Position numbers and translations under genes: made by a program. 64,000 nucleotides of DNA, from assembly GCA_947479085.1 (NCBI GenBank), contig CANJYB010000007.1, positions 72,432-136,431 of the forward strand, in the 5' to 3' direction. Every line of letters begins with the position of its first letter. Positions within the stretch are counted from its first letter, which is position 1. The DNA is from Bacteroidota bacterium. GTDB lineage: Bacteria > Bacteroidota > Bacteroidia > 2-12-FULL-35-15. The notes under the pieces were generated by a model. The model saw only the letters and a program-made list of their open reading frames with translations. It was not told the origin of the DNA and did no database searches. This document shows, piece by piece, positions 1 through 64,000 of this stretch.

Positions 1-1662
1 AGTAGAAAAATCGCCTAACATCAACGCTCCTTGATGCAAATTAGAAGAAACGTTAGAACCAATAGCAGTTGAATTTACTCCGCTAGCAGTGGTAGTGTAT
101 CCCATAGCCGTTGAATAATTTCCTGATGCAGTAGTAGTATAACCTACCGCAGTGGAATAACTACCGCTTGCAAGGTTAGAACCTCCCATAGCAGTAGAAG
201 AAAGTCCGCTGGCAACGCAGTTACTTCCCATGGCAGTGGAATTGATTCCGCTAGCTACTGTATTTGCTCCCATAGCGGTTGCGCTGTTCTGGGTTGCAGA
301 GGTAGTATTTCCCAAAGCAGTTGAATAATCTCCATTGGCAGTGGTACCAAAACCCAATGCAAATGAACTGATTCCTCCGGAAGTATTGGAAGTTCCGATA
401 GCTACAGAACCAACTCCTGTGGCATTGGATAAATTACCCAAGGCAATGGTATTGGTACCACTTGCTTTAGTGGTGTTGCCCATTGCCACCGAGTAATTGC
501 CAATGTTTGCATCATCCCATTGCGTTCCTCCAACAAAACCACTTCTGAACGCAGCCTTTTTAGGATAAAAAATCATCCTGGTTCCGGAACCATTTGTTAA
601 CAGATTGTTTCCGGATAAAAAAGTTCCTTTTGCAATAATACCTCCGTCCACATCAACAGATAATTTGAACTCAGGTAATACAGTTCCTATTCCAATGTTA
701 GTTGCATTGTTATATAAATTGCTGGTTGCAGTCCAGGCTGAACCGTTATAATAAAGTGTTTGTCCGGTTATTCCTCCTGCAATAACAGTTCCTGCAGTTC
801 CGGTAGCTCCGGTAGCACCATTTGTTCCATTTGTTCCGTTAGTTCCGTTACCACCGGTAGCGCCCGTAGCTCCATTGTTTCCATTGGCTCCGTTAAGACC
901 ATTTGAACCTGCTAAGCCGGTAGCACCTGTAGCACCTGTAGCGCCATTTATTCCATCATTACCATCAGTCCCTGCTATTCCAGCAGAACCAGTGGCACCG
1001 GTAGCACCTATTGCCCCATTTGTTCCATTTAATCCATTACTTCCGTTTACTCCATTGGTTCCTGAAGCGCCTGTTGCGCCTGTAGCACCTGTTGCTCCAT
1101 CTGTACCGTTTGTTCCGTTCACCCCATTCACCCCATTATTTCCGGCAACACCTGTTGCTCCTGTTGCCCCGGTTGCACCATCATTTCCATTTATTCCATT
1201 TGTCCCATTTGCACCGTTAGCTCCTGTCGCTCCGGTTGCACCTGCAGCACCTGCTGTCCCACTTGATTGTGCATATAATGCATAAGGCACACTCATTAGT
1301 TGTTGGGTACCCATTAAAGCATAACTTGTCCCACCGGTAACATCCATAGAAACTTCAATATAATAAGGTCCATTTGCCCAATTGATGGTATTGAAAGTTC
1401 CTGATTGAACAGTTCCTGTTCCAACTACCACATTTACCAATCCGATATTGTTGGAAGTAACATTAAATGTTTCCATATAAACACTGGTTCCACCCGCGCT
1501 TCCCTGCAAGATATTTATTTGCAAGCCAATATTCTGGCTGGTAATAGCTACCCCTAAGGAAGTTCTGGCTACAGCCTGGTAATTGAAACCCTGGGGTGCC
1601 TGTGCTTGTATTGATTGAGATAAAAGAAGGCAAAGGAAAAGAAGGAAAGTAATTTTTTTCAT
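1..1662 (-). CDS. collagen-like triple-helix repeat surface protein with N-terminal signal peptide; 3' end lies outside the window
   Basis: Minus-strand ATG at 1660-1662 gives MKKITFLLFLCLLLSQSIQAQ... The reverse complement of the ggtgctaca-type triplets reads Gly-Ala/Asn-Thr collagen G-X-Y repeats (about 65 triplets). Further downstream are Ser/Ala/Gly-rich NSTA(M/I)G-type repeats resembling Hep_Hag/YadA-head or tail-fibre repeats. The plus-strand ORF 875..1285 (PVAPVAP) is the antisense image of these repeats. Confidence 0.7.
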   Translation of the reverse strand, partial: MKKITFLLFLCLLLSQSIQAQAPQGFNYQAVARTSLGVAITSQNIGLQINILQGSAGGTSVYMETFNVTSNNIGLVNVVVGTGTVQSGTFNTINWANGPYYIEVSMDVTGGTSYALMGTQQLMSVPYALYAQSSGTAGAAGATGATGANGANGTNGINGNDGATGATGATGVAGNNGVNGVNGTNGTDGATGATGATGASGTNGVNGSNGLNGTNGAIGATGATGSAGIAGTDGNDGINGATGATGATGLAGSNGLNGANGNNGATGATGGNGTNGTNGTNGATGATGTAGTVIAGGITGQTLYYNGSAWTATSNLYNNATNIGIGTVLPEFKLSVDVDGGIIAKGTFLSGNNLLTNGSGTRMIFYPKKAAFRSGFVGGTQWDDANIGNYSVAMGNTTKASGTNTIALGNLSNATGVGSVAIGTSNTSGGISSFALGFGTTANGDYSTALGNTTSATQNSATAMGANTVASGINSTAMGSNCVASGLSSTAMGGSNLASGSYSTAVGYTTTASGNYSTAMGYTTTASGVNSTAIGSNVSSNLHQGALMLGDFST

Positions 1663-1834
1663 ATTAGTTATTTTATTTGGTTTAATAATAGGTTGCTAAA
1701 TTAAATGAATTAATCAAATGAATTAATTGTTTTACTAAAAAGTTTTCAAATTCATTTTTATACAATCTTCCTTAATAATATTACTACATTTGAAAACTTA
1801 TTTGTTCAATAATTGAAATGAAAAATCGAAAAGT

Positions 1835-3610
1835 ATGAAGTATAATTATTCTCCGTTTTATTCCCTTGTAAAAGCAAACTGCAAATTAGTTTTGATAGCC
1901 TTTTTTTTCCTTTTTATTAATTCCATAAAAACAGCTAATGCCCAGGGAATCTGGACTCCGCTTGCCAATCTTGCTCCGGACAGTTGTGGCGGAGTGATGA
2001 TACTTTTGTCGGATGGAAGTGTAATTGCAAAAGGATATACAGGAGGCAATGATAGTATTGGAGCTATCTGGAGTAAACTTACTCCGGATATTCATGGAAG
2101 TTATGTAAATGGCACCTGGTCATCCATTGCACCCATGCACGATACCCGTCTTTATTTTTCCTCGCAGGTATTAAAAGATGGTCGGGTATACGTGGCAGGC
2201 GGAGAGTATGGTACAGGTGGTTCAAAAGCTGAAGTATATAATCCACTTACCGATGTATGGACAATGGCACCTAACCAGGGAGTTGGTTATAGTGATGCAA
2301 ATTCGGAAATTTTACCTGATGGCAGGGTATTACAGGCTATAGTTGGAGCAGGTTCTCACACTACTACAATTTATAACCCGGTTACCAATTCCTGGATGCC
2401 ATCTCCCACCGCATTGGGTTCTCACAATGAATCAGCATGGGTTACACTTGCCGACCAAAGTATTTTATTTGTGAATGTAGGAAGCACCAATTCTGAGCGA
2501 TACATTCCCTCTTTAAATCAATGGATAGTGGATGCCCAGGTTCCGGTTAACCTTTATGATCCATTTGGTTCGGAATGTGGAGCAGGTTTATTGTTACCTG
2601 ATGGGCGTGCTTTCTTTTTAGGAGGAACAAATCAAACAGCCTATTACACACCTTCAGGAACAACGGCAATGGGAACCTGGACAGCAGGACCAAACATTCC
2701 AAATAACAGAGGGGTTCCGGATGCGGCAGCAGCAATGATGGTGAATGGGAAAATTCTTTGTGCTGTTTCTCATGCTCCTTATTCCTCATCTCATATTTTT
2801 GATCCGCCTACCTGGTATTATGAATTTGATTATTTAACCAATTCGTTTAATCCTGTTCTTGCTCCTAATGGATCAGACACTACAAGTTTACCTTGCTATT
2901 ATTCCAATATGCTTCAACTTCCCGATGGGAATATTTTATATGCAGATCAGGAGGCCCGTCAGTATTATGTTTATACTCCTGCCGGAAATTCCCTGGCAGC
3001 AGGAAAGCCATCCATTGATAGTGTTTGGACAGATGTAAACTGCAATTATACTATCACCGGAATTAATTTTAACGGAATCTCGGCAGGGGCTTCTTATGGC
3101 GATGACTGGCAAATGTCGACCAACTATCCTTTGGTAAGATTAACCAACGGAACGAATGTGTACTACGCACGAACCTTTAACTGGAACAGAACAGATGTTC
3201 AAACGGGAACATTGCCAGATACTGCTCAGTTCACTCTTCCTGCTGGCTTGCCATTTGCAACTTATTCTTTACAGGTTGTTGTAAATGGAATAGCATCTGA
3301 CCCTATGTCTTTTATTCCTTGTTTGGATTTGGGAGTTCATAATACTATAAATACCAATTCAACAATCGTTGGTGTATATCCAAATCCTGCATCTTCTGAA
3401 TTAACTGTTTCCATTTCTCTTGAATCAAAAGCCGATATAAATATTCAAATTCAGGATGTTTTGGGGCAGGTTTTAAAAAATGAAAACCTGGGAAGTATTT
3501 CTACAGTAACAAGTAAAGTAATCGACATAACTAATTTACCTAAAGGGATTTATTTTGTTAAAACCTCAATTGATAATAAGGTAATAATTAATAAATTTAT
3601 AAAAGACTAA
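1835..3610 (+). CDS. Kelch/galactose-oxidase-like beta-propeller protein with T9SS type-A C-terminal sorting domain
   Basis: 591 aa with a signal peptide and repeated GG...DG...Y...GG Kelch-like blades. The C-terminus (VYPNPASSELTVSIS...GIYFVKTSIDNKVIINKF) is typical of Por/T9SS CTDs. Confidence 0.75.
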   Translation: MKYNYSPFYSLVKANCKLVLIAFFFLFINSIKTANAQGIWTPLANLAPDSCGGVMILLSDGSVIAKGYTGGNDSIGAIWSKLTPDIHGSYVNGTWSSIAPMHDTRLYFSSQVLKDGRVYVAGGEYGTGGSKAEVYNPLTDVWTMAPNQGVGYSDANSEILPDGRVLQAIVGAGSHTTTIYNPVTNSWMPSPTALGSHNESAWVTLADQSILFVNVGSTNSERYIPSLNQWIVDAQVPVNLYDPFGSECGAGLLLPDGRAFFLGGTNQTAYYTPSGTTAMGTWTAGPNIPNNRGVPDAAAAMMVNGKILCAVSHAPYSSSHIFDPPTWYYEFDYLTNSFNPVLAPNGSDTTSLPCYYSNMLQLPDGNILYADQEARQYYVYTPAGNSLAAGKPSIDSVWTDVNCNYTITGINFNGISAGASYGDDWQMSTNYPLVRLTNGTNVYYARTFNWNRTDVQTGTLPDTAQFTLPAGLPFATYSLQVVVNGIASDPMSFIPCLDLGVHNTINTNSTIVGVYPNPASSELTVSISLESKADINIQIQDVLGQVLKNENLGSISTVTSKVIDITNLPKGIYFVKTSIDNKVIINKFIKD

Positions 3611-3627
3611 AACCCGAGGAAAGCAGA

Positions 3628-3850
3628 AATAGGCCGGTCGTTTCGGCCAATAGGCCGGAACTTGATTCAAATAGGCCGGAACCTTTCCAAAATAGGCCGG
3701 AACTTGAACCAAATAGGCCGGAACTTGATTCAAATAGGCCGGAGTTTCTCCCAAATAGGCCGGAACCTTTCCAAAATAGGCCGGAACTTCTCCAAAACAG
3801 GTCGGAAGCTCTCTCGAATAGGCCGGTCGTTTCGGCCAATAGGCCGGAGC
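3628..3850. repeat. tandem repeat array, about 22 bp period, core AATAGGCCGGAAC plus about 9 variable nt, roughly 10 copies; both ends carry the motif ATAGGCCGGTCGTTTCGGCCAATAGGCCGGA
   Basis: Seen directly in the sequence. It fills the whole spacer between the convergent stop codons at 3610 and 3879. The ORF-track entries 3566..3754, 3597..3839 and 3662..3868 are translations of the repeat. Confidence 0.85.
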
Positions 3851-3878
3851 ATGTTTGGTGAGGAATGATTTTTTTCCT

Positions 3879-5015
3879 CTACTCTTTTTTCAAAGTAATT
3901 CTTAGCCATACATACCCAATTATTCCTGAAAGGAGGGAAGCAATAAGAATGGCTATTTTCGATTGGGAAATTTGGTCCGGTTGCTGAAAAGCAAGGAGAG
4001 TAATAAAGATGGACATGGTGAAACCGATTCCGCCCAACAATGAAATTCCAAAAATATGTTTCCAGTTTAGCTCTTCCGGCAATGCACATAAGCCTGTGGC
4101 AACTGCAATGAAACTGAAAACAAAAATTCCTAATGGTTTACCTATCATAAGTCCTGCAAAAATACCAATGCTGTTTTGACTGCTTAATCCATTTATCCAG
4201 TCAGGGCTTATAATCAGGCAGGTATTGGCAAGGGCAAACAAAGGAAGAATAAAAAAGGCGACCGGCTTATGCAACCAATGCTGAAGAATAAAGGAGGGTG
4301 ATTTTTCTCCACCATCACCAAAAGGAATGGTGAATGCTACCAACACACCCGTAATGGTAGGGTGGATGCCTGATTTCATCATAAAAAACCACATAACCAT
4401 TCCACCTATTATGTAGGGAATAAGATTATTTACTTTTAAACGATTCAAGATGAAAAGGCAAGCCCAAATAGCCAATGCAATGAAGAGATGCAGAAAGGAA
4501 AGATTGGCAGAATAGAACAATGCAATTACCAGTATAGCGCCTAAATCATCAATAACGGCAAGTGCGGTAAGCATTATTTTTAAAGATGGAGGAACTCTGC
4601 TTCCTAACAATGATAATATACCGATGGCAAAAGCAATATCCGTTGCCATTGGAATGCCTGCCCCGGCTTGGGTAGGAGTTCCATAATTAAAAACTAAATA
4701 AAGTAATGCAGGAACCACCATTCCGCCTACGGCTGCTATTATTGGCAGGGAAGCGTTTTTTAGGTTGCTAAGTTCACCGTTATAAATTTCTCTTTCCAGT
4801 TCTAGACCTATCATCAGGAAAAAGATAGTCATCAGCCCATCATTTATCCAGTATTCAATGGTTTTTCCTCCGGCATTCATTTCCCAAAAATGAAGATAAC
4901 CATTCTGAAGTGCTGAATTGGCTAACAACAACGAAATGATGGTGCAGAGTATTAATAATACACCACCTGATTTTTCGGATTCAAAAAATTCATCATATAA
5001 CCGGCTCAACTTCAT
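3879..5015 (-). CDS. nhaA: Na+/H+ antiporter NhaA
   Basis: 378 aa polytopic membrane protein whose length and sequence (…GIPMATDIAFAIGILSLLG…, …AVIDDLGAI…) match the NhaA family. Confidence 0.88.
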   Translation of the reverse strand: MKLSRLYDEFFESEKSGGVLLILCTIISLLLANSALQNGYLHFWEMNAGGKTIEYWINDGLMTIFFLMIGLELEREIYNGELSNLKNASLPIIAAVGGMVVPALLYLVFNYGTPTQAGAGIPMATDIAFAIGILSLLGSRVPPSLKIMLTALAVIDDLGAILVIALFYSANLSFLHLFIALAIWACLFILNRLKVNNLIPYIIGGMVMWFFMMKSGIHPTITGVLVAFTIPFGDGGEKSPSFILQHWLHKPVAFFILPLFALANTCLIISPDWINGLSSQNSIGIFAGLMIGKPLGIFVFSFIAVATGLCALPEELNWKHIFGISLLGGIGFTMSIFITLLAFQQPDQISQSKIAILIASLLSGIIGYVWLRITLKKE

Positions 5016-5119
5016 TTTGACAAATGTAGTATGATTAAACTTAAAAATTTATTTCCGAATGAATTACTTTATCCTGCCTTTTATTTTCACTCAACTATTT
5101 TTTATATAAGAGTTATTGT

Positions 5120-5127
5120 TAAATTTG
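5120..5127 (+). promoter_or_regulatory. candidate Bacteroidota sigma-A -7 element (TAAATTTG, consensus TAnnTTTG) upstream of etfB
   Basis: Motif lies 33 nt upstream of the ATG at 5160. This is a motif match only. Confidence 0.25.
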
Positions 5128-5159
5128 CGCTTCGTTAAAAAAAATATAAAATAAGTGTT

Positions 5160-5900
5160 ATGAAAATATTAGTTTGTATAAGCAATGTGCCCGATACTAC
5201 TACAAAAATCAGTTTTACAAATGACAATACTACCTTTAATACAGCAGGAGTTCAGTTTGTAATTAATCCGTTTGATGAGTGGTATGCGTTAGTTCGAGCA
5301 TTGGAATTGAAAGAGGCACAGGGGGGAAATGTTACCATTCTTCACGTTGGTGGCGCAGAAAGTGAAGCTACCATTCGTAAAGGGTTGGCAATAGGAGCTG
5401 ATGATGCAGTTAGAATAGATGGAGAACCGAATGATGCTTTTGCGGTGGCAGAACAAATTGCTGCTTATGCCAAGGATAAGGGCTTTGACCTGATAATGGC
5501 AGGAAAGGAAACCATTAACTATAACGGTTCAATGGTGGGCGCTATGGTAGCGGAATTAATGGGTTTACCATTTGTTTCTTTGGCAACCAAATTAGATGTC
5601 GCAAGTGGGGTAGCCACTGTGGAACATGATATAGATGGAGGAACCGAGGTAATAGAATGTGTTTTACCGTTGGTTATTTCAGCAAATAAAGGTATGGCAG
5701 AAGCCCGCATTCCTAACATGAGAGGAATTATGGCTGCCCGTACAAAGCCGCTTGCACAGGTGGCTGCTGCCAATGCTGATAAATTAACTTCGATTACTTC
5801 TTACGAATTAGCTAAAGGAAGAACAGAATGTAAATACATTGATGCAAGTACACCTGAAAAGTTAATAGAACTATTACATACAGAGGCGAAAGCTATTTAA
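5160..5900 (+). CDS. etfB: electron transfer flavoprotein beta subunit
   Basis: 246 aa; MKILVCISNVPDTT... N-terminus and overall similarity to EtfB; followed immediately by etfA. Confidence 0.9.
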   Translation: MKILVCISNVPDTTTKISFTNDNTTFNTAGVQFVINPFDEWYALVRALELKEAQGGNVTILHVGGAESEATIRKGLAIGADDAVRIDGEPNDAFAVAEQIAAYAKDKGFDLIMAGKETINYNGSMVGAMVAELMGLPFVSLATKLDVASGVATVEHDIDGGTEVIECVLPLVISANKGMAEARIPNMRGIMAARTKPLAQVAAANADKLTSITSYELAKGRTECKYIDASTPEKLIELLHTEAKAI

Positions 5901-5911
5901 TTTAATGTAAT

Positions 5912-5944
5912 ACCCCTGTCAGGGTTCTAAACCCTGACAGGGGT
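5912..5944. repeat. 33 bp GC-rich palindromic element ACCCCTGTCAGGGTT-ctaa-AACCCTGACAGGGGT, copy 1
   Basis: Perfect 14 bp inverted arms, 12 nt after the etfB stop. A near-identical copy lies at 9944..9977. Confidence 0.6.
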
Positions 5945-5993
5945 AAAAGCATAAAACAATTTAACAATACAACAATTTAACAAAAGAAAATTT

Positions 5994-6962
5994 ATGTCAG
6001 TTTTAATATATACAGAAATTTCAAAAGGAAAAGTAAAGAAAGCATCGCTGGAGGCCGTAAATTATGGTAGCAGAATAGCAACACAACTTAATACAACGGC
6101 TACTGCAGTTATTGTTGGCGATGCTGATTTTGGTGATTTGGGAAAAGCAGGTGCAAAAAAAGTATTAAAATTTAAAAATGATAAGCTAAGCAGCCTTGAT
6201 GGTCAATATTTGACTGCCGCTATTGAACAAGCCGCTAAAGCCGAAGGCGCGACAATTATTATATTTTCTCATGATTTTACCGGTAAGGAAGTTGCTCCAC
6301 GTTTGGCAGCAAGACTGAAAGCCGGAATTGTTGCAGGTGCTGTTGGTAATCCCGTTATTGACGGAAATTCTTTTTCTGTTAAGAAAAATGTTTTTTCTGG
6401 AAAAGCCATTGCAACTTATACTATCCATTCTGAAACAAAAATAATTTCACTTTTACCAAATTCATTTCCTGTTGAATTAGCAGGAACAGACCCAGAAGTA
6501 GTTGATTTTGCAGTTAACCTAGATGGAGTAAATTCCCCTGTTAAAATAAAGGAAGTTAAAAAAGACACTTCCGAACTGAATCTGACAGATGCTGAATTAG
6601 TAGTGTCTGCAGGAAGAGGAATGAAAGGGCCAGAGAACTGGGGAATGATTGAAGAACTGGCAAAAGAACTTGGTGCCGCTACTGCCTGCTCGCGACCTGT
6701 TGCTGATATGCACTGGCGTCCGCATCACGAACACGTGGGGCAAACGGGTATTGCTATTCGTCCTAACTTATATATTGCAATTGGTATTTCCGGAGCAATA
6801 CAGCACCTTGCAGGAGTAAACGGAAGTAAAACAATTGTGGTTATCAACTCCGATAAAGAAGCGCCTTTTTTCAAATCGGCCGATTATGGTATTGTTGGAG
6901 ATGCTTTTGAAATAGTTCCAAAATTAATTGAAGCGGTAAAGAAGTTTAAAGCAAATCAATAA
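5994..6962 (+). CDS. etfA: electron transfer flavoprotein alpha subunit
   Basis: 322 aa with the C-terminal FAD-binding region of EtfA (…IAIGISGAIQHLAG…). Confidence 0.9.
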   Translation: MSVLIYTEISKGKVKKASLEAVNYGSRIATQLNTTATAVIVGDADFGDLGKAGAKKVLKFKNDKLSSLDGQYLTAAIEQAAKAEGATIIIFSHDFTGKEVAPRLAARLKAGIVAGAVGNPVIDGNSFSVKKNVFSGKAIATYTIHSETKIISLLPNSFPVELAGTDPEVVDFAVNLDGVNSPVKIKEVKKDTSELNLTDAELVVSAGRGMKGPENWGMIEELAKELGAATACSRPVADMHWRPHHEHVGQTGIAIRPNLYIAIGISGAIQHLAGVNGSKTIVVINSDKEAPFFKSADYGIVGDAFEIVPKLIEAVKKFKANQ

Positions 6963-7004
6963 GATAGTATTTCTGATAAGGGATTTTGGATTAAAAGGAA
7001 AGAA

Positions 7005-7598
7005 GTGAAAAAGATAAAACTTGAAATAGTAAATTTAACGTATAGCCAGGCACAGACAGGCGCGTATGTGCTTGTACTCGGAGAAACCAAAGGTGCTAAA
7101 CGCAGGTTGCCTATTGTTATTGGCGGTTTTGAAGCTCAGGCTATTGCTATTGAGTTGGAAAAAATGACCCCAAGTCGCCCGCTTACCCATGATTTATTTA
7201 AAAGTTTTGCAGAAGGATTCAACATCACAGTTAGCGAGGTAATTATTTATAACCTAGTGGAGGGTATATTTTATGCAAAAATAATATGCAGCAATGACGG
7301 CAAAGAAGTCGAAATTGATGCACGCACTTCTGATGCCATTGCATTGGCTGTTCGTTTTGGCTGCCCTGTTACCACTTACGAATCTATTTTGGCAAAAGCC
7401 GGAATTCTTTTGGATGACGATGCAGTTCCCGGGGAAAATATTGTTAAGATAGAAGAATCAGTTGAAGCAGATGAAAATGATTTTATGAAAAAATCAACAG
7501 AAGAACTTACAATGCTACTCGAAAAAGCGTTAAGTGACGAAGACTACGAACGTGCTTCAAAAATAAGGGATGAATTAAATAATCGAAAAAAATCATAA
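7005..7598 (+). CDS. bifunctional nuclease family protein (DUF151/BFN domain with C-terminal UVR motif)
   Basis: 197 aa; …LTHDLFKSFAEGFNI…, and the C-terminal DEDYERASKIRDEL is UvrB/C-like. Confidence 0.7.
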   Translation: MKKIKLEIVNLTYSQAQTGAYVLVLGETKGAKRRLPIVIGGFEAQAIAIELEKMTPSRPLTHDLFKSFAEGFNITVSEVIIYNLVEGIFYAKIICSNDGKEVEIDARTSDAIALAVRFGCPVTTYESILAKAGILLDDDAVPGENIVKIEESVEADENDFMKKSTEELTMLLEKALSDEDYERASKIRDELNNRKKS

Positions 7599-7682
7599 TA
7601 GAAATTCTATCACCCATTCAGGATTGAATTTTTTAATTACACTTTCTTAAAGATAAGCTAATCTGTAACTTAAAAGAAACCT

Positions 7683-8936
7683 ATGAACATTAAGATTCGC
7701 CTCATAATAATGAGTTTCCTGCAGTTTTTTGTTTGGGGAGCATGGTTAATTACAGTTGGAAATTATTGGTTTGCCACCAAACAATGGAGCGGTGCTGAAT
7801 TTGGTGCTATCTTTTCAACCCTTGGACTTTCTTCCATAATTATGCCGGCCCTTACAGGCATAATAGCAGACAAATGGATAAATGCCGAGAAACTTTATGG
7901 TATCCTGCACATACTTGGAGGCTTGTTTCTTTTTTATATTCCTCACGTTGATAATCCATCTTCCTTTTTCTGGGTAATCTTTATGGCAATGCTTTGTTAT
8001 ATGCCAACCATTTCATTGTCCAATTCCATTGCTTATTCTATTTTAAAAAGTAACAATTTTGATGTGATAAAAGTATTTCCACCTATTCGTGTTTGGGGAA
8101 CTATTGGATTTATTGCAGCCATGTGGCTTACCAATCTTACTGGTAATAAAGCATCGGCTAATATGTTTTACATCTCAGCGGTTTCGGCAATTGCGTTGGG
8201 AATTTATTCCTTTTCATTACCAAAGTGTCCACCGCAAAAGCTCATCTCTGAAAATTCAACCTTATTTCAAAAAATGGGTTTAGATGCTTTTAAACTATTT
8301 GGTACCTATAAAATTGCATTGTTTTTTATATTCTCCATGTTTCTGGGAGCAGCCTTGCAATTAACCAACATGTACGGGGACACCTTTCTTTCAGATTTTT
8401 CAAAGATTCCCGAATACGAAAACTCATTTGTGGTTAAATATTCTACCATAATAATGTCCATTTCTCAAATTTCTGAAACACTTTTTATTTTGGCAATTCC
8501 TTTTTTTCTAAAACGTTTTGGAATAAAACAAGTGATGTTATTTTCTATGTTTGCCTGGGTACTTCGTTTCGGATTATTTGCTTTTGGCGACCCCTCAGCA
8601 GGTTTATGGATGTTGATTATGTCGTGTATGGTTTATGGAATGGCATTCGATTTCTTTAATATTTCCGGCTCTTTATTTATTGAAACTTCCACGGATTCTA
8701 AAATCCGTTCGAGTGCACAAGGGTTATTTATGATGATGACAAACGGTTTCGGAGCTATTTTGGGAAGTGCGGTTAGTGGTTTTGCAATTGATAAATATTT
8801 TACGGTTAATGGCTCTAAGAACTGGCAGATGATATGGATTTCCTTTACGGTGTATGCCTTGCTACTTGCGATTGCATTTGCAATTTTTTTCAAGCACAAA
8901 CACGAGCCGGAAAAAACACCGGCAATTAATCATTAG
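7683..8936 (+). CDS. nucleoside:H+ symporter / MFS nucleoside permease (NupG-like)
   Basis: 417 aa, about 12 TM segments, similar to NupG/XapB-type nucleoside transporters. It sits next to thyA/folA (nucleotide metabolism). Confidence 0.7.
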   Translation: MNIKIRLIIMSFLQFFVWGAWLITVGNYWFATKQWSGAEFGAIFSTLGLSSIIMPALTGIIADKWINAEKLYGILHILGGLFLFYIPHVDNPSSFFWVIFMAMLCYMPTISLSNSIAYSILKSNNFDVIKVFPPIRVWGTIGFIAAMWLTNLTGNKASANMFYISAVSAIALGIYSFSLPKCPPQKLISENSTLFQKMGLDAFKLFGTYKIALFFIFSMFLGAALQLTNMYGDTFLSDFSKIPEYENSFVVKYSTIIMSISQISETLFILAIPFFLKRFGIKQVMLFSMFAWVLRFGLFAFGDPSAGLWMLIMSCMVYGMAFDFFNISGSLFIETSTDSKIRSSAQGLFMMMTNGFGAILGSAVSGFAIDKYFTVNGSKNWQMIWISFTVYALLLAIAFAIFFKHKHEPEKTPAINH

Positions 8937-9094
8937 CCCGTTTAAAATTACAGAATTAAGATTTTTCACATTCTTCATTAGCTGTTAATATTAATATTAA
9001 AACTATCTCCTTTCCTTTTGCTTTTCCTCTTTACCTTTGAATCCAATATTTAATAAATTATCATTCGTAAATTCGTAATCATTAGCTATCTACA

Positions 9095-9889
9095 ATGAAA
9101 CAATATCATGATTTAATGCGCCATGTTTTAGAAAAAGGTGCAACCAAAACAGACCGAACAGGAACAGGAACCAAAAGTGTATTCGGATACCAGATGCGTT
9201 TTGATTTGCAGGAAGGATTTCCGATGCTTACCACCAAGAAACTTCACCTGAAATCTATTCTTCATGAATTGCTTTGGTTTTTAAAAGGGGATACGAATAT
9301 CAACTACTTAAAGGAAAATGGAGTAAGGATATGGGACGAATGGGCCGATGAAAATGGAAATCTCGGGCCCGTGTATGGCTCTCAATGGAGAAGCTGGCAG
9401 GGAGCTGACGGAAGAACTTTTGATCAGATAACCCAGGTTATTCACCAAATAAAAACTACACCCGACAGCAGAAGAATGATAGTGAGCGCTTGGAACGTAG
9501 GTGAAATTGACAAAATGAAATTACCTCCCTGTCATGCATTCTTCCAGTTTTATGTGGCGGATGGAAAATTAAGTTGCCAGTTGTACCAGCGAAGTGCGGA
9601 TATATTTTTGGGCGTTCCTTTTAACATTGCTTCCTATGCTATCCTTACCTTAATGATTGCGCAGGTTTGTAATCTAAAGCCTGGTGAATTTATTCATACG
9701 CTTGGGGATGCCCATTTATATTCCAATCATATAGAACAAGCCAATCTTCAACTCACCCGTGAGTTTCGTAAGCTCCCGACTTTGAAAATAAACCCGGAAG
9801 TGAAAGATATTTTTGGATTTAAATTTGAAGATTTTGCGTTGGAAGGGTATGACCCTCATCCTCATATCAAGGCCGATGTTGCTGTTTAG
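9095..9889 (+). CDS. thyA: thymidylate synthase
   Basis: 264 aa; [26 protein letters not shown]…; the catalytic region …[11 protein letters not shown]… is canonical ThyA. Confidence 0.95.
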
Positions 9890-9943
9890 CCTATTTGTAG
9901 TTAGAGTTTTAGTTTAGTGAATTACCAATAATTCGAAAGTAAT

Positions 9944-9977
9944 ACCCCTGTCAGGGTTTAAAACCCTGACAGGGGTG
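9944..9977. repeat. 33-34 bp GC-rich palindromic element ACCCCTGTCAGGGTT-taaa-AACCCTGACAGGGGTG, copy 2
   Basis: Same arms as the element at 5912..5944. It lies between thyA and folA. Confidence 0.6.
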
Positions 9978-9998
9978 ATACCAATAAAAAAATAATTA

Positions 9999-10496
9999 AT
10001 GATTAGTATAATAGTAGCAGTTTCTGAAAACAATGTAATTGGAAAGGATAACGACCTGGTATGGCATCTCCCGGCCGATATGAAATTCTTTAAGGAAAAA
10101 ACTTCCGGTCATTGCGTGATTACTGGAAGGAAGAATTATGAATCTATTCCACTTAAATTTCGTCCGCTACCCAACCGAACCAACATTGTCATTACCCGCC
10201 AAAAGGAGTATGATGCAATGGGTGCTATAGTTGTAGGTTCTTTGGAAGAAGCCATTGAAAAAGCAAAACAAACAGGCGATGATGAAATATTTATTATGGG
10301 AGGAGGGGAGATTTTTAAACAAAGTATTCCTTTCACCGACAGAATTTATCTAACCAAAATTCACCATTCTTTTGAAGGAGATGTTTTTTTCCCTGAATTA
10401 AACCCCAAAGAATGGAAACAAACTGACCTGAAAAGAGGAACAGTGGATGAAAAGAATATTTATGAGCACGATTTTATTATTTACGATAAAATATAA
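9999..10496 (+). CDS. folA: dihydrofolate reductase
   Basis: 165 aa; MISIIVAVSENNVIGKDNDLVWHLPADMKFFKEKT… is canonical DHFR. Confidence 0.9.
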   Translation: MISIIVAVSENNVIGKDNDLVWHLPADMKFFKEKTSGHCVITGRKNYESIPLKFRPLPNRTNIVITRQKEYDAMGAIVVGSLEEAIEKAKQTGDDEIFIMGGGEIFKQSIPFTDRIYLTKIHHSFEGDVFFPELNPKEWKQTDLKRGTVDEKNIYEHDFIIYDKI

Positions 10497-10592
10497 ATTC
10501 CCATTCTTTCTTAAACCGCTTTCAGTCTTTTGTAGTTTTTCTCCTTCAAAAAATCCTTTTACAGCGTAAATTCTTGATTTAAATCTATTTCC

Positions 10593-11130
10593 TTTTTCGG
10601 AAATAGGGTTCCGAACCTTCGGAATAGGGTTTACTTTTTCGGAAACAGGGTTCCGAATCTTCGGAATAGGGTTTACTTTTTCGGAAATAGGATTCCGAAC
10701 CTTCGGAATAGGGTTTACTTTTTCGGAAATAGGGTTCCGAATCTTCGGAATAGGGTTTACTTTTTCGGAAATAGGGTTTCACTTTTTCGGGAAAAGAATT
10801 CCGACCGTTAGGAATGGCATTCACTTTTTCGGGAAAAGAATTCCGACCGTTAGGAATGGCATTCACTTTTTCGGGAAATGAATTCCGACTGTTCGGAATG
10901 GCATTCACTTTTTTGGGAAATGAATTCCGACTGTTCGGAATGGCATTCACTTTTTCGGGAAAAGAATTCCGACCGTTCGGAATGGCATTCACTTTTTCGG
11001 GAAATTAATTCCGACTGTTCGGAATGGCATTCTCTTTTTCGGGAAAAGAATTCCGACCGTTCGGAATGGCATTCACTTTTTCGGGAAATGAATTCCGACT
11101 GTTCGGAATAGCATTCACTTTTTTGGGAAC
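10593..11130. repeat. tandem repeat array with 42 bp period and two unit subfamilies. Family A (about 4.5 copies): TTTTTCGGAAATAGGGTTCCGAACCTTCGGAATAGGGTTTAC. Family B (about 8 copies): TTTTTCGGGAAAAGAATTCCGACCGTTCGGAATGGCATTCAC. Each unit contains an inverted repeat (TTCCGAAccTTCGGAA or ATTCCGAccgtTCGGAAT)
   Basis: Seen directly. The array fills the spacer between folA (ends 10496) and the convergent gene ending at 11154. The ORF-track entries 10585..10992, 10814..11008, 10850..11221 and 10878..11111 are translations of the repeats (42 = 14 codons). Confidence 0.85.
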
Positions 11131-11153
11131 GCCTTTCCGAAAGCATCAAAAGC

Positions 11154-12230
11154 CTATTGAAAACAGAAATTACCCGGAATAAGCCCAACATTAAAACTGT
11201 CCAGCACAGTTGCAGCGGCATTGTACCTGATTACTTTTCCATTACTCGAAAAATTGCCAGGGTCCGAACCATAAAAATAATTATTGGTTGGGTCTATTCC
11301 TAATCCATAAAAACTCCTGTTGATTACCAATGTGGCATTTAGCGAAGCGGAAGTAGCGGACTGACTGTAAACACCTCCGTTATACATATAATATAAGGTA
11401 GTTCCTGTATTGTTTATCACCAGGTGGGATGGGGAAGAGGTGGTGGAACTGAAAGGCAACGAAAAATCAACAGTATTTGTTGTTGGGTCGATGCGAACCA
11501 GGCGACCGGTTTTAAGAAGTGCGGTAATTGTCCCGTTCCATTCTCCACCACAAATGACCCATATTTTTCCATTCGCGTCCATTTTAATCGAAGAAGGATT
11601 TGCCCCGACTGTAATATTGGTAACCACTGCATCAGTAGCAGTATTTATCACCGTTACCACACTGTCAGTTACATATCCGCCACTGCAGGCCACATATACA
11701 TTGTTTCCCGATTTCACCATTCCTTCCGCACCATTTCCAGTATTGATGGTAGCAGTAACTGCTTTGGTGGCAAGGTCAATTACCTTTACCTCACCTGTAG
11801 CACCGCTTCCCCATTGAGAAACATAGCCCTTGCTGTTATTTATTCCTAAAAAATAACGAGGGTTAACAAGATTGTTTATAGCGCCCTGCGAATTGAACGA
11901 AGTGGCATCAACTACTTCTACTTTGCCTGCATTGTTCACCACTATGTATCCTTGGCTATTAAATACCTCCATGGACTGTACCACATTTCCCAACGGATAA
12001 GTATTATGAGCTCCAAAGAGATTAGCGCTAACACTGCCGCTGCTTCTGCTGTAAAAGCTAATGGTTCCGGTACCTGTTCCATAAGGACCTTCGTTAGTTA
12101 TAAATACACCGTTGGAATAACTTACAGAAGGAGTAACTTCTGCAGGAGTTTCCGGGTCATCCTTTTTGCATCCTGAAATGGTAATAGAAAAGGCAAGTAT
12201 GCTCGCATAGATTAATTTATTTTTTTTCAT
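11154..12230 (-). CDS. YncE-like/DUF5074-type beta-propeller surface lipoprotein, possibly a BtuG-like B12-binding partner of the upstream TonB-dependent receptor
   Basis: 358 aa with lipoprotein signal MKKNKLIYASILAFSITISGCKKDD; repeated …TNTV…/…KIWVICGG… blades. It is immediately downstream of the btuB-like receptor, which is under a cobalamin riboswitch. Confidence 0.55.
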   Translation of the reverse strand: MKKNKLIYASILAFSITISGCKKDDPETPAEVTPSVSYSNGVFITNEGPYGTGTGTISFYSRSSGSVSANLFGAHNTYPLGNVVQSMEVFNSQGYIVVNNAGKVEVVDATSFNSQGAINNLVNPRYFLGINNSKGYVSQWGSGATGEVKVIDLATKAVTATINTGNGAEGMVKSGNNVYVACSGGYVTDSVVTVINTATDAVVTNITVGANPSSIKMDANGKIWVICGGEWNGTITALLKTGRLVRIDPTTNTVDFSLPFSSTTSSPSHLVINNTGTTLYYMYNGGVYSQSATSASLNATLVINRSFYGLGIDPTNNYFYGSDPGNFSSNGKVIRYNAAATVLDSFNVGLIPGNFCFQ

Positions 12231-12292
12231 TGCTTTTTGGTTTTATTGATTTGATTATTATTTACTGCTTTATTTATTTTATTAATAAAATT

Positions 12293-14221
12293 CTATTTTT
12301 GTTTATTGGGCTGATTAAAATATACAGCAAGCCCAGCCTGGTAATTAAATAAAGGCATGGCCCTGTAAGCAAGCACCTGATAGGTTTCTTCCCAAACATT
12401 ATTTAACTGAACAAATACCTTTATTTTTGATGTATTCAATAAAAAAGTTTGGCCGATGTTGATATTCCCAATTGCATAAGGCTTTAAATACTCTAAATTA
12501 TCAGATGACGTATAACGGTACCCGGTATAAACATGAGTATAACTTACCACAGTTCCTTTCCATGAAACGGTAATATTGCCTTGCGCATTTTGAATGGGCA
12601 CGTATATCAATTGTTTGTTTAATGAAGCATCATTTGCAGTTGCCGCTTTCTCATTGGTTGATAAAACATAATTATACATACCCGAAAGTTGCACTTTAAA
12701 TTTCCGAACAGAATAGCTCAAATTCAATTTATACTCCACTCCCCTGGACCATACCTGTAGAACGTTTTCGGGAGTCCATATATTATAGTTATTAGGCAAC
12801 CAAATAATCCAGTTGTCTATGTTTCTGTTAAAAACAGTACCTCCCAGTTCCCAGGAAAAGCCTTTATAATGATGTTTATGTATCAGACTTAGTTCTTCGC
12901 TCCAGCCGCTTTCTGCCTTCAAATCCGGATTACCTCCTTGTCCCCAATACAGTTCGTTTAGGGTAGGCAGATGATAATGCTCTGCAACATTTGCTTTTAC
13001 AATAAAATATTTCAACACCTTTACATCTATACCCAATGAAGGGGTAAAGGGAATGGTCTTGCTTTTAATAAACTCCTGCCGGCCACTGATAACAGCATTC
13101 CAGTTATTGTTTTTAGAATGCAGTTTGTAACTCGCAAACAGCGAAACTCTGTTTTGGGTTGGATTTACAATGTAATCAGAAGTATCAATGGCTTCTGAAT
13201 AGGTATTGTTAATACCAATATTTACCAAATCGAATTTAGTAATGCTGAACCGTGCTTCAGCTTCTGCAATGGTTACTTTTGTTCTGCTTCGGGCATCAAG
13301 GTGAATAATGGAATCCACATAACGTAAACCTTCATCAAAATAAGCAATGCGGGCAAGTATGGTTAATTTGTCCCCTGTTCGCTGCCATTCCGTTGTTGCC
13401 CGGTACAGTTCATCTTTCTGATTGGCTGCATTTATGTTTTGAGTCATGGAAGGCGGAATATTTCTATTGTTGAACTGGTACCAGAAACGGGTGTTTATTT
13501 TTTGATGAGCATTTATCTGAAAATAATTTTCCTGTAATAACCCATATTCTTTTAATTCCGCATTACTTTGTTGCTGTTCCCGGTTACCATACTGAGCGGA
13601 ATTAATAAAGGGGAAGTTATTTTTAGCATCATGGTTAAATAGTTTGAGGGAAGAAACAACTCTTTTTTTGCTGATTTCTACTCCCGCTTGCTGGCGCATA
13701 TCGCCAAAACTGCCAAAGGAAGTACTCATGGAAACAGAAGTGCCCCTGTTAAACCTGCCTGAATTATTCATGAGTATAGTGCCTCCAACAGCACCGCTTC
13801 CCCATAAAGCACCTGCGCCACCGTATTGAAGGTTTACTTCATTCACAAAATCAGAAGGAATAAGCGATAAATCAATCTGCCCGTTCATGGGGCTTTGCAG
13901 GTTGAAACCGTTCCACAATACCGAAGTATGTTCCGCCCCCGCTCCTCTGAACGAACTGCTAGCGAGACTGCCTAAGCCGTAGGATTTTATAAATAACTGG
14001 CTTTCGCTGGTAAGCACCTCTGCAAGATTGCCTGCAGAATATCGGTCTAGGAGAGAACTATCAAGGGTTTCGCTTTTGTTGCCAATGGCAAAATTACCCG
14101 ACCTGGAGGTTGTTATTTCAACCACTTTTAATTGTTTAACAGAGTCTCCAACCGTTTGAGTAAACCCCGAAACAGTTAATGACAAAAGAGAAACACTAAA
14201 AAATAATTTAAACAGATTCAT
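12293..14221 (-). CDS. btuB: TonB-dependent outer-membrane receptor, BtuB-like (vitamin B12/cobalamin family)
   Basis: 642 aa with signal peptide and an N-terminal plug domain (…VVEITTSRSG…, …GAEHTSVLWNGFNLQSPMNG…). A cobalamin riboswitch lies in the 5' leader. Confidence 0.75.
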   Translation of the reverse strand: MNLFKLFFSVSLLSLTVSGFTQTVGDSVKQLKVVEITTSRSGNFAIGNKSETLDSSLLDRYSAGNLAEVLTSESQLFIKSYGLGSLASSSFRGAGAEHTSVLWNGFNLQSPMNGQIDLSLIPSDFVNEVNLQYGGAGALWGSGAVGGTILMNNSGRFNRGTSVSMSTSFGSFGDMRQQAGVEISKKRVVSSLKLFNHDAKNNFPFINSAQYGNREQQQSNAELKEYGLLQENYFQINAHQKINTRFWYQFNNRNIPPSMTQNINAANQKDELYRATTEWQRTGDKLTILARIAYFDEGLRYVDSIIHLDARSRTKVTIAEAEARFSITKFDLVNIGINNTYSEAIDTSDYIVNPTQNRVSLFASYKLHSKNNNWNAVISGRQEFIKSKTIPFTPSLGIDVKVLKYFIVKANVAEHYHLPTLNELYWGQGGNPDLKAESGWSEELSLIHKHHYKGFSWELGGTVFNRNIDNWIIWLPNNYNIWTPENVLQVWSRGVEYKLNLSYSVRKFKVQLSGMYNYVLSTNEKAATANDASLNKQLIYVPIQNAQGNITVSWKGTVVSYTHVYTGYRYTSSDNLEYLKPYAIGNINIGQTFLLNTSKIKVFVQLNNVWEETYQVLAYRAMPLFNYQAGLAVYFNQPNKQK

Positions 14222-14334
14222 TATAAATGATTAAAGCATAAGCTAAATCAATTATAACAAACGGTAAAACAGTAAGGATAGAAAAATGAAAACAGTTTAT
14301 CTATTCTTAGCCTTTTCTCCGAAAGCTATAAATG

Positions 14335-14640
14335 TTGAAGCAACAGGCAGGTCTTCTGACTCGTTCCGGTTTTTAACGCCTTCCCGTCTTTTTTAGTTTC
14401 AAGTTTGAAAGTTTAAAGTTTCAAGTTGAAGAACTAAGTAATAAAACAGTGGCAAAGAATGTTAAAAATGTTATCAATAAAAAATTCAGGTAACAGTTTC
14501 AGGTAATACAACCTAAAACTTGAAACTTTAGAACTTTAAACTGATAAAGAACTTACAGCATCGGGAAATGTCCTGGATTTACACCTGGTTCCCTATTAAA
14601 CCTTCTGTTTATGGAAGGTACCTGATTGCGAAGCAAAAGT
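14335..14640 (-). promoter_or_regulatory. cobalamin (B12) riboswitch in the btuB leader, with an unusually large internal insertion
   Basis: Minus-strand read: …caatcaGGTACCttccataaacagaaggtttAATAGGGAAccaGGTGtaAAtCCaggACatttCCCGatgCTGTAag… followed, about 200 nt downstream, by the B12 box cgAGTCAGAAGACCTGCCtgttgc. These match the conserved GGUnCC / AnnGGGAA / GGUGnAAnUCC / CCCGCnACUGU / AGYCAGnnnACCUGCC cores. A long inverted repeat of gtttcaagtt/aacttgaaac-type sequence separates the cores. Confidence 0.65.
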
Positions 14641-14701
14641 AGCATTTCTTTTTAATTGGTTACTGTTAAATTGTTTATTTAAAGGTAGTACCTTTACCAA
14701 A

Positions 14702-15220
14702 ATGAAAATTATAGCCTACAATAAACCAAACGCGATAATCTGCACCACCGAAAAGATTACCGGTAACATTATCGAAGCAATTAATCACCCTGAAAAGCTA
14801 TTACCGGTTGGCAGATTGGATAAAGACTCTGAAGGATTAATTCTACTAACAGATACAGGTAGTATCATCAATAGAATAATACATCCTGAATTTGAGCATG
14901 AAAAAGAATATATAGTAACATTAAATCTTCCGTTACGAAATCAGTTTTTGAAAGAAATGGCAAAAGGAGTTGATATAGGGGATGTTATTACCAAACCTTG
15001 CTTAATAAAACCTGAACCAGGGACAAGAAGAGTATTTCGAATTGTTTTAAAACAAGGCTTAAACCGGCAGATCAGGCGAATGTGCAATGCACTGGGTTAC
15101 CAGGTAATAAAACTGGAAAGGGTAAGGATAATGAATATAAAGTTAGGGAAACTAAAACCGGGAGAGTGGAGGGAATTAAACGAAGAAGAAAAGAATAGTC
15201 TGATATCTCAACTGGTGTAA
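14702..15220 (+). CDS. pseudouridine synthase, RsuA/RluB/RluF family catalytic domain (no S4 domain)
   Basis: 172 aa; …LPVGRLDKDSEGLILLTDTGSIINRI…EKEYIVTL… contains the catalytic Asp motif of the RsuA family. Confidence 0.8.
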   Translation: MKIIAYNKPNAIICTTEKITGNIIEAINHPEKLLPVGRLDKDSEGLILLTDTGSIINRIIHPEFEHEKEYIVTLNLPLRNQFLKEMAKGVDIGDVITKPCLIKPEPGTRRVFRIVLKQGLNRQIRRMCNALGYQVIKLERVRIMNIKLGKLKPGEWRELNEEEKNSLISQLV

Positions 15221-15221
15221 A

Positions 15222-15258
15222 ATAAAAAACCTCCCGCAAACTGCGGGAGGTTTTTTAT
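15222..15258. terminator. bidirectional rho-independent terminator
   Basis: aaaaaa-CCTCCCGCaaacTGCGGGAGG-ttttttattt, between convergent genes. Confidence 0.8.
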
Positions 15259-15277
15259 TTATTAACTAAAATAATTC

Positions 15278-16234
15278 TTAGAAGTGGAAAGTCACTCTTA
15301 AAGAAGCTGTTCCTGTGTTAGAACCTTTGAAACCAAACATGTTTCCTTGGTTTAAATCAGTATCAATTCCTAATTTTGAATTACCTTCAGTTTTTCTTTC
15401 TACAGTTCCAACAATGTTGTTACCACTTGCATCAAGACCTTGTTCTTCAGTAGTTTTACTTCCTTTTCCGGTCATTTGGTAACCTAATCCCCAACCATAC
15501 TCAGCACCAACAGCAATTTTTGGGAAGATGAAGTATTCAGCACCGATAAAACCACGAATACCAATTCCTAAAGTCATTCCTGATTTTTGTTGAGTCATAC
15601 GCTTTGATAACGGAGAACTAGTTCCAGTTCCAAAATTTCCACTTGTTGGATCAGTATCCCAAGTTGTAGAAAGTGGAGTAGAAGTTTGAGTTACTGAAGT
15701 AGGGTTACCAGTCATAGTGTTACCATAAGTCATTTTGTCTTTTGAACTCGCCATCCAAATCATAACATCAGCTCCGTAAAAACCTTGTAAACGGGTTTTT
15801 CCTCTTCTCCATTCTTTACCAGCACCGATAGCGATGTTAGTTGTTGAATGTTTGTACTTATCAGTTACCATTGCCGGTATTGATGGGAAAATAACAGTAG
15901 ATAAATCCTGTGCATCATCCTGAACACTGTTTTTGAAAGTTTGGTTAGTAAATCCAAGACGAACTAACACTCTATAAGCTGTTTTTTCATCAATGAATTT
16001 TTTACCAATGATAGTTTGGTTTCCATTTAACCATTCTACTGCAGGGGCTTGATTTGTATTTGTAGCTCCGCTGAATGCATTACCAACGAATCGGAAAATA
16101 GGGTCAGCGTTTAAGCTGATAGCCCAATCATTTGCTTCCGGCAACATTGGTTCACCTTTTTTAGAGGTTAAATCCTGAGCAAAAGCAGAGGTTATACCAG
16201 CTGCTAAAGCAATTACTAATACTGATTTTTTCAT
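15278..16234 (-). CDS. outer-membrane beta-barrel protein (porin-like), function unknown
   Basis: 318 aa; signal peptide MKKSVLVIALAAGITSAFAQ, alternating amphipathic strands, and a C-terminal …RVTFHF aromatic terminus. Confidence 0.55.
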   Translation of the reverse strand: MKKSVLVIALAAGITSAFAQDLTSKKGEPMLPEANDWAISLNADPIFRFVGNAFSGATNTNQAPAVEWLNGNQTIIGKKFIDEKTAYRVLVRLGFTNQTFKNSVQDDAQDLSTVIFPSIPAMVTDKYKHSTTNIAIGAGKEWRRGKTRLQGFYGADVMIWMASSKDKMTYGNTMTGNPTSVTQTSTPLSTTWDTDPTSGNFGTGTSSPLSKRMTQQKSGMTLGIGIRGFIGAEYFIFPKIAVGAEYGWGLGYQMTGKGSKTTEEQGLDASGNNIVGTVERKTEGNSKLGIDTDLNQGNMFGFKGSNTGTASLRVTFHF

Positions 16235-16383
16235 GTTTTTTTGTTGTTTAGTTTAATTTGTTTTTTGTTTTAAATTAAGTTTCAAAATTTATGGCACAAA
16301 GATATATATTTTTTCAAAGCGGAATAGTTATTAATAATGGGTATATTACTAACATGGGTTTGTTAACAACTATTAACATTGTC

Positions 16384-19311
16384 TTATTTAACAGTAATCT
16401 CATCTATAAATATAAAGGCATCGCCTCCAGCACCTTGATGCCATTCCGGTAGTTTACCAAAGTTATAAGCTATTAACTTTATGTACCTGGCACTAACAGA
16501 TTTTCCCTTAGCATTAAAATTTTCAATTTGTGACGTAATGTCTTTAGGGTTTACAGCAGTATTTATAGTTTCGCAAAGGCTGAAATTAACATTGTCAATA
16601 GATGAATAAAATTCAACTTTGGTTGGCATTAATATCCAGGAACGGGAATCCTGCAGGAAACCGGCACTGAAGGAGTTGATGTTCTGCACCTTCTTCATAT
16701 CTAATACTGCCTCGAAATTTTGCCCCTGATAGCCTTGCCATTCTCCTTTTCGCCAATCTACTTCACCCCTTATGCCATCAATAATGCCTTCATCTCCTCC
16801 GGCTGTGTATTGCGGATTGTATTTTGATTTAATATTTATTGTCCAGTTATTGGGCTTTTTGTAAAAGGTTCCAGAAGTAACAAAACTCGATTCTCCTTTA
16901 TTTATGGCTTTTGTTTTAATCGTAGTTGTTTTATCTATCATAACAGGAGTAGAATATTTTGCAGATTTATCAGTTGGATTAGATCCATCAATAGTATAAT
17001 ATAATAGAGCATCAGGATAAATAGATTTTAGTTCTACCTCCATTTTATCTGTAAAAATCCTTGATGCAGCCTTAATAACAGGAACTATTATCATTTTTGT
17101 CGGGTTTGTTTCCTGCGGAGGTAGTGTGTAATTCAAATTAACAGCAGGAGCAGCCGCCATAGAAAAGGAGATGTTGGTTCCTTTCATTATTTCTTCGTAA
17201 GAAATCCAGTTTTGATTATAATCTTTCCCATCATCAGATACAGACTGAATATAAATATTATCCTTTGAAACATTTTTGGCAGAAATGATAAATGTTTTCC
17301 CATTTTCAAGGTGGATTTTTGTTTCTTTAAAAATGGGTGAACCAAATATATAAGTAACCGAACCTGGAGTAACTTGGTAAATACCCATAGTGCTTAAAAC
17401 ATACCATGCACTCATCTGACCACAATCTTCATTTCCAATCAATCCATCGGGTAGGGGTTTGTAAAAATCGGTAACAATCTGATGAATACGCTGCTGAGTT
17501 TTCTCTGATTTGTTTATGTAATTATACAAATAGGCCATGTGGTGACTGGGTTCGTTGCCATGGGCATATTGTCCAATCAATCCGGAGATATCAGGTTGTT
17601 CACGTCCTGTAGTTTTATTGGAAGTGGTAAATAATTCGTCCAGCTTTTTTTCAAATTTATCTTTACCACCCATCATTTCAATCAATCCGTTAATATCCTG
17701 AGGAACAAAAAACGTGTATTGCCAGGAGTTCCCTTCGGTAAAGTTATTATTTACTTCTCTTGGTTCAAAGGGAGTAAGCCAGCCCCCATTTTTTCGGGGT
17801 CTCATAAAGCCTGTTTCCTGATCAAATACATTTTTCCAGTTCTGAGAACGCTTGTAATAAACTTCTTCTTCTTCTTTTTTATTCAATAGTTTGGCCATTT
17901 TGGCAATGCACCAATCGTCATAGGCATATTCCAAGGTTTTGGAAACAGACTCTGATTCGTCTTCCAAGGCAAGGTAACCATGGTCCTGATAGGCCGGCAA
18001 ACCAAGGTGGTTCCATGTTGCTGATTTTTTCATGGCTTCCAGTGTCAGGTTCATATCAAAATCTGTAATGCCTTTGGTAGCAGCATCGGCTATAACAGAT
18101 ACAGAATGGTAGCCAATCATACAATCGGTTTCGTTGCTTGCCAGTTCCCAAACCGGCAAACGCCCTCCTTCCTTATATTGTGCAAGAAAAGTCTTTATAA
18201 AATCCAATGTCCTTTTTCTGTCAATAATTGTATAAAGAGGATGTGCTGCCCGGAAAGTATCCCAAAGCGAAAATACGGAGTAATAGGTAAATCCTTCGGC
18301 TTTATGAATTTTATTATCTCTGCCACGATACATACCGCCTATATCCATAGCCACATTAGGTTGAATCATGGTATGGTAAAGGGCGGTGTAAAATGTTTTG
18401 AGCTGGTCTTTATCCGAAGTAGTAATTTCTATTTTTCCGAGTTCCTTATTCCAAAGAGCATCTGCATCTTTTTTAGCTTTGTCAAAATCCCAGCCCGGCA
18501 ATTCAGTTTGCAGGTTTTTTTCTGCCCCGTCATAGCTTACATTGGAAATACCCACTTTTACAAGTAACTCTTCATTTTTCTTTAAATTAAATTTAAATCC
18601 TGCTTTTAAATGATTGCTATGGTAAGTTGCCTTGCCATCTTTTTTATCTAAAGCTACTTTTTCGTCAGCCGAAACCACTTCCTTTATAGTTTTAGAAAAA
18701 ACAATGTATGCATATATCCATTGGTCACGGGCCCAGGCTTCACTTCTTCTGAACACTTTCAGGGTGGAATCGTTAGCCCATATAATTTCGCCATCCAGCA
18801 GCTTATCGCGGTGAGTTAAGTCAATCACCACATTGGTTTCTCCGTCTTCCTGAAAAGTATACTTATGAAAGCCCACGCGGGTAGTAGACGTAAGCTCCAC
18901 CAAAATTCCTTTGTCAAGTTTTACACTGTAATACCCTGCAATTGCAGTTTCGTTTTTATGAGAAAAAGTAGAAGTATAAGTCTTTTTATCCATGTTTAAA
19001 GTCTTATCAGTAGTAGGCATCAGCATAATGTCTCCATAATCGGAACAGCCGGTACCGCTAAGGTGGGTATGCGAAAAGCCATATATTAAAGAATCGGAAT
19101 AATGATACCCACTGCATCCATCCCAACTGCCGTCTATACGGGTATCAGGCGAAAGCTGCACCATACCAAAAGGTACAGTGGCTCCGGGAAAAGTGTGACC
19201 ATGACCTCCTGTGCCAATCATTGGATCAACATGGTCGGTTAAGCATTTATTGCTTGGGTATACCAAATAAACAATAACAATTAATATGGGAAGAAATATG
19301 ATTCTTTTCAT
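16384..19311 (-). CDS. GH92 family alpha-mannosidase (alpha-1,2-mannosidase-like) with C-terminal F5/8-type-C/carbohydrate-binding region
   Basis: 975 aa; the N-terminal …MIGTGGHGHTFPGATVPFGMVQLSPDT… motif is diagnostic for GH92. Confidence 0.88.
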   Translation of the reverse strand: MKRIIFLPILIVIVYLVYPSNKCLTDHVDPMIGTGGHGHTFPGATVPFGMVQLSPDTRIDGSWDGCSGYHYSDSLIYGFSHTHLSGTGCSDYGDIMLMPTTDKTLNMDKKTYTSTFSHKNETAIAGYYSVKLDKGILVELTSTTRVGFHKYTFQEDGETNVVIDLTHRDKLLDGEIIWANDSTLKVFRRSEAWARDQWIYAYIVFSKTIKEVVSADEKVALDKKDGKATYHSNHLKAGFKFNLKKNEELLVKVGISNVSYDGAEKNLQTELPGWDFDKAKKDADALWNKELGKIEITTSDKDQLKTFYTALYHTMIQPNVAMDIGGMYRGRDNKIHKAEGFTYYSVFSLWDTFRAAHPLYTIIDRKRTLDFIKTFLAQYKEGGRLPVWELASNETDCMIGYHSVSVIADAATKGITDFDMNLTLEAMKKSATWNHLGLPAYQDHGYLALEDESESVSKTLEYAYDDWCIAKMAKLLNKKEEEEVYYKRSQNWKNVFDQETGFMRPRKNGGWLTPFEPREVNNNFTEGNSWQYTFFVPQDINGLIEMMGGKDKFEKKLDELFTTSNKTTGREQPDISGLIGQYAHGNEPSHHMAYLYNYINKSEKTQQRIHQIVTDFYKPLPDGLIGNEDCGQMSAWYVLSTMGIYQVTPGSVTYIFGSPIFKETKIHLENGKTFIISAKNVSKDNIYIQSVSDDGKDYNQNWISYEEIMKGTNISFSMAAAPAVNLNYTLPPQETNPTKMIIVPVIKAASRIFTDKMEVELKSIYPDALLYYTIDGSNPTDKSAKYSTPVMIDKTTTIKTKAINKGESSFVTSGTFYKKPNNWTINIKSKYNPQYTAGGDEGIIDGIRGEVDWRKGEWQGYQGQNFEAVLDMKKVQNINSFSAGFLQDSRSWILMPTKVEFYSSIDNVNFSLCETINTAVNPKDITSQIENFNAKGKSVSARYIKLIAYNFGKLPEWHQGAGGDAFIFIDEITVK

Positions 19312-19593
19312 TGCAAATGGGGTTGGTTATTTTAAAAGGCAAATGTAATAAAATTGTGTTTGGTCAATTAGGTTTTAGTATTTGAAGCAAAATGAGGTTT
19401 GATTTAGTCGGCTTAAATTATGCAACTCTCAACTTTTATACTTATTTTGAAATACTTTTAAATGAAAATAAAATTAATGAAAGGAAGGTTAGATTGCGAG
19501 CCACCTTGTTTATCCCATTACGAAAACCAATATAATCACTTTTGCAGATTAGTTAAACGAAACAAAAAAATAAATATCTTTGGCAAAAAACAA

Positions 19594-20622
19594 ATGAGTT
19601 CAATAAAGAACATTTTACCAATTATACACGCATTGGCATGGTTAGTTTGTTTAACCATTCCTACGTTGATTTATAATGGACCATATGGACTACTTTTTAC
19701 TTCTGATGAAACAATATTTGGTTTTCCTGAGTTAATTGCATTTTGTTTGTTTATTTCCTTTTTTTATTTAAATGCATTTTTACTTATTCCAAAATTACTT
19801 TCCCGAAAAAGAATATTGGCTTATTTAGTAATTACTATATTACTTGTTTTGATAATTGGAATAGTTAATGCTGAAATTGCATCTGTTTATCGTGAGGATT
19901 TTCCAGCAAGGCCTTTTGTAACGGTTTGGTTTTACCGGATTTTTATTTGTTTAGTTAACCTAGCATTGAGTTCAAGTTACAGGTTAATAGTTGATAATTT
20001 TAAAAAAGAAAGAAATTTAAAAGAAAAGGAAAAGGAAAACCTTATTTCCGAGCTTTCTTTTTTACGTTCGCAGATAAGTCCGCATTTTATTTTTAATATT
20101 TTGAACAGTGTTGTATCGCTTGTTCGAAAAAGATCGGACCAGGCAGAACCGGTTTTGTTGGAATTGTCGAGCCTTATGCGTTATATGCTTTATGAATCGG
20201 ATACAGATAAGGTAAGTGTAAAAACGATGGTAATGTATCTTAAAAGTTATATTAACCTGCAACAATTAAGATTTGGAGATGATGTGAAAATAGATTTTAA
20301 AATAGTGGATAATTCTATAAATGATGATTTTATTGAGCCCATGTTATTTATTCCTCTAGTAGAGAATGCATTCAAACATGGAATAGGGATGATAGAAAAT
20401 CCGGAAATTTCGGTTTTGCTGACAATTAATTCAAAAAATATAAATATATTTGTACAAAATAAGTTTTCCAGTACTGTTAAAATCGAAAAAGAAAAACAAT
20501 CGGGCATAGGTTTAAACAACTTGAAAAGGAGATTGAAACTTCTTTATGCAGATAATCATCAACTTACAATAACCGGTAATAATAACCAATTTAAAGCCAC
20601 CCTTAATTTACAAATACCATGA
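19594..20622 (+). CDS. sensor histidine kinase, LytS/YehU-type (His_kinase domain) with N-terminal multi-TM sensor
   Basis: LRSQISPHFIFNILNSV motif of PF06580-type kinases plus a GHKL ATPase region. The ORF-track start at 19462 probably carries an N-terminal extension; the ATG at 19594 (MSSIKN…) precedes the first TM segment. Confidence 0.78.
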   Translation: MSSIKNILPIIHALAWLVCLTIPTLIYNGPYGLLFTSDETIFGFPELIAFCLFISFFYLNAFLLIPKLLSRKRILAYLVITILLVLIIGIVNAEIASVYREDFPARPFVTVWFYRIFICLVNLALSSSYRLIVDNFKKERNLKEKEKENLISELSFLRSQISPHFIFNILNSVVSLVRKRSDQAEPVLLELSSLMRYMLYESDTDKVSVKTMVMYLKSYINLQQLRFGDDVKIDFKIVDNSINDDFIEPMLFIPLVENAFKHGIGMIENPEISVLLTINSKNINIFVQNKFSSTVKIEKEKQSGIGLNNLKRRLKLLYADNHQLTITGNNNQFKATLNLQIP

Positions 20623-21344
20623 TAAAATGCCTTGCGATAGATGACGAAAACCTAGCTCTTGATTTATTAGAAGATAACATTAGCCAGGTGCCCTTTTTAC
20701 ACTTAGTAAAAAGATGTAAAAATGCTTTTGAAGCTATGGAAGTTTTGCAAAGCGAAAAAATTGATTTGATTTTTTTAGATATCCAGATGCCCGGAATAAC
20801 GGGTCTTCAGTTTCTTCAGAGTCTTCAATCTCGCCCTATGGTGATAGTTGTTTCTGCCTATAAAGAATATGCGCTGGACGGTTATAACATGGATGTGATG
20901 GATTACCTGGTTAAACCGGTTTCCTTTGAGCGTTTTTTGAAAGCCTGTAGTAAAGCTTTAGAGTATTATAATTTGAAAAACAATATTATTACAAAACATG
21001 AAGATTCAGAAGGAAAAGAGTTTTTCTTTGTTAATTCAGATTATGCTTTGATAAAAGTTGTTTCTGAAGAGATAGCCTATATAGAAGGACAAAAAGATTA
21101 TATCCAGATTCACATGATGAATGGTGCCAAACCTTTAGTTACTCGAATGAGTTTTAGAGAAATAGAAGATAAACTTCCTGCTGGAAAATTTATTCGCACT
21201 CATAAGTCTTTTATAGTTCCTATTAATAAAATGGAATCTGTGCGTGCAGGAATAATAGTTATTGAAAAGGCTAAAATTCCACTGAGTGATAATTATAGAG
21301 CCGAGTTTTACGAAACAATCAACCCAAGTGTAGAAAGAGTTTAA
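20619..21344 (+). CDS. LytTR-family response regulator (REC plus LytTR DNA-binding domain)
   Basis: 241 aa; …IDLIFLDIQMPGITG… receiver domain; C-terminal LytTR fold. The start overlaps the kinase stop by 4 nt (ATGA). Confidence 0.85.
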   Translation: MIKCLAIDDENLALDLLEDNISQVPFLHLVKRCKNAFEAMEVLQSEKIDLIFLDIQMPGITGLQFLQSLQSRPMVIVVSAYKEYALDGYNMDVMDYLVKPVSFERFLKACSKALEYYNLKNNIITKHEDSEGKEFFFVNSDYALIKVVSEEIAYIEGQKDYIQIHMMNGAKPLVTRMSFREIEDKLPAGKFIRTHKSFIVPINKMESVRAGIIVIEKAKIPLSDNYRAEFYETINPSVERV

Positions 21345-21471
21345 TGATTTCAAGTCGTCCCAGTAAAAAACCATTTGATATACACAAAGCGATTTTATGT
21401 ATGTAAATTAATTATATATTTGTGGCGGAATAACAGGTGTCGTAGTAGAGTACCTTTTGTTTAAAGTAGTT

Positions 21472-21508
21472 AAAACAAAACCCCTCAGCAATGTGGGGTT
21501 TTGTTTTT
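21472..21508 (+). terminator. rho-independent terminator-like hairpin
   Basis: AAAACAAAACCCC-tcagcaatgt-GGGGTTTTGTTTTtatt. Confidence 0.5.
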
Positions 21509-22102
21509 ATTGAGTTATCGATTGTTAGTAATCGGTTCAATTCCATATAACTTTTATTGTTTTATTTAATTTATTATGACATTGCTAAATTGCCCAACCT
21601 CTTCAATTACCTAATTGACCTGTATGTCCTAATAAGAATTATTTTTAACCCAGGTTGTTTGCGCAATTGTCATTGATGCATCAAAATTTTTTTACAAAAT
21701 CTTCAAATAATTTAAACAAGGAAACAATACAGTTTTTGGTAAAATATATTTCTGAATATGAGCGGTATGAATTAGAAAAAGGTTTTGAAATTGATATGAA
21801 TATCAAGACACATTTCACTTTTAAACTTTAACCAAATACATAAAATGGAATTGAACAAAGGTTAAGCCTTTATTGAAAATCGAAGTTGGAAAATCATATT
21901 AAATATTATTACTTTAATTGTAAAGTCAGCAGTTAAAAACAATTTGAAAAGAATAGTTAATACTTCATAATAACTTCACGGTATTTAGTTTTCTGACGCA
22001 TTGATTTTTTTTTATTTTTGCCCGTGGTTATAATTTCGAATAAAATACAGTGATTAACGGGCAATTTTTTTTTACAATACCAATTTTCAGAAGAATAAAA
22101 TA

Positions 22103-22834
22103 GTGAAACAATTTGCTTTGCTATTGGTTTTTATTTTTGTGTTTTCGTATGCCCGTTCCGAAACTTATAAGTTAAATATCACTTTTATTGTTAAGAATGA
22201 TACCACCGCTACCAAATCAGTTTCACTTACTGATTATACCATTACCTATAAAGAAAAAGACGCAAAAAAGGAAGAGATAGCTCCAATAAAAAGGGAGAAA
22301 GGCCTTCGCTTGGATCTTGACCTGAATAAAGAATATATTTTCAGTTTTACAAAGTTGGGTTATGTGATGAAAAAGGTATTGGTGGACACTAAAGTGCCGG
22401 ATAAAAGAGAGAAGGAGAAATTTAATAAGATGATATGTATTGTTAACCTTGAAAAAGCTCCTATAGAGGTTATCCTGGCCAATTCGAAACCGGTGGTTAA
22501 AATATATTACCATCCCGGAAAAGCAAATTTTGACTTTGACAGTACGTATACTTTTACTTCTATGGATAAGGAATTGATTAAAAAGCGGGATAAGATATTT
22601 AATCATGCCTGGTGGCAACTGCACGATGGCAATTACAAAGGAGCTTTGGAATCGTTTGCAAACATGTTGTTAAAAAATCCGCAGGATATAGCGGCATTAT
22701 ATAACCATGGAAAGGCTGCTTATAAACTAAACGATAAAAAGACTGCTTGCGCTGATTGGAGTGCCATTAAAGCTCTCAATAAAGAATATGCTGATAGCCT
22801 GTTGAAGGATTATTGCACCAGTGAAAACCCCTGA
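22103..22834 (+). CDS. secreted hypothetical protein with C-terminal TPR-like repeat
   Basis: 243 aa, GTG start, signal peptide MKQFALLLVFIFVFSYA; the C-terminus (…WWQLHDGNYKGALESFANMLLKNPQDIAALYNHGKAAYKLND…) is TPR-like. Confidence 0.55.
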   Translation: MKQFALLLVFIFVFSYARSETYKLNITFIVKNDTTATKSVSLTDYTITYKEKDAKKEEIAPIKREKGLRLDLDLNKEYIFSFTKLGYVMKKVLVDTKVPDKREKEKFNKMICIVNLEKAPIEVILANSKPVVKIYYHPGKANFDFDSTYTFTSMDKELIKKRDKIFNHAWWQLHDGNYKGALESFANMLLKNPQDIAALYNHGKAAYKLNDKKTACADWSAIKALNKEYADSLLKDYCTSENP

Positions 22835-22978
22835 AAATTTCACCGTTATTATTATTCCGAAATAAATTAAAGTTAATTGGATTAAGAATTTTATTCATCC
22901 GCCTCTGAAAAGTCATGAAGGCGGATGAATAAAATAATTTGGCAGGAGGGATTTGAAAGATCCTTTTTACGAAAAGGT

Positions 22979-24334
22979 TTATTTTAAAATAGTAATTCTT
23001 TTACTTATTACCTCCTTACCTGTGATAGCTTTTACAAAGTACTCTCCGCTGTAAATTCTTCTTGTATCAAAATAAGCAATTGTACTTCCCTGATAAATTA
23101 CTGTTTTGTCAATTAATCTTCCGCTAACGTCAAAAAGTTCTATTTCCAGGTTTTCGTTTGTAATACTGTTTATTTGAACAGCTACTAAATCGCTTGCAGG
23201 ATTTGGATAAACAGAAATGTTAAAATCATCTTTAGCCGGAATGATTATTCCTGTTGTTGGTGAATATGCAGTAACGGTTTCGCTGATAGAAGTTACTTTT
23301 CTGTTTGCCCAAGTTCCTCTAAAAGTAGGTCCTACCAGGTAAGGATAAGCAGAATTCCAGTTGGCATCTACTGTTGCAAAATAACAATAAGTTCCCAACG
23401 GATATTCAGGAGTTACACAAAATCTGCCGTTATGAATATCTAGGTAATCAGGAGTAGAAGTAGTTGTCTGGTTGTACTGATAATCTTCTCTGAAATATCC
23501 CAATGGGTAGGTACCATTTACCGCAGGACCAGCTGTAACACTTGCACCGGTGTAATAGGTGGTTCGTGTGGTAATATTTCTAAGCGAAAAACTTGATTTC
23601 ATTCTCACAATCGGACCTGTTCCGTTAGCATTCTGATATCCATACGCTCCATATATAGGGAACCCATCATAGGCAAAGCCAAGCAAAGGAGAATGTTGAG
23701 TACTGTCAATAACATATAATCCATCAGCAAGGTATAAATTACATACGGTGGAAATTACTGTTAAATCAAGGTTGAACGCGCTTGGATTTTGATGGTGATG
23801 ATAATTTCCCATTGCAGGATGGCCTTTGGCGCAATCGAAACCTAATCTTTCGCCAACCACGGCATCTCTGTTCCAAACACCATCGCCCATACCACCCAGA
23901 GGGCCTCCGGCCAATGCACCGGTTGAGTTTTTCCAGGAAACTCCATCCCTGTAGTCAAATAAAGCAACACCATTAATAAATACTCCAATATCTCCTCCTG
24001 TAGTGTTTGTAAAGGTTGTATTGGTGGTGTCAGGGTTTAAAGGGAATTTGAAAATTGCATTTTGTGCCGAAGCCAGTGATGGATTTCCATCAAGGAAAGG
24101 GCCTGAAATGTATGCAGGAACACCTTGTGTATTTATATATACATTGTTGGCGGAGTATTGCACCGTTTGAACATTGGCTAATGTGGCATCAGTAATAGGG
24201 GTAAAGTTCCCTGATACATAATGTCTTCCGGTAATTCCTGTTGTGTTTTGCATCCAAGCAGTAATTGCAGGGCCTTGTGCATTAACTATCAAACTTAAGG
24301 ACATCAATGCAATAGTGTAAATTGTTTTTTTCAT
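22979..24334 (-). CDS. YHYH-domain protein with T9SS type-A C-terminal sorting domain
   Basis: 451 aa, signal peptide; …GHPAMGNYHHHQNP… resembles the YHYH motif. The C-terminus (VYPNPASDLVAVQINS…EYFVKAITGKEVISKRITILK) is a T9SS CTD. Adjacent to a cytochrome c peroxidase, a known pairing. Confidence 0.6.
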   Translation of the reverse strand: MKKTIYTIALMSLSLIVNAQGPAITAWMQNTTGITGRHYVSGNFTPITDATLANVQTVQYSANNVYINTQGVPAYISGPFLDGNPSLASAQNAIFKFPLNPDTTNTTFTNTTGGDIGVFINGVALFDYRDGVSWKNSTGALAGGPLGGMGDGVWNRDAVVGERLGFDCAKGHPAMGNYHHHQNPSAFNLDLTVISTVCNLYLADGLYVIDSTQHSPLLGFAYDGFPIYGAYGYQNANGTGPIVRMKSSFSLRNITTRTTYYTGASVTAGPAVNGTYPLGYFREDYQYNQTTTSTPDYLDIHNGRFCVTPEYPLGTYCYFATVDANWNSAYPYLVGPTFRGTWANRKVTSISETVTAYSPTTGIIIPAKDDFNISVYPNPASDLVAVQINSITNENLEIELFDVSGRLIDKTVIYQGSTIAYFDTRRIYSGEYFVKAITGKEVISKRITILK

Positions 24335-24367
24335 ATTTTTAATTTAGATTTAATTGTTATTATTAAT

Positions 24368-25393
24368 TTATTTAGATACAATATTTTTAGGTGCTGAAAA
24401 ATTCGGATTAAACAGAAAGGTTTTATCGGTTAGCGTTAATAAAAATGAAGTTAAATCCACTTTTTCATTCGAATTAAGTTCAATGGGTTTCTGTAATTCT
24501 TTAGAAAGCGAATTACTTTTTGCAATTCCGGAAGTATAGTGTTTTAATACATCAGACAATTTTCTGAAACGGCCATCGTGCATATACGGGAAAGAAAATT
24601 CGATATTGCGTAAACTTGGAACCTTAAACTTCATTGCATCTTCAGGATTCTTTGTTACTTTCATCCTTCCGTAATCATTTAATGAACTGTCTGCAGCCAG
24701 ACCATTGTTTTCATATTTGTTGTTTGTAAACAGTGGTTCAGAATGACAGGAGGAACAGTTTTTTTGAAATAAATGATAACCATTTGTTTCCTGAGGTGTA
24801 AAAACGGTTTCCTTCCGCATTACACTATCATATTTGGAGTTAGCGCTTATAAAGGTCAACATAAAAGCAGAAAGAGATTTTAAAGTTCTTTCACTTGTTG
24901 CCATGCTATCTTTGTAGGCATTATAAAACCAGGTTTTGTAAGCAATGGATTCATTCAGCTTTTGAACCACATTACTCATTTTTTCATCCATTTCATCAGG
25001 GTTGGTTATTGGTCCTAATGCCTGTTCATCCAGGTGTTCGATTGAACCGTCCCACATAAAACTATTTTGCCAGGCAAGGTTTACAAGGGTAGGAGCGTTT
25101 CTTTTTCCAATACGGCTATCAATTCCATGACTCAGGGAATGATCGACATGGGCAAAGGAAGTGTATTGGGAATGACAACTATTGCAGGAAATGGTATTAT
25201 CTCTTGACAAAATGGGGTCGTAAAACAATTTACGCCCAAGCTCAATTTTTTCTTTTGTTAATGTATTGTCTGAAAAATTAAAGGTTGGTTTTGGCCAGTT
25301 TGAGGGTATTGTAAACAGGTAGTCATTAGTACTTATAAAGGCTGTTGACACTATGCATACTAATAAAAACAATATCACTTTTTTCATTCTCAC
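24368..25393 (-). CDS. di-haem cytochrome c peroxidase (CCP/MauG family)
   Basis: 341 aa; two CxxCH haem motifs (CNSCHS, CSSCHS) at CCP-typical spacing. Confidence 0.85.
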   Translation of the reverse strand: MRMKKVILFLLVCIVSTAFISTNDYLFTIPSNWPKPTFNFSDNTLTKEKIELGRKLFYDPILSRDNTISCNSCHSQYTSFAHVDHSLSHGIDSRIGKRNAPTLVNLAWQNSFMWDGSIEHLDEQALGPITNPDEMDEKMSNVVQKLNESIAYKTWFYNAYKDSMATSERTLKSLSAFMLTFISANSKYDSVMRKETVFTPQETNGYHLFQKNCSSCHSEPLFTNNKYENNGLAADSSLNDYGRMKVTKNPEDAMKFKVPSLRNIEFSFPYMHDGRFRKLSDVLKHYTSGIAKSNSLSKELQKPIELNSNEKVDLTSFLLTLTDKTFLFNPNFSAPKNIVSK

Positions 25394-25694
25394 AGATAGA
25401 ATCCTGTTTTACTCCATTAATTTCTGTGTAAAAATAATAGACTTAGTGATACATCAATTCTATTTGCGATGTTGGTAGTAAATTCTGCTATGAACGACAT
25501 TCATTTAAAATGCAAAGTGTGTTGTATTGAGGAAACTATTTGTGAAATTTGATTCCTGAATATGAAGTGAAATTGTAAAGAAAGAATGGATTATTATAAT
25601 GAAAAGAATAACGATTCAGTTCAAAACAGGAACCACTAAAAAAAAATAATTTGAGGAAAAAATAAAAAATAAGTGGTTAAAACAAATTTTAAAA

Positions 25695-26063
25695 TCAGGA
25701 TTTGGTTACGTAAGTATAATAACAAAATCCATAGCTAACTTCGATATAATTTATATTGGCGTGTGTAAAAACCCTGTATCGTAAAGGCCCTTGTTTGTAA
25801 ACTAATACATCTTTTTCGGGTTTAAAAAGTTCGTCAGCTTTAAATATTTCAATTGCCTGATCAAAGGAGCCATGTCCCATAGTTCCCCAGGACCAGGAAG
25901 AGCCTTCGTTTCCCTTTCTAATGGTTCTTTCAAAACCACCTTCTAATTTATTCTGGGTAATTTTTGCTTTGTCCTGCTGATTATCCTGACTGAAACAAAA
26001 ACTACAGAAGAATATAGAAAAAAAGGTAAGGAATGAAATTTTAGAAAGAAGCGTTTTACTCAT
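25695..26063 (-). CDS. small secreted hypothetical protein
   Basis: 122 aa with signal peptide; no recognised domain. Confidence 0.45.
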   Translation of the reverse strand: MSKTLLSKISFLTFFSIFFCSFCFSQDNQQDKAKITQNKLEGGFERTIRKGNEGSSWSWGTMGHGSFDQAIEIFKADELFKPEKDVLVYKQGPLRYRVFTHANINYIEVSYGFCYYTYVTKS

Positions 26064-26424
26064 TTTTATTTTATACTATTTGGGTTTAAAAACAATATAG
26101 GGACAAAAATCAAACAAAAATTCAATCTGAACAAAAAATTAATGGACTTTTCATCAACAAAATAAGGCGGAATGTTAATAACCTCTTTTATTTAAGAAAA
26201 ATGATTTTTTGATGCAACCATATTTATATTTTAGGTATCTATATCGGTAAACAGGATTTTTATTAATTATAAAAGGGATAAAAAGAAATGATTAAAAGTG
26301 TGCTTTTTTTTATTTTTGCAATACAGTCATTATATTAAAATAGTTATTACTTTTGGCAGTTAAAATTATAGCTGTAAAGGATTCATATTTTCTGAACTTT
26401 ATATTTTACAATTAACAAATAAAC

Positions 26425-29400
26425 ATGAAAAAACACACTACTAAACAACAATTTAAAAGTAATGCCATTAAATTACTTGGAGCTTTATTCTTAACTCTTT
26501 TTTCTTTTAACTTAAATGCCCAAATTTTTTGGACAGAAAATTTTAATAACGGATGTACTCAATTATGTAATTTGAGCGGATACGTTAGTGCAGTAAACGG
26601 ACCTTGGACAATGAGTTTAGGACCTGGGAATATTGGTACCGATCCTAATGAGTGGTTTGTTAGTTGCGCAGAAAATGGCAATGCTTTGGGTGTTGGAGGG
26701 TCTGATTGTACCAATCCAAGTGGATGTGGGGTTGCTTCACCATCTAATGCTACGTTGCATGTTGGTAATATTTCAACATCTCCCGCTGCTTTTGTTTTTT
26801 GCCCTTTTGGAGATTGTGGGGCAGCATATGATGCAGGACTGTTTGGTGGAAATGTAGAGACAGATAAAAGAGCAGAAAGTCCGACTATTAATTGCACGGG
26901 TCATGTTGGAATTATACTTGACTTTAAATACATGTCAGGAGGAGTCCCAGGGGTTGATAATGCTCTTGTGGAGTATTCTGACGATAATGGTTTAACATGG
27001 AATTTTCTTGCTACCCCTAATGTAACAGCATTATGTGCTGGAACCCAAGGGATATGGACCGCATATAATTTTAATTTACCAGCTTCTTGCGATAATAACC
27101 CGAATGTAAAAATAGGTTTCCATTGGGTGAATGATGACGATGGTTTCGGTACTGATCCTTCATTTGCTGTTGACGATGTTACTTTATCTTCACCTGTGGT
27201 TTCTAACACCATTACAACAGGAGTAATAAACCCATTATCTGTTTGTGCCTGTAGTACCCTTTCTGTTCCATTTACAAGTACAGGAACTTATGTAGCAGGA
27301 AATGTTTATAAAGCACAACTTTCTGATGCCTTTGGTAGCTTTGCAGCTCCAACAAATATTGGAACATTATCAAGTACAGCTAATTCAGGAACCATTTCTT
27401 GTACCATTCCTTGCAATACACCAGCAGGAACAGGTTATTTAATTCAGGTAATAAGTTCAAATCCAAGTATTACAGGCACAAATAATGGGGTAAACATTAC
27501 AATTAACCCGGTTCAGGATTCTACCTTCTCTTACTCTTCTTCTTCATACTGCCAGGCAGGATCGGACCCAAGCGCCTCAATAACCGGAGTTGCCGGAGGT
27601 ACATTTACTGCAACTCCAGCAGGATTAATGTTTTTAAATACTACTACCGGTCAGATAGATGTTTCGGCAAGTACAGTTGGAACTTATTCAATTACCTACA
27701 CCACACCAGGTCCTTGTCTAGGCACCATGACTGTATCTATTTCCATTACTGGCACGCCTGATGCCTCTTTTAACTACGCATCCGCTTCCTATTGTCAAAA
27801 CAATGCGGATCCGAATCCAACATTTACGGGAACCGGAACAGCAGGAACTTTTTCAGCAGTGCCTGCAACCTTGGTTTTTGTTAGTGCTGGGACAGGACAA
27901 ATAGATTTATCTGCCAGCACCCCTGGAAATTATGTGGTTACCAACACTGTTGGTGGAGTAGGAGGTTGCCCTATTGATACTGCTACTTTTAACATAACAA
28001 TAAATGCAGCGCAGGATTCTACATTTGCTTATCCATCTTCTACTTTTTGTCAGTCAGGGACTAATGCGGTACCTGTTATTTCCGGTACATTAGGAGGTAC
28101 TTTTACCTCATCTCCGGCTACTTTGGTATTTGTAAATACAACTTCAGGAGAAATAAACCTTGCAGGTTCACCTTTGGGTACTTATTCAGTAACATATACT
28201 ACTCCAGGGCCATGTGCATCCAGTTTAACAGTGTCAGTTACTATTACAACTGCACCGGTTGCTACTTTTAGTTATACAGCTTCTCCATATTGTCAAAGTT
28301 CACCTAACCCATCACCAACTTTTAGTGGCGGGGCAAGCGCTGGCACTTTTACTGCCTCTCCGGCAGGACTAACTTTTATTAGTCCTACTACTGGTCAGGT
28401 TGATTTATTAAATTCAGTGGCCGGAACTTATACGGTGACTAATACTATAGCTGCTTCCGGTGGTTGTCTAACCGCTTCAGCGACTTCTTCAATTACTATA
28501 ATTGCTACTCCTGCAGCTACTTTTAGTTATATTGGAAATCCTTATTGTACTGCAGGTTTAAATCCTTCACCTACTTTCAGTGGAGGGGGAATTGCGGGAA
28601 CATTTACTGCTACACCAGCCGGTTTAAATATAGTGCCTAATACAGGTGCGGTAACTCTAAATGCAAGTACTCCGGGAACTTATGTGGTTACCAATACCAT
28701 TACCAATGCAGGATGCCCTAATTCAGTAGATACAGCAACTATTGTTATAGTTTCTGCTCAGGTTGCTACCTTCGGTTATAATGGTTCCCCTTATTGTATA
28801 GGAACAGGAAACGTTTCTCCAACTTATTCAGGAGGGGGAATTGCAGGGAACTTTACTGCCGCCCCTGCCGGGTTATCAATTAACGCAACTACTGGTGTTG
28901 TTAATCTAGCTACCAGCGGAGCAGGTACCTATGTAGTTACAAATAATATAGCTGCAAGTACGAGTTGCCCTTCCGCTTCTGATACCTCTACAATTGTTAT
29001 AAATGCGACACCTACTGTAACTGTTAATTCAGGAACAATCTGCAATGGAACTGCATTCAGCTTTTCAGCTAATGGTGCAACTTCGTATTCTTGGTCAGCC
29101 GGTGCTACATCTACTGGAACCAATACTGCAACGGCTTCTCCTACTTTAACTACTTCTTATACCGTTACAGGTACTACGGGAACCTGCTCAGATACTGCTA
29201 TTTCTATAGTTACTGTTCAGGTTTGTAATCCTCCGATAGCAGCATTTACAGGAACACCTTTAGTGATTTGCAATAGTGGATGTGTTACATTTACAGATCA
29301 AAGTACTAATTTACCGACTTCCTGGTTATGGTCATTTCCGGGTGGAATACCTGCTACAGCAAATACTCAGGACCCAGGTCAGGTTTGTTATGCTTCGTTG

Positions 29401-29994
29401 GGTCAATATACAGTAATTCTAATCGTAACCAATTCTACAGGTGCTGACACCTTGATTATGCCTAATTACATTTCAGTGGTAGCGCCTATTCCGGTTTCAA
29501 TATCTCCAGCCAATCCTACTGTAAATGCTTGTGAATCGGTTGACTTAACTGCATCTCCTCCGGGATCTTCATATACATGGGGACCAAATTATAATTTAAC
29601 CTGTGGTGATTGTCAAATTGCAACTGTAGCTCCTGATATAGATACTCGATATTGGGTTCTTTATAACGATGTAAACGGATGCTATTCTACCGATACTGTG
29701 GATGTAACAGTAACTCAAATATTCACTTACTTTATGCCAACCGGCTTTTCTCCAAATGGTGATTATTTTAATGATAGTGTAGTGGTTCATGGAAAAGGTA
29801 TAAAATACATCAACCTGAAAATATTTGACCGGATAGGAGAGAAAGTTTTTGAAACTTCTGATATTTTAACCGGATGGGATGGTACGCTTCATGGTTTGCC
29901 AATGAATGAAAATGCCTTTGTTTATCAGTTGTCTGTTACTTATTGTAATGGTCAGACTGTGAAGGAAAATGGAAGTCTAACTCTTGTTAAATAA
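26425..29994 (+). CDS. large surface adhesin-like protein with about 8 tandem Ig-like repeats (about 95 aa each) and a T9SS type-B (gliding-motility-associated) C-terminal domain
   Basis: 1189 aa. The repeated module …(F/Y)SY..S.YCQ…P.P…G…GTF(T/S)A.PA.L.F….TGQ(I/V)DL..S..G.Y.VT(Y/N)T… recurs about 8 times. The C-terminus (…FMPTGFSPNGDYFNDSVVVHGKGIKYINLKIFDRIGEKVF…GWDGT…) matches the type-B CTD. Confidence 0.85.
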   Translation: MKKHTTKQQFKSNAIKLLGALFLTLFSFNLNAQIFWTENFNNGCTQLCNLSGYVSAVNGPWTMSLGPGNIGTDPNEWFVSCAENGNALGVGGSDCTNPSGCGVASPSNATLHVGNISTSPAAFVFCPFGDCGAAYDAGLFGGNVETDKRAESPTINCTGHVGIILDFKYMSGGVPGVDNALVEYSDDNGLTWNFLATPNVTALCAGTQGIWTAYNFNLPASCDNNPNVKIGFHWVNDDDGFGTDPSFAVDDVTLSSPVVSNTITTGVINPLSVCACSTLSVPFTSTGTYVAGNVYKAQLSDAFGSFAAPTNIGTLSSTANSGTISCTIPCNTPAGTGYLIQVISSNPSITGTNNGVNITINPVQDSTFSYSSSSYCQAGSDPSASITGVAGGTFTATPAGLMFLNTTTGQIDVSASTVGTYSITYTTPGPCLGTMTVSISITGTPDASFNYASASYCQNNADPNPTFTGTGTAGTFSAVPATLVFVSAGTGQIDLSASTPGNYVVTNTVGGVGGCPIDTATFNITINAAQDSTFAYPSSTFCQSGTNAVPVISGTLGGTFTSSPATLVFVNTTSGEINLAGSPLGTYSVTYTTPGPCASSLTVSVTITTAPVATFSYTASPYCQSSPNPSPTFSGGASAGTFTASPAGLTFISPTTGQVDLLNSVAGTYTVTNTIAASGGCLTASATSSITIIATPAATFSYIGNPYCTAGLNPSPTFSGGGIAGTFTATPAGLNIVPNTGAVTLNASTPGTYVVTNTITNAGCPNSVDTATIVIVSAQVATFGYNGSPYCIGTGNVSPTYSGGGIAGNFTAAPAGLSINATTGVVNLATSGAGTYVVTNNIAASTSCPSASDTSTIVINATPTVTVNSGTICNGTAFSFSANGATSYSWSAGATSTGTNTATASPTLTTSYTVTGTTGTCSDTAISIVTVQVCNPPIAAFTGTPLVICNSGCVTFTDQSTNLPTSWLWSFPGGIPATANTQDPGQVCYASLGQYTVILIVTNSTGADTLIMPNYISVVAPIPVSISPANPTVNACESVDLTASPPGSSYTWGPNYNLTCGDCQIATVAPDIDTRYWVLYNDVNGCYSTDTVDVTVTQIFTYFMPTGFSPNGDYFNDSVVVHGKGIKYINLKIFDRIGEKVFETSDILTGWDGTLHGLPMNENAFVYQLSVTYCNGQTVKENGSLTLVK

Positions 29995-30018
29995 AAAGAA
30001 TACAAAACGAATTAATAG

Positions 30019-31077
30019 TTGAAAACAATAAATAATATGAAAAAAATATCTACTCTAATAATAGCTTTTTTTGCACTTGCAGTTTCCGCTGATGCACAGG
30101 ACCAGCATTTTTCACAGTTCTATAGTTCTCCTGTAACTTTAAATCCCGGTTTTACGGGAGTGTTTAATGGGGATGTAAGAGCGTATACTTTATACCGTAT
30201 GCAATGGTTTACGGTGACTAATCCATACAAAACGTTCAGTATTGCATTGGATGCACCTATTTTCAAAAAGAAAATGAAGAACCAGGATTTTTTTGCAGCC
30301 GGTATTAATTTCAATAATGATAATCAGGGAACTGTTCGTTTAAAAACCAATACTTATAATTTACTTGTGTCATTTACTAAATTTATTGGCGGACGTCAGA
30401 AACATAATATAACACTTGGTTATGAAATTGGGTATGGTACCAAAACGGCTTCTCTGGCTGTATTGAAATGGGATAGCCAATGGGATGCATATAGCGGAAC
30501 TTACAATGCTGCACTTCCAAGTGGTGAAGCCGGAGGTGGGGCAGTTGGTTTTCTTGATATGTCAACAGGAATTGTATGGAACTTTAGTACCGACCATTTG
30601 TTTCGCAGTGCCATGGGCTTTTCTTTTCACCATTTTACTTCACCTAATGTTTCTCTTATTGGAGGATCTGACAGATTGTATCCTAAATTAGGATTTCAAT
30701 GGTTAGTTAACTATAAGTTAAGTGAAACCAGTAATACTACTTTAGAACCTGCCTTAATGGTTGCTCAGCAAGGTAGTTCATTATTACTGGATGGTGGATT
30801 AAGTTTTAAGTTTGTTCTTTCTGACCGCTCTCATTATACGGATAACAGAAGTGATAAGGCCTTGCATCTTGGTGCTTACTATCGTTTGCGTGATGCGTTT
30901 TTTGTTACCTGTAAATTTGATTATGCTGATGTTTCCGCTTCTATTGCTTATGATGTGAATATATCGGGGCTTACTCCAGCTTCACGTACCGTTGGAGGCT
31001 TTGAGATTATGCTTGCCTATAGAGGTATTTTTATAGGACATAGAAATGCAAAACGTGCAAGTGTAAGATTTATGTAG
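30019..31077 (+). CDS. T9SS membrane protein, PorP/SprF family
   Basis: 352 aa; the N-terminus (…AQDQHFSQFYSSPVTLNPGFTG…RMQWF…) is the PorP/SprF signature. It lies directly downstream of a type-B CTD cargo, as is typical. The true start may be the ATG at 30037. Confidence 0.8.
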   Translation: MKTINNMKKISTLIIAFFALAVSADAQDQHFSQFYSSPVTLNPGFTGVFNGDVRAYTLYRMQWFTVTNPYKTFSIALDAPIFKKKMKNQDFFAAGINFNNDNQGTVRLKTNTYNLLVSFTKFIGGRQKHNITLGYEIGYGTKTASLAVLKWDSQWDAYSGTYNAALPSGEAGGGAVGFLDMSTGIVWNFSTDHLFRSAMGFSFHHFTSPNVSLIGGSDRLYPKLGFQWLVNYKLSETSNTTLEPALMVAQQGSSLLLDGGLSFKFVLSDRSHYTDNRSDKALHLGAYYRLRDAFFVTCKFDYADVSASIAYDVNISGLTPASRTVGGFEIMLAYRGIFIGHRNAKRASVRFM

Positions 31078-31105
31078 GTTTATTGAATTTACTAATAGAA
31101 ATGTA

Positions 31106-31141
31106 AAATCCCTCGCCAGTTAATGGCGAGGGATTTTTTTA
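31106..31141 (+). terminator. rho-independent terminator
   Basis: AAATCCCTCGCCagttaatGGCGAGGGATTTTTTTATTT. Confidence 0.8.
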
Positions 31142-31231
31142 TTTGAAACATTCTGTAATTCGAGATTTAAGTAATTATTAAGGTTTTTCCTATTAGTTTC
31201 TTCATTTGCTATGTCATTTTCTCTACACTCA

Positions 31232-31483
31232 GCATTAGTTTATTTGTTCTCCCTGTTAGTTTATTTGTTCGTACTGTTAGTTTATTTGTTCTCCCTGTTA
31301 ATTTATTTGCACGCACTGTTAGTTTATTTGTTGTCCCTGTTAGTTTATCTTCACTCACTGTTAGTTTATTTGTTCTCCCTGTTAGTTTATCTGCACGCAC
31401 TGTTAGTTTATTTGGTCTCCCTGTTAGTTTATTTGCAAGCACTTTCAATATATGGGATAGCCGCGTTAGTTTATCTGTTCGCC
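31232..31483. repeat. tandem repeat array, 21 bp period (CTGTTAGTTTATTTGTTCTCC and variants), about 12 copies
   Basis: Seen directly; lies between convergent porP/sprF and pntB. The ORF-track entries 31209..31448 and 31211..31525 are repeat translations. Confidence 0.85.
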
Positions 31484-31666
31484 CAATTTTTTAGGTTTAA
31501 TAAAATACTTATTTTAAATATTTAATTATTAATTAGTTGTGAGTCTTATTTAAAATTCAGGGATAAATAATACTAATTTAGAAAAGGGGAGGGGCCGTAT
31601 GGTTAACTGTTGACTTGAAGTCAAAGAATAATTACCAAGAATGGTAATTGTGATGGAGAGATTTCT

Positions 31667-31707
31667 AAAAAAAATCCTGCTTCAGACAGACTGAAGCAGG
31701 ATTTTTT
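31667..31707. terminator. bidirectional rho-independent terminator downstream of pntB
   Basis: AAAAAAAATCCTGCTTCAGacagaCTGAAGCAGGATTTTTT. Confidence 0.8.
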
Positions 31708-31726
31708 AGAACCAATAGAGAAGAAT

Positions 31727-33124
31727 TTATTTTAGAAATGTCAATAGTTTTTCAACACTCATTTTAGCATCTCCATAAAGCATTTCTGAATTTGGTTTGT
31801 AGAACAAAGGATTGTCTTCGCCTGAATAACCTGCCGACATCGAGCGTTTCATAATAATTACTTTTTCTGCTTTCCACACTTCTATCACCGGCATTCCGTA
31901 AATAGAACTTGCAGGGTCGTCTTGTGCACTTGGATTTACCACATCGTTTGCTCCAATTACCATTACTACATCTGTAGTTGGCATATCTTCATTTATCTCG
32001 TCCATTTCCAAAACTATATCGTATGGCACATTTGCTTCAGCTAACAATACATTCATGTGACCAGGCAAACGACCGGCAACAGGGTGAATAGCGAATCTTA
32101 CTTTTTTACCTGCTTTTTGTAAAGTTTGAACCATATCATAAATTGGATACTGTGCTTTGGCAACGGCCATTCCGTAACCTGGAACAATTACTATTGATTT
32201 TGCTTCTTTTAATAAAGCAGCTACTTCTTCGTGATTTAAGGATGTTACTTCTCCTTCAATAGCTTTAGCTACTCCAACAGGTCCATTTCCAAAACCACCT
32301 AAAATAACAGAGACAAAAGAACGATTCATGGCATGACACATGTGAATAGAAAGAATGGCTCCTGAACTACCCACCAATGCACCGGTTACAATTAATAAAT
32401 CGTTACCCAACATAAATCCTGCTGCTGAAGCTGCCCAACCTGAATAAGAGTTAAGCATACTCACCACCACCGGCATATCTCCACCACCAATAGCCATTAC
32501 CAGCATAATTCCAATAAAGGAAGAAATACCTGTCATGATGTATAAATAAGGTAATCCTGCCGTACCTTCCTGCTGCGCAAACAGAACGCCTAAAACAATA
32601 CATGCTACTAATAAAATAATATTTACAGCATGTCTGCCCGGATAAACCAAGGCTTTGCTTCTCACTTTTCCTTCCAGTTTTCCCCACGCAATTATAGAAC
32701 CTGTGAAAGTGATGGCTCCAATAAAAATACCAATAAAAACTTCCACTAAATGAATGCTGTGTGCCGCTCCTTCTATGGTTTGTGTGTGTGGGTCCATATA
32801 AGAACCAAAGCCAACTAACACAGCTGCTAATCCCACAAAACTATGTAAGATAGCCACCAATTGTGGCATGGATGTCATTTCTACTTTGCGGGCAAGCATT
32901 AAGCCAATTACGGATGCAATTGCAATTGCCACAATGATGTAAGTTTGTCCTGCCACACCTTGACCGAAAACAGTGGCAATTATTGCAATTGCCATTCCTA
33001 TGATACCATAAAACACACCGCGTTTTGCTGATTCCTGAGATGATAAACTACCTAAACTTAATATAAACAGGATACTTGCAAATAAGTAAGCTGCTGTTTG
33101 TATTTCCTTTGCTATAACAATCAT
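31727..33124 (-). CDS. pntB: NAD(P) transhydrogenase beta subunit
   Basis: 465 aa with an N-terminal multi-TM region and a C-terminal NADP(H)-binding domain (…[13 protein letters not shown]…). Adjacent to pntA. Confidence 0.9.
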
Positions 33125-33136
33125 AATTTCTTCCTT

Positions 33137-34681
33137 CTATTTTTTAAACATTTTCAACATACGGTGAGTAACCACAAAACCTCCGACAATATTAATGCTG
33201 GCAACCAAAATAGCAATACCTGCAATAATTGTTAAAGGGTTTTTGATATCATCTGTTGTCTGCAACAATCCACCAATTACAATAATCCCGCTGATGGCAT
33301 TGGTTACTGCCATTAATGGAGTATGCAACGAGTGCGACACGTTAGTTATTAATTGCCAGCCTACAAATATCGCCAATACAAATACGGTGAAATGCTGAAT
33401 GAATTCGCCTGGTGCAAAACGACCCACCAGAAACAATAATGCTCCCACTACTGCTAAGGTAATCATCATGGATGTGGATGCTTTTTTTGATTTTTCTGCA
33501 TCCGATGCTCTTACTTCTTCTGCTGTTGGCGGCACTACTTTCACTTTTCCTCCTGCAGTCGGGCTCACAGGCAGCGGTGCAGGTGGCCAGTGAATTTCAC
33601 CGTTATATGTTACCATGGCTCTTGATACCACAGCATCTTCCATGTCAATCTTCCATTTCTCTGCCTTGCCCATATCATCCAATAAATGACACAGGTTATT
33701 TCCATACAACTGCGAAGCCTGACTTGGCAATTGAGATAACTTTCCAACCATGGTCACCCCATTGTCGGTGGTGTACACTTCTCCGTTTCTGGTAAGGGCA
33801 CAGTTACCTCCTGTAGATGCCGCTAAATCCACAATAACCGAACCCGGTTTCATAGCAGCTACGTGATAATCCATCCATAATCTTGGAGCTGCTCTGCCCG
33901 GAATTTGAGCAGTAGTTATAACAAGGTCCACTTCTTTGGCTTGCTCCAAAAATAATTTCATCTCCGCTTCAATAAATTCCTTACTCATTTCTTTTGAGTA
34001 ACCCGATGATGTAGCACCGTCTTCATTTATCTCTACAGTTAAGAATTGCGCACCCATTGATTCAATTTGTTCTGCAACTTCTTTTCTTGTATCAAAAGCT
34101 CTTACAATTGCCCCCAACGAATTGGCAGCACCAATAGCAGCCAAACCGGCTACTCCGGCACCAATCACCAATACCTTGGCAGGCTCTACTTTTCCGGCAG
34201 CCGTAATTTGTCCGTTCAAAAATCTTCCGAAATAGAAAGAACCTTCTATCACCGCTCTGTATCCTGCAATATTAGCCATAGATGACAACACATCCATTTT
34301 CTGTGCCCTGGAAATACGAGGTATCGCATCCATTGCAATAGCATTCACTTTTTTGTCAGCTAATTTCTGAAGCAAAGGTTGATTTTGCGCAGGCCACAGG
34401 TAACTCAACATTACCAAACCTTCGTGCATCATATCCACTTCCTCCATTGTAGGCTCTTTCACCTTTAGCACAATGTCCGACTTACCATAAATTTCAGCAG
34501 CAGTGCTCACGATTTTAGCCCCCGCTTCTTCAAATTCTTTATCCGAAAAATTGGCTTTTACTCCCGCATTGTGCTCAATATACACTTCAAACCCCTGCTT
34601 CTGAAGTCGTTTAACGGTTTTTGGGGTAGCCGCCACCCTTAATTCATTCTGCGAAATTTCCGCTGGAACTCCTACTTTCAT
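33137..34681 (-). CDS. pntA: NAD(P) transhydrogenase alpha subunit (fused alpha1 plus alpha2 membrane part)
   Basis: 514 aa with an alanine-dehydrogenase/PNT N-terminal domain (…[22 protein letters not shown]…) and C-terminal TM helices. Confidence 0.9.
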
Positions 34682-34972
34682 TTTATTTCAATTTGATAAT
34701 TTGATAATTTGACAATTTAAAAATGGCATTGGCTCGTTTTTAAATCGGCACATTTTCAAATTAATTTTTTTAGCGCCACGAAAGTAGTAAAATTATGAAT
34801 AAGAGGAAAGATTAAGAGGGTTAACATTTTGTCAGGTTCTATTATGTTTTGTCAGTTTTCGTTAAATGGTATGCTTTTTAACAATGAAAACAGGTTTTTG
34901 AAAAATATTTTCAAAAATTTAAAGTATTTTAAAGTTTCATTCGTCTTGTAAAGTATAACACGCAAATTGTAA

Positions 34973-35551
34973 ATGGGTAACGATACCGTCAGTGAATTAA
35001 AAAATGAAGAAATCAACACCACCATTCATCGCGAGAAGGGGAAGTTGTTGAGCTTCATTAACGGTAAAATGCCATCTAACGAAGATGCCGAAGATGTTCT
35101 GCAGGATGTCTTTTTTGAACTGGTGGTTACCTCGCGCGAAGATAACACCATTGAACAGGTAGCTTCGTGGCTTTACAGGGTGGCAAGAAACAAAATTACT
35201 GACTGGTACCGGAAAAGAAGAACGGAACGTTTCGAAAACAAAGTAATAACCAATGAAGAAGATGACGAACCCTTACTGCTAACTGATATAATGGCATCGA
35301 TGGAAGTGCCGGCTGATGATAAGATGATGCTGGGTTTAATCTCAGAACAACTTTCGGAAGCATTGGAGCTTCTTCCTGAAAAACAAAAAGACGTTTTTGT
35401 GATGCATGAGCTGGAAGGAATGAGTTTGAAACAGATTGCTGAAATTACCGATACGCCTATTAAGACGGTTATTTCCCGAAAACATTATGCGGTATCGTTT
35501 CTCAGGGAGCATTTGCGGGATATTTACAATGAATTATTAAACAAGAATTAA
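34973..35551 (+). CDS. ECF-type RNA polymerase sigma-70 factor
   Basis: 192 aa with region 2 (…LQDVFFELV…WLYRVARNKITDWYR…) and region 4 (…LEGMSLKQIAEITDTPIKTVISR…). Confidence 0.85.
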   Translation: MGNDTVSELKNEEINTTIHREKGKLLSFINGKMPSNEDAEDVLQDVFFELVVTSREDNTIEQVASWLYRVARNKITDWYRKRRTERFENKVITNEEDDEPLLLTDIMASMEVPADDKMMLGLISEQLSEALELLPEKQKDVFVMHELEGMSLKQIAEITDTPIKTVISRKHYAVSFLREHLRDIYNELLNKN

Positions 35552-35569
35552 ACTAAAAAAAATAAAAAA

Positions 35570-35899
35570 ATGAAAGCTAAATTTATAGTATTTAAAGTAG
35601 TAAAAATAACAGCAGCAGTTCTGTTTTTTGGAACCCTGTTTGGTTTCGGAACCATGTACTTATGGAACTGGTTGGTGCCAACACTGTTTCACGGACCAGT
35701 AGTTACTTTCTGGCAAATGATTGGATTAATAGCCCTTTCCAAAATTCTGTTCGGAGGATTTAAAGGAGGAAATAAAAGATGGGGAGGGGGCAAACATGAA
35801 ATGCGTGGACGCTGGAAACAAAAAATGGAAGAACGCATGGCCAACATGACCGAGGAAGAAAAAGCAAAGTGGAAAACACGTTGCGGAGGGTATTTTTAA
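35570..35899 (+). CDS. small membrane protein co-transcribed with the ECF sigma factor (possible non-canonical anti-sigma or partner)
   Basis: 109 aa with two predicted TM helices followed by a Lys/Glu/Trp-rich tail (…RWKQKMEERMANMTEEEKAKWKTRCGGYF). It starts 18 nt after the sigma stop. No zinc-finger anti-sigma motif. Confidence 0.5.
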   Translation: MKAKFIVFKVVKITAAVLFFGTLFGFGTMYLWNWLVPTLFHGPVVTFWQMIGLIALSKILFGGFKGGNKRWGGGKHEMRGRWKQKMEERMANMTEEEKAKWKTRCGGYF

Positions 35900-35911
35900 T
35901 CTAGTATTTCC

Positions 35912-35945
35912 AAACCATCAAGGTTTTTAAAACCTTGATGGTTTA
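35912..35945 (+). terminator. terminator-like hairpin
   Basis: AAACCATCAAGGTTTttaaAACCTTGATGGTTTatttg. Confidence 0.55.
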
Positions 35946-35977
35946 TTTGTAAAAACAAAAACCAAATCTTACTTAAT

Positions 35978-36211
35978 ATGAATTTACCAATTGCAGAAAA
36001 CAATCAAACCGTATTGGTTTTTAAAACCAATATCAGGAAACGAAGTGAAGTAGAAAAACTATCCTCGGTTTTTAATAAGCCTGAAATTATTAAATGGAAT
36101 ATCGACCTGGACGACTGTGACAAGGTGCTGAGGGTAGTAACTACTAGGTTATCTTATGCTGATATTATTATGGAGACCAGCGAAAAAGGGTTTGAATGCG
36201 TGGAATTATAA
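35978..36211 (+). CDS. hypothetical small protein
   Basis: 77 aa ORF; no recognised domain. Confidence 0.35.
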   Translation: MNLPIAENNQTVLVFKTNIRKRSEVEKLSSVFNKPEIIKWNIDLDDCDKVLRVVTTRLSYADIIMETSEKGFECVEL

Positions 36212-36305
36212 TCGATTAGTCTTTAACTATGCGTCTGGAAGGGGAGGAGGGGAATCTGCCGATGATTATTTTGAAGCAATTCCTCCCATTTTAACTAAGT
36301 AACTA

Positions 36306-36463
36306 AATTTGTATACGTATTTTTGAGATTCCTCACTTCGTTCGGAATGACAGGTTTTTCGAGATAGTAAAGGGAGAGGAGACGACTGCGAAGCAGCCGT
36401 CTCCTCTCCCTAATCGATTGTGATTTTGTCATTCCGTACGAAGTGAGGAATCTATATTTGTAT
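36306..36463. repeat. MITE-like nested palindromic element: 27 bp terminal inverted repeats (1 mismatch) around an inner GGGAGAGGAGACG / CGTCTCCTCTCCC hairpin, flanked by ATTTGTATA direct repeats
   Basis: Left arm 36325..36353 (gagattcctcacttcgttcggaatgacag); right arm 36427..36453 (tgtcattccgtacgaagtgaggaatct); inner stem 36372..36384 / 36398..36410; ATTTGTATA at 36306..36314 and 36455..36463. Confidence 0.4.
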
Positions 36464-36563
36464 AATAGTTTACTAAATTAACATTGATTTTTTCATTTAT
36501 GAAAATATTTACCTTATTTTTGTTTCACAAATCATTTTAATAAACCACAAAAACAAAAACAAT

Positions 36564-36878
36564 ATGAAAAAAATCGCATTATTTCTTGTTGCTTCTTCAT
36601 TTGCATTGGCAGTGAACGCACAGGATGGAAAATCAAAAGCACCGGCAGCAACTCCTGCTCCAACGACTGCAGCTACTCCGGCAGTAACAGCTACCCGTGT
36701 AGCAACACCATCAGCTGATCAATTAAGAGCTGTGGATGCTAATACAAAAGCACACGTTTGCACAGATGTCTGCAAAGACGGAAAGCACAATTTTGTTCAT
36801 GGAGAAAAAGGACATGTTTGCACTTCAGCTTGCGCACCTTCTGCAAAACAAGCACCAAAAGCGGCAGAAAAAAAGTAA
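36564..36878 (+). CDS. secreted Ala/Pro/Thr-rich protein with duplicated H-V-C-T-x-x-C motif (possible metal-binding)
   Basis: 104 aa; signal peptide; …KAHVCTDVCKDGKHNFVHGEKGHVCTSACAPS…. Confidence 0.5.
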   Translation: MKKIALFLVASSFALAVNAQDGKSKAPAATPAPTTAATPAVTATRVATPSADQLRAVDANTKAHVCTDVCKDGKHNFVHGEKGHVCTSACAPSAKQAPKAAEKK

Positions 36879-36897
36879 ATATTCTTCGCAGATAAAT

Positions 36898-36931
36898 AAA
36901 AAGCCCATCAACTAATTGATGGGCTTTTTTA
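36898..36931. terminator. bidirectional rho-independent terminator
   Basis: AAAAGCCCATCAActaaTTGATGGGCTTTTTTATTT, between convergent genes. Confidence 0.8.
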
Positions 36932-36956
36932 TTTATCCAATTGATATGTTTCCGGA

Positions 36957-37409
36957 CTAAGCAGGCACCATTGCAGATTTAGCAATGTTACGATACGAAT
37001 AGGAATTATAGATATGTCTTCTTGCAAATCTCCCTTGCGAATCTGCATTCACCAGTTTGATGTAAATATTACGGGGAACATCAAAGTATTCATAAATGCT
37101 TCCATCGAGGAAAGAAATTTTAAGAACTGACGATTGGTATTCAAAATCAATAATGGCGGAAGAAGTGGTGGTGGCTGTATATTCCTCAATGCGGGAAGCC
37201 TGGGTTTCTGGCGCCACACTTACCAGGAAATGGTAAGCCTCAATAATTTCTTTACTTTTTTCTTCGGCTTCTAGTTGAAGTGCTTCATTTCCGGGAAATT
37301 TGTCAGGATGACATTCTTTCATAAAATCCCTGTAAATGGTTTTTAATTCTTTTAACTCAGTTGCTTTGGTTACGCCCAATAGCCTGCGGTAATCTCCAAT
37401 TTTTTTCAT
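36957..37409 (-). CDS. J-domain (DnaJ-like) protein with C-terminal KTSC domain
   Basis: 150 aa; the N-terminus (…YRRLLGVTKATELKELKTIYRDFMKECHPDKFPGNE…AYHFL) has an HPD-motif J domain. The C-terminus (…VLKISFLDGSIYEYFDVPRNIYIKLVNADSQGRF…) is KTSC-like. Confidence 0.75.
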   Translation of the reverse strand: MKKIGDYRRLLGVTKATELKELKTIYRDFMKECHPDKFPGNEALQLEAEEKSKEIIEAYHFLVSVAPETQASRIEEYTATTTSSAIIDFEYQSSVLKISFLDGSIYEYFDVPRNIYIKLVNADSQGRFARRHIYNSYSYRNIAKSAMVPA

Positions 37410-37514
37410 TATATTTTTTTTCGGGCCACAAAAGTACTATAAATATTGGATATACAGCAATTTGGGCGCTGTTCAATACGTTAAAATATGCAAAAGGGAA
37501 GAGAAAGAAGGAAA

Positions 37515-37898
37515 TTACAGCACCAATTCTTCAAACAAACGATTGGCTGTTTTCGCCAAATCATTACAAAGCCCGGGATGGGTTTTGGAGGTTTGAATAA
37601 CAGAACTTCTGACCGCAGTAAGCCAACGGAAACGCTCCGGGACATCCAACAGGGCAATGGGGCCGCAGTTTTCTGTGCCTTGTGCTATTTTTTCGAAGGA
37701 ATGTAAGTTTTGTTTTATTTGTTCCACATCTGCATCTTTCGAAAACAGCTTCAGCTTTTCTTCATTCAGTAAATAGCGAACAGAAATAAACTTCTCTTTT
37801 TTGCAAAAAAGAATAATCCCGACATTCAGGAATTCTTCACGTTCCACCTGGGGCAAAACGCGAATGATGGCATACTCATATAAGTACTTTTCTTGCAT
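37515..37898 (-). CDS. DUF3037-like small protein; partner gene overlapping the 3' end of the HipA-like kinase gene
   Basis: 127 aa; overlaps the upstream gene by 23 nt. Assignment to DUF3037 is from memory of that family (…LNVGIILFC…). Confidence 0.5.
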   Translation of the reverse strand: MQEKYLYEYAIIRVLPQVEREEFLNVGIILFCKKEKFISVRYLLNEEKLKLFSKDADVEQIKQNLHSFEKIAQGTENCGPIALLDVPERFRWLTAVRSSVIQTSKTHPGLCNDLAKTANRLFEELVL

Positions 37899-38718
37899 TT
37901 TCTGCTTCAGTTGTAAATAGTTCAGAATGTTTCAGCCTTATTGTCAGGAATTGAAAATAGACTTCTCGTAATTCTTCCGGTGTTTTATCCATACCCTCCC
38001 AATGCAGCCATTCGTCAGGAATCAGCGATACAATATCCCGGATATTTTGCTCCGTCAGTAATGTGCTGAATCGCTTATTTGTTTCTTCGAGTAAAGATGC
38101 CTGTGGCAACAGCACGTGGTCTTTTATTAATGTAAAAGGACTTTTAGCATGCATTTCCCAATTGACGAATGAATGATGAAAATAAAGAGATGCACCATGG
38201 TCAATCAGCCAGAGTTCTTTATGCCACATCAGCATATTGGTATTTTTAAAGGTACGGTCCATATTGATAATAAACGCATCCAGCCACACTATTTCAGAAG
38301 CCTTTTTAGCATCTACAATATTTACCACAGGGTCATAAGTAATAGCACCTGATAAAAAATGCAGGGCTAAGTTCAGCCCCTGGCTGCCTTTTAATAAATC
38401 CTGAATTTCTTCGTCCGCTTCAGTTCGGCCAAAGGCTTCATCCAGGTTAGCAAATACCAGTTCAGGCAATTTTAATCCGAGAGCACGGGCTATTTCTCCA
38501 CCAATGAGTTCTGCAATCAAAGCTTTTGGGCCATGGCCATTCCCTTTAAATTTTAGAACGTATTTAAAATCGTCATCCGCCTCAGCCAATGCCGGTAACG
38601 AACCACCTTCTCTTAAAGGAGTAATGTATCGGGTAACATTTACAGTTCGTAAAACGGGTTTGTCCTGCATTTCAGAAAGTATAATTTCAGTTTGCAAACA
38701 TACGGTATTTTTTATCAT
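37876..38718 (-). CDS. HipA-like serine/threonine kinase family protein (HipA_2-type, no HipB partner)
   Basis: 280 aa; …FIINMDRTFKNTNMLM… resembles the HipA catalytic loop (hNxDDHxKNxS-type) and …LWLIDHGASLYF… a downstream D-x-G metal-binding motif. Confidence 0.6.
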   Translation of the reverse strand: MIKNTVCLQTEIILSEMQDKPVLRTVNVTRYITPLREGGSLPALAEADDDFKYVLKFKGNGHGPKALIAELIGGEIARALGLKLPELVFANLDEAFGRTEADEEIQDLLKGSQGLNLALHFLSGAITYDPVVNIVDAKKASEIVWLDAFIINMDRTFKNTNMLMWHKELWLIDHGASLYFHHSFVNWEMHAKSPFTLIKDHVLLPQASLLEETNKRFSTLLTEQNIRDIVSLIPDEWLHWEGMDKTPEELREVYFQFLTIRLKHSELFTTEAENARKVLI

Positions 38719-38789
38719 TCACTTAACAGCTAACATTGCCTTCATTTTCATTATTAAGGTGTATCTTAATTCTTACTTTAAAAAATTAT

Positions 38790-38797
38790 TACCTTTG
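38790..38797 (+). promoter_or_regulatory. candidate -7 promoter element TACCTTTG (TAnnTTTG) for the BNR-repeat gene
   Basis: 33 nt upstream of the ATG at 38830. Motif match only. Confidence 0.3.
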
Positions 38798-38829
38798 AAA
38801 ACTGATTAAACAAAAAATATTCTCTCTAT

Positions 38830-41616
38830 ATGAAATTTAAAACTACACTATTATCATTAATCGCTATGTCGTTTATGGCAGTGGCATTTATAGCTTCAAA
38901 TAAAGTAAGCAATCCTGCAAAAGAACAAAACGAAGCTCGACAGGAGGGAATGGAAGACGATGCGTTGGAACGCATGAACTATGAATTGAGGCGATATGCA
39001 GACCCGGCTACCGGCAAAATCCCTGAAAATGTTCGTCAGAAAGAACTTGCTTATGCAGCAACTCTGCCTAATGATGGGGATGGAAGCCGTTCGAATCCTT
39101 TGGTATTTACCAATCGTGGTCCCTGGAATGTGGGTGGTCGTACACGTGCGTTTGGTGTAGATGTTAGTAATGAAAATCATTTGCTTGCCGGTTCCTGTTC
39201 AGGTGGAATGTGGCTTTCTTCTGACGGAGGAGCATCCTGGAGTATGACCAATACCAACTCTCAATTAAAAAATGCAAGTTGCCTGGCGCAGGACAAACGA
39301 CCTAATCATACAAATGTATGGTATTATGGAAGTGGCGAAGCTTACGGAGCATCCGCATCAGGAAGTGGAAGTAATTCCTATTATTTGGGCGATGGTATAT
39401 TTAAGTCTATAGATGGTGGTGCAAACTGGTCACCGATTGCAGCTACAGCAGGTGGTAATCCAGGAGGATTCACCACAGGATGGCAATTGGTTTGGGCTTT
39501 GGCAAACGATGTATCAGCTCCTGATACCGCAAGTATTATTTATGCGGCTATTTACGGTGGAGTATATAAAAGTGTAAATGGAGGTACTACCTGGGTAGGG
39601 GTAAAAACGGCAGCAAATACTTATTTTACCAATGTGGAGGTGGATACAGCAGGAACAGTTTACGCCACCCTCTCTGATGATGGTGGAGGTTCAAAAGGCA
39701 TCTGGCGTTCTCCAAATGGAACTACTTTTACGAAGATTACACCTCCTAATTTCCCTACGGTTTATAACAGGATAGTTTCAGGAATAAATCCCAATAACAG
39801 GAATGAGGTTTATTTCATGGCAAACACCCCGGGTTTTGGAAAACAAATCTTTGACTATTTAGGAAATCCACATTGGAATAGTTTATGGAAATACACTTAT
39901 TTGTCAGGCAATGGAGATAGTGCAGGTGGGGCATGGCAGGATTTATCGGTTAATTTACCAACCACCGGAAGTTTATTTGATGCTTTTCATACTCAGGATT
40001 CGTATGATATGGTGGTGAAAGTAAAACCGGGAAATTCGAATGTTGTTTTTATTGGAGGGACAAATGTATATCGTTCAACCTCCGGCTTCCAGGATTCCAC
40101 TCATACCACTTTTGTTGGCGGATACGAGCAAAATTCTCATTTGCCGGTTATTAACACCTATCTAAATCATCATCCTGACCAACATTGCCTGGAATTCCTG
40201 CCCTCTAATCCTGACGTAATGTTCAGTGCAAATGATGGCGGGGTATTTAAAACAAACAATAATACTGATTCTGTTACAGTTTGGCAATCATTGAACAATG
40301 GTTATTTAACCACCATGTTTTATACAGTTGCCATTGATCATGCTACTCCCAATAACGACATTATTATAGGAGGCGCTCAGGATAACGGAAGCTGGTACAC
40401 CAATAGTTCCAATCCTACAGTGCCTTGGGTAACCCCTCGAAGTGGTGATGGTTCTTATTGCGCTATTGCTGACAATCAAACCAATTATTATTTTTCTATT
40501 CAGCAGGGTAAAATGATGAAAGCAACTCTTAATGCAAGTGGTGGCATTACTTCGTATGCAAGGATAGACCCAAGAAATTTAAAGAAACCTGAATTTATTA
40601 ACCCATTTACCCTTGACCCGAATAACAATGACATTATGTATTTAGCAGGAGGTAAATATTTATGGAGAAATGATAATCTTGCAGGTATTCCTATGATTGG
40701 AAACTGGGATTCGATAAACACAAACTGGACACAATTTACTGATTCAGTTCCTACTGTTAATTCTGTTATTACTGCTGTTACTGCATGTAAAATCCCTGCT
40801 AACAGGGTGTATTATGGTACTGATAACAAAAGAATTTACAGGGTGGACAATGCCAATGTGGGAACGCCAACTCCTATTGATATTACCTCAACTACTACAA
40901 CTGCATTGTTTGCTGTTGGTGCATATTGCAGCAACATAGCAGTGGACCCGAGAGATGGAAATAAAGTCATGGCAATATTTTCCAACTATGGTACCTATAG
41001 TATTTTTTATTCTACTGATGGTGGAACAACCTGGGCAAAAGCAGGTGGAAACCTTGAAACGGCATCAGCAACAGCACCTTCCATTCGCTGGGCAAGTATT
41101 ATTCCTGTGGCGGACGGTACGGTGTATATGGTAGCAACCAGTACGGGCATGTATGCCACTGATACACTTATGGGTACAACCACTTCATGGGTGCAGCAAG
41201 GAACAAATACAATCGGTAATGCGGTATGTGATATGATTGATGTAAGAACTTCTGATGGATTAGTAGTAATAGCCACCCATGCAAATGGTATTTATTCCAC
41301 TCATGTTACTTCTGTAAATGATATCACCAGAATAAACGACATTGCAGAAAAAAGGAAAGAATTGAAATTATCTGCTTTTCCAAATCCGACAGCAGAGAAT
41401 TGTACAATTGAATTTACTTTAACTAAAAAATCAAAAGTAAACCTTCAGATATGGGATGAATGTGGTCGATTGGTAGAAACCTTAATTGACGAAATGCTTC
41501 CCGAAGGAAAACAAACCATTCAGTTTGACAGGAAAAATTTAAAAGCAGGTATTTATTATTATAGTTTAACAGCCGATAATAAAAGGAAGACGAACAAACT
41601 GGTGATAGTAAAGTAA
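38830..41616 (+). CDS. BNR/Asp-box repeat (sialidase/sortilin-like beta-propeller) protein with T9SS type-A C-terminal sorting domain
   Basis: 928 aa with signal peptide and multiple S-x-D-G-G-x-(T/S)-W Asp-boxes (SSDGGASWS, SIDGGANWS, SVNGGTTW, STDGGTTWA). The C-terminus (…LSAFPNPTAENCTIEF…YYYSLTADNKRKTNKLVIVK) is a T9SS CTD. Confidence 0.8.
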   Translation: MKFKTTLLSLIAMSFMAVAFIASNKVSNPAKEQNEARQEGMEDDALERMNYELRRYADPATGKIPENVRQKELAYAATLPNDGDGSRSNPLVFTNRGPWNVGGRTRAFGVDVSNENHLLAGSCSGGMWLSSDGGASWSMTNTNSQLKNASCLAQDKRPNHTNVWYYGSGEAYGASASGSGSNSYYLGDGIFKSIDGGANWSPIAATAGGNPGGFTTGWQLVWALANDVSAPDTASIIYAAIYGGVYKSVNGGTTWVGVKTAANTYFTNVEVDTAGTVYATLSDDGGGSKGIWRSPNGTTFTKITPPNFPTVYNRIVSGINPNNRNEVYFMANTPGFGKQIFDYLGNPHWNSLWKYTYLSGNGDSAGGAWQDLSVNLPTTGSLFDAFHTQDSYDMVVKVKPGNSNVVFIGGTNVYRSTSGFQDSTHTTFVGGYEQNSHLPVINTYLNHHPDQHCLEFLPSNPDVMFSANDGGVFKTNNNTDSVTVWQSLNNGYLTTMFYTVAIDHATPNNDIIIGGAQDNGSWYTNSSNPTVPWVTPRSGDGSYCAIADNQTNYYFSIQQGKMMKATLNASGGITSYARIDPRNLKKPEFINPFTLDPNNNDIMYLAGGKYLWRNDNLAGIPMIGNWDSINTNWTQFTDSVPTVNSVITAVTACKIPANRVYYGTDNKRIYRVDNANVGTPTPIDITSTTTTALFAVGAYCSNIAVDPRDGNKVMAIFSNYGTYSIFYSTDGGTTWAKAGGNLETASATAPSIRWASIIPVADGTVYMVATSTGMYATDTLMGTTTSWVQQGTNTIGNAVCDMIDVRTSDGLVVIATHANGIYSTHVTSVNDITRINDIAEKRKELKLSAFPNPTAENCTIEFTLTKKSKVNLQIWDECGRLVETLIDEMLPEGKQTIQFDRKNLKAGIYYYSLTADNKRKTNKLVIVK

Positions 41617-41711
41617 CTTTTAGATTTCTTGAGTTTTAGATTTTTAGAATTATTATATTGTACTATTTAGAGTTTGCAGACGTGTAAATAGGAAATTTTA
41701 TTATTAAGTAT

Positions 41712-42293
41712 ATGCCTTTTGATTTTTACAGTTGGATTACATTACCGCTGATCATTTTCTTTTCCAGAATATGTGATGTCAGTTTGGGAACCATCAGGCA
41801 TGTTTTTATATCCAAAGGGTTCAGAAAAATAGTGCCTGTGCTTGGTTTTTTTGAGGTGTTAATTTGGATTGTGGTGGTGGCCCAGGTAATGAAAAACCTT
41901 AATAATTGGGCCTGCTACCTGGCATGGGCAGGTGGTTTTGCCTCCGGAACATATATTGGTTTGCAGATTGAAGAAAAACTTGCCTTAGGCTTGCAGGTTA
42001 TACGTATTATTACCAACCAAAACTGTGATGATTTGCTGGCTGCATTAAAAAAAGATAATCATGGAATTACAGTTGTAGAAGGTCAGGGTGGCATGGGGCC
42101 TGTTAAAATGATTTTTACAATTATTAAAAGAAAAAATGTGGGAGCTGTGGTATCCATCATTCAACAATATAATCCGTCTGCATTTTTTTCTATAGAAGAT
42201 ATTCGAAATGCCAATCAGGGTGTATTTACAGAAAACCCGAGAAAAGGTTTTTCCTCCATTCGCAAGTTGTTTTCTACCCGAAAAGGGAAATAA
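41712..42293 (+). CDS. DUF2179/UPF0316-family membrane protein
   Basis: 193 aa with N-terminal TM helices and a C-terminal DUF2179-like domain (…ITVVEGQGGMG…). Confidence 0.65.
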   Translation: MPFDFYSWITLPLIIFFSRICDVSLGTIRHVFISKGFRKIVPVLGFFEVLIWIVVVAQVMKNLNNWACYLAWAGGFASGTYIGLQIEEKLALGLQVIRIITNQNCDDLLAALKKDNHGITVVEGQGGMGPVKMIFTIIKRKNVGAVVSIIQQYNPSAFFSIEDIRNANQGVFTENPRKGFSSIRKLFSTRKGK

Positions 42294-42295
42294 AT

Positions 42296-42721
42296 ATGAA
42301 AGCACTATTGAAAGTAATAGCCATCTCTCTTTTTTTCATTATTTCAATTCCGGCTTTGTCGCAATCACAAAAATTGCAATACAACAACGAACGGATGGAA
42401 GCAATGATTAAAAGAGATTCTGCCAAACTGGATGCCATACTGGCAGATGATTTAATTTATATCCATTCCAATGGCTTAGTTGAAAACAAATCACAGCATA
42501 TTCATAATATTATGTCCGGAAAAATAATCTATATAAATATGGAGGTAAAAGAGAATAGCCGGAAGGATTATGGAAAAACTGAAATTATTAATGGACTGGT
42601 TGAAGTTTCTGGCAAATACGATGGTAAAGATTTTAAGGTTAAGTTGCGATTTACGGAAGTGAACAGGAAGCGTAAAAACAAATGGCAGCTTGTCAATTGG
42701 CAATCAACAAAGGTGGATTAA
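42296..42721 (+). CDS. NTF2-like/DUF4440 family secreted protein
   Basis: 141 aa with signal peptide and an SnoaL/NTF2-like fold pattern (…DDLIYIHSNGLVENKSQHI…KWQLVNWQST). Confidence 0.55.
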   Translation: MKALLKVIAISLFFIISIPALSQSQKLQYNNERMEAMIKRDSAKLDAILADDLIYIHSNGLVENKSQHIHNIMSGKIIYINMEVKENSRKDYGKTEIINGLVEVSGKYDGKDFKVKLRFTEVNRKRKNKWQLVNWQSTKVD

Positions 42722-42854
42722 TGAATGTATCTTTAAGTAATTTACTCCATCTGAAAAAAATATTTACTTTTGCATTAAACCTTTATAATTTAGGTTCGTC
42801 ATAGAAACAATAAATAGCAAAACAATAAATTAATTTAACTAAAAAAAGAAAACA

Positions 42855-43700
42855 ATGAAAACTAAAAATTTAATGAAATACCTTTCGGTAGTAGCTATTG
42901 TAGGTATACTTTTTGCTTCATGTAAGAAAAAAACAGAAGATGAAACAGACAAAGACACCGCAGCATCGTCTGACAATGCACTTGCAGAAGGAGTATATAG
43001 CGATGTAAATAACATTGCTGATCAGGCTTCTTCAGGAACACTTACTTCTTATTTAGCTCCTCCAACTTCAGGAGAAAAAGGATTGTTGAGTACCTGTGCC
43101 ATTGTAACCATCAACACTACTGTTAATCCGCATACCATCACTGTTGATTTTGGTTCTACCAATTGCTTGTGTTCGGACAACAGATACCGCAGAGGTATAA
43201 TTAATATCTCGTATACCGGTCTGTACCGCGATTCAGCTTCTACTCATACCATTTCATTTACAAATTACTATGTAAACGATAACAAAATAATGGGAACTAA
43301 AACTGTTACCAATAATGGTCATAATGCTGCCGGTCATTTAACATTCTCTATCCAAGTAAACGGAACTATTATTAAGGCTAACAATGGAGGAACAATTACC
43401 TGGACATCAACCCGCACAAGAGAATGGGTTGGTGGAGAAAGTACCACTACAATCTGGTCGGATGATGAGTACTTAATTTCAGGTACCGCTTCAGGAACTA
43501 ATGCTTCGGGCAACAGTTATACTGCCGCAACTACAAGTGCTTTGGATGTTAAATTAAATTGTCATTATATCGTTGCCGGTGGTTTTTCTATAACACCAAA
43601 TGGCAAAGCTACACGCTACATTGATTTTGGAAACGGAAGTTGTGACGATCAGGCTACCGTTACTATTAATGGTAATGTTTATAACATCACTTTGCATTAA
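42855..43700 (+). CDS. hypothetical lipoprotein
   Basis: 281 aa; lipobox …ILFASCKKK; Thr/Asn/Gly-rich. Confidence 0.55.
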   Translation: MKTKNLMKYLSVVAIVGILFASCKKKTEDETDKDTAASSDNALAEGVYSDVNNIADQASSGTLTSYLAPPTSGEKGLLSTCAIVTINTTVNPHTITVDFGSTNCLCSDNRYRRGIINISYTGLYRDSASTHTISFTNYYVNDNKIMGTKTVTNNGHNAAGHLTFSIQVNGTIIKANNGGTITWTSTRTREWVGGESTTTIWSDDEYLISGTASGTNASGNSYTAATTSALDVKLNCHYIVAGGFSITPNGKATRYIDFGNGSCDDQATVTINGNVYNITLH

Positions 43701-43729
43701 TCCACATTTATTAACCTTTAAAAAATCCT

Positions 43730-43758
43730 GCTGTTAAACAATAGCAGGATTTTTTTTT
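43730..43758 (+). terminator. rho-independent terminator
   Basis: AAAAAATCCTGCTGTTaaacaaTAGCAGGATTTTTTTTTG. Confidence 0.8.
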
Positions 43759-43839
43759 GCCAAAAAATGATGCTGCTTTTATGTAAGAGATAGCCCTATT
43801 AAGATATGAAGTACAATAAAGTTATATAAAATGGATAAA

Positions 43840-43960
43840 TCAATTATATAAAACATATAAGTTTATTATATAAAACATATAAGTTTATTATATAAAATGA
43901 CTAACACTATTATATAAAGCATATAAGTTTATTATATAAAATAATTAATTAATATAAATG
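43840..43960. repeat. AT-rich imperfect tandem repeat (about 26 bp unit, CATATAAGTTTATTATATAAAA, 3 copies) in an 840 bp gene-poor spacer
   Basis: Seen directly. Confidence 0.5.
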
Positions 43961-44543
43961 AAAAGGTGAAATATTAGGTTACCGTTCCTGGAAAGCAAAC
44001 CAAGATTCTTTTTAGGGACAAAATTGAGAGTTCTTAAAACTATGCAACCCATTAATATAAGTGAAATGGCAATTACTATAACTGATAATTATCTAATAAT
44101 AAGGATTAATTATGTAATAATCAGGAATAATTATGGCCTTACTTTTGCCATGTACTAAATAATAAAACAATTAAAAAAATAAAAATATGAGAGCTAAAAA
44201 AGTAATTCCGGCACAACAGGAAAACCTGTTGAAAAAAATAAAAGTAAGATTAGACTATAAAACAGTAGTCATTATTAACCGCATTGCATCTTTCGATACC
44301 TGGAAAAAATTATATCCGGAAGCGAAAATAATCAGTTAATACCAACTGCAAAATAAAGCCCTGCGGACAAGAGTTCGCAGGGTGGCTTTTGTAAAGATAC
44401 CGTTACATGGTAACTGTATCTAAATGGCTTGCCAAAATTGCGGGTGCACAGAATGCCTGCTTTAAACAATTATCCCCTTTATTTGTTTATTTTTGATAAA
44501 TTTGCCGCCCCTGAAAAAAGGCGCATAACTAATTTCTATTCAA

Positions 44544-44969
44544 TTGGAAAAACAATTAATAAATAACACTGAAACCCAAGTAAGGTTTAGTGAGGTGGAT
44601 GCGCTTGGGATAGTGTGGCACGGGCATTATGTAAAATTTATGGAAGATGGCCGGGAGGCTTTTGGTAAGCAGTTTGGCCTGGCTTACCTCGATGTTTACG
44701 GGCATGGGTTTGCCACCCCCATTGTTCACATGGCGCTTGATTATAAAAAGACAGTGAAATATGGCGATAGTGTAAGGATAGAAACCAGTTTTATCGATTC
44801 GCCTGCGGCAAAAATAATATTTAAGTACCGCATCTTTAGGCTAAGTGATGGGGAACTGGTGGCGGAAGCCGAAACGATACAGGTTTTTATTAATATGCAG
44901 CACGAGTTGTTTATTACCGTTCCGGAGTTTTTTGCGGAATGGAAAAGGAAAAATAAGTTAACAGAATAA
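44544..44969 (+). CDS. acyl-CoA thioesterase, 4-hydroxybenzoyl-CoA thioesterase/YbgC family (hotdog fold)
   Basis: 141 aa; …VRFSEVDALGIVWHGHYVKFMEDGREAF… is a hotdog thioesterase motif. First gene of the KS/ACP cluster. Confidence 0.75.
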   Translation: MEKQLINNTETQVRFSEVDALGIVWHGHYVKFMEDGREAFGKQFGLAYLDVYGHGFATPIVHMALDYKKTVKYGDSVRIETSFIDSPAAKIIFKYRIFRLSDGELVAEAETIQVFINMQHELFITVPEFFAEWKRKNKLTE

Positions 44970-45068
44970 GGGCCTCACCCCTTAAGCCCCTCTCCAAAGG
45001 AGAGAGGTAACAGGTGAGAAGAAAAGATATACTTTGTTTCAAAAAACAGTTAAGAATTTTAATAAAAA

Positions 45069-46229
45069 ATGAACGTTTATATAGCAGCAGATAACATCGT
45101 TTCGCCACTTGGGTTTACCAGTGACGAAAATTTTGAGCGGCTCAAACAAATGGAAACCGGTGTAAAGCTCATTTCGGGCTCCTCGCTTTCGGTGGAAGAT
45201 GTATTTGCAAGTGTGATAGACGATGAGCAGCTGGAAAAGGAGTTTCAGAAGCTTCATGCAGGGCAAGAATATACAAAGCTTGAAAAAATGGTGCTGCTTT
45301 CGGTAACGGATGCTCTGAAACAAAATAAAAACATTGACATTACCAGCTCCAAAACGTTGATTATACTTAGTACTACCAAGGGAAATATTGATTTGCTAGG
45401 CAAAGAGGAAGGAAACAGGTTTGATAAAAAAAGAGTGTACCTTTGGGAAACGGCAAATGTTATAGGGAAGTATTTTAACAACCCGAACCAGCCCGTGGTT
45501 ATTTCAAATGCCTGCGTATCGGGTGTGCTGGCCATAATTACCGGCAAAAGATTGTTGGAAGAAGGGAATTACGATACCATGGTGGTGGCCGGTGTGGATA
45601 TTATGACTCATTTTGTGGTGTCGGGGTTTCAATCGTTTAAGGCGGTGAGCAACGAGATTGCAAAACCTTACGATGCAAGCCGTAATGGCATTTCACTGGG
45701 AGAAGGTTGCGGTACAGTAATACTTACAAATGATAAGCAGAAGGTGGATAATCTGGAAATGAAAATAAAGGTTATGGGTGGAGCAAGTTCTAATGATGCC
45801 AACCATATTTCGGGACCATCACGAACAGGGGATGGATTATTACTAGCCATTGAAAAGACATTAAAGGATTCAGGAGTTACTGCTTCGGAAATAGATTACA
45901 TCTCGGGACATGGCACTGCTACCATTTTTAATGACGACATGGAATCGCTGGCAGTGACAGATGCAAAGTTGGCAGAAGTACCCATGAATAGTTTGAAAAG
46001 TTATTTCGGTCATACACTGGGTGCTGCAGGAGTAATAGAATCCATTGTGGGTATTCATTCGATGCGGAAAAGTATGCTGATAGGAACTTATAATTTTAAA
46101 GAGTTGGGAGTAACTGCTCCGATAAACATTATCAGGGATACAAAGGAGTTGGAAATAACTAATTGCCTTAAAACAGCTGCGGGATTTGGAGGATGCAATG
46201 CGGCTGTTTTGTTTCAGAAAGAAAATTGA
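45069..46229 (+). CDS. beta-ketoacyl-ACP synthase (KS) family protein
   Basis: 386 aa; active-site region …VISNACVSGV…; C-terminal …SGHGTAT…, …GHTLGAAG… are KAS motifs. Confidence 0.8.
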   Translation: MNVYIAADNIVSPLGFTSDENFERLKQMETGVKLISGSSLSVEDVFASVIDDEQLEKEFQKLHAGQEYTKLEKMVLLSVTDALKQNKNIDITSSKTLIILSTTKGNIDLLGKEEGNRFDKKRVYLWETANVIGKYFNNPNQPVVISNACVSGVLAIITGKRLLEEGNYDTMVVAGVDIMTHFVVSGFQSFKAVSNEIAKPYDASRNGISLGEGCGTVILTNDKQKVDNLEMKIKVMGGASSNDANHISGPSRTGDGLLLAIEKTLKDSGVTASEIDYISGHGTATIFNDDMESLAVTDAKLAEVPMNSLKSYFGHTLGAAGVIESIVGIHSMRKSMLIGTYNFKELGVTAPINIIRDTKELEITNCLKTAAGFGGCNAAVLFQKEN

Positions 46230-46889
46230 TTGAACGTAATGAACAATTATATAACTGCAGTTTGTGCAATTAAGAACGGAAAGGTGATGATCAATGATAA
46301 AGTTGATTTTACCAATAATGCTGCTGGGTCTGATGTTGATTTTTTAAAATCTGTTTACTTGCATTACCAGGTAAGTTATCCTAAGTTTTATAAAATGGAT
46401 AGCTTATGTAAACTGGCGATGGTGGCTTCGGAACTTTTAATAAAAACGAATAAAATAACAGAGAGGTATAAGTCGGAAGACATTGCAATTGTTATCGCCA
46501 ACAGTGGTTCGTCACTGGAAGTGGATACGGAACATCAAAAGGCTATTTCGGATAAAGTAAATTATTTTCCAAGCCCTGCAGTATTTGTTTATACCCTGCC
46601 AAATATACTGATTGGAGAGATTGCCATCAGAAATAAAATAAAAGGAGAAAATACTTTCTTTATTTTTGATAAATTTGATGCAGAATTTATGAGTTCGTAT
46701 GTCAATTCACTTTTGAACAGTAATAAAGAGGAATGCTGTATTACAGGTTGGGTGGAGTTTTATGACAACAATTACGAAGCTTTTTTAATAACAGTGGAGA
46801 AAAACAAGGAAGGGAATTTAAACATAACGAATACAAAGGAAGAATTAACTAAATTATATATAAACCAGGCTCAGCTTGCTGCTTCGTAA
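46230..46889 (+). CDS. KS N-terminal-like / chain-length-factor-like protein of aryl-polyene-type clusters
   Basis: 219 aa; start overlaps the previous stop (TGATTGAACGTAATG context). Weak KS-like N-terminal similarity; position conserved in APE/flexirubin clusters. Confidence 0.45.
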   Translation: MNVMNNYITAVCAIKNGKVMINDKVDFTNNAAGSDVDFLKSVYLHYQVSYPKFYKMDSLCKLAMVASELLIKTNKITERYKSEDIAIVIANSGSSLEVDTEHQKAISDKVNYFPSPAVFVYTLPNILIGEIAIRNKIKGENTFFIFDKFDAEFMSSYVNSLLNSNKEECCITGWVEFYDNNYEAFLITVEKNKEGNLNITNTKEELTKLYINQAQLAAS

Positions 46890-46921
46890 GAAGAGAAAGG
46901 GAAAGAGCTATTAAAACAGAA

Positions 46922-47179
46922 ATGATGACAGAATTAATGGACAAATTAAAAGGTGAAATTATTACCCAATTGAACCTGGAAGATTTAAAAAAAGAAGATA
47001 TCTCTGACGATTCTCCTTTATTTGGAGACGGGTTAGGATTGGATTCAATTGATGCTTTGGAATTAATAGTATTGCTCGAAAAAAACTACGGGATTAAAAT
47101 AGCCAACCCGGCAGATGGAAAGAAAATTTTCCAAACCATCCGCACCATGGCCGAATACATAGAAGCAAACAAAAAATAG
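46922..47179 (+). CDS. acyl carrier protein
   Basis: 85 aa; …LGLDSIDALELIVLLE… phosphopantetheine attachment (DSxD) motif. Confidence 0.85.
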   Translation: MMTELMDKLKGEIITQLNLEDLKKEDISDDSPLFGDGLGLDSIDALELIVLLEKNYGIKIANPADGKKIFQTIRTMAEYIEANKK

Positions 47180-47213
47180 TTTTTTGAACGAACGAATAAT
47201 TGGCAATTAATGA

Positions 47214-48431
47214 TTGACAATTAAAATGATGGATAAAAATATATACGTAACAGGTATTGGAATTATTTCAGCCATTGGAGACAATGTGGCCGAAACGCTT
47301 GATTCTGTGAGAAAACAAAAATCAGGTATCGGTTCATTGGATAATATTGAAACAAGGCATAAGAATGATATCCCGGTAGGAGAAGTAAAGCATACCAATG
47401 CAGAATTAAGTAAACTGCTTGGGTTTTCTCCTGAAACAAAAATTACCCGCACCACGCTATTAGGAATTGTGGCAGCTAAGGAAGCCATGGAAAGTGCCGG
47501 AATAAAAGATGTTAAGGAATTCAGAACCGGTTTAATTTCTGCCAATAGTGTAGGTGGTATGGCTATGACTGAGATGTATTATAAAGATTTTCTGAATCCT
47601 GAAAAGAAAGGAGATTTTGTTGATTATATTTTGAATCACGATTGTGGTGACAGTACAGAAGCGATTGCAAATGTATTGGGAATAAAAGATCATATCTCTA
47701 CCATCAGTACCGCCTGTTCATCTTCTGCCAATTCCATTATGCTTGGCGCAAGGTTGATTAAAAACAATATTGTGGACAGGGTGATAGTAGGTGGAACAGA
47801 TTCTTTATCCAAATTTACCATCAATGGATTTATGACATTGATGATACTTGACAAGGAAAAATGCAAACCATTTGACGCAGAGCGGAAAGGATTGAACCTG
47901 GGCGAAGGTGCAGGTTTTATAGTTCTGGAATCGGAAAAAGCAGCAGCGGGAAAAGAAATACTTTGCGAACTTTCAGGCTATGGCAATGCCAATGATGCCT
48001 ACCACCAAACTGCTTCTTCCCCTACAGGAGAAGGTGCTTATCTGGCAATGGAAAAAGCATTTAAAGTAAGCGGTTTAAAACCTGCTGATATTGATTATAT
48101 CAATGCACACGGCACGGGTACAGGTGTTAACGACTTATCCGAAGGAACAGCAATTGAAAGATTATTTGGAAATAAAGTACCTGCCATTAGTTCTACCAAA
48201 GCATTTACGGGGCATACGTTAGGTGCATGTGGAGGTATAGAAGCTGTTCTCTCCGTATTGGCCATAAAATATAATATGGTTTATCCTAATTTAAACTTGG
48301 TTCACCAGATGAGTGAATTAACATTTACTCCTGTTAAAGAGCTGAGCACAGATAAACCCATTAACCATGTTTTGTCCAATTCATTTGGTTTTGGGGGCAA
48401 TTCATCTGCATTAATTTTTTCACGACATTAA
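47214..48431 (+). CDS. beta-ketoacyl-ACP synthase II-like (FabF family)
   Basis: 405 aa; Cys active site …STISTACSSSANSI…; …NAHGTGTGVND…, …GHTLGACGG… His motifs. The true start may be the MMDKN… ATG about 12 nt downstream. Confidence 0.85.
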   Translation: MTIKMMDKNIYVTGIGIISAIGDNVAETLDSVRKQKSGIGSLDNIETRHKNDIPVGEVKHTNAELSKLLGFSPETKITRTTLLGIVAAKEAMESAGIKDVKEFRTGLISANSVGGMAMTEMYYKDFLNPEKKGDFVDYILNHDCGDSTEAIANVLGIKDHISTISTACSSSANSIMLGARLIKNNIVDRVIVGGTDSLSKFTINGFMTLMILDKEKCKPFDAERKGLNLGEGAGFIVLESEKAAAGKEILCELSGYGNANDAYHQTASSPTGEGAYLAMEKAFKVSGLKPADIDYINAHGTGTGVNDLSEGTAIERLFGNKVPAISSTKAFTGHTLGACGGIEAVLSVLAIKYNMVYPNLNLVHQMSELTFTPVKELSTDKPINHVLSNSFGFGGNSSALIFSRH

Positions 48432-48434
48432 TTT

Positions 48435-49499
48435 ATGGAGGCATACATAAGAGGAACCGGAATCGTTTCCCCGCAAAAAACATTTAATACACATGACTTT
48501 TTAACGGAACCGGTTGAATATACTACCAATTCGTTAAGATGCATTGAGCCTGTTTATACTGAATTCCTGAACCCTATACTCGCAAGGAGAATGGGCAGGA
48601 TAATTAAAATGGGAATAGCTGCCTCTTCCATCTGTCTTAAAGACGGTGGAGTGCCCATACCGGATGCTATAATTACTGGTACAGCATTGGGATGCCATGA
48701 GGATACCGAAAAATTTCTTTTGGCTATTATTGATAACGAGGAACAATTTCTTACCCCTACTTCGTTTATGCAGTCTACCCATAACACCGTAAGTTCGCAG
48801 ATTGCACTGCAACTGAAATGCATGAATTATAATTTCACTTATGTACATAAAGGATTTTCGTTTGAAAGTGCTTTATTGGATGGTATGATGATGTTGGAAG
48901 AAGCTGGTATACATAATGTGTTGATTGGCGGACATGATGAAATGACAGAGAAACATTTTAAGATTACCAGTCGCGTGGGCTATTGGAAAGAAGAAAATGT
49001 TCCTACTATGGAAATTATTAACAGTAAAACGGAAGGCAGTATATCAGGCGAAGGGGCTGGTTTCTTTTTATTAAGCAATCAAAAAAGTGAAACGGATTAT
49101 GCAAAGCTTCTTGCGGTAAAAATGATTTATCAGCCGGAAAACCAAAAGGATGTTCAATCAGAAATTATAGAATTATTAAAAGAGAAAAATCTTACTCCCG
49201 AAGACATTGATTGTGTAATGTATGGTATAAGCGGAGATGTAAGGTTTGATGATATTTATTACAATTTACAAAAGGCAGTTTTCGGTAACAGTACTTCGGT
49301 TTATTTTAAACATTTATCGGGGGAATACCAGACAGTAAGTAGTTTTGCAATGTGGGAAGCGGCTATGATTTTAAAAACACAGACTATTCCTGTATGCATT
49401 TTAATAGGTGAAAATAAAAAGAAGGAAATAAAGAATGTGCTTATTTACAATACCTATATGAATACCTATCATACGGTTTCCCTGCTTTCTAAATGTTAG
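48435..49499 (+). CDS. KS-like protein (second KS/CLF-type partner)
   Basis: 354 aa with KS fold similarity (…ITGTALGCHEDTEKF…) and no obvious Cys-His-His triad. Confidence 0.6.
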   Translation: MEAYIRGTGIVSPQKTFNTHDFLTEPVEYTTNSLRCIEPVYTEFLNPILARRMGRIIKMGIAASSICLKDGGVPIPDAIITGTALGCHEDTEKFLLAIIDNEEQFLTPTSFMQSTHNTVSSQIALQLKCMNYNFTYVHKGFSFESALLDGMMMLEEAGIHNVLIGGHDEMTEKHFKITSRVGYWKEENVPTMEIINSKTEGSISGEGAGFFLLSNQKSETDYAKLLAVKMIYQPENQKDVQSEIIELLKEKNLTPEDIDCVMYGISGDVRFDDIYYNLQKAVFGNSTSVYFKHLSGEYQTVSSFAMWEAAMILKTQTIPVCILIGENKKKEIKNVLIYNTYMNTYHTVSLLSKC

Positions 49500-49517
49500 G
49501 CCAATAACATTTCTTCA

Positions 49518-50288
49518 ATGACTTTTAAAAACACAAGCATTGCCTTTCTTATTTCAATAGGTCTGATATGTTTGTTCCATTTTCTTGCGGGTATCAGTTT
49601 ATGGTGGATGCTTGTTCCTTTTTTTATTTATAACGTTTTGCTTGTCATCGGTTCTGCGAACATACAATCAGATTTTCATATTAAGGCACTTTGTCATGGA
49701 GATACGAATAAGAAACAAATCGCAATAACTTTTGATGATGGCCCGAACAGAGAATACACTCCAAAAGTATTATCCCTGCTTGAACAATATGATGCAAAAG
49801 CCACCTTTTTTGTAATAGGGAAAAATATCATTGGGAACGAAGAAATACTAAAACGTATGGATGTTGCAGGGCATATAATAGGTAATCATACCTTTAGCCA
49901 TTCTTTTTTTATTGATTTTAAAAATGCAAACGGTTTTAAAGACGAGTTGAATGCAACTGCTGATTCAGTATTTAAGGTTACCGGAAAAAGAATGAAACTG
50001 TTTCGTCCTCCTTATGGTGTCACCACTCCTCATCTTGCAAGAGCGGCTAAAGAGTTAAATTACCAAGTAATTGGTTGGAATGTCCGTTCGCTGGATACTA
50101 CCAATGACAGTAAAGACAAAATAACATCCAGGGTACTTGAACAACTGAAACCGGGAGCTATTGTACTGTTTCATGATACTTCAGAGAAAACACTGAACGT
50201 TTTGAAACAAACACTTGAATCGGCAGGACAAAGTGGCTTCAAAATTGTAATGATGGACCAGTTATTAAGCACAACGAATTACGAATAA
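49518..50288 (+). CDS. polysaccharide deacetylase (NodB homology domain) with N-terminal TM anchor
   Basis: 256 aa; …ITFDDGPNREYTPKVL…ATFFVIGKN…HTFSH… NodB motifs. Confidence 0.8.
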   Translation: MTFKNTSIAFLISIGLICLFHFLAGISLWWMLVPFFIYNVLLVIGSANIQSDFHIKALCHGDTNKKQIAITFDDGPNREYTPKVLSLLEQYDAKATFFVIGKNIIGNEEILKRMDVAGHIIGNHTFSHSFFIDFKNANGFKDELNATADSVFKVTGKRMKLFRPPYGVTTPHLARAAKELNYQVIGWNVRSLDTTNDSKDKITSRVLEQLKPGAIVLFHDTSEKTLNVLKQTLESAGQSGFKIVMMDQLLSTTNYE

Positions 50289-50316
50289 AATCGTTTACAA
50301 AATAGATTATTACAAA

Positions 50317-50952
50317 ATGAAAAAACAGTTTCTCTTATTAGCTTTAATGATTCCATTCGTTTTATTTGCGCAGGTGCCAAAAGGTTTTACCTCAGTAAAA
50401 GATACCTTAGCTTTTAAACAAAAAATGGAAACCCAATCGAAACTGGTCAATTCCATTGAAAGCGATTTCACACAAGAAAAGTATTTAAGTGTTATGTCCG
50501 AAAACATTGTTAGTAAAGGACATTTTTATTTTAAAAAGGTAAACATGCTTCGCTGGGAATACAATAATCCATACAAGTATTTGATTGCTATTAACAAAGA
50601 CAAGATGTATATTAAAGACAATGGAAAAGTCAGCAAATACGATATTAACTCCAATAAGATGTTTAAGAGCATTAACGAAATGATGGTGAATACGGTGCAA
50701 GGCAATTTATTAAACAACAAAGATTATAAGGCAAAGTATTATGAAAATGATAAACAATATTTACTGGAACTTTCGCCCTTGCAGAAAGGAGCAAAGGATT
50801 TCCTGAAAGTTATCCAGTTGTATATTGACAAGTCAGATTATTCAGTTATAAAGGTTAAGATGATAGAGCCCAGCGATGATTATACAAGCATAGATTTTAT
50901 CAACCGGAAAAATAATCAGCCCATAAGTGATGAAACATTTATTATTAAGTAG
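50317..50952 (+). CDS. LolA-like outer-membrane lipoprotein carrier protein
   Basis: 211 aa with signal peptide; LolA-like size and position as in aryl-polyene clusters. Confidence 0.6.
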   Translation: MKKQFLLLALMIPFVLFAQVPKGFTSVKDTLAFKQKMETQSKLVNSIESDFTQEKYLSVMSENIVSKGHFYFKKVNMLRWEYNNPYKYLIAINKDKMYIKDNGKVSKYDINSNKMFKSINEMMVNTVQGNLLNNKDYKAKYYENDKQYLLELSPLQKGAKDFLKVIQLYIDKSDYSVIKVKMIEPSDDYTSIDFINRKNNQPISDETFIIK

Positions 50953-51559
50953 CCTATTAGTTTTACTTCTTGGTGGCTGTACTCTTTGTCATTACGACCG
51001 ATTGAAGGAAGTAGTTTCTAATTCTCCGGCTCCTAAACCAATTTTTGGTGACAATTTTAATTCCTTTCTTTTTAAAACAAATATTTCTATTTATGGTAAA
51101 GAGGTGAGTGGATTGCTGGTAACCAAACAAATGGCACCTGCGGATTACCGGGTTATTTTCACTACTGAATTAGGTTTGAAATTATTTGACTTCGAATTTA
51201 AAGATACCTCCTTTACCCTTCATTATTGTGTTCCCCAGTTTAACCGACCTAAATTATTGAAGACCATACAACAGGATATTGAAATATTACTGATGAGTAA
51301 CCTGGATGGGAAACCATTGAAAAATATGGAAGATAAAAAGGGCTTGTTTACTGTTCAGCAGATTAAAATGGGAAATTTTCAGAATTATTATTTTACCGAA
51401 AAAGCAAGTCATCATATCGTTAAAATTGAACATTCAAAAAAGCGGGCTGTTAAAGTACTGATGGAACTAAGCGAATACAAAGACGATTTTCCTAATAAGG
51501 TTTTTATTCTACACAGCGATATTAATTTGCATATAGAATTACATTTACTTAAGAAATAA
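50927..51559 (+). CDS. hypothetical lipoprotein, possibly LolB-like (DUF3261-type)
   Basis: 210 aa; lipobox LLGGCTLC; overlaps the LolA-like gene by 26 nt. Confidence 0.45.
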   Translation: MMKHLLLSSLLVLLLGGCTLCHYDRLKEVVSNSPAPKPIFGDNFNSFLFKTNISIYGKEVSGLLVTKQMAPADYRVIFTTELGLKLFDFEFKDTSFTLHYCVPQFNRPKLLKTIQQDIEILLMSNLDGKPLKNMEDKKGLFTVQQIKMGNFQNYYFTEKASHHIVKIEHSKKRAVKVLMELSEYKDDFPNKVFILHSDINLHIELHLLKK

Positions 51560-51685
51560 GGAAGTTCCGAACCATTATTTGTTATCGTTGGGTTAATTAA
51601 CATTACCTTTGAAAGAATTGAAATAGTAAAAAGACTTCGTTTTTCTTATCATTCCTTTTTTTCCTCATCTTCATAATCTATATTT

Positions 51686-52117
51686 ATGCAAAAAGTTTCA
51701 GATCAAACCAATAAAATAAATGCGCCCGAATCTGTCTATTTATATATTAAACTATCTCAGTTGCCTTTTTCAGGTAATGGACTACATACTGCTATCGATA
51801 TTTACAGGGAAGAAATTATTTCTGTTTTTAAAGGTGAAAAGTTAACTGCTCATCAGGCTGCATTAAGGGCAAAGAAAGGAAACGACAAGTACTTTATTAA
51901 AATGATGGATGGAAGCATTTTTGATTCGATGAAAGTAAAGTGTTTTGCAAAGTATGCCAATGATGCCGGAGGCTTTGCGGGTGCCGATTTTAAAAACAAT
52001 GCTAAAATTGCATTGGATGATGATAACAATGTAGCTATTGTGGCTACCCGGAAAATAAAAACAGGAGAAGAAATTTTTTGTAGCTATGGAAGAAAATACT
52101 GGGTAAAACATGGATAA
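51686..52117 (+). CDS. SET-domain protein (putative protein-lysine methyltransferase), paralog 1
   Basis: 143 aa; …GNGLHTAIDIYREEIISVFKGEK…, …KYANDAGG…, …ATRKIKTGEEIFCSYGRKYW… match the SET core and post-SET-like tail. Confidence 0.7.
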   Translation: MQKVSDQTNKINAPESVYLYIKLSQLPFSGNGLHTAIDIYREEIISVFKGEKLTAHQAALRAKKGNDKYFIKMMDGSIFDSMKVKCFAKYANDAGGFAGADFKNNAKIALDDDNNVAIVATRKIKTGEEIFCSYGRKYWVKHG

Positions 52118-52219
52118 GATTTTCAGATTAAAACTTCGCAAATATTATATATAGAAATCACTACTAACCGAATAAAAAAAGGTGTTTGGGCTAAAGCCCT
52201 TATTGGGTATGGTTTCATT

Positions 52220-52243
52220 AACCCCAGCCTTAAGGCTGGGGTT
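52220..52243. repeat. perfect GC-rich palindrome AACCCCAGCC-ttaa-GGCTGGGGTT
   Basis: Seen directly in an intergenic region. Confidence 0.6.
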
Positions 52244-52378
52244 ACTAAATAAAACTGCCTCCATTTCAGGACTTTAGTCCCCTTAGTTAAAATATATTTC
52301 TATAGTTTGTCCAATTTTGAAAGTTCAATCGTTATAACGGTATAAATCAAATCGTATTAACCTTTAAATTCTAAAAAA

Positions 52379-52753
52379 ATGACAACAACAAGTAAAACAA
52401 TGACTACTCAGGAAGTCGCAAACAGATTAGTGGAAATGTGCCGTAAAGGCCAGATTCTTGAAGCACAACAGGAACTTTTTTCGGAAGATGTAACAAGTAC
52501 AGAACCCGTTTACTCTCCATTTCCGGCTGCCACAGGAAAAACAGCAGTTTTGGAAAAAGGAAAACAATTTGCTGCAATGATTGAGGTAAATCACAGTACT
52601 TATTTTTCTGACCCGATTGTAGGTAGAAATTTCTTCAGTATCGTTTGCATACTGGATGCCACTATGAAAGGGCAGGGGAGGATGAAAATGGAAGAAATTT
52701 GTGTGTTCGGTGTAAAAGACGGACAGGTTTGTTCTGAGCAGTTTTTCTATTAA
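52379..52753 (+). CDS. NTF2-like/SnoaL-like family protein
   Basis: 124 aa; small alpha+beta barrel pattern. Assignment is tentative. Confidence 0.5.
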   Translation: MTTTSKTMTTQEVANRLVEMCRKGQILEAQQELFSEDVTSTEPVYSPFPAATGKTAVLEKGKQFAAMIEVNHSTYFSDPIVGRNFFSIVCILDATMKGQGRMKMEEICVFGVKDGQVCSEQFFY

Positions 52754-52775
52754 TTTTATTTAATAGAAAAGATAA

Positions 52776-52810
52776 AAAACTCCTTATATAACTATATAAG
52801 GAGTTTTTTT
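52776..52810. terminator. bidirectional rho-independent terminator
   Basis: AAAAAACTCCTTATATAacTATATAAGGAGTTTTTTTAT. Confidence 0.75.
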
Positions 52811-52868
52811 ATACTTCTCAAAAAATTCGTCTTTAATATTCTCAATAATTTAAACCTGTTTTTATAAT

Positions 52869-53756
52869 TTATTTTCTGAGGTATCTTTTTTTTGCAATTT
52901 CGGACGGAGGAACTATACCCGAATATTTATTTGCAAACGCTGCTGTAAATTCGGCCCCGAAAAACATAATCATGGAGGAATACGAAACCCAGAGAAGGAT
53001 TAAAATAATGGACCCTGCAGCACCATAAGTGGAAGCCGGCTGAGCCTTGCCAAAATAAAACGCAAGTGCTGTTTTGCCAAGGGTAAACAAAATGCCTGTA
53101 ACCAATCCACCTAACCATACATGCTTCCATTTTATTTTGGCATCCGGCAAAAACTTAAACATTATTGCAAAGAGAACGGATATAATGGCTAAGGAAAATA
53201 CAATATTAAGAATGTTATAAATAAAAGATAATATTCCTGAATCATCGCTGTTGACAAGGTTCCCCATGGCAGCTATGGCAGTTGAAACGACCAATGATAC
53301 CAACAGCAGGAAGGCAATGGCGAGGATTAACCCAAATGAAAACAGGCGGGCTTTTAGTACCGGCCAGATTCCTTTTTGAGGTACTACTTTTACTTTCCAG
53401 ATGATGTTTAATGTTTTTTGCAATTCCACAAATACCCCTGTGGCACCTACCAGTAATACAATCCCGCCAATTATAGAACCCAGCACAGTAGATTTGGAAT
53501 GATTAAGATTTTCCAGTATTTCTTTTATTTGTTTACCTGTGGCTTCGCCTAATGTTTTTGATACTTCAGTTATTATATTACTATTTACAGTCTCATTTCC
53601 AAAAAAGAACCCAGTGACAGAAATAATAAGCACCAATAAACCCGGGATACTGAATATAGCATAATAAGCAATAACAGCACTTTGCCTGAACGGGTCTTTT
53701 TCATTCCATTCTTTGTAAGCTGATTTAAAAAGGCTACCTATTTCTTTAATTTTCAC
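52869..53756 (-). CDS. YihY/BrkB (virulence factor BrkB / RNase BN-like) family membrane protein
   Basis: 295 aa; …FRQSAVIAYYAIFSIPGLLVL… N-terminus typical of YihY; 6 TM segments. Confidence 0.85.
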   Translation of the reverse strand: MKIKEIGSLFKSAYKEWNEKDPFRQSAVIAYYAIFSIPGLLVLIISVTGFFFGNETVNSNIITEVSKTLGEATGKQIKEILENLNHSKSTVLGSIIGGIVLLVGATGVFVELQKTLNIIWKVKVVPQKGIWPVLKARLFSFGLILAIAFLLLVSLVVSTAIAAMGNLVNSDDSGILSFIYNILNIVFSLAIISVLFAIMFKFLPDAKIKWKHVWLGGLVTGILFTLGKTALAFYFGKAQPASTYGAAGSIILILLWVSYSSMIMFFGAEFTAAFANKYSGIVPPSEIAKKRYLRK

Positions 53757-53893
53757 ACCTCAAAATTCCAATTTTATGAGGGATTAATTATTGTAAAATT
53801 TTTAGTTAATGTTACATTATTAATGCTTTTACACTTAGTTAAATTAGAACATAACATCAGTGTGCTAATATCAAGGCACATGTTGAATCAGCG

Positions 53894-54328
53894 GTGGTTT
53901 TAGTATATTTGCCGAATTATAAAATGGCATTAATTATAAAAAAATCACGGTTACCGGGTGCCGGTAAGGGGTTATATACCACCAAAGCTATAGGTAAAGA
54001 TAGTAAAATTATTGAATACCGGGGAGAAATCATTGGGTATAACGAGTACCGCAAGCGTACTAGAAACGAACAGGACCATTACCTGTTCTTTGTAAGGATG
54101 GATAGGAGCATTGACGCTTTGCATACCCCTCAATATAAAGCACGCTATGCAAACGATGCGGCAGGAATTACCCGACTGAAAGGTGTTAAAAACAACAGCG
54201 ATTACATTATATACGGTGACAAGTGTTTTATTGTGGCTTCGCGCGATATAAAAGCAGGGGAAGAAATTTTTGTAAACTATACTAGCTCTTACTGGAGCTA
54301 TATGCGGAAACGCACGAAGAAAAAATAA
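53894..54328 (+). CDS. SET-domain protein, paralog 2
   Basis: 144 aa; …SRLPGAGKGLYTTKAIGKDSKIIEYRGEII…, …RYANDAAG…, …ASRDIKAGEEIFVNYTSSYW…. The start may be the internal ATG (MALIIKK…) at about 53924. Confidence 0.7.
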   Translation: MVLVYLPNYKMALIIKKSRLPGAGKGLYTTKAIGKDSKIIEYRGEIIGYNEYRKRTRNEQDHYLFFVRMDRSIDALHTPQYKARYANDAAGITRLKGVKNNSDYIIYGDKCFIVASRDIKAGEEIFVNYTSSYWSYMRKRTKKK

Positions 54329-54480
54329 TTATACTATAAGTTATATAAATAGTTGTCTTGATATATTTTGTCCTTGTTGGTGTTTTTTGTACAAACGCCT
54401 ATAATTAATTTTTAAGTGAGGGGTACCGCAGACGCTTAAAATTTACGATTCGCATTTTTTTTAATTTCAAATATTTTAAA

Positions 54481-55515
54481 TTATCTGATGCTTTTATTTT
54501 TTAAGTCACTTTCCCGTAACATTTTTAATATTTCTGTTTGGTAACGAAATGTTTTTTTTAGGTCGTCCGTGTCATAAGCTACATTTTCCAAAATAACAAA
54601 GCTTGTTTTGCTTTCAGGGAAATAAAAGTTCGAAGAAACAAAACCTGGTGCAAAACCAGTTTGTCCATATTGCAGGACACCTTCTTTTTTGTCAATGGTA
54701 ATTCCATAACCATAATCTGTCAGTCCAAATATAGGATGTTTTCTTGTCGCTCCTTTCTGTTTGGTTTCCATTAGTTTTAATATTTCGTCTTTTAAAAGTT
54801 TACCACCAAACAGATTTTCATCCCATAAAGTCAAGTCGGTTGCTGTTGAAATAAACGAACCCGCTGCCACATAGTTTTGCAAACTTTCTTTTTCCTCTGT
54901 TACATTTCCTTCAGTATAACCGCTGACTAAATTTTTGTGTTTATGCAGGTCTGGATTAAATGTGTTCTGCATTTTACATTTTTTAAACAGTTCGGTTGAA
55001 AGAGTTGCAAATGATTTTTTAGATGTCCTTTCGATAATGGTTGCTAATAAGTTGTAACCTATTTGCGAATATGCAAATTGAGTTCCAGCTTCAAATGCAA
55101 GTGGTTTGTCACGTTGCATTATTCCGTGAGTATGGGTTAATAATTGATGAATTGTTATTGTATCGGCCCAGCTTTGAGTTAGTTCGGGTAAATAATTGCG
55201 AATAGGAATATCAAGTTTCAGGTGTCCTTTTTCAAATTCCTGAAGCACTAAAACTGCTGTAAACTGTTTACTTATAGAACCAATAACAAACTGGTCGTCT
55301 TGTTTTAATGGTGTTTTATTTTTGAGATTTGAATACCCAAAGGTCTTTGAATATTTCACTTGTCCATTTTGAGAAATTAGAATTGTTCCGTTAAATGGCT
55401 TTGAAGTTTTAGCCGAAATAATAGAATCTATTTTTGATGCAATGTTTGGCTCCTGTCCAAAAGCAAAAGTTGTTTTGAAAATTAGTGTAAAAAAGTAAAT
55501 TACTGGTTTGCTCAT
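54481..55515 (-). CDS. serine hydrolase, beta-lactamase-related (class C/penicillin-binding-like)
   Basis: 344 aa with signal peptide; S-x-x-K active-site motif (…IGSISKQFTAV…). Confidence 0.8.
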   Translation of the reverse strand: MSKPVIYFFTLIFKTTFAFGQEPNIASKIDSIISAKTSKPFNGTILISQNGQVKYSKTFGYSNLKNKTPLKQDDQFVIGSISKQFTAVLVLQEFEKGHLKLDIPIRNYLPELTQSWADTITIHQLLTHTHGIMQRDKPLAFEAGTQFAYSQIGYNLLATIIERTSKKSFATLSTELFKKCKMQNTFNPDLHKHKNLVSGYTEGNVTEEKESLQNYVAAGSFISTATDLTLWDENLFGGKLLKDEILKLMETKQKGATRKHPIFGLTDYGYGITIDKKEGVLQYGQTGFAPGFVSSNFYFPESKTSFVILENVAYDTDDLKKTFRYQTEILKMLRESDLKNKSIR

Positions 55516-55680
55516 AATTGAGAATTGCCTGTTCGCGTGCGTTCGTAAAATATCAGATAGTGGTTTGCTGATTTTTGATAGGCATGCTTTTTAGCACGAA
55601 TGTTTATTCGGAGCACTTCACTTTCTTTATCCACTAAACTGTCTACGGAGCACGAAACTCCGCCTATTGCAAATGCGCTG

Positions 55681-56622
55681 TTAGAGGCTTTCATTTTGAG
55701 TTTTCAAACTTTCGATGAGAATTCTGATGCCCTCTTTGGGTGTTGTTGCCGTAATTCCAAATCGCTTTTCAAATTTAGCGCTATCGAATATATAATCTTG
55801 TTCATTTTGATAAATCATCTCTGGAAACTCTTTCATTATCGGAATAAACAAGCCAAGTATTTTAATCAGCCACACAGGTACCATTTGAATTTTAGCCTCT
55901 ACCTTCAATTCATTTGCAATTAACTGGATCCATTGCTGGTTTGTTAATTTTTCTTTTGTTGTTGGAACATGCCATACTTGATTATATGCATCAGTTGTAT
56001 TTCCAAGTAAGGCAGTTGCCTTAGCGGCATCCGGTGTATATGTATATGTATGAATTTTTTTGATGTCGCCAAATGCCTGTGCCTTTTTCCCTTTCATAAA
56101 ATTATCAGCAACCATCATATTCAGGGCGCTGCTTTTATTGTCAGGGCCATAAAAATCAGCTGATCTGGCAATAAGTGCAGTAAGATTTTTTTTCTCCACT
56201 TCATTCATAATCATTTCGTGCAGTTGTTGTCTTACCTCTCCTTTTTTGCTGGGAGCATGAATAGGTGAAGTTTCGGTCATATGCGGTATTGCCGATTTAT
56301 CATACATATACACATTATCGAAAAAAACAAGTTTAGCATTATGGGCTTTGCACGCATTAATTACCGCTTTCATAAACGAGGGCCATATTTTTTGCCAAAC
56401 ACTTAATTTATATTCGAAACCAATAACAACATAGACTACTTCACTTCCGGCTATAGCTTTGTCAATTTGGGTTAAATCATTTACGTCAATAGGATAAAGC
56501 TCATCGGTCTCGTTTACTTTTTTGGGACTTCTGCTTACCAGTCTAATCTGATTAGTATACTTTTTCAATTCTTTGGCTAATGGTATTCCAATAGCTCCAC
56601 CTGATCCTAATATTGTTTGCAT
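55681..56622 (-). CDS. NAD(P)-dependent epimerase/dehydratase-family (atypical SDR) protein
   Basis: 313 aa; N-terminal Rossmann motif MQTILGSGGAIGIPLAKEL…. Confidence 0.75.
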   Translation of the reverse strand: MQTILGSGGAIGIPLAKELKKYTNQIRLVSRSPKKVNETDELYPIDVNDLTQIDKAIAGSEVVYVVIGFEYKLSVWQKIWPSFMKAVINACKAHNAKLVFFDNVYMYDKSAIPHMTETSPIHAPSKKGEVRQQLHEMIMNEVEKKNLTALIARSADFYGPDNKSSALNMMVADNFMKGKKAQAFGDIKKIHTYTYTPDAAKATALLGNTTDAYNQVWHVPTTKEKLTNQQWIQLIANELKVEAKIQMVPVWLIKILGLFIPIMKEFPEMIYQNEQDYIFDSAKFEKRFGITATTPKEGIRILIESLKTQNESL

Positions 56623-56891
56623 AGTGATTTTTTATTAATTATTTATGGATGACATTTGTGCATGATTGCCTATATCGTTTGAAAGATTTATGAAGTAAAA
56701 AAAGAGGGGGAGGGCCGCACGAGCGGGACGCCTCGCTATAAAAGTAATTAAATGCTTGAAACTTCATACTGGTAGTTCGCCTCCCTTTTTTTTATATTCA
56801 CTTTTGTTTATTTTATTTATGTTCATGATAACGCTGCGCTAAGTTCATAAATTTTATGTTATCTGCTGGCATTCGTTTCTATCGTGAAGTA

Positions 56892-57344
56892 TTATATTAT
56901 TTTCGCAAACCAAGCAAGTAATTCCGCACTTGGCATAAAAAGAATTTGAGCAAATATAGTTCCTATCAGTCTTGCAATGGTCATATACACAATATATTTT
57001 CTGAAAGTTGCTTCTGAACACTTTCCTAATGTAACATCGTCTGTCATTGCTGACAAATGAGGGTCAATAAATGCAAACATTAATATGGTCGCAAACCCGT
57101 TTATAAACGCTGATAGATTACTTGCAGTGGTTCTGTATTCTGGATTCAGGTAGGAAGCGTAAACAGCAGACAAAACACCTATTGTCATTATAGCTACTGC
57201 AAATATGTTCAGGAGAAATATTCGCCAGGGGAAATCTTTGTTAAGTTCTATTTGTGTTATATGTCCTTTTGTAGGTATAGTTATGTTGTCTTTGAAATAC
57301 AATATTCCGGCTTTTGAAAAGCCGTGAAACAGTAGTCTTGACAT
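56892..57344 (-). CDS. hypothetical membrane protein
   Basis: 150 aa with about 3 predicted TM helices; no recognised domain. Confidence 0.4.
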   Translation of the reverse strand: MSRLLFHGFSKAGILYFKDNITIPTKGHITQIELNKDFPWRIFLLNIFAVAIMTIGVLSAVYASYLNPEYRTTASNLSAFINGFATILMFAFIDPHLSAMTDDVTLGKCSEATFRKYIVYMTIARLIGTIFAQILFMPSAELLAWFAKII

Positions 57345-57373
57345 AGATTTATGTGTACTGAAATTAACTACTG

Positions 57374-58065
57374 CTAATAATAAGCACCATCATCACCTGT
57401 TCCCATTCCACTTTGAATATTTGTATTAGCTGGTAAACGAAAATTACCAATGGTCATAAACCGTTCACCTCCATTAGCAATAAAATCACCTGAAATAAGC
57501 ATCCAATTGTTGGTATCATTAAGAATATTTGTGGAGGCATTTTCTATTTGGGGTTGATAATTACTTAACGTATAAAATTGAGCAGTTGTTTGTAATAAAC
57601 TATCCTCCGAAAAATATGCTCCCATATTGCTTATTGAAAAGAGCGATGATCCAGTTAATGACACATAAAATTCTACACAATATTTTCTGTTAGTTACTAA
57701 TGAATCTAATAAAGGCACTTCTATATATTCTCTAGCATTAATAGTGTCAATAACACCATAGAACCCTCCGTATCCATTTCCAGTTCTTGCATTTTGATAG
57801 CCTGCAATATTTAAAGGAACATCACCATAAGCCATTGTACTGCATGTATTAAATAAATCAGTACTTGAACTGTTAGTTGTAGTACCACCAAATTTATTTG
57901 GTTGAAACCAAGGAGGGGCTTTAAAAATATATGCAGGACCAACAAAACAGGACGTGGTGGTTTCAAAGGAATTGTTTGGAACAAGATTTTGGGCTTGAGA
58001 GTGAGAAATAAGAAATAAGAAATAAACAATGCTTTTTTCATGGCAATAGGATTAAAAAAAGGCAA
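57374..58065 (-). pseudogene. frameshifted and truncated paralog of the T9SS cargo family at 58102..59121 and 59667..60662
   Basis: ORF 57811..58065 (MKKALFISYFLFL…) and ORF 57374..57835 (…NIAGYQNARTGNGY…EYIEVPLLDS…RKYCVEFYVSL…) together match the N-terminal two-thirds of the 331 aa paralog but lie in different frames. The sequence stops at …GAYY and lacks the T9SS CTD. Confidence 0.6.
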
Positions 58066-58101
58066 CCGTTTGCACTTATGTGCAAAACGGTTGCTTTTTT
58101 G
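58055..58101. terminator. terminator hairpin between paralogs
   Basis: AAAAAAAGGCAACCGTTTGCACttatgTGCAAAACGGTTGCTTTTTTG. Confidence 0.7.
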
Positions 58102-59121
58102 TTATTTAATAATTACTAATTTATCTGTTTTTATTTTATTACCATCTATATTTATTTCATAAAAATAGATGCCAGCATCTAGTTGACTTGCGTTTATAGT
58201 TGAATTGTTAGCAGAGCCATTAAAACTATTAGAGTCAATTAGTTTACCAGTTACATCAAAAATAGTAAGAACTCCGTTTTGATGTTCCCCTATGTTGTAT
58301 TCCAGCACCATATTCCCATTACTTGGGTTTGGATATAATTTCAAATCAACTTTATTACCTAATTCCCCTACCCCTAAACCGGTGCAATCCACCACACTTA
58401 TATCATCAAAGTAGAAACCCGCACCTAATTGAGCGCCTCCTCCTACGTTTTGTTTTATTGTATTTACATCATTTCTAAAATTACCAATGGTAATAAACCT
58501 TTCTCCTCCTAATGCTAAAAAACTACCGGATATTAATGTCCAGTTGTTTTTATCTGTTATTATATTTGTATCAGGGTTTTCCACCTGTGGTATTACTTGT
58601 ATGGGGGCAAAAGTAGAACTTGAATAGAGTAAACTATCTGTTGAAAAATAGGCACCAAGACTACTTGACCCATACTGGCAAGAATCAAAAAGTGAAACAT
58701 AATAGGTAACGCAATAAGTGTGCCCTGCTATTAGTGGGATTGTTAATGAATCTTCAATATATTCCCTTCTATTGGGTTCAAGATAGGTATAAATGCCAAC
58801 ATAAGCGTTTCCTGTTCTAGGTACTTGGGCTCCGCTGTATGTGTTAGCAGGTACACTAACAAGACCATAAGGTGCACATTGGTTGTAATAATCCGAACTT
58901 GTATAGTTTATTCCGTTAATATAATTCGGTTGAAACCAAGGCGGAGCTAACCATAGACAACCAGGACCTACAGGGCAACTTGTGAAATTTTCAAAACTAC
59001 TATTTGGAACAAGGTTTTGTCCTAATGCAGATGACATTATACTAGATAAAATTGCAAATACAAATATTAATTTTTTCATTTTTTTTAGTGTAAAAAAAGA
59101 ACCCCTTTTGCTTTTTTGCAA
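58102..59121 (-). CDS. T9SS-secreted hypothetical protein, paralog B-prime (T9SS type-A CTD)
   Basis: 339 aa (true start probably MKKLIFVFAILSS at about 59079). Shares …NLVPNSSFENFT(S/T)CP…APPWFQPN…EYIE…C(V)…YVSL…LISG(S/N)F…GGE(R/K)F(I/M)TIGNF… with the gene at 59667..60662. CTD: …LKLYPNPSNGNMVLEY…AGIYFYEINIDGNKIKTDKLVIIK. Confidence 0.75.
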   Translation of the reverse strand: MQKSKRGSFFTLKKMKKLIFVFAILSSIMSSALGQNLVPNSSFENFTSCPVGPGCLWLAPPWFQPNYINGINYTSSDYYNQCAPYGLVSVPANTYSGAQVPRTGNAYVGIYTYLEPNRREYIEDSLTIPLIAGHTYCVTYYVSLFDSCQYGSSSLGAYFSTDSLLYSSSTFAPIQVIPQVENPDTNIITDKNNWTLISGSFLALGGERFITIGNFRNDVNTIKQNVGGGAQLGAGFYFDDISVVDCTGLGVGELGNKVDLKLYPNPSNGNMVLEYNIGEHQNGVLTIFDVTGKLIDSNSFNGSANNSTINASQLDAGIYFYEINIDGNKIKTDKLVIIK

Positions 59122-59137
59122 AAGGGTTTCTTTTTTG
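59094..59137. terminator. terminator hairpin between paralogs
   Basis: GAACCCCTTTTGCttttttGCAAAAGGGTTTCTTTTTTG; a related copy lies at 60644..60686. Confidence 0.7.
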
Positions 59138-59138
59138 A

Positions 59139-59663
59139 TTATTTAATAATTACTAATTTATCTGTTTTTATTTTACCGCCATCTATTTTTATTTCATAAA
59201 AATATACACCAGCATCTAATTGGGTTGCATCTATGGTTTCGTGAGATACGGCACCATTAAAACTATGTGAACTAATTATTTTGCCTGTGATATCAAAAAT
59301 AGTAAGCACGCCATTTTGATGTTCTCCAATACTTTTTTCTAATATAAAATTACCATTATTAGGATTTGGATATAGCTTTACATTATTAGACGAAGCAGTT
59401 GAAATCGAATTGCCATGATGCACCAAACTCTTTCCCATTTCCAAGCAATAGTCATCAAAACTTACTCGCTCGCCTATAATATCGAAATACATCATTCTGG
59501 CTTGCCACACTATGCTTCCGCCTTCGTTTTGGCATTGGCTGGCTATGGAATAGATGGCTGAAGAATCGCCAGCTGTATATTGATAACCTGGGTTATTTTG
59601 CTGTAGCAGGTAATAGTAGTTTACCAACTTTTCGTTGGCTTGAATTTGGTTGCTGGCAGCCAT
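59139..59663 (-). CDS. chimeric gene fragment: C-terminal linker region of the 922 aa beta-helix protein joined to a paralog-B-prime-type T9SS CTD
   Basis: 174 aa. Residues about 1-85 are near-identical to residues about 745-830 of the 922 aa protein (…ASNQIQANEKLVNYYYLLQQNNPGYQYTAGDSSAIYSIASQCQ…WQARMMYFDIIGERVSFDDYCLE…). The CTD matches that of 58102..59121 (…IGEHQNGVLTIFD(I/V)TGK…DAG(V/I)YFYEI(K/N)IDG.KIKTDKLVIIK). Nucleotide identity to 61040..61210 is about 90% or higher. Confidence 0.45.
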   Translation of the reverse strand: MAASNQIQANEKLVNYYYLLQQNNPGYQYTAGDSSAIYSIASQCQNEGGSIVWQARMMYFDIIGERVSFDDYCLEMGKSLVHHGNSISTASSNNVKLYPNPNNGNFILEKSIGEHQNGVLTIFDITGKIISSHSFNGAVSHETIDATQLDAGVYFYEIKIDGGKIKTDKLVIIK

Positions 59664-59666
59664 TTA

Positions 59667-60662
59667 TTATTGTACTACAACCTTTTTATTTAGTATCCCG
59701 TTTTCAGTATTTACTTTTATAAAGTAAATTCCCTTTGCCTCTTTACTTATATCTATAATTATACTAGTGCCAGTAACTTGTTGCATCTTTATTTCTTCCC
59801 CCAGCATATTAAAAACAGCAACACTTTTTATTTTTTCTTTTCTGCTTTTTACTTCAAAAACCCCTTCGCTTGGGTTTGGGTAAACACTTATGTTCATATT
59901 TTCTGTTACTTCATTTACACCGTCATTGGTGCAATCCACAACACTTACATCATCTATGTAATAATATGCGCCATCTGTCATTGTTCCAAACGCGTTCTGC
60001 ATATTAGTAGTTGCTGGAGTATGAAAATTACCTATAGTCATATATTTTTCTCCTCCTGTTGCTATAAAATTTCCGGATACCAACATCCAGTTGGTGGTAT
60101 CATTAAGCATATTGTTTGATGAATTTTCTATTTGAGGAGTATAATTACTTAACGCATAAAACTGCGAAGTGGTTTGAATAACACTATCTACAGAGAAGTA
60201 AGCACCCATATTGCTTATTGCATAAAGCGAAGTGCCTGCTAACGAAACATAAAACTCCACACAATATTTTCTATTGGCTATCAGTGTATCTAATAAAGGC
60301 ACTTCTATGTATTCTCTAACATTATTAGTATCTATGCTACCACAGATTCCGGAATACCCATTGCCAGTTTTTGCATTTTGATACCCTTCAATATTTAAAG
60401 GAACTCCTACCCACGCGGCACTAGCACAAGTATTATATAGGTCGGAGCTGGAATTATTAATTCCATTAAAAAAATTGGGCTGAAACCAAGGCGGTGCTAA
60501 ATAAATTTGAATTGGGTAAGTTGGACAAGTAGTAAAATTTTCAAACGAATTATTTGGGACTATATTTTGAGACTGAGAGTATGTAATAAGAAATAAGAAA
60601 TAAGTAACAAACAAGGCTTTTTTCATGCTAATTGGATTTAAATAAAAGAAACCCTTTTGCAA
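59667..60662 (-). CDS. T9SS-secreted hypothetical protein, paralog B (T9SS type-A CTD)
   Basis: 331 aa (likely start MKKALFVTYF at about 60626). CTD …ISVYPNPSEGVFEV…GIYFIKVNTENGILNKKVVVQ. Confidence 0.75.
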   Translation of the reverse strand: MQKGFFYLNPISMKKALFVTYFLFLITYSQSQNIVPNNSFENFTTCPTYPIQIYLAPPWFQPNFFNGINNSSSDLYNTCASAAWVGVPLNIEGYQNAKTGNGYSGICGSIDTNNVREYIEVPLLDTLIANRKYCVEFYVSLAGTSLYAISNMGAYFSVDSVIQTTSQFYALSNYTPQIENSSNNMLNDTTNWMLVSGNFIATGGEKYMTIGNFHTPATTNMQNAFGTMTDGAYYYIDDVSVVDCTNDGVNEVTENMNISVYPNPSEGVFEVKSRKEKIKSVAVFNMLGEEIKMQQVTGTSIIIDISKEAKGIYFIKVNTENGILNKKVVVQ

Positions 60663-60686
60663 AAAAGCAAAAGGGTTTCTTTTATT
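60644..60686. terminator. terminator hairpin
   Basis: AAAAGAAACCCTTTTGCaaaaaaGCAAAAGGGTTTCTTTTATT. Confidence 0.7.
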
Positions 60687-60687
60687 A

Positions 60688-63456
60688 TTATTTAATAATT
60701 ACTAGTTTGTCATTCTTTACTTTTGTGTTATTAATCAACACATCGTATAAATAAATACCTGCTTCCATAGCATCAGCATCTATTGATGCACTGGCATTGC
60801 TGGCATTTAATGTGTAATTTTTAATTAGTTTTCCGGCAATATCATAAATGGCGATACTTCCGGTTTCATTATCTTCTAAATGATACTCTAAAGTAAAATT
60901 ACCATTATTAGGGTTTGGATATAGTCTTACATTATTGCTTTGTTTAGGAGCACTTGTATTGGTATTATGCACCATACTTTTTCCCTCCTCCAAACAATAA
61001 TCATCGAAACTTACCCTCTCACCAATAATGTCAAAATACATCATTCTTGCCTGCCATACCACATTGCCCCCTTGGCTTTGGCATTGGCTGGCTATGGAAT
61101 AGATAGCTGAAGAATCACCAGCTGTATATTGATAACCTGGGTTGTTTTGCTGTAGCAGGTAATAATAGTTTACCAACTTTTCGTTGGCTTGTATTTGGTT
61201 ACTGGCAGTTACACTGTTATTAGTAACATCGGCTGTGGCATAGTCTTTTGCAGCTATGGCATTTCCTACTTCTTTTAGTTGCCCCATGGTGGTATATTTT
61301 GCACTGTCGTAATAGCTCTGCAAGACTCCCGAAGTATCGTCTGCCACTGCACCATTGGTGCTATCAAGTACGCTATATGCCACTGCTTTGTTTTGGTATT
61401 GCAGTTCAGATGTAAATTGTTGGTAGTTAGTGGTATCATTAGCCAACGGTATCAATTCTCTGGCAGCCAGTATATCGCCATTGCCTCCGCCTCCGGCAAC
61501 TATTGCCTGAACCGCTATATTATTACAGTCATAATATGTACCTAATGCAGCTTGCAAACCAGCACCATAAGTGTTAACAGCAACAGGGCTCCAATTTAAA
61601 GTAGGAAATGTAATATATCCACCAGTAGGGGTATTGTCTAAAAACAAAACAGAAGCCGTATTAGCATTGTTAGTTACATTATCCACATACGTTTCCTTGG
61701 TAAACCCGTTACCAGCAGAAGTATTCCACAATAAATCTATTGGGTGGGTAGCATCGCCTTGCTGCCCCAGCACAAAACCACTACGCAACGCCAACCCATG
61801 TTGCCCTTGGCTCATGGTGTTGTTGAGAATAAAATTAAAGCCAACAGCGTTATTACTAAAGGTCATGCTTTCGCCCAGCCCTGTAATGGTATTACATTCA
61901 ATAGAAGACTTTGTACTTGCATTATCCCATATTCCGTGGTACCAAGGAGTAACATTTGCCGGATATGTTCCCGTATGCCCGGTAAGTACTGTGTTATCAG
62001 TAGAGCTTATGGTATTGTTAAGCACCCTTGGTTTAAAACAGTTTTGTATTTCTATTCCGCTACCTGTGGTAGTTCCCGCCACAGTGGAATGAACCACCTC
62101 CAAGTTTAGGTTGTCGTATATGGTTAAACCTAAATAGACATTTGTGGCTACTATACAAGTAAAACATTTAGTAATCGTATTGCCCCTTACCTTGTATTTA
62201 TCAGTTGCCATTCCAACAACGGTTTGAAGCGGATCTGACAAATCAATCCCAAACTTACAATACCCCACACCATTGGCTTGAGAGGTGGTAATGGTATTGC
62301 CATCCACTTTTATATCAGTAGCATCAAGCCCGGTAGTGTTTCTTTTAATATTAATACCGGTGGAATAGTTGGTAATACCATTATTAAAAACTTCGGTAGT
62401 GCTTGCATCGGCAGGCCACACGCTAATACCCAATACTCCTGTGTTAAGTGTAGTTGCTTTTATGCGAAGAGTATTGTTATACACAAACACAGATCTGTAA
62501 AAACGAATGTCAATGGCTTTCCAGGTTTCAGAAAATCCATTGCCTTGGTTTAGCCCAGCACCTCCTATGGTTAAAGTATATGCTGCAGTATTTACGCCTT
62601 GTGCAAATATACCAATTGGACTTGTTAGCCCAATCGCTGCATTCAAGGGTTGATTAAGGAACTGGTTATTATAGACAACCACACTGGAAGCATTAATATT
62701 AATACCTTTATTCATGTTGTCAAAGGTATTCAAAAATCCTGCACTTCCGTCATCGCCTATTTGAACTCCTCCAATGGAATTAATTTTAATACCTATAAGA
62801 GAAACAGTTCCTCCGGAGTTCAAAAGGCCCGATGGCAATAAACCAGCCACAATATCAGCCTTTACGTTTGTAGAACTAAATGTAGCATCTAAGCCAAATG
62901 TGGCATTAAAATAAGAAGCAGGCATTGTTCTGCTTGTAAAGACAGTATTCCTTATGTTGTTTGTTGGCACTATAGAGCCTGTGGTGCTAAGAAACGAGAT
63001 ACTTGTACTGTTTCTGTTAAACACCACATTATCTATATTGTAATTACCTTTACCAAGCGTAACTGCAGTAGTAGCGTCTTCTATCAGCGAATTCCCATTT
63101 ATTATTAACGGAGCTGGCAGCGTACCTTGGTTTATTCCAATCCACATACTGGGACTGCAACTAAAAATGTGAGTACGATTAGTGATTGTTAAACTGGTAG
63201 TTGGTCCGGTTAATAAGGTAATGGATGCGGTGGCGTCCATTTTAATATTACAGTTGTCAAATGTAACGGGAGCGTTAATAGTTATAGGTCCTCCTATAAA
63301 CAAGTCCTGTCCGGTATAGATTCCACCTGCAAATGCGCCAGCTGGCACAAAAGTAAAGGGAGCGATTAAGCACCCTGTTTGCGCTTTCATCTTTCCGCTC
63401 AAGCCAAAAAATATACAGGCGAGCAGAATAATTGTTTTTAAATTTATTTTTTTCAT
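60688..63456 (-). CDS. large right-handed parallel beta-helix (pectin-lyase-fold-like) surface protein with T9SS type-A CTD
   Basis: 922 aa with signal peptide MKKINLKTIILLACIFFGLSG and many degenerate N/T/G-rich beta-helix turns (…NNTISSTDNTVLTGHTG…, …NNGITNYSTGINI…). The C-terminus (…VRLYPNPNNGNFTLEY…GIYLYDVLINNTKVKNDKLVIIK) is a T9SS CTD. Confidence 0.8.
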   Translation of the reverse strand: MKKINLKTIILLACIFFGLSGKMKAQTGCLIAPFTFVPAGAFAGGIYTGQDLFIGGPITINAPVTFDNCNIKMDATASITLLTGPTTSLTITNRTHIFSCSPSMWIGINQGTLPAPLIINGNSLIEDATTAVTLGKGNYNIDNVVFNRNSTSISFLSTTGSIVPTNNIRNTVFTSRTMPASYFNATFGLDATFSSTNVKADIVAGLLPSGLLNSGGTVSLIGIKINSIGGVQIGDDGSAGFLNTFDNMNKGININASSVVVYNNQFLNQPLNAAIGLTSPIGIFAQGVNTAAYTLTIGGAGLNQGNGFSETWKAIDIRFYRSVFVYNNTLRIKATTLNTGVLGISVWPADASTTEVFNNGITNYSTGINIKRNTTGLDATDIKVDGNTITTSQANGVGYCKFGIDLSDPLQTVVGMATDKYKVRGNTITKCFTCIVATNVYLGLTIYDNLNLEVVHSTVAGTTTGSGIEIQNCFKPRVLNNTISSTDNTVLTGHTGTYPANVTPWYHGIWDNASTKSSIECNTITGLGESMTFSNNAVGFNFILNNTMSQGQHGLALRSGFVLGQQGDATHPIDLLWNTSAGNGFTKETYVDNVTNNANTASVLFLDNTPTGGYITFPTLNWSPVAVNTYGAGLQAALGTYYDCNNIAVQAIVAGGGGNGDILAARELIPLANDTTNYQQFTSELQYQNKAVAYSVLDSTNGAVADDTSGVLQSYYDSAKYTTMGQLKEVGNAIAAKDYATADVTNNSVTASNQIQANEKLVNYYYLLQQNNPGYQYTAGDSSAIYSIASQCQSQGGNVVWQARMMYFDIIGERVSFDDYCLEEGKSMVHNTNTSAPKQSNNVRLYPNPNNGNFTLEYHLEDNETGSIAIYDIAGKLIKNYTLNASNASASIDADAMEAGIYLYDVLINNTKVKNDKLVIIK

Positions 63457-64000
63457 TTTTTTTGTATTTAATATATCGCCCCTGGCCCCGAAGGGCAGGG
63501 TAAGATATATTGGTTATTTTAATATATAAGTTTGATTTTCGCCTATTGTCTGCTGTTAAAGCAGGCATAAAGAACTATAGAAAGGCATATATAGCTAACC
63601 ATCTGCTTACTATACTTTTGCAGATGATAAAATGTGGAAAAATTTTGTTTTTTTTAGTAACAGTGGAATAATCAAAATGTTACCTTTGCGTTAGTGAGGT
63701 CTCGAAAATTTCACGACTGTAAAGGGGGTATTTTTTTAAACCATGTGTTTTTAAATTTACCTCCTTTATTTTTTAGTTAGTTTATACTATACCAAACCAG
63801 CATTTTTGTTTGGCTTTTTTGTTCGTTTTTTTTTATTAATTTTTTGCCTCACAAAAAAAATAAAATTATATTTCAAAAGTACAATTAAAAACAAACGAGT
63901 GCATATTAATATATTAACAATTTATTGCACTATAATCAATGCTTTTTGCAGATTTTTTTTTCTCTAAGAGAATCCCTTAGTCCCCAAAACGCTAAAAATT

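Follow-up and report, generated by a model that had tools for sequence, protein, structure and literature searches.

The 480-nt non-coding stretch analysed here separates a pseudouridine-synthase gene from a gene for a TonB-dependent receptor, the two being divergently oriented, within a 64-kb stretch of DNA of a Bacteroidota bacterium (the whole of which is called the window below). The receptor gene, similar to btuB, is separated by 62 nt from a btuG-like gene for a lipoprotein of the DUF5074 family, and both genes are full length. The features of the locus are listed in Table 1.

Table 1. Features of the btuB-btuG locus and its leader (positions are those of the window)
Feature	Position	Strand	Remark
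Pseudouridine-synthase gene	14702-15220	+	Divergent neighbour of the receptor gene
TACTTTTG, candidate Bacteroidota -7 promoter box (TAnnTTTG)	14634-14641	-	Directly 5' of the aptamer
Cobalamin riboswitch aptamer, Cbl-I architecture (P2 stem-loop and large P6 extension), 312 nt	14329-14640	-	RF00174, 60 bits
h1, 77-nt stand-alone hairpin	14471-14547	-	Site 1: 5' side, internal loop between the GUUC/GAAC and UUUUAAC/GUUAAAA helices
Heptamer array (AAAGUUY) x3.7	14516-14542	-	5' arm of h1; inside arm 14509-14550
Conserved mid-core UUUUUAACAUUCUUUGCCACUG, 22 nt	14447-14468	-	Between h1 and h2; 5' strand of the next helix and GCCACUG motif
h2, 61-nt terminal-loop extension of the GCCACUG...GGGAAGGC hairpin	14386-14446	-	Site 2; 13-18 nt in short orthologues
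Heptamer array (AAACUUK) x4.6	14395-14427	-	In h2; inside arm 14387-14428
3' core GGGAAGGCGUUAAAAACCGGAACG	14346-14385	-	Includes the B12 box AGUCAGAAGACCUGCC at 14346-14361
P13-like hairpin UAGCUUUCGGAGAAAAGGCUA	14308-14328	-	Loop CGGAG complementary to L5 (UUCCCG); candidate kissing-loop partner
Proposed start-codon helix GUUUGUUAUAA.UUGAUU...AAUCA.UUAUAAUGAAU	14216-14262	-	Encloses AUG 14219-14221; small variable hairpin inside
btuB-like TonB-dependent receptor, 642 aa	12293-14221	-	Plug domain and BtuB structure matches
btuG-like seven-bladed propeller lipoprotein (DUF5074), 358 aa	11154-12230	-	PF16819 at 2.2e-27
42-bp tandem array	10588-11129		Beyond the btuG-like gene; then convergent folA/thyA

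The receptor matched the BtuB2/BtuB3 chains of Bacteroides thetaiotaomicron in the PDB (8bmx_C, E = 2.7e-58; 8p98_A, annotated as 'Vitamin B12 transporter BtuB', E = 6.5e-57), and the lipoprotein matched the BtuG2/BtuG3 entries with E values from 8.6e-44 (8p97_B) to 1e-42; the entries matched by the two proteins are BtuBG complexes of that bacterium (PMC10404256). The locus holds a BtuB-homologous TonB-dependent receptor adjoining a seven-bladed propeller of the BtuG type, i.e., a BtuB-BtuG pair of the Bacteroides type, and this homology supports the role in B12 uptake that the original prediction, made from the letters alone, had assigned to the two proteins. The best family match of the receptor was TIGR01779, at 71 bits (cut-off 600), and it was not recognised as a curated BtuB equivalog (TIGR01779 or NF007926); we take these models to represent proteobacterial BtuB, so that the low score says only that the receptor is not that orthologue. 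The N-terminus of the BtuG-like protein (MKKNKLIYASILAFSITISGCKKDD) has a lipobox (...ITISGC) whose cysteine is followed by KKDD, presumably the known Bacteroidota lipoprotein export signal, and on this basis the protein is predicted to be a lipoprotein that reaches the cell surface.

Downstream of btuB-btuG, the locus was found to have neither btuFCD nor btuH nor any further accessory gene, in keeping with the earlier observation that btuF and btuCD do not follow and that the 42-bp array adjoins the pair. Since the array and the convergent folA and thyA genes come after btuG, the operon consists of btuB-btuG alone, a minimal two genes. It resembles the btuB-btuG loci of B. thetaiotaomicron (PMC10404256, PMC6143338) in having BtuB followed by the BtuG propeller and a cobalamin riboswitch in front, and differs from them in its minimal makeup, in its origin from an uncultured environmental member of the Bacteroidota, and in a receptor scoring below the BtuB equivalog cut-offs. 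The contig was also found in several metagenomes from the environment, among them ENA ERZ27263779 (contig k141_1650918), and the relatives recognised by their receptor were all uncultured Bacteroidota genomes.

An Rfam scan of the whole window gave one match above threshold, to the cobalamin riboswitch family RF00174 (60.0 bits versus a gathering score of 31.5; E = 2.4e-12), which covered model positions 1-189 of 189 and was not truncated. The riboswitch cores that had been proposed on the minus strand were indeed found there, and they fell into this single full-length match, neither scoring below the threshold nor being divided between separate matches. The aptamer is in the sense orientation, its 3' end lying 107 nt before the start codon of the btuB-like gene. 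At its other end stands TACTTTTG, which, from the established knowledge of Bacteroides promoters, we take to be a candidate promoter box; the position reads TACATTTG in nearly all of the listed orthologues (in L018, ACATTTG at the start of the match).

The junction motifs GGGAA..GGUG..CCCG..CUGUAA are present in the correct order and are followed by the B12 box AGUCAGAAGACCUGCC, and the P2 hairpin ACCUUCC...GGAAGGU and a P6 extension with GCCACUG/GGGAAGGC are present as well. Judged by these elements, the aptamer core is intact, with all the conserved motifs, the P2 stem, and the B12 box kept, and the leader is a genuine, ordinary cobalamin riboswitch of the btuB-btuG operon. Two elements distinguish the Cbl-I class (PMC7367189), namely a P2 stem-loop placed between P1 and P3, and a P6 extension of elaborate build (P7-P11) with conserved residues; the window aptamer has both, and its ligand is predicted to be of the adenosylcobalamin (Cbl-I) type. 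Relative to the RF00174 Cbl-I riboswitches of the Escherichia coli btuB leader and of T. tengcongensis (PDB 4GMA), it shares the full-length match, the placement of P2, the four-way junction, the B12 box, the P6 extension with GCCACUG and GGGAAGGC, a candidate L5-L13 kissing pair, and the position upstream of btuB. It differs in length (312 versus ~190 nt), two of its peripheral hairpins being expanded by 72 and 45 nt, largely in 7-nt units, and in having no Shine-Dalgarno-based platform, a start-codon helix being proposed instead.

From the B12 box to the start codon, the leader had a highly conserved sequence among the orthologues and measured 124-144 nt among the 27 leaders for which an annotated start was found. 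An invariant hairpin in it, AGCUUUCGGAGAAAAGGC, has a loop that can pair with L5 and is the candidate P13/L13, and AGCUUUCGGAGAAAA(G/A)GC is invariant in the listed orthologous leaders. Between L5 and the CGGAG loop, 3-4 pairs are possible and neither side varies, which leaves no covariation to count; the kissing contact itself is taken from the known architecture of the family (PMC7367189). Two mutually exclusive helices share the GUUGC/GUUAU strand (alignment columns 113-120). In the start-codon helix, 93% of the cells were paired on 20 orthologues, versus 27-49% in slid registers; in the alternative helix, in which the strand pairs with GUAGC/AUAGC just 3' of P1, the figure was 95% versus 22-68%, with a G-C to A-U change at one pair in 4 sequences. 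The covariation of the platform helices was weak, 28-30 of 500 shuffles reaching the observed score. When folded without constraints, the window leader kept the start-codon helix, and the ON state was not seen in silico.

The minus strand of the leader was searched for terminator-like sites and had none, and we thus propose, with modest support, a ligand-dependent sequestration of the AUG. The ligand would stabilise the L5-L13 kissing interaction and thereby lock the P13-like hairpin; the GUUAU(AA) strand (14252-14258) would then pair with the start-codon region and not with AUAGC just 3' of P1, and the AUG, enclosed in the start-codon helix, would be unavailable for the initiation of translation. 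The btuBG loci of B. thetaiotaomicron are riboswitch controlled and are repressed in B12-replete medium (PMC10404256), and by analogy the riboswitch described here most likely shuts btuB-btuG off when B12 is plentiful.

The original prediction had read the wide separation of the cores as a single insertion of about 200 nt. There is extra sequence, but it amounts to ~118 nt only and comes in two pieces, with the conserved mid-core UUUUUAACAUUCUUUGCCACUG, which had gone unrecognised, between them. The spacing from CUGUAAG to AGUCAG is 191 nt in the window and is ~73 nt already in short orthologues; CUGUAA and GCCACU are 99 nt apart (25-32 nt in short orthologues), and GCCACU and GGGAAGG are 62 nt apart (13-18 nt). 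From these spacings, the pieces are put at about +72 and +45 nt, and both map to the P6 extension and not between the domains, the two locations that the prediction had left to be told apart. The order of the peripheral elements is CUGUAA - GUUC - (site 1) - UUUUAAC AUUC UUU GCCACUG - (site 2) - GGGAAGGC GUUAAAA .. GAAC - B12 box, in which GUUC pairs with GAAC and UUUUAAC with GUUAAAA, and GCCACUG...GGGAAGGC closes a hairpin. In the first two of these extension helices, the changes among 13 short members seem, by eye and uncounted, to preserve pairing (GUUC/GAAC versus GCUC/GAGU; UUUUAAC/GUUAAAA versus GUGU/ACAC).

The two sites were located by comparing the sequences of short and long orthologues, with a clade covariance model built from 13 short orthologues, and also via the Rfam alignments of the orthologous loci L025, L011, and L018. 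Because the RNAalifold consensus omitted the P6-P8 pairs, the window was split into two matches to the clade model, which still served for mapping the sites. The first match (14479-14633, model positions 1-182) had matched letters only up to about position 98, with everything beyond it skipped or unmatched, and the second (14351-14473, model positions 88-164) followed in the right order. The mid-core UUUUUAACAUUCUUUGCCACUG aligned to model positions 88-114, and the loop of the GCCACUG hairpin comprised 47 nt in the window versus 2 in the model. At site 1, the orthologues L006, L007, L009, L014, and L029 have a short CUUUCCGAAAGGAAA hairpin of 14-16 nt. The unusual length of the aptamer (312 nt versus ~192) is accounted for by two variable insertions, independent of each other, at sites where the P6 extension is permissive.

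Variable insertions in riboswitches have been described as non-conserved, stable stem-loops at tolerated sites that leave the core intact (PMC2258182, Barrick & Breaker 2007). Likewise, h1 and h2 lie at tolerated sites, form stem-loops of their own, and are absent from relatives, with the core intact and the covariance-model score lowered. They differ from the insertions described there in being microsatellite-like (period 7), in that the two are mutually complementary, and in their fast turnover between close relatives.

Orthologous loci were collected via the receptor protein, 80 from reference genomes, 80 from metagenomes, and a few more by exact look-up, to give 164 loci; the closest relative, P0002 (receptor 79% identical), was left out of the leader comparison, there being no DNA on file. 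All of the first 20 loci scanned turned out to have an RF00174 riboswitch at an equal distance from btuB. Thirteen of these leaders were 190-199 nt long and scored 88-112 bits, L008 and L010 had 216 nt, and L005, L016, L018, L019, and L023 had 276-297 nt and scored 52-78 bits. Over 108 distinct leaders, the median length was 28.5 nt for segment 1 and 18 nt for segment 2; segment 1 exceeded 60 nt in 21 of the 108 and segment 2 exceeded 30 nt in 22 (a few of the segment 2 counts being parsing artefacts), with both long in 12. When the receptors were placed in a neighbour-joining tree, the long and the short leaders were intermingled: L030, which is short at both sites, nests within a group of long ones, and a short leader is found also in L168, whose receptor is 71% identical. 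Four metagenome contigs from the organism of the window carried identical inserts. From this patchy distribution and the identity of the four contigs, we conclude that the family can do without the inserts and that these turn over from one species to another, and yet are not visibly hypervariable within this population. We infer that they are neutral. The identity of h1 between the window and L005 (77%) is about the same as that of the core (75%), and the total length of h1 stays at 87-105 nt in the clade; such conservation and steady length could mean that h1 is under selection rather than neutral.

A tandem repeat was detected in 25 of 40 long inserts, nearly always with a period of 7 and with units that are unrelated across lineages, and in relatives the spacer between btuB and btuG is filled with heptamer arrays, too. 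In the background, period 7 makes up 70 of 496 arrays. An AGTTTAA array is present also in h1 of L005, L023, L028, L042, L086, L090, L132, and L166, the last having 7 units where L005 has about 4. The window h2 is homologous to the h2 of relatives (unit AWUCYUG), the numbers of units differing and being higher in the window, and its ending GAAACUAAAA is common to L018.

The recurrence of period-7 arrays with unrelated units at the same two sites in unrelated lineages, the heptamers in the btuB-btuG spacer, and the kept length of h1 in the clade would agree with the inserts being functional add-ons, whether as a platform for a multimeric protein on phased NAG-N4 repeats (L019 reads UAG-N4-UAG-N4-UAG), as an RNase III or RNase E site setting the half-life of the leader, or as a delay element between the aptamer halves. 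However, the close relatives L030, L168, and L011 do without them, the units have no motif in common, no candidate protein was identified, and a period of 7 is common in the background too, so that we consider such roles unlikely.

The two long complementary blocks noted before were recovered within a few bases of where they had been placed, as arms of 42 nt (14387-14428 and 14509-14550) that are 81% complementary, with 36 of 42 positions pairable, around an 80-nt spacer. The arm-to-arm duplex reached -32.8 kcal/mol, versus -13.3 +/- 3.1 kcal/mol for shuffles (z -6.3), and thus exceeds chance. In the 23 other long-insert leaders the corresponding z ranged from -2.5 to +1.7, two of them lying at -2.0 to -2.5, and the strong complementarity of h1 and h2 is peculiar to the window's lineage among the 24 long-insert orthologues.

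The duplex strength (-31 to -33 kcal/mol) and a weak local fold of h2 (-12.0 kcal/mol, z -1.3), by which the best partner of h2 on sequence is the h1 arm, favour the view that the blocks pair in one long peripheral stem or alternative conformer that is part of the working of the riboswitch. When the complete aptamer was folded, however, the minimum-energy structure (-74.6 kcal/mol, z -3.1) kept the Rfam core with h1 and h2 as separate hairpins, h1 alone folding at -25.1 kcal/mol (z -5.4). When the arms were forced to pair, the energy rose to -66.7 kcal/mol, 7.9 kcal/mol worse, and conserved helices were broken: the stem loops out the conserved UUUUAACAUUCUUUGCCACUG and disrupts its pairing with GGGAAGGCGUUAAAA. 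In the ensemble, each of the pairs between the two arms had a probability of ~0, and h1 was folded at transcript lengths of 200 and 255 nt, i.e., before or as h2 emerges. None of the 23 other long-insert orthologues came close to such a stem, and we judge a working role for the block pairing to be very unlikely.

An RNAalifold consensus of h1 over 12 orthologues contained no pairs because the arms are out of register in the alignment, and the folding of h1 was therefore assessed per sequence. In these thermodynamic models, which leave out tertiary contacts and proteins, h1 and h2 are predicted to fold locally rather than with each other. The extended peripheral stem that had been envisaged is not supported, the blocks belonging to different hairpins around the strand that pairs with GGGAAGGCGUUAAAA, and we do not think that their complementarity is a helix used by the RNA, but regard it as a by-product. 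As candidates, both the single 200-nt insertion and the extended stem were rejected in view of the orthologue comparison, the forced-pair folding, and the ensemble probabilities.

According to the reading that we favour, h1 and h2 would have grown where they now stand, for the most part as tandem units of 7 nt expanded, each hairpin folding on itself. The other suggestion of the original prediction, an inserted repeat, holds insofar as repeats are present, and fails in that they are not one inserted element, growth at two permissive sites accounting for them. That the two arrays are mutually reverse-complementary is unlikely by pure chance, and some mutational or selective link is needed. The complementarity could stem from related hairpin motifs (5' arm AGUUN, 3' arm NAACU), from homogenisation by slippage, or from template switching. 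On the simplest reading of the sequences, a unit containing AAACU, whose complement is the h1-arm motif, may have expanded in place; a possible alternative origin would be template switching at a quasi-palindrome or homogenisation. That the h1 arm had been duplicated, in inverted orientation, to give h2 was considered from the reverse-complement matches of the window h2 to relatives' h1 arms (blastn-short; 91% over 34 nt to L042); the h2 alignment shows homology to the h2 of relatives instead.

A more far-reaching proposal is that the heptamer hairpins form a module that has arisen repeatedly, by independent evolution, among the btuB riboswitches of the Bacteroidota. The units at the two sites and in the btuB-btuG spacer would then bind a multimeric RNA-binding factor, or else slippage and the h1/h2 complementarity would give a competing fold that heritably tunes the closure of the aptamer and would thus make the riboswitch 'slippage-tunable'. 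We regard this proposal as quite improbable.

Transcribed foldback repeats, such as the Correia elements of Neisseria and the REP and ERIC sequences of enterobacteria, are known to form long hairpins in non-coding RNA. An inverted repeat around an 80-nt spacer, as found here, could suggest that the riboswitch was hit by a mobile element bounded by terminal inverted repeats, either a MITE-like foldback or what remains of an insertion sequence, and the near-perfect, foldback-like hairpins of ~50 bp at the corresponding site in the distant relatives L142, L143, and L145 look similar to such elements. The 'spacer', however, is an essential conserved segment of the aptamer, so that there are two insertions and not one; orthologues show graded numbers of units at the same sites; and no target-site duplication is evident. 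No further copies of h1 or h2 were found outside the site, either in the 64-kb window (33-mer search with 3 mismatches) or in the window and the 164 loci (blastn-short), the only extra blastn-short matches being those of the window h2 reverse complement to relatives' h1 arms. The multiple copies, non-essential interior, and target-site duplication of a MITE were thus not seen in the window and the fetched loci. In contrast to Correia, REP, and ERIC sequences, the inserts have no multi-copy distribution or terminal-repeat and target-duplication signature, and those of the window are imperfect and grown from tandem units; a mobile origin is highly improbable. Hardly credible, too, is a decaying riboswitch, its aptamer disabled by the insertions and its operon constitutive or silent: the Rfam score of 60 bits, versus ~100-112 bits in short orthologues, invites that thought, but penalties for insertions and local ends account for the drop, the motifs, P2 stem, and B12 box are intact, neither gene is truncated, the expression platform has been conserved, and long forms persist across several lineages.

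Taken as a whole, the 5' end of the btuB-btuG transcript is likely to carry an adenosylcobalamin riboswitch of the Cbl-I class with two variable insertions that arose in place. For annotation, this gives a btuB-btuG operon, predicted to be B12-regulated, in the genome of an uncultured member of the Bacteroidota. The two variable insertions explain the halved covariance-model score, and automated pipelines could mis-call or truncate such matches. Should the inserts prove to have a function, the locus would offer a rare instance of riboswitch tuning by a microsatellite, although none of the observations calls for it. For the evolution of riboswitches, about one-fifth of the 108 related leaders carry long, fast-turnover hairpins at the two sites, most of them made of 7-nt units, and these sites tolerate from 0 to >100 nt.

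Tandem repeats, as detected with TRF, occupied 25 of the 40 long inserts, the expanded segments at either of the two insert positions (sites 1 and 2) in the P6 extension of the cobalamin aptamer, among the 108 distinct orthologous leaders (loci L005-L168). All but three rows of these repeats had a period of 7, a period found in 70 of the 496 tandem arrays of the background formed by the window and all the loci, and the heptamer units showed no relation between lineages. An AGTTTAA array (4.7 copies), as in the inserts at site 1 of the type carried by the window (h1), was also encountered within the receptor coding region of a distant relative; there it encodes a beta-strand-like K/F/V repeat and is probably coincidental. 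Heptamers also made up the btuB-btuG spacers of several relatives, with the arrays (AATTGAT)5(ACTAACA)7, (AATAACC)20, and (CTAATAA)7.6; the 62-nt spacer of the window is A-rich and non-repetitive.

Long hairpins were found in three distant relatives with receptors 36 to 37% identical (L142, L145, and L143) and in L076, and their arms were composed of 7- to 9-nt units. The site 1 hairpins were perfect in L142 and L145 and near-perfect in L143, with folding energies of -83 and -70 kcal/mol. The order of the units differed between L142 and L143, but the two arms were altered in concert. Given their length, these three duplexes would be expected to be RNase III substrates.

The leader between the aptamer and the start codon (124 to 144 nt in the leaders compared) was conserved to a degree approaching that of the aptamer, among loci whose receptors were only 57 to 72% identical. 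In these leaders CUUUCGGAGAAAAG was invariant, while the GAAUAGA...UCUAUCC hairpin had a variable loop and, in L086, an additional nested hairpin.

Elsewhere in the window, the 318-aa open reading frame, which had no Pfam or NCBIfam match, was kept adjoining the locus in ENA and Logan contigs. The source genome seems unusually rich in tandem arrays of the 21/42-bp type. The nested repeats suggest a triplet-repeat protein encoded on one strand, possibly a collagen-like or fiber protein.

Coordinates of the repeats, hairpins, and neighboring features
Feature	Locus	Position	Details
Spacer heptamer array	L023	4430-4519	makes up btuB-btuG spacer
Spacer heptamer array	L022	4474-4614	same
Spacer heptamer array	L015	4431-4484	same
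Spacer heptamer array	L166	2927-2957	same
Spacer heptamer array	L063	4567-4597	same
btuB-btuG spacer	window	12231-12292	
AGTTTAA array	L033	3938-3970	
Hairpin, site 1	L142	975-1169	~50 bp; marine metagenome
Hairpin, site 1	L145	310-504	~50 bp; marine metagenome
Hairpin, site 1	L143	339-528	~50 bp; marine metagenome
Hairpin, site 2	L076	2127-2289	80 nt
Aptamer-to-start leader	window	14222-14328	
42-bp array	window	10588-11129	4.5 copies (94%) and 8.4 copies (93%) in its two sub-families
Equivalent array	L016	5903-6213	42 bp x7.4; unit similar to window's
Equivalent array	L018	5730-6096	21 bp x17.5
318-aa ORF	window	15278-16234 (-)	between pseudouridine-synthase and GH92 glycosidase genes
21/42-bp (and 22-bp) arrays	window	149-242, 3627-3848, 31235-31443, 43822-43941	units unrelated
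Nested repeats	window	796-1210	9, 18, 45, and 81 bp; units include GTAGCACCT, CCATTTATT

The 42-bp array of the window begins 25 nt downstream of the stop codon of the btuG-like gene, and every unit carries the palindrome ATTCCGAAC-GG-TCGGAAT. Several of its reading frames are open on each strand, and gene calling on the ENA contig placed a 121-aa gene there. Arrays occupy the corresponding position in L016 and L018, and in the L016 array the palindrome is preserved relative to the window unit by changes on both arms. Together with its counterparts in relatives, the array looks like a conserved non-coding hairpin array, possibly the 3' UTR of the btuB-btuG operon.

Follow-up and report, generated by a model that had tools for sequence, protein, structure and literature searches.

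A conserved HipA_2 kinase–DUF3037 gene pair of Bacteroidota, a short-partner member of the PDC-M66/DS-6/HipAD family

Two overlapping minus-strand genes in the window, the whole 64,000-nucleotide stretch of Bacteroidota DNA analysed here, encode a predicted HipA_2-family Ser/Thr kinase and a DUF3037 partner, and together they form a true two-gene unit. Judged by sequence, the pair is a member of the PDC-M66/DS-6/HipAD family in a short-partner form, and the comparisons below mark it as a distinct subtype, in which the partner is without the C-terminal domain and the pair resides on the chromosome, is inherited vertically and shows strong conservation. The preliminary description had presented the pair as undescribed and not characterised; however, it corresponds to the PADLOC candidate system PDC-M66, and its homologues have been validated both as DS-6/HipAD and in the operon of Retron-Sda1. 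What is new here is modest: the family of kinase–DUF3037 modules is already known, and to it we add the conserved chromosomal short-partner subtype.

Genes of the locus and their protein families

The locus holds three minus-strand ORFs, and we reproduced all of the coordinates first given for them, together with the 23-nt overlap between the first two and the 105-nt gap before the third. As its longest ORF, the kinase gene runs from 38718 to 37876 on the minus strand and would encode 280 aa, whereas the version that begins at the conserved Met covers 37876–38670 and encodes 264 aa. The 280-aa ORF of the preliminary description thus exists, but 280 aa is probably not the length of the protein, the likely start being Met17. 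We take the kinase to be 264 aa (37876–38670), almost certainly starting at the ATG at 38670, because its homologues are nearly all 264 aa long, because residues 1–16 of the ORF lack conservation, and because a Bacteroidetes-type −7 promoter box, TATGTTTG (TAnnTTTG; 38695–38702, minus strand, read from the sequence), falls within the longer ORF, 24 nt 5' of this ATG. A TAnnTTTG box is found 10–60 nt 5' of the conserved kinase start in 106/163 related loci (65%) compared to 3.8% of random windows, and this enrichment indicates that the pair usually has its own promoter. The DUF3037 gene occupies 37515–37898 on the same strand, and its 5' end overlaps the 3' end of the kinase gene by 23 nt (37876–37898, minus strand), which suggests translational coupling of the two. 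Since homologues are found in the thousands, these are genuine genes and not chance ORFs.

The HipA-type character initially proposed for the longer ORF was supported by Pfam. HipA_2 (PF20613) matched the kinase with E=2.7e-20 and 73.1 bits (cut-off 27) over residues 32–243 and profile positions 5–212 of 240, and both catalytic motifs, NMDRTFKNTN and IDHG, are intact; the PADLOC model PDC-M66A matched with E=1.4e-24. This was the sole Pfam match, neither HipA_C (PF07804) nor Couple_hipA being found in the protein. In the kinase alignment the Gly-rich loop, the Lys, the Glu, the D-x-x-x-x-N motif and the downstream Asp are all invariant. The predicted catalytic Asp, D138 of the 264-aa protein and D154 of the 280-aa ORF, is encoded at 38257–38259 (minus strand) within the motif N-M-D-R-T-F-K-N-T-N. 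It is invariant in both of our kinase alignments (A1 and A3), and in A3, which takes in relatives 25–78% identical to the window kinase, K40, E54, D138, N143 and D157 (264-aa numbering) are all invariant.

Searches for the fold were less productive. The AF2 model of the kinase, built from a shallow alignment of 20 sequences that are 75–84% identical, had a pLDDT of 57, and Foldseek with this model returned nothing from the PDB at E≤0.001, the weak matches being mostly to atypical kinases. A profile search of PDB sequences gave only insignificant matches to APH(2'')-Id (E ~0.2), and hhalign found no match between the kinase profile and E. coli HipA (probability 0.1%). The link of the kinase to HipA rests instead on the placement of PF20613 in Pfam clan CL0016 and its merging with PF07804 in the KINtaro classification, on weak PI3/PI4-kinase matches in two members of the kinase family, and on the invariant kinase motifs. 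We assign the 264-aa protein to the HipA_2 family as a predicted Ser/Thr kinase.

The 127-aa partner had been described as DUF3037-like, and this proved correct: Pfam DUF3037 (PF11236) matches with E=5.6e-46 and 156 bits (cut-off 22.6) over the entire profile (positions 1–118 of 118). The PADLOC model PDC-M66B also matches (E=3.6e-13), with only profile positions 4–128 of 281 aligned. Because the protein is 127 aa long and this match ends at position 128, the partner is a short form that has no C-terminal extension of the DS-6B type. Such short forms are common: DUF3037 has 1,413 matching representatives at E≤1e-3, the nearest 150 of which are mostly 125–137 aa. The AF2 model of the partner had a pLDDT of 90.4 and a pTM of 0.83, and predicts three strands at the N terminus, then a helical segment and two further strands, and finally a helix at the C terminus. 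No solved structural relative emerged from Foldseek (best E 0.6) or from a profile search of PDB sequences, which was empty. A single-sequence match to PDB 8g9k 'THR2' (E=0.0034) was gone when a 41-sequence profile was used, and we regard it as due to chance.

Coupling of the two genes and relation to known systems

When one genome per species was scanned, at least 562 species proved to have close relatives, and metagenomes added at least another 501; we examined the best 80 loci of each scan. Wherever there was room for it, a DUF3037 gene lies directly 3' of the kinase gene (79/79 genome and 75/75 metagenome loci), and each of the six loci without the partner is interrupted by a contig end. 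Adjacency across genomes had been set beforehand as a check of the pair, and the strict coupling of kinase and DUF3037 was kept in 154/154 informative loci, a figure that describes a conserved clade, since the loci sampled are those most closely related to the window pair. The 23-nt overlap recurs in 38 other genome and 42 other metagenome loci, and an 11-nt overlap is seen in 26 and 28, respectively; the few longer overlap calls arise from upstream in-frame start codons. More distant pairs, from Streptomyces, Pantoea and a Campylobacter phage, likewise have the kinase first and DUF3037 second. This order, which the preliminary description had singled out, is therefore real, but it is not novel among Hip modules: DS-6 is ordered in the same way, as are certain hipAB subclades and hipEB, and non-HTH antitoxins have been documented for Hip kinases as well (PMC8262856).

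The pair matches both component models of PDC-M66, the M66B model over the first 128 of its 281 positions only, and the same two-gene definition was used in PMC12548924. PDC-M66 itself is a candidate defined by association, with no mechanism attached. More is known of DS-6 of E. coli, which was validated by DefensePredictor and renamed HipAD (DeWeirdt et al., PMC13092281, citing Brenes & Laub 2025). The catalytic mutant D139A of DS-6A loses defence, and AlphaFold3 predicts a complex between DS-6A and DS-6B (PMC13092281). Using the DS-6 sequences from the supplement of that paper, we aligned the window kinase with DS-6A by hhalign (probability 97.7%, E=2e-12, 30% identity), and found that D139 of DS-6A aligns with D138 of the window kinase (264 aa) inside a common N-x-D-R-T motif. 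The DUF3037 partner is 27% identical to DS-6B by BLASTP, over DS-6B residues 7–125 only. Both systems thus have a HipA_2 kinase followed by an overlapping, same-strand DUF3037 gene, with both Pfam families represented, both conserve the catalytic Asp, and both are without a HipB-like HTH antitoxin. However, the identity of DS-6/HipAD to the window proteins is only 27–30%, and DS-6B is a 275-aa protein with a DUF1829-like C-terminal domain, predicted in PMC13092281 to contact DNA, whereas the window partner has 127 aa and no such domain.

The second validated relative comes from Sphingobacterium daejeonense, in whose Retron-Sda1 operon the HipA-like/DUF3037 pair alone protects against phage Bas51 (PMC12548924). 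Deletion of the kinase in this pair resulted in loss of defence, and deletion of DUF3037 was toxic (PMC12548924). Compared by its published description, the Sda1 pair comes from the same phylum as the window pair and has the same two domains. In contrast to the window, it has an HTH gene and a retron RT and ncRNA alongside, and the C-terminal region of its DUF3037 protein, which the window partner does not have, resembles a retron DNA-binding protein. The absence of an HTH or HipB-like gene beside the window pair, already part of the preliminary description, was confirmed at the locus.

Possible functions of the short-partner pair

We consider it reasonably probable that the pair is a kinase–inhibitor operon of the toxin–antitoxin or defence type, as in HipAD, with DUF3037 binding the kinase and keeping it inactive. 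We favour this model because the genetics of the homologues make the kinase the effector and DUF3037 its neutraliser. The two-gene operon, transcribed from its own promoter, would produce the kinase and the translationally coupled DUF3037 protein, predicted to be an antitoxin-like inhibitor, which would bind the kinase and hold it inactive. Phage infection or another stress would then lead to the loss or displacement of the inhibitor, and the freed kinase would stop growth by phosphorylating a conserved target in the cell that is essential. The toxicity of the kinase, its neutralisation by direct binding and a role in defence or growth arrest are all carried over from the homologues, and would hold for the window pair by analogy with them.

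Such an operon must be regulated in another way than has been proposed for long-partner systems, because its partner protein is without a DNA-binding domain and no operator-like repeat was found. Upstream of the kinase gene we found no operator-like palindromes, only weak, AT-rich, long-range inverted repeats, and Pfam found no DNA-binding domain that could serve autoregulation in either protein of the pair. This lack of an autoregulatory palindrome or domain counts against the kinase–inhibitor model. So does the distance from the tested homologues, which have partners of about 275 aa and are 27–30% identical to the window proteins, and so does the character of the clade, which is conserved, syntenic, non-viral and outside any defence island, unlike a typical defence or toxin–antitoxin module.

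It is this mode of conservation that lends weight to the main alternative explanation, that the clade has become, or has been from the start, a housekeeping module made up of a putative core regulatory kinase and DUF3037 as its obligate regulatory subunit or substrate, with no role in defence or as a toxin–antitoxin system. On account of the conservation data we favour this explanation more than would be usual for a defence gene, and hold it as possible, if on balance unlikely. Over Flavobacterium, Leeuwenhoekiella, Salinimicrobium, a Saprospiraceae MAG and unclassified Bacteroidota, identity is 75–84% for the kinase and 70–86% for DUF3037, with near-constant lengths, and the spread of close relatives over at least 562 species is what a housekeeping role would lead one to expect. 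The flanks are stable in 47/54 Flavobacterium loci, which have YjeF_C-like, GNAT, GcvT and YebC genes in common. When pairs of Flavobacterium genomes are compared, the kinases are 86–91% and the DUF3037 proteins 78–84% identical, compared to 73–75% for the YjeF_C-like, GNAT and peptidase neighbours, 91% for GcvT and 95% for YebC. The pair therefore tops three of its five syntenic neighbours in conservation, with only GcvT and YebC higher, and the kinase approaches GcvT, again in favour of a housekeeping module. The same can be said of the grouping of the sequences by genus, kinase identity being 83–86% within a genus and 67–79% between genera. Furthermore, the polar residues N25, R89, W92 and Q102 of DUF3037 are invariant across 41 diverse members, a hint that the protein is more than a passive plug. 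Between genera, no synteny of the flanks was found. No functional partner gene conserved near the pair across genera was seen, which speaks against a housekeeping module. Homologues with the same domains in the same order act as toxin and neutraliser and protect against phage, and overlapping genes with the kinase first and the partner second are typical of toxin–antitoxin coupling; both observations also stand against it.

Data on mobility bear on the same question. There were no close relatives of the window pair in 2.9 million viral contigs, in a search with patterns similar to those that had more than 500 matches each in genomes and in metagenomes. Phage records gave three matches, all distant, and plasmid records gave nine, mostly on very large replicons typed as non-mobilizable. 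None of the 10 neighbouring proteins within about 5 kb of the pair matched a PADLOC model, and the neighbourhood in the window consists of ordinary housekeeping genes. The absence of viral copies and the position outside defence islands are both in keeping with the housekeeping explanation. A broader and more diverse alignment of the family did contain 39 viral or proviral loci, 25–31% identical to the window kinase. In 38/39 of these the partner is long (237–281 aa), and in 31/38 of the long-partner loci its C-terminal part resembles that of DS-6B. Because the viral loci are long-partnered and the clade of the window is absent from viral contigs, the family splits into a mobile, long-partner branch and a chromosomal, short-partner branch. 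All experimentally tested members fall in the mobile long-partner branch, and in the literature searched no short-partner pair had been the subject of an experiment.

More tentatively, the short-partner pair of Bacteroidota might be no mobile defence system but a kinase–inhibitor switch of ancient origin, passed on vertically and near-core, in which a relative of HipAD has been domesticated to control growth by way of a conserved cellular target; we put this forward as an idea although we think it doubtful. If it were true, the so far unsolved fold of DUF3037 would serve to sense a signal from the cell and not phage.

The pair also has features of the canonical HipBA and HipBST modules. Like them, it has a kinase of clan CL0016, in which another Asp lies downstream of the D-x-x-x-K-N catalytic loop, and its operon also encodes a small protein that is predicted to be the neutraliser. 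It differs from them in that HipA_C, Couple_hipA and an HTH HipB are all missing and the kinase has no hhalign match to E. coli HipA; the kinase is also about 180 aa shorter than HipA, and the partner lies downstream and has an apparently unrelated, unsolved fold. In HipBST, HipS is a detached mimic of the N-terminal subdomain of HipA, and DUF3037 could in principle be the same, filling that site on a core-only kinase and thereby inhibiting it, a proposal that we consider improbable.

If, as the kinase–inhibitor model would have it, the pair is still a toxin and its inhibitor, it would show how such modules become fixed, and would be a minimal system in which to search for the kinase target and to determine how DUF3037 folds. 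Otherwise it would mark the point at which a family of housekeeping kinases parts from a defence family. Flavobacterium is a genus with genetic tools. Kinase–DUF3037 modules have only recently been recognised as anti-phage systems, and the short-partner form is much more widespread than the tested long-partner form and acts like a conserved chromosomal gene in Bacteroidota. Labelling each match to both PDC-M66 models as 'defence' would over-annotate Bacteroidota genomes.

The J-domain–KTSC neighbour

The third ORF (36957–37409, minus strand) encodes a 150-aa protein whose assignment as a J-domain fused to KTSC was upheld, with Pfam matches to DnaJ (5e-10) and KTSC (1e-17) and an HPD motif in 'CHPDKF'. 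The gene also has the TAnnTTTG box of its own that had been described, TACTTTTG at 37436–37429 (minus strand), which is separated by 19 nt from the ATG at 37409; beyond the gene, at 36898–36929, lies a terminator hairpin that is bidirectional. The preliminary description had included it in the kinase system, and as a functional third component it would connect the kinase and its partner with the DnaK chaperone system. Indeed, the gene lies on the same strand and 3' of the pair in the window, as it does in a relative (L091) that is 86% identical and has different upstream flanks, no terminator-like hairpin is present in the gap between DUF3037 and this gene, and another lineage (L093) has grpE and a full-length dnaJ downstream of the pair. 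The neighbours in L091 and L093 led us to survey co-chaperone genes more widely. An ORF for a J-domain, KTSC or GrpE protein within 6 kb was found in 0/77 genome and 0/60 metagenome loci with enough downstream sequence, and loci L004 and L095 are likewise without one. By a rough estimate, two co-chaperone adjacencies in well over a hundred loci are near what chance would give. The gene's own promoter box and terminator also argue against its membership of the system, as do the unrelated contexts of its homologues, which in 4/4 cases examined lie away from any kinase/DUF3037 pair. With 0/137 further loci and a reverse check that was negative in 4/4, we rejected an Hsp70 co-chaperone link of the pair, and a three-gene system is very improbable. 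The J-domain–KTSC gene is thus an independent neighbour outside the module, and encodes a conserved Bacteroidota protein with homologues 67–76% identical in Mucilaginibacter, Arcticibacter and Daejeonella.

J-domain and co-chaperone genes beside the pair

The gene downstream of the kinase/DUF3037 pair (window 36957-37409, minus strand) encodes a 150-aa protein that joins a J-domain to a KTSC domain and is a member of a conserved Bacteroidota family. Members of 148-150 aa, 67-76% identical, are found in Mucilaginibacter, Arcticibacter and Daejeonella, and in some sources the protein is named 'curved DNA-binding protein CbpA'. The gene is stand-alone in every context examined, and its neighbours vary.

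Co-chaperone genes also follow the pair in an 81%-identical lineage (loci L093:5529-7297 and L094:1183-2951), where grpE and then a full-length dnaJ lie 3' of it on the same strand, whereas in the window's lineage this position is taken by a different J-domain gene. A wider survey of 77 genome and 60 metagenome loci gave no further co-chaperone genes adjoining the pair, and because of this we treat the adjacency in the two lineages as coincidence, although both cases belong to the closest relatives of the window.

Other features of the window

A bidirectional terminator (36898-36929) is common to the J-domain+KTSC gene and a convergent 104-aa ORF on the plus strand (36564-36878). The N-terminus of its product resembles a signal peptide, the linker is rich in Ala, Pro and Thr, and an H-V-C-T...C motif is repeated; the protein has no Pfam match on record and may be small, secreted and metal-binding. 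Rfam gives a single match in the window, a cobalamin riboswitch (RF00174; 14329-14640, minus strand; 60 bits, E=2.4e-12).

Related pairs in phage and plasmid records

In the Campylobacter phage PP935708 (L088:3764-4117), the kinase is followed by a gene with an annotated length of 117 aa and only a sub-threshold match to DUF3037. Related IMG/VR contigs (L180-L185) carry an ORF of 237-238 aa at this position, and the partner gene in the phage record may be truncated or mis-called.

The 550-kb linear plasmid of Streptomyces sp. 2P-4 (NZ_CP095012.1 92222-93363) carries a short-partner pair, with a kinase 42% identical to that of the window and a DUF3037 protein of 131 aa; the short form therefore also occurs outside Bacteroidota. 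The pair is flanked by polyketide-synthase and phosphopantetheinyl-transferase genes and by ccrA. Two records whose labels describe them as Parabacteroides distasonis and Bacteroides finegoldii plasmids (NZ_OY725790.1, 278 kb, and NZ_OY725958.1, 131 kb) contain pairs at ~70% identity. Both are typed non-mobilizable and may be pieces of chromosome filed as plasmids.

Names and labels in public records

Public records still give many HipA_2 kinases, such as the homologues P0136, P0179 and P0190 and that of Sulfurimonas phage OP810509.1, the name 'aminotransferase class I and II' or 'aminotransferase', in what appears to be a propagated mis-annotation. Separately, a Bacteroidota-type kinase 77% identical to that of the window lies on a 486-kb contig (CALRIU020000001.1) of a probably mis-binned or mislabelled MAG, which carries the gammaproteobacterial name Hydrocarboniphaga daqingensis.

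Follow-up and report, generated by a model that had tools for sequence, protein, structure and literature searches.

Two minimal SET-domain proteins encoded close together in a Bacteroidia genome belong to deep lineages of a very large subfamily

Introduction

Two genes for one-domain SET-type proteins, here called SET1 and SET2, lie 1.8 kb apart in the genome of an uncultured member of the Bacteroidia. The arrangement raises the question of whether the two proteins work as a pair, and of what such small SET proteins might do for the cell that encodes them. We examined both genes and their surroundings in a 64,000-nucleotide stretch of DNA, referred to below as the window, starting from an original prediction made from the sequence alone. 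SET membership, motif retention, family sizes, the lack of synteny and the lack of sorting domains were observed directly. The reading that we favour, and regard as probable, is that SET1 and SET2 are separately transcribed, cytoplasmic, near-bare SET domains, likely to act as AdoMet-dependent protein-lysine methyltransferases, and that their closeness is accidental.

Results

Gene order, gene starts and composition

The features of the locus, numbered from the first nucleotide of the window, are as follows.

51604..51611, + strand: candidate Bacteroidota -7 promoter box TACCTTTG, a pattern match 75 nt upstream of the SET1 ATG
51686..52117, + strand: SET1, an open reading frame of 143 aa with a single SET domain
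52379..52753, + strand: SnoaL_5 (NTF2-like) gene, a neighbour only (Pfam, 131.2 bits)
52774-52809: perfect 17-bp bidirectional terminator hairpin, between the SnoaL_5 and YihY/BrkB genes
52869..53756, - strand: YihY/BrkB membrane protein gene, a neighbour only (Pfam Virul_fac_BrkB, 170.8 bits; TIGR00765, 90.1 bits)
53904..53911, + strand: candidate -7 box TATATTTG, a pattern match 13 nt upstream of the SET2 ATG at 53924
53924..54328, + strand: SET2, 134 aa, with a single SET domain and a polybasic C-terminal tail

The original prediction placed the two SET genes on either side of an NTF2-like gene and a YihY/BrkB gene, after a KS/ACP cluster, and the model scores bear this gene order out. The upstream cluster is a flexirubin pigment cluster (LolB2_flexi equivalog, 146.8 bits against a cutoff of 60), and SET1 follows its last gene on the same strand after a gap of 126 bp, which contains the first -7 box candidate. 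The sizes originally given, 143 and 144 aa, stand for SET1 and need correction for SET2. The mechanically derived SET2 reading frame runs upstream to a GTG at 53894, giving 144 aa. However, all 24 aligned SET2 homologues begin with MAL, most are 132-145 aa long, and they span 92-93% of the 144-residue long form; the gene caller applied to the source contig also gives 134 aa. The GTG is thus unsupported, and the true start is almost certainly the ATG at 53924, as judged from these alignments.

Between SET1 and SET2 lie the YihY gene, on the opposite strand, and the strong bidirectional terminator, and the two SET genes are predicted to form separate transcription units. The -7 boxes upstream of each are suggestive only, because the window shows no enrichment of the Bacteroidota -7 motif (103 occurrences against 99.5 expected). 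The box TATATTTG falls inside the longer, GTG-started form of the SET2 reading frame, a position consistent with the 134-residue start. A sigma-70 promoter scan was uninformative (15 sites against 11.8 expected), and the structured spacer after SET1 matched no Rfam family at the gathering score (best E = 0.14).

Both genes are compositionally native to the genome, neither deviating by more than 2 SD from the window's 52 genes in GC, GC3 or codon usage. The sole notable direct repeat in the region is formed by the motif IV and C-flank segments of SET1 and SET2 themselves, at 73% nucleotide identity. The searches for plasmid-borne relatives of both families returned none except distant Burkholderia megaplasmid genes, at 31-35% identity. 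A mobile island was considered and rejected, there being no bracketing repeats, no tRNA in the window, native composition, and no plasmid relatives closer than those of Burkholderia.

SET-domain identity and conserved motifs

That both small proteins carry a SET domain, as originally proposed, was checked against Pfam model PF00856, whose gathering score is 22.4 bits. SET1 scores 38.4 bits (residues 30-135; model positions 1-105 of 105) and SET2 49.7 bits (model positions 1-104 of 105). By BLASTP the two share 39% identity over 124 aa (E = 3e-19), in agreement with the 35-40% first estimated; a global alignment gives about 34%. The conserved elements map as follows, with A1 denoting the SET1 family and A2 the SET2 family.

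51773..51781, + strand: SET1 motif I, G30-N-G32, the AdoMet-binding GxG; invariant in both families and aligned to the GxG of EZH2
51884..51892, + strand: SET1 D67-K-Y69; D67 and Y69 invariant; profile alignment to 4mi5_A
51950..51967, + strand: SET1 motif III, K89-Y-A-N92-D93-A94; A88, K89, A91, N92 and D93 invariant in A1
52064..52102, + strand: SET1 motif IV and C-flank, G127-EEIFCSY134-GRK-Y138-W139; E129, C132, Y134, G135, Y138 and W139 invariant
53963..53971, + strand: SET2 motif I, G14-K-G16; invariant in A2
54143..54160, + strand: SET2 motif III, R74-Y-A-N77-D78-A79; K72 to A79 invariant in A2; aligned to RYINHA of Chaetomium EZH2
54257..54295, + strand: SET2 motif IV and C-flank, G112-EEIFVNY119-TSS-Y123-W124; E113, E114, V117, Y119, T120, Y123 and W124 invariant
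54296..54325, + strand: SET2 polybasic tail, SYMRKRTKKK; M127, K129 and R130 invariant

The SET-core signatures named in the original prediction, GxG, (K/R)YANDA, GEEIF(C/V)(S/N)Y and YW, are all present and invariant across both families. The Asn and Tyr whose loss would have counted against the assignment are retained in SET1 and SET2. In all 28 sequences compared from the two families, no variation is seen in GxG, the channel Tyr, the Asn of motif III, the Tyr of motif IV or YW. A search of solved structures with a joint profile matched 127 SET-domain sequences (EZH2, 1.5e-14; LegAS4, 2e-8), and aligning human EZH2 sets its DKY, NHS and FFDY against the invariant Tyr, Asn and Tyr. SET1 Y69 is aligned with the lysine-channel Tyr in the DKYMCSF segment of EZH2. 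Motif III of SET1, aligned to RFANHS of EZH2 and YINFS of LegAS4, occupies the place of the canonical RFINHS, with the Asn kept and Asp in place of His. The motif IV region, aligned to GEELFFDY of EZH2 and GEEITISYGDDYW of vSET, contains the predicted catalytic Tyr, and its YW takes the place of a post-SET region. The canonical His after the motif III Asn is therefore absent from both proteins, replaced by D93 in SET1 and D78 in SET2; from the alignments this Asp is best read as a signature of the subfamily, and no bar to membership in the SET superfamily.

Outside the core the families have features of their own. The SET1 family alignment (35 invariant columns) shows that the motif I..E..YL is conserved at the N-terminus and that the C-terminal tail is short, at 4 residues. 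In the SET2 family the tail is 15 aa long at the median and carries a net charge of +3 to +9 (median +7), and the pI of the family is 9.7-10.3. Structure models of the two proteins, built from 25-sequence family alignments, were of low confidence (AlphaFold pLDDT 44.7 and 52.8), probably because the alignments are shallow and their sequences too similar. All 50 Foldseek matches listed for the better of the two models, that of SET1, are SET domains, at weak TM scores of 0.37-0.47. Because the models are poor, the pseudoknot fold and the pocket geometry are putative and rest on the sequence-profile alignment and on these weak Foldseek matches.

A very large subfamily

The original prediction regarded bacterial SET proteins as uncommon and two standalone paralogs as notable. 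The counts support neither view: the SET1 family comprises 877 clusters at 90% identity (top matches 62-73% identical to SET1) and the SET2 family 685, and the exact SET1 motifs occur in 431 species-level genomes. Among representatives at 50% identity, the joint profile finds 10,335 at E <= 1e-3, 1,490 at E <= 1e-10 and 41 at E <= 1e-30. More than 500 bacterial genomes with SET genes, free-living species included, were already on record by 2014 (PMC10117894, PMC3980110). Among the papers searched, none was relevant to SET proteins in Flavobacterium or in bacteriophages.

An alignment of 108 small sequences (the 106 top representatives with SET1 and SET2) has the Asn-Asp pair in 107, and YG..YW is common to nearly all of those listed. 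We accordingly assign SET1 and SET2, by profile and motif, to a single huge and uncharacterised group, a subfamily of minimal SET proteins that occurs in bacteria and phages. Its signature is (K/R)YANDA, with Asp for the canonical His, together with GEEIFxxYGxxYW. Within it they are two deep lineages and not sister clades. A tree of the 106 representatives puts 101 leaves under the ancestor that they share, and in order of distance from SET1, SET2 comes only 64th of 105, so that the old divergence originally suggested is upheld and a recent duplication is not indicated. The lineages also differ in rate. Best-relative identities, taken for the same organism and database, are 87-93% for PntB, 78-92% for SET2 and 62-73% for SET1; SET2 approaches a core enzyme in conservation, and SET1 is the faster-evolving of the two. 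The PntB homologues also assign the window to uncultured Bacteroidia, and no more narrowly than that.

Neighbourhoods in other genomes

At 80 genome loci of SET1, neither SET2 nor the flexirubin genes, SnoaL_5 or YihY was found within 10 kb, and the best shared neighbour recurs at only 10 of the 80; SET1 has no conserved neighbour. Conversely, SET1 is found at none of 73 SET2 loci, and these too are devoid of SnoaL_5 and YihY/BrkB. The closest SET2 relatives (89-92% identical) occur in two other, unrelated contexts. Elsewhere SET2 shows partial synteny with pth and an ABC uptake operon, both missing from the window. A tie between SET1 and flexirubin biosynthesis was considered and rejected (0 of 80 SET1 loci).

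By our own estimate, two given genes would fall within 2.6 kb of each other in a genome of a few Mb about once in 1,000 cases, so the proximity is real in this genome; it recurs in no other genome examined. A functional meaning for the pairing, or for the position after the pigment cluster, accordingly finds no backing in conservation. SET1 and SET2 come from two old and very common families with separate inheritance, and so their closeness looks accidental; like the position of SET1 after the flexirubin cluster, it is probably a chance of local gene order and no functional module. The low chance figure nevertheless leaves a small probability to some functional reason particular to this lineage.

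Cellular location

Neither protein has a Sec signal peptide by hydropathy (among 12-residue windows that begin within the N-terminal 25 residues, the highest value is 0.88 in SET1 and 0.43 in SET2) or a type IX C-terminal sorting domain, Pfam finding SET only. At least six other proteins of the window carry Por_Secre_tail or CHU_C sorting domains. Lacking both kinds of signal, SET1 and SET2 are presumed to be cytoplasmic.

Discussion

Proposed catalysis and substrates

The catalytic activity, cellular location and substrate type proposed here for SET1 and SET2 we infer, the mechanism being drawn from established SET-domain chemistry. On one face of the SET domain, the GxG loop, the Asn of motif III and the Tyr of motif IV would contact bound AdoMet. 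From the opposite face a narrow channel would admit the substrate lysine, its walls formed by the conserved Tyr of D(K/H)Y, by that of EEIFxxY and by the C-terminal YW, and transfer of the methyl group to the lysine amine would be direct. In SET8, DIM-5, G9a and MLL1 the "Phe/Tyr switch" lies two residues ahead of the catalytic Tyr. At this position the SET1 family has an invariant Cys and the SET2 family an invariant Val, which suggests a roomy pocket that might allow multiple methylation, and that SET1 and SET2 differ in specificity.

Since Sec and type IX secretion signals are lacking and both families are conserved across environmental Bacteroidota, the substrates are most likely the cell's own proteins. 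There is precedent, as cpnSET methylates the chlamydial protein Hc1 and the archaeal Go1-SET methylates MC1-alpha (PMC10117894). For SET2, the invariant polybasic tail and the conservation close to that of a core enzyme lead us to a guess, offered tentatively and with more doubt than confidence, that the substrate might be abundant and nucleic-acid-associated, such as a nucleoid or ribosomal protein.

Alternative readings

The spacing of 1.8 kb, improbable by chance in a single genome, and the start of SET1 only 126 bp beyond the last flexirubin gene on the same strand would both be expected if selection had kept the genes close, SET1 and SET2 cooperating with each other or with SnoaL_5, YihY or the flexirubin cluster. 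A shared substrate, or methylation of a biosynthetic enzyme, would be examples of such cooperation. However, the absence of partner and neighbours from all 80 SET1 loci and all 73 SET2 loci, the lack of any conserved neighbour for SET1, the association of SET2 elsewhere with genes absent here, the different contexts of even its closest relatives, and the opposite-strand gene and strong terminator that separate SET1 from SET2 leave a two-gene module largely refuted and, in our judgement, highly improbable. It is very unlikely, too, that one or both proteins are exported "nucleomodulins" that methylate the histones of eukaryotes met by the bacterium. Under that reading the targets would be those of protist grazers, algae or animals, in the manner of NUE, RomA/LegAS4, BtSET and BaSET, and the Lys/Arg tail of SET2 would be a nuclear-localisation signal. 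The invariant RKRxKKK of this tail does resemble a classical monopartite signal, one source names a family member "nuclear protein", and the best NCBIfam match of both proteins, though weak, is the LegAS4/AnkI effector model. Moreover, the well-studied bacterial SET proteins are all host-directed except for cpnSET acting on Hc1 (PMC10117894). Yet that effector model (NF043024) gives only 34.2 bits for SET1 and 26.7 for SET2 against a cutoff of 550, and neither protein has a signal peptide or the sorting domain for the type IX route that is evident in the window. Host-specific effectors are usually fast-evolving and patchy in occurrence. These families, in contrast, extend across hundreds of environmental Bacteroidota, with SET2 conserved nearly as a core enzyme, and a housekeeping role fits such spread and conservation better.

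For SET1 alone, relatives in phages have to be weighed. SET1-like genes, 42-58% identical, occur on 17 IMG/VR viral contigs, those inspected having 26-31% GC, with a clamp loader adjoining the gene in one and a terminase in another, and one copy lies on a deposited 642-kb uncultured phage. The phage copies lie basal to the bacterial clade, and in 100 of 100 bootstraps they fall with SET1 and away from SET2. Together with the faster evolution of SET1, this would suit a domesticated phage gene, or a part of phage-host conflict that modifies phage or defence proteins and not a housekeeping substrate. The SET1 lineage would then move between Bacteroidota and their phages. We nevertheless consider such a role unlikely: the bacterial SET1 sequences are monophyletic in just 58 of 100 bootstraps, so that transfer may have run either way, the SET1 of the window is native in composition with no prophage genes near, and the 431 species genomes with SET1 motifs present variable but ordinary chromosomal contexts. 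The PADLOC defence models match none of SET1, SET2, SnoaL_5 and YihY, and PHROGs matches neither SET1 nor SET2 nor the phage SET copies. No SET2 was found on viral contigs. The loss of the motif III His bears on both proteins. Mutation of the His in the canonical NH(S/C) motif inactivates some SET enzymes, DIM-5 among them, and because Asp replaces it here activity cannot be assumed. Catalytically dead SET folds, in which this change abolishes AdoMet-dependent catalysis and leaves binding modules (such as readers of nucleic acid or of the basic tails of proteins), would fit the lack of the His in both families and in 107 of the 108 small sequences of the alignment, and the failure of structure-database searches to find a close solved structure. 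All other catalytic and AdoMet-contacting positions are invariant in both families, though, and conservation to this degree would be difficult to account for if catalysis had been lost; the Asp too never varies between them, which points to an alternative under selection rather than to decay; and LegAS4, with Phe at the His position, is an active enzyme according to the literature. We therefore think it quite unlikely that the two proteins are inactive.

Significance

The finding is largely ordinary, that of routine, already-annotated SET-domain genes that seem to lie close together by accident. A broader view, which we hold to be rather unlikely, is that the (K/R)YANDA...YGxxYW proteins may constitute an uncharacterised housekeeping lysine-methylation system, with SET2 acting on a nucleoid or ribosomal protein and the SET1 branch exchanged with phages. 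Its scope would be the Bacteroidota and neighbouring phyla, with huge phages among the exchange partners. If true, it would be a bacterial counterpart of chromatin marking, and phages would modify host or virion proteins during infection by means of a SET1-type enzyme. The value of the check lies in having brought out a very large bare-SET subfamily (more than 1,400 representative clusters at E <= 1e-10) without a characterised member, whose invariant Asp sits where textbook SET enzymes carry His, with one branch conserved almost as a core metabolic enzyme and the other common to phages. The substrates, once identified, would tell whether non-pathogenic bacteria use SET enzymes to methylate their own nucleoid or translation machinery, and would explain why phages carry such an enzyme.

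Comparison with known systems

In form, SET1 and SET2 come close to vSET (A612L of Paramecium bursaria chlorella virus 1, PDB 1N3J), a eukaryotic-virus enzyme that methylates histone H3 K27 (PMC10117894). It is the best-studied minimal SET enzyme. Like the 143 and 134 residues of SET1 and SET2, its 119 form a bare SET domain, and all three fit a minimal type of about 120-145 aa that lacks the zinc-binding pre-SET and post-SET modules and ends in YGxxYW, the C-terminal GEEIxxSYGxxYW being shared. It differs in sequence (about 26% identity; hhalign probability 67%, E = 5e-5), in having the canonical NHS where SET1 and SET2 have NDA, and in lacking both the N-terminal motif of SET1 and the basic tail of SET2. 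Legionella LegAS4/RomA (PDB 5CZY and 8SR6; NF043024), the best bacterial PDB match of the joint profile (2e-8) as well as the best NCBIfam match, has the same motif order and likewise lacks the motif III His (YINFS). It is, however, an ankyrin-repeat protein of about 450-550 aa that is type IV-secreted into host nuclei, whereas SET1 and SET2 have no extra domains and come from an environmental member of the Bacteroidia. The eukaryotic SET cores of EZH2, KMT2C/D, NSD1-3 and SETD8 are the best PDB profile matches (1.5e-14 to 1e-8) and have the same four motifs and catalytic Tyr positions; at about 20-25% identity, they need flanking domains or partner subunits and carry NH(S/A), while SET1 and SET2 stand alone and carry NDA. 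Finally, cpnSET/NUE of Chlamydia and Go1-SET of Methanosarcina mazei, compared by description only, are small prokaryotic SET enzymes as well. We know of no Hc1 or MC1 homologue in Bacteroidota, and NUE differs in being also a type III-secreted effector. Both cpnSET and Go1-SET nevertheless act on DNA-packaging proteins of their own cells, Hc1 and MC1-alpha (PMC10117894), and by analogy they provide the functional model that we favour for SET2.

The two genes and their surroundings

Both open reading frames lie where the original prediction had placed them, and Pfam assigns the NTF2-like and membrane-protein genes predicted between them to SnoaL_5 and YihY/BrkB. The window is part of a 186.6-kb metagenome contig from an uncultured member of the Bacteroidia with many genes for type IX secretion cargo, a GH92 gene and a cobalamin riboswitch.

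Features of the window, in window coordinates
1835-3610, 22979-24334, 26425-29994, 38830-41616 and 58102-63456: type IX cargo genes with Por_Secre_tail or CHU_C C-terminal domains
12293-14221, minus strand: TonB-dependent receptor gene downstream of the riboswitch, probably a B12 uptake receptor
14329-14640, minus strand: cobalamin riboswitch (60 bits, gathering score 31.5)
about 41700-51559, plus strand: flexirubin-type pigment cluster, ending 126 bp before SET1
51686-52117, plus strand: SET1, open reading frame of 143 aa
between SET1 and SET2, plus strand: SnoaL_5 (NTF2-like) gene
52774-52809: perfect 17-bp bidirectional terminator hairpin, between the SnoaL_5 and YihY/BrkB genes
between SET1 and SET2, minus strand: YihY/BrkB membrane-protein gene
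53894-54328, plus strand: SET2, mechanical open reading frame of 144 aa
53924-54328, plus strand: SET2 from its almost certain true start, 134 aa

The start of SET2 is almost certainly ATG 53924, because MAL is the N-terminus of every one of the 24 homologues aligned, homologues extend over 92-93% of the long form, and the gene caller on the source contig likewise reports 134 aa. The ketosynthase and acyl carrier protein (ACP) cluster expected upstream of SET1 is present and is of the flexirubin pigment type. It encodes a thioesterase, two full ketosynthases, an ACP, a ketosynthase-like protein, a polysaccharide deacetylase, a LolA-like protein and, as its last gene, a match to the NCBIfam equivalog LolB2_flexi (146.8 bits, cutoff 60), which is preceded by LolA, polysaccharide deacetylase, ketosynthases and ACP.

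The 261-nt spacer between SET1 and the SnoaL_5 gene (52118-52378) has a predicted fold of -59.8 kcal/mol, against -43.0 +/- 4.7 kcal/mol in shuffled sequences (z = -3.6; 0 of 200 shuffles as stable), with nested hairpins that include an 18-nt inverted repeat at 52214-52249. It is present as one copy in the window, has no match in Rfam (best E = 0.14), and might represent a small RNA, a terminator together with a leader, or a relic element. The density of type IX cargo genes is unusually high, with four in a row on the minus strand at 58.1-63.5 kb.

Both proteins carry a SET core

Over the full length of the Pfam SET model, SET1 scores 38.4 bits and SET2 49.7 bits, both above the gathering score of 22.4. 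By BLASTP they share 39% identity over 124 residues (E = 3e-19), within the 35-40% originally estimated. A profile built from both families together hits 127 different SET-domain sequences of known structure; at the top are EZH2 from Chaetomium (1.5e-14) and human (8e-13), KMT2C/D, NSD1-3 and Legionella LegAS4 (2e-8). Aligned to human EZH2, the two families place their invariant D(K/H)Y Tyr on that of DKYMCSF, motif III, (K/R)YANDA, on RFANHS, and motif IV, GEEIFxxY, on GEELFFDY. The 28 sequences of the two families taken together agree without exception at 24 positions, including GxG, the D(K/H)Y Tyr, A-x-Y-A-N-D-A, NN, E-x-F-x-x-Y and YW; the Asn and Tyr singled out as catalytic in the original prediction are among them, in motifs III and IV.

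Only at the residue following the motif III Asn do the proteins depart from the textbook SET signature, with Asp where His is usual. LegAS4, which has Phe there instead of the His, is an active enzyme (PMC10117894). Predicted structures of SET1 and SET2 have pLDDT values of 44.7 and 52.8, and in a Foldseek search with the better of these low-confidence models each of the 50 listed matches is a SET fold (TM 0.37-0.47). Because the models are of low confidence, the SET fold proposed for both proteins rests on the sequence profiles. The residue two positions before the catalytic Tyr, which in SET8, DIM-5, G9a and MLL1 is the Phe/Tyr switch, is invariably Cys in the SET1 family and invariably Val in the SET2 family, a hint that the two may differ in product or substrate specificity.

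Two large families with deep divergence

The SET1 family comprises 877 clusters at 90% identity, with top relatives 62-73% identical, and the SET2 family 685 such clusters, with top relatives 78-92% identical. Where members of either family are named, their sources are Flavobacterium, Sphingobacteriaceae, Bacteroidia and comparable taxa, and the usual annotation is 'SET domain-containing protein-lysine N-methyltransferase'; one close SET2 relative is from Verrucomicrobiota. Both exact SET1 peptide motifs are contained in 431 species-representative genomes, and cultured species with SET1 include F. swingsii and F. cheniae. Among 1.84 billion representatives, a profile search detected 10,335 relatives at E <= 1e-3, 1,490 at <= 1e-10 and 41 at <= 1e-30, mostly of 120-170 aa. 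When the 106 top representatives of suitable length were aligned with SET1 and SET2, the motif III Asn-Asp pair was present in 107 of the 108 sequences, and nearly all those displayed ended in YG..YW. SET genes are reported from more than 500 bacterial genomes, free-living species included (PMC3980110, PMC10117894). By these counts, SET proteins are not the rarity among bacteria that had been supposed. A metagenome-assembled genome labelled Hydrocarboniphaga daqingensis, a gammaproteobacterium, also has a SET1 orthologue of the typical Bacteroidota kind (63% identity), probably because its public record was misbinned or mislabelled.

The pair had been read as an old duplication or an independent acquisition. 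By distance in a neighbour-joining tree of 106 sequences, SET2 comes 64th of 105 from SET1 and SET1 92nd from SET2, and their common ancestor spans 101 of the 106 leaves. The deep divergence stands: SET1 and SET2 are two deep lineages of one subfamily, not the products of a local duplication. Composition and codon usage of both genes lie within 2 SD of the other window genes, no repeats were found bracketing the segment, and no plasmid-borne member of either family was found. The only tandem SET pair among 153 loci is on a metagenome contig (L105, 10007-10900), where the two SET2-family genes are 76% and 65% identical to the window SET2. Another locus (L028) has at 7104-7238 what is probably the remnant of a pseudogene, a 45-residue SET1-like fragment (56% identical) situated 2.8 kb upstream of an intact SET1 orthologue.

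The pairing is specific to one lineage

At 80 genomic SET1 loci, taken with flanks of up to 10 kb, SET2, flexirubin genes, SnoaL_5 and YihY are missing throughout, and the commonest SET1 neighbour occurs at only ten of them. Nor is SET1 near SET2 at any of 73 SET2 loci. In 20 of about 44 loci the gene directly upstream of SET2 encodes an ABC ATPase from an uptake operon of the iron/cobalamin type, and in 12 of about 46 the gene directly downstream encodes peptidyl-tRNA hydrolase; both are absent at the window locus. The SET2 flanks are unusually fluid, since relatives 89-92% identical (L184, L187 and an ERZ1426547 contig) sit in two contexts unrelated to each other and to the window, one with DnaJ and a class I methyltransferase with an FAD monooxygenase, the other with a tail-specific protease and, downstream as well on L187, genes for a DNA N6/N4 methyltransferase and a GmrSD nuclease.

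Could the closeness of the two genes have a local functional reason? By our own arithmetic, the chance of finding them so close in one genome is only roughly 1 in 1,000, which leaves a little room for such a reason, but the linkage recurs at none of the 80 SET1 and 73 SET2 loci, and nothing supports a functional explanation. Since it is missing also from the 89-92% identical SET2 relatives, the pairing is specific to this species-level lineage, and the arrangement appears incidental and without meaning. The observation behind the original prediction holds, while part of its interpretation, the uncommonness of such proteins and the notability of the pair, does not.

Phage-borne relatives of SET1

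SET1-like genes, 42-58% identical, occur on 17 IMG/VR viral contigs (L167-L183) of up to 191 kb, those inspected having a GC content of 26-31%. The gene adjoins a clamp loader on one contig, is near a terminase and a polymerase exonuclease on a second, and on a third lies amid phage-like genes, of which one hits an endonuclease family in PHROGs; no PHROGs family covers the SET1-like genes themselves. Another is at 208335-208736 in the deposited 642-kb uncultured phage LR756502.1. No SET2 relatives were found on viral contigs. All 100 of 100 bootstraps place the phage copies with SET1; because bacterial SET1 is monophyletic in only 58 of 100, transfer between phage and bacterium may have gone either way. 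The L167 protein has 266 aa, about 120 of them in a C-terminal extension. On five of the viral contigs (L168, L169, L172, L177, L182) many otherwise unrelated proteins, the SET-like ones included, start near-identically with M(R/K)(Y/H)(L/I)K.(F/Y)E.F.

Location and possible substrates

Neither protein has a hydrophobic N-terminus or any Pfam domain other than SET, and both score far below the cutoff of the LegAS4 effector model; clear type IX sorting domains are found on at least six other window proteins. Because of these absences, we infer that SET1 and SET2 would be cytoplasmic enzymes acting on cellular substrates. The SET2 family is uniformly very basic (pI 9.7-10.3), and all members have a Lys/Arg-rich C-terminal tail with a net charge of +3 to +9. 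As an internal yardstick, PntB of the same window has best relatives 87-93% identical, barely above SET2 (78-92%) and far above SET1 (62-73%). We take the conservation and basic tail of SET2 to suggest a conserved, abundant partner. Our guess would be a protein of the nucleoid or the ribosome, on the model of cpnSET, which acts on Hc1, and Go1-SET, which acts on MC1-alpha (PMC10117894).

Comparison with known SET proteins

SET1 and SET2 add two new, uncharacterised proteins to a known enzyme family. Their value lies mainly in the size and unstudied state of the subfamily, the conservation and tail of SET2, and the phage-borne relatives of SET1. The nearest characterised analogue by architecture is the chlorovirus vSET, for which the query sequence was checked to be identical to PDB 1N3J. 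In common are the bare SET domain (119 aa in vSET) and the GEEIxxSYGxxYW ending; vSET differs in being only about 26% identical and in keeping NHS at motif III.

What the first reader, a model, noticed from the sequence alone, without database searches (positions are those of the whole stretch)
57374..63456. Tandemly duplicated and recombined array of T9SS cargo genes (A-B-A'fragment-B'-B''pseudogene) with shuffled C-terminal sorting domains
A 922 aa beta-helix protein (A) and a 331 aa protein (B) are followed by: a 174 aa ORF whose first half is about 90% identical at the DNA level to the A linker region but whose T9SS CTD is the B'-type CTD; a second full B paralog (B', 339 aa); and a frameshifted, CTD-less third B copy. 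Intergenic terminator hairpins (GAAACCCTTTTGC…GCAAAAGGGTTTC) are repeated between the units. This looks like cassette-style duplication with CTD exchange. It could diversify surface-exposed T9SS cargo, or may simply be ongoing gene decay.
Basis: seen in the sequence. Interest (0 to 1): 0.55.

Follow-up and report, generated by a model that had tools for sequence, protein, structure and literature searches.

The report
Old mosaic array of T9SS cargo genes
This is a tandem family of secreted-protein genes in an uncultured freshwater Bacteroidota bacterium; it was built long ago by duplication and by swapping of secretion tails between neighbouring genes, it now carries one dead copy and one truncated copy, and it is not an active switching system.

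Summary
The described anatomy is real. On the minus strand lie A (922 aa), B (319 aa from its likely ATG), A' (174 aa), B' (325 aa) and a broken B''. Stable terminator hairpins follow A, A' and B'.

The "linker" is a conserved, unannotated helical domain that sits just before the T9SS C-terminal sorting domain (CTD) in many cargo proteins. B is a signal peptide, a CBM4/16/22-like beta-sandwich and a CTD.

CTD exchange is real but ancient:
- A' joins an A-derived pre-CTD domain (14.5% nt divergence) to a CTD of another lineage (38% from A's CTD, 76% aa identity to B').
- B' falls among relatives that carry type-B CTDs, yet it carries its upstream neighbour's type-A CTD.
- The shared A'/B' CTDs already differ at dS about 1.3.

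Every copy pair shows dS of at least about 0.3, usually saturated, and omega of 0.1-0.2. No sequence variants appear in 7-10 contigs.

Related genomes carry A-B-B(-B) arrays without A'. Others carry their own truncated A-type 3' fragments ahead of B genes, and decayed terminal B copies. This fits birth-and-death evolution with junction recombination.

A' lacks a signal peptide but shows purifying selection. It is most likely a recently truncated second A gene. Ordinary overall, with one open question.

The parts
60688..63456 (-). Gene A: 922-aa T9SS cargo. It has an N-terminal signal peptide (MKKINLKTIILLACIFFGLSGKMKAQ), a large repeat-rich body (beta-helix not verified), a helical pre-CTD domain (about 60979-61209), a variable spacer and a type-A CTD (60691-60924).
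   Evidence: ORF. CTD matches PF18962 at E 6e-13. A 55%-identical full-length orthologue heads a similar array in L002.
60641..60686 (-). T1: 20-bp perfect palindromic hairpin followed by a U-run, between A and B. It is an intrinsic-terminator type, and the B start codon lies 15 nt downstream.
   Evidence: RNA fold -28.1 kcal/mol, z -8.5.
59667..60626 (-). Gene B: 319 aa. It has a signal peptide, a CBM4/16/22-like beta-sandwich N-domain and a short 'b-type' type-A CTD (59670-59885) unrelated to the A-type CTDs (21-30% identity). It ends in TAA TAA.
   Evidence: AF2 pLDDT 90. Foldseek hits CBM4 3k4z at E 3e-8, CBM16 and CBM22, and CTD 8glk_D at TMt 0.85. CTD identities.
59139..59663 (-). A': 174-aa ORF with no signal peptide. 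It has a helical pre-CTD domain (59439-59663) derived from the A lineage, a disordered spacer, and a type-A CTD (59142-59375) of the B' lineage. It starts immediately after, and in frame with, the double stop of B.
59091..59134 (-). T2: terminator hairpin between A' and B'. It is a near copy of T1.
   Evidence: RNA fold -22.1 kcal/mol, z -6.2.
58102..59079 (-). Gene B': 325 aa. It is a divergent B-family paralogue (49% to B). Its N-domain clusters with homologues that carry type-B CTDs, yet it bears an A-type CTD 76% identical to that of A'.
58051..58105 (-). T3: terminator hairpin between B' and B''. It occupies the same position as T1 and T2 but has a different stem sequence.
   Evidence: RNA fold -23.1 kcal/mol, z -6.2.
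57374..58041 (-). B'': pseudogene, sister to B (70% aa). Its ATG and signal-peptide start are out of frame with the rest, because it is about 7 nt shorter than B within a TTATTTC repeat near 58000-58030. It has no CTD, and its stop lies 29 nt before the Amj-family gene (PF10997) that starts at 57344.
   Evidence: B'' branch 32 syn: 45 nonsyn against 36:27 for B. Bootstrap for B+B'' is 82%. The same 153-aa ORF is seen on 7 contigs.

Best explanation
The region is one example of a recurrent gene cluster of uncultured, mostly freshwater Bacteroidota. A large T9SS cargo gene (A) is followed by tandem paralogues of a small cargo family (B).

How the products work (inferred from established T9SS knowledge):
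- A has a signal peptide, a large body, a small helical pre-CTD domain and a type-A CTD.
- B has a signal peptide, a CBM-like beta-sandwich and a CTD.
- Each intact product would be exported by Sec and recognised through its CTD by the T9SS translocon. It would then be released or anchored on the cell surface.
- The B proteins most plausibly bind glycans.

How the array evolved:
- It evolves by birth and death. Every gene ends in a homologous module of CTD, terminator hairpin and the 5' end of the next B gene. Unequal recombination and gene conversion at these junctions can therefore duplicate units, delete units and move CTDs between neighbours.
- In this lineage an A...B unit was duplicated after the split from the L002 lineage, giving A-B and A2-...-B''.
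- The CTD lineage now shared by A2 and B' was exchanged between them long ago.
- Part of A and A2 was later homogenised by gene conversion.
- Recently A2 lost its first ~748 codons, leaving A'.
- B'' lost its signal-peptide frame and its CTD.

What is shown: the module homologies, the chimerism of A', the incongruence between CTD and N-domain trees, the age of the copies, the purifying selection, and the arrays in other genomes.

What is inferred: the order of events, a full-length A2 ancestor, the recombination mechanism, and glycan binding.
For: Anatomy and homologies.

Family and fold:
- The B N-domain has 534 homologues, almost all ~300-340 aa, with either PF18962 or PF13585 tails.
- AF2 pLDDT is 90, with Foldseek hits to CBM4/16/22 and to T9SS CTD structures.
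- The pre-CTD domain occurs in 75 representative clusters, placed just ahead of the C-terminal sorting domain in the proteins examined. It folds as a helical bundle, then a disordered spacer, then the CTD.

Lineage-specific duplication:
- (A, A') are sister relative to L002_A, 24:2:6 informative sites.
- (B, B'') are sister, bootstrap 82%, and join L002_B1/P0007 at 71%.

CTD exchange:
- A' CTD to B' CTD is 76% aa; to A CTD 47%. A CTD is closer to its orthologue (61%).
- B' sits in the type-B-CTD clade.
- L002_B1 CTD is 71% identical to its upstream neighbour but 25% to the CTD of P0007, whose N-domain is 84% identical.
- L008 B1/B2 share a ~100-nt tract at 93-98% identity exactly across the N-domain/CTD boundary. 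This is a recent conversion in a related array.

Age and selection:
- Pre-CTD domain: dS 0.86, omega ~0.07-0.12.
- A' branch: 12 syn : 2 nonsyn (P = 2.5e-7 under neutrality).
- A'/B' CTDs: dS 1.33, omega 0.11.
- B/B'': dS 1.6, omega 0.13.

Birth and death elsewhere:
- A-B-B(-B) arrays without A' occur in L002 and L008.
- Truncated A-type 3' fragments lie ahead of B-like genes in L010, L012 (next to a Y1 transposase gene) and L018/L019 (with a degenerate CTD motif).
- Terminal B copies are truncated in L008 and L020.

Stability: the same proteins appear on 7-10 contigs from ENA, NCBI and Logan assemblies, with one-member 90% clusters.
Against: - No full-length A2 was found in any relative, so a formerly intact second A gene is inferred, not seen.
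- The unit offset of 1549 nt, the TAATAA microhomology at the junction, and the ATG exactly at the homology boundary also fit a one-step partial duplication that created A' already truncated.
- L010 has a fragment starting within ~5 codons of the same boundary, also with omega 0.15. That is somewhat surprising for two independent, recent truncations. However, the fragments were found with the pre-CTD domain as query, which biases towards fragments that keep it.
- B' lies between A' and B'', which needs an extra event.
- Promoters were not found. The B genes start 12-18 nt after strong hairpins, so the transcription units are unknown.
- Signal peptides were judged by eye only.
- Only distant relatives (<=55% aa for A) were available.
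Confidence: 0.6

Rival explanations
1. A' is a selectively maintained gene in its truncated form. It could be a non-secreted pre-CTD+CTD protein with an unknown role, or a silent donor 'spare part' that exchanges sequence with the 3' end of A by gene conversion. It would be co-transcribed with B and translated by re-initiation at TAATAAATG.
For: - The ORF is intact, with an ATG at the homology boundary.
- A' branch shows 12 syn: 2 nonsyn, and A' keeps ancestral residues that A has lost.
- The youngest 120-nt tract has 6 synonymous and 0 nonsynonymous differences (P ~0.001 if one copy were neutral).
- The A' CTD against the B' CTD gives omega 0.11.
- A second genome (L010) has a 167-aa signal-peptide-less fragment at almost the same boundary, with omega 0.15 and a fragment branch of 13:6.
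- The identity gradient shows that A and A' have exchanged sequence.
Against: - With no signal peptide, the CTD cannot reach the T9SS.
- Observed bacterial relics are expected to be young and so to look 'purified'. A conversion tract that once ran further upstream into a full-length A2 would look identical after truncation.
- Fragments in other genomes have different boundaries, about 20, 50 and 170 codons upstream.
- One of those fragments sits next to a transposase gene. Another has a degenerate CTD motif.
- There is only one 'cassette'. It is 14.5% diverged, and no recombinant A alleles appear in 7 contigs.
- The closer relatives L002 and L008 lack it.
Confidence: 0.2
2. A' was born truncated by a single ~1.55-kb tandem duplication of the segment [pre-CTD - CTD - T1 - B]. 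The breakpoints lay at the start of the pre-CTD domain and just after the stop of B. Later conversions and replacements produced today's mosaic.
For: - The three homologous blocks show a constant offset of 1549-1550 nt.
- There is TAATAA microhomology at the junction.
- L010 shows the same unit length (~1552 nt) once its 1.4-kb insert is removed.
Against: - Divergence along the unit is far from uniform: 5% to 20% to 40% nt, and about 50% aa for B against B'.
- The gene after A' is B', a distant subfamily member, not the sister of B. That sister is B''.
- This model requires long-term purifying selection on a signal-peptide-less fragment, which merges it with the rival above.
Confidence: 0.13
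3. Active cassette-style shuffling: ongoing recombination among the units diversifies surface-exposed cargo or their sorting tails within populations.
For: - The architecture is modular, with repeated junction modules.
- CTD swaps are demonstrable over evolutionary time.
- A recent conversion tract is seen in a related array.
- There is precedent for recombination among C-terminal adhesin domains of P. gingivalis T9SS cargo (PMC5266723).
Against: - dS is 0.3 to above 1 between all copies. The longest identical run is 28-37 nt.
- The repeats are direct, so crossover deletes rather than switches.
- The array contains no recombinase gene and no flanking inverted repeats.
- Identical proteins occur on 7-10 contigs, with single-member 90% clusters.
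- One 'cassette' is dead (B'') and another lacks a signal peptide.
Confidence: 0.05
4. Assembly artefact: the tandem arrangement is a mis-join of alleles from co-existing strains.
For: The source is a short-read metagenome contig (MEGAHIT-style name).
Against: - The repeats are 14-50% diverged, so they are easily resolved.
- The same gene order and identical proteins were recovered on 10 contigs, in ENA, NCBI and Logan assemblies.
- Analogous arrays occur in unrelated assemblies.
Confidence: 0.02

Closest known systems
Domain rearrangement and gene conversion among Porphyromonas gingivalis T9SS cargo (kgp, rgpA, hagA adhesin modules; Dashper et al. 2017, PMC5266723)
   Same: Paralogous T9SS cargo genes share modular C-terminal regions ending in a conserved CTD. 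Recombination between paralogues produces mosaic genes whose module history disagrees with the rest of the gene.
   Different: In P. gingivalis the variation is seen between strains, involves adhesin modules, and is linked to antigenic variation. Here the exchanged module is the sorting domain itself, sometimes with its pre-CTD domain. The genes are adjacent in one array, the events are ancient (dS > 1), and no strain-level variation is visible.
T9SS type-A (TIGR04183/PF18962) and type-B (TIGR04131/PF13585) CTD cargo classes
   Same: A, B, A' and B' carry bona fide type-A CTDs. Their sequences pass the curated thresholds, and the predicted beta-sandwich superposes on CTDs in T9SS translocon structures.
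   Different: One cargo family (B) occurs with either class of tail. Class membership is incongruent with the N-domain tree, so the tail class is not a stable property of the cargo family. By my own knowledge, which was not tested here, type-B CTDs usually depend on a dedicated PorP/SprF-like partner.
Birth-and-death plus concerted evolution of tandem multigene families (general model, my own knowledge)
   Same: The array shows tandem paralogues of mixed age, pseudogenised terminal copies, partial copies, mosaic identity from gene-conversion tracts, and different copy numbers in related genomes.
   Different: Nothing essential differs. The particular feature here is that recombination breakpoints cluster at the cargo/CTD boundary and in the CTD-terminator-5' gene junction.
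Silent-cassette antigenic variation (Neisseria pilE/pilS, Borrelia vlsE; my own knowledge)
   Same: A promoterless, signal-peptide-less partial copy of the 3' part of an expressed surface-protein gene lies nearby. It shows evidence of past sequence exchange and of selection on its coding sequence.
   Different: There is a single partial copy, 14.5% diverged. No long identical flanks exist and no population heterogeneity is seen. The copy includes the sorting signal rather than an exposed variable region.

Membership tests
T9SS type-A CTD cargo (TIGR04183 / PF18962) | C-terminal ~75-aa domain scoring above the curated Pfam/NCBIfam threshold | tested here: met
   A scores 49.3 bits, B 52.5, A' 52.3 and B' 53.9 against a cut-off of 27. 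TIGR04183 scores are 43-53 against 23. B'' has no hit.
T9SS type-A CTD cargo (TIGR04183 / PF18962) | CTD adopts the Ig-like beta-sandwich seen in solved T9SS substrates | tested here: met
   The AF2 models of B and A' have CTD pLDDT above 90. Foldseek matches 8glk_D, 8gl6_D and 8gl8_D (TMt 0.82-0.85) and the mirolase CTD 8qb1 (TMt 0.69-0.73).
T9SS type-A CTD cargo (TIGR04183 / PF18962) | N-terminal Sec signal peptide, needed to reach the periplasm, in A, B and B' | tested here: met
   Judged by inspection only, since no predictor was available. Each has an MKK... start, a hydrophobic core and a polar end: A MKKINLKTIILLACIFFGLSGKMKAQ, B MKKALFVTYFLFLITYSQSQ, B' MKKLIFVFAILSSIMSSALG.
T9SS type-A CTD cargo (TIGR04183 / PF18962) | N-terminal Sec signal peptide, in A' and B'' | tested here: not met
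   A' begins MAASNQIQANEKLVNYYY with no hydrophobic segment, and two in-frame stops lie immediately upstream. The B'' signal-peptide codons are out of frame with the domain. Neither should be filed as functional T9SS cargo.
T9SS type-A CTD cargo (TIGR04183 / PF18962) | Host genome encodes the T9SS machinery (SprA/Sov, PorV, PorU, GldK-N) | not tested
   Only the array and its flanks were examined. The Bacteroidota origin is inferred from homologue annotations.
Carbohydrate-binding module, CBM4/CBM16/CBM22-like beta-jelly-roll (B N-domain) | Beta-sandwich fold superposable on solved CBMs | tested here: met
   Foldseek matches 3k4z CBM4 (E 2.7e-8), 3p6b CBM4 (TMt 0.57), 2zew/3oea CBM16 (TMt 0.68-0.69) and 4xuo CBM22 (TMt 0.65).
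Carbohydrate-binding module, CBM4/CBM16/CBM22-like beta-jelly-roll (B N-domain) | Sequence membership in a curated CBM family (for example PF02018 CBM_4_9) | tested here: not met
   Neither Pfam nor NCBIfam hits the N-domain at E<=0.01. B works like a CBM by fold only, and ligand binding cannot be tested here.
Right-handed parallel beta-helix proteins (PF13229), for A | Match to beta-helix repeat profiles | tested here: not met
   Pfam gives no hit for A, its L002 orthologue P0126 or P0132, even at E<=5. A PDB profile search finds only the CTD. The only support is the 30%-identical P0002, which carries PF13229. No structure prediction was run for A.
Programmed variation systems (silent cassettes / shufflons) | Population heterogeneity at the locus, near-identical recombination flanks or inverted repeats, and a dedicated recombinase | tested here: not met
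   A and A' form single-member 90% clusters on 7-10 contigs. The longest identical run is 28-37 nt. Only direct repeats are present, apart from the hairpins. The array contains no recombinase gene.
Pseudogene (B'') | Disrupted reading frame and loss of essential parts relative to intact paralogues, with relaxed constraint | tested here: met
   A frameshift separates the start/signal peptide from the domain, and the CTD is missing. The polarised B'' branch shows 32 syn: 45 nonsyn against 36:27 on B, so omega is ~0.38 against ~0.20.

The most novel reading that the evidence does not exclude
Signal-peptide-less 'pre-CTD + CTD' ORFs such as A' may be a selectively maintained gene type that recurs ahead of B-family genes in Bacteroidota cargo arrays. 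The window's A' and L010's P0138 are under purifying selection. The role could be as gene-conversion donors that reset or swap the C-terminal sorting region of the neighbouring large cargo gene. Alternatively, they could be cytoplasmic proteins with a role in cargo handling.
Probability: 0.2. Interest if true: 0.6.

Novelty: new member of a known kind. Interest (0 to 1): 0.33.

Why it matters
Three points are of modest use.

1. T9SS sorting domains behave as exchangeable modules even within one small cargo family. Type-A long, type-A short and type-B tails all occur on one N-domain family. A gene tends to acquire the tail of its upstream neighbour. Anyone inferring cargo fate or orthology from CTD class should take this into account.

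2. The analysis defines two unannotated domains common in uncultured Bacteroidota: a CBM-like cargo domain and a small helical pre-CTD domain.

3. It leaves one real puzzle: truncated, non-exportable pre-CTD+CTD ORFs that look selectively constrained.

None of this overturns current understanding. The array itself is an ordinary birth-and-death gene family.

Tried and rejected
- A GTDB genome scan with A alone found nothing. With an alignment it found only distant relatives, L008 and L009.
- The word-index search with full-length A missed its 55% orthologue, apparently because CTD-sharing candidates swamped it.
- The same tool found nothing with the 93-aa pre-CTD query, so that search was wasted.
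- The sigma-70 promoter scan was no better than shuffles (31 hits against 29.9 expected). A hand scan for the Bacteroidota -7 motif TAnnTTTG found no promoter between the hairpins and the B starts. Transcription units remain unknown.
- Rfam finds nothing in 56.5-64 kb.
- Foldseek of the A' model hit only the CTD and nothing for the helical domain.
- I considered the conserved hairpin sequence as a protein-binding or REP-like element. I rejected this because related arrays keep the structure with different stems, meaning compensatory change as in ordinary terminators.
- I considered read-through of B into A', since they are in frame. I rejected this because two consecutive TAA codons intervene and TAA is the stop used by every gene in the array.
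- I at first took the 95% tract abutting the A' boundary as proof that A' was already truncated when last converted. I rejected this because a tract that ran further into a full-length A2 would look the same after deletion.
- I judged the 'same boundary in several genomes' argument to be weakened by ascertainment. The fragments were found with the pre-CTD domain as the query.

Full report
**1. Observation**

All features lie on the minus strand:
- A: 63456..60688, 922 aa.
- B: 60626..59667, 319 aa from the ATG. The listed 331-aa ORF starts at an upstream TTG that overlaps the hairpin. The source contig's gene call also gives 319 aa.
- A': 59663..59139, 174 aa.
- B': 59079..58102, 325 aa.
- B'': 58041..57374, disrupted.

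Self-comparison gives three long direct homologies, with E values from 1e-59 to 1e-116:
- Offset 1549 nt: A C-terminal region, T1 and the 5' end of B match A', T2 and the 5' end of B'.
- Offset 1037 nt: the A' CTD, T2 and the 5' end of B' match the B' CTD, T3 and the 5' end of B''.
- Offset 2586 nt: the end of the A CTD, T1 and B match the end of the B' CTD, T3 and B''.

A, B, A' and B' carry type-A T9SS sorting domains above curated thresholds. B'' does not.

Three stable hairpins followed by U-runs (-22 to -28 kcal/mol, z from -6 to -8.5) follow A, A' and B'. T1 and T2 share the quoted stem. T3 has a different one. No hairpin lies between B and A'. The stop of B, TAA TAA, is followed directly and in frame by the ATG of A'.

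B'' has one frameshift in the signal-peptide region. It is about 7 nt shorter than B within a TTATTTC repeat. It ends at GAYY*, just before the point where the CTD should follow, and 29 nt ahead of the next gene, an Amj-family gene.

The window matches a 186.6-kb ENA metagenome contig over the 2 kb checked. The exact A' protein is on 10 contigs with the same neighbours. The A, B and B'' proteins recur in ENA, NCBI and Logan assemblies. The arrangement is therefore not an assembly artefact.

**2. What the parts are**

*The B family.*
- The N-domain has 534 homologues. Almost all are 300-340 aa, with one N-domain plus either a type-A (PF18962) or a type-B (PF13585) T9SS tail. The few that carry a source name are labelled Bacteroidota MAG proteins.
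- An AlphaFold model (pLDDT 90) shows a beta-sandwich. It matches CBM4, CBM16 and CBM22 modules, and its CTD superposes on CTDs in solved T9SS translocon complexes.
- No curated sequence family covers the N-domain.

*The A 'linker'.*
- It is not a linker. An exhaustive HMMER search finds it in 75 representative clusters of 66-2859 aa. In the long hits the match ends about 80-90 residues before the C-terminus, and in the 17 proteins aligned it sits just ahead of the CTD.
- It is predicted to be a four-helix domain (pLDDT 91-98). A disordered spacer and then the CTD follow it.
- Two cysteines are conserved, with the motif IA.QCP..GG.AVWQAR...F.D.C.

*A.* It has a 55%-identical full-length orthologue. 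The 'beta-helix' label was not confirmed.

**3. Related arrays**

| Locus | Source | Layout |
|---|---|---|
| L002 | JGI 3300021354, 6.2 kb | A-orthologue, B1 (P0006), B2 (P0045); only 58 nt between the two B genes, no A' |
| L008 | GTDB MAG, Bacteroidota ELA565 | A-like, B1, B2, B3 (B3 stops at 157 aa) |
| L010 | ENA contig | A-like 3' end, B-like, 1.4-kb insert, 167-aa signal-peptide-less pre-CTD+CTD ORF (P0138), B-like; homology to the upstream A-like gene (88% over 660 nt) starts 7 nt before the ATG |
| L012 | ENA scaffold | 257-aa A-type 3' fragment directly after a Y1-transposase gene and before a B-like gene |
| L018/L019 | two NCBI MAGs, identical over 3.7 kb | A-like (1054 aa), B, B, 194-aa fragment, B; the fragment has a degenerate CTD motif, and a signal-peptide-like mini-ORF overlaps its start in another frame |
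| L020 | NCBI MAG contig | tandem B genes ending in a truncated 210-aa copy |

A large A gene followed by tandem B genes, plus partial and dead copies, is therefore a recurrent pattern. The particular arrangement differs between genomes.

**4. History within the window**

- The pre-CTD domains of A and A' are sister relative to the L002 orthologue: 14.5% nt difference against 27-30%, and informative sites 24:2:6.
- B and B'' are sister (bootstrap 82%) and join L002_B1/P0007 (71%). Both results point to a lineage-specific duplication of an A...B unit.
- The A' CTD has a different history. It is 38% diverged from the A CTD, which is more than A differs from its orthologue (30%). Informative sites are 4:10:7. 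It is 76% aa identical to the B' CTD. A' is therefore chimeric.
- The B' N-domain is only 48-49% identical to B and B''. It nests in a clade whose nearest members all carry type-B CTDs, yet B' carries the A-type tail of its upstream neighbour.
- The same pattern occurs in L002. B1's CTD is 71% identical to that of the A gene upstream. P0007 has an 84%-identical N-domain but a CTD only 25% identical.
- In L008, B1 and B2 are 50-70% identical overall. They share a ~100-nt tract at 93-98% identity exactly across the N-domain/CTD boundary, which is a recent gene-conversion tract.
- CTD exchange at module boundaries is therefore real. It is plausibly driven by the repeated module of CTD, terminator and B 5' end.

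**5. Age and selection**

Identity between unit 1 and unit 2 falls in steps:
- 95% in the first 120 nt
- 78-80% in the next 120 nt
- 53-65% in the CTD
- 80% at the CTD end and terminator
- about 50-60% in B against B'

The longest identical run is 28 nt.

| Comparison | dS | Other |
|---|---|---|
| Youngest tract, first 40 codons after the junction | 0.28 | 6 syn : 0 nonsyn |
| Pre-CTD domain, A vs A' | 0.86 | omega ~0.07-0.12 |
| A' CTD vs B' CTD | 1.33 | omega 0.11 |
| B vs B'' | 1.6 | omega 0.13 |
| B vs B' | saturated | |

Polarising with the L002 orthologue gives 12 synonymous and 2 nonsynonymous changes on the A' branch in the pre-CTD domain, against 10:9 on A. A' keeps ancestral residues that A has changed. 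The probability of at most 2 nonsynonymous changes in 14 under neutrality is 2.5e-7.

The B'' branch is relaxed (32:45 against 36:27) but far from neutral. Its death is therefore late relative to its origin.

In L010 the fragment and its full-length neighbour show dS 0.52 and omega 0.15, with a fragment branch of 13:6.

**6. Interpretation**

The array is an old, mosaic, birth-and-death family, not an active cassette system:
- The copies are too diverged.
- The repeats are direct.
- No recombinase gene and no flanking inverted repeats are present.
- No variant alleles exist among the contigs that carry it.

B'' is a pseudogene.

A' cannot be T9SS cargo, because it has no signal peptide. Yet it has not evolved as a long-standing pseudogene. 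I consider it most likely (about 0.6, within the overall model) that A' is the recently truncated 3' end of a second, formerly full-length A paralogue. Four considerations support this:
- Observed bacterial relics are expected to be young.
- Other genomes show A-type genes truncated at various points. One fragment lies next to a transposase gene, and one is visibly decaying.
- 3' remnants adjacent to a functional downstream B gene are shielded from deletion.
- The high-identity tract at the boundary is what a conversion tract into a full-length gene would look like after truncation.

Two alternatives remain open:
- A' is maintained as such (about 0.2).
- A' was born truncated by a 1.55-kb partial duplication (about 0.13).

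The near-coincident boundary and low omega in L010 are the main evidence for these alternatives. They are tempered by ascertainment bias, because the fragments were found with the pre-CTD domain as the query.

**7. Comparison with known systems**

The closest documented parallel is recombination among C-terminal adhesin modules of P. gingivalis T9SS cargo genes (PMC5266723). In that case the variation is between strains and is linked to antigenic diversity. Here the exchanged module is the sorting tail itself and the events are ancient. A search for T9SS, CTD and 'gene conversion' found one paper, whose title concerns comparative genomics of a fish-pathogenic Flavobacterium; I did not open it.

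The finding is a new member of a known kind. It is a tandem multigene family evolving by duplication, conversion and decay. Three observations are worth recording: CTD class is not stable within a cargo family, two common domains are unannotated, and truncated pre-CTD+CTD ORFs look constrained.

**8. Limits**

- Signal peptides were judged by eye.
- Promoters were not found.
- The order of events is inferred.
- The nearest relative with DNA is only 55% identical in A.
- No sibling strains exist in the collections.
- The T9SS machinery of the host was not checked.
- The beta-helix claim for A is unverified.

Noticed in passing
window 60979-61209 and 59439-59663 (minus strand): The 'linker' is an unannotated ~75-aa four-helix pre-CTD domain with two conserved cysteines (motif IA.QCP..GG.AVWQAR...F.D.C). 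It occurs in 75 representative clusters of 66-2859 aa; in the long hits the match ends about 80-90 residues before the C-terminus, and in the 17 proteins aligned it lies just ahead of a type-A CTD. It has no Pfam or NCBIfam model and no structural match.
   Followed up: partly
L008 12600-12720 and 13640-13760 (approx.): The adjacent paralogues B1 and B2 are 50-70% identical overall. They share a ~100-nt tract at 93-98% identity (a 61-nt identical run) exactly across the N-domain/CTD boundary. This is a clear recent gene-conversion tract.
   Followed up: yes
L010 2220-2822, 2815-3020 and 5006-5212: A 1.4-kb insert separates the first B-like gene from the A-type fragment. It holds a 200-aa ORF with no Pfam family on record in the source's gene table. 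It ends in a ~205-nt element that recurs (85%) after the second B-like gene, so it may be a mobile or repeat element.
   Followed up: no
L012 7471-8774: A Y1-transposase (PF01797, weak) gene overlaps by 4 nt the start of a 257-aa A-type 3' fragment (P0133). The first ~40 residues of that fragment are unrelated to A. This looks like truncation of an A-type gene by an IS200-like element, and the fragment is carried on 15 contigs.
   Followed up: partly
L019 4941-5009 (identical in L018): A 22-codon mini-ORF, MLRLLIISVLTLIYSFQCLACN*, resembles a B-family signal peptide. It overlaps, in another frame, the start of the 194-aa pre-CTD+CTD fragment P0153. The CTD motif of P0153 is degenerate (GPIP in place of YPNP). 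It is probably a decayed chimera of a B 5' end and an A 3' end.
   Followed up: partly
window 60627-60640, 59080-59090, 58042-58050; also L002, L008, L010, L012: Every B-type gene starts only 12-18 nt downstream of a strong terminator-like hairpin, and no Bacteroidota-type promoter motif lies in between. The hairpins may attenuate a polycistronic transcript rather than end it. Alternatively, the promoters may lie inside the upstream CTD coding region.
   Followed up: partly
window 57345-57373: The B'' stop lies only 29 nt from the start of an Amj-family gene (PF10997, 56892-57344), with no terminator in between. The deletion that removed the B'' CTD may therefore also have removed T4 and fused the array to the downstream gene.
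   Followed up: no
window ~3368-3601 (+) and ~41377-41613 (+): Two further type-A CTD-like segments lie elsewhere in the window (32% identity to the A CTD). More T9SS cargo genes are therefore encoded nearby.
   Followed up: no
window ~63480-63505 (minus strand): A G+C-rich inverted repeat, CCCTGCCCTTCGGGGCCAGGG, lies about 25 nt upstream of the A start codon. It stands out in a 37% G+C sequence.
   Followed up: no
L020 1504-2136; L008 14013-14486: The last B-type copy of two other arrays is C-terminally truncated (210 aa and 157 aa), like B'' here. Terminal copies of these arrays seem prone to decay.
   Followed up: partly
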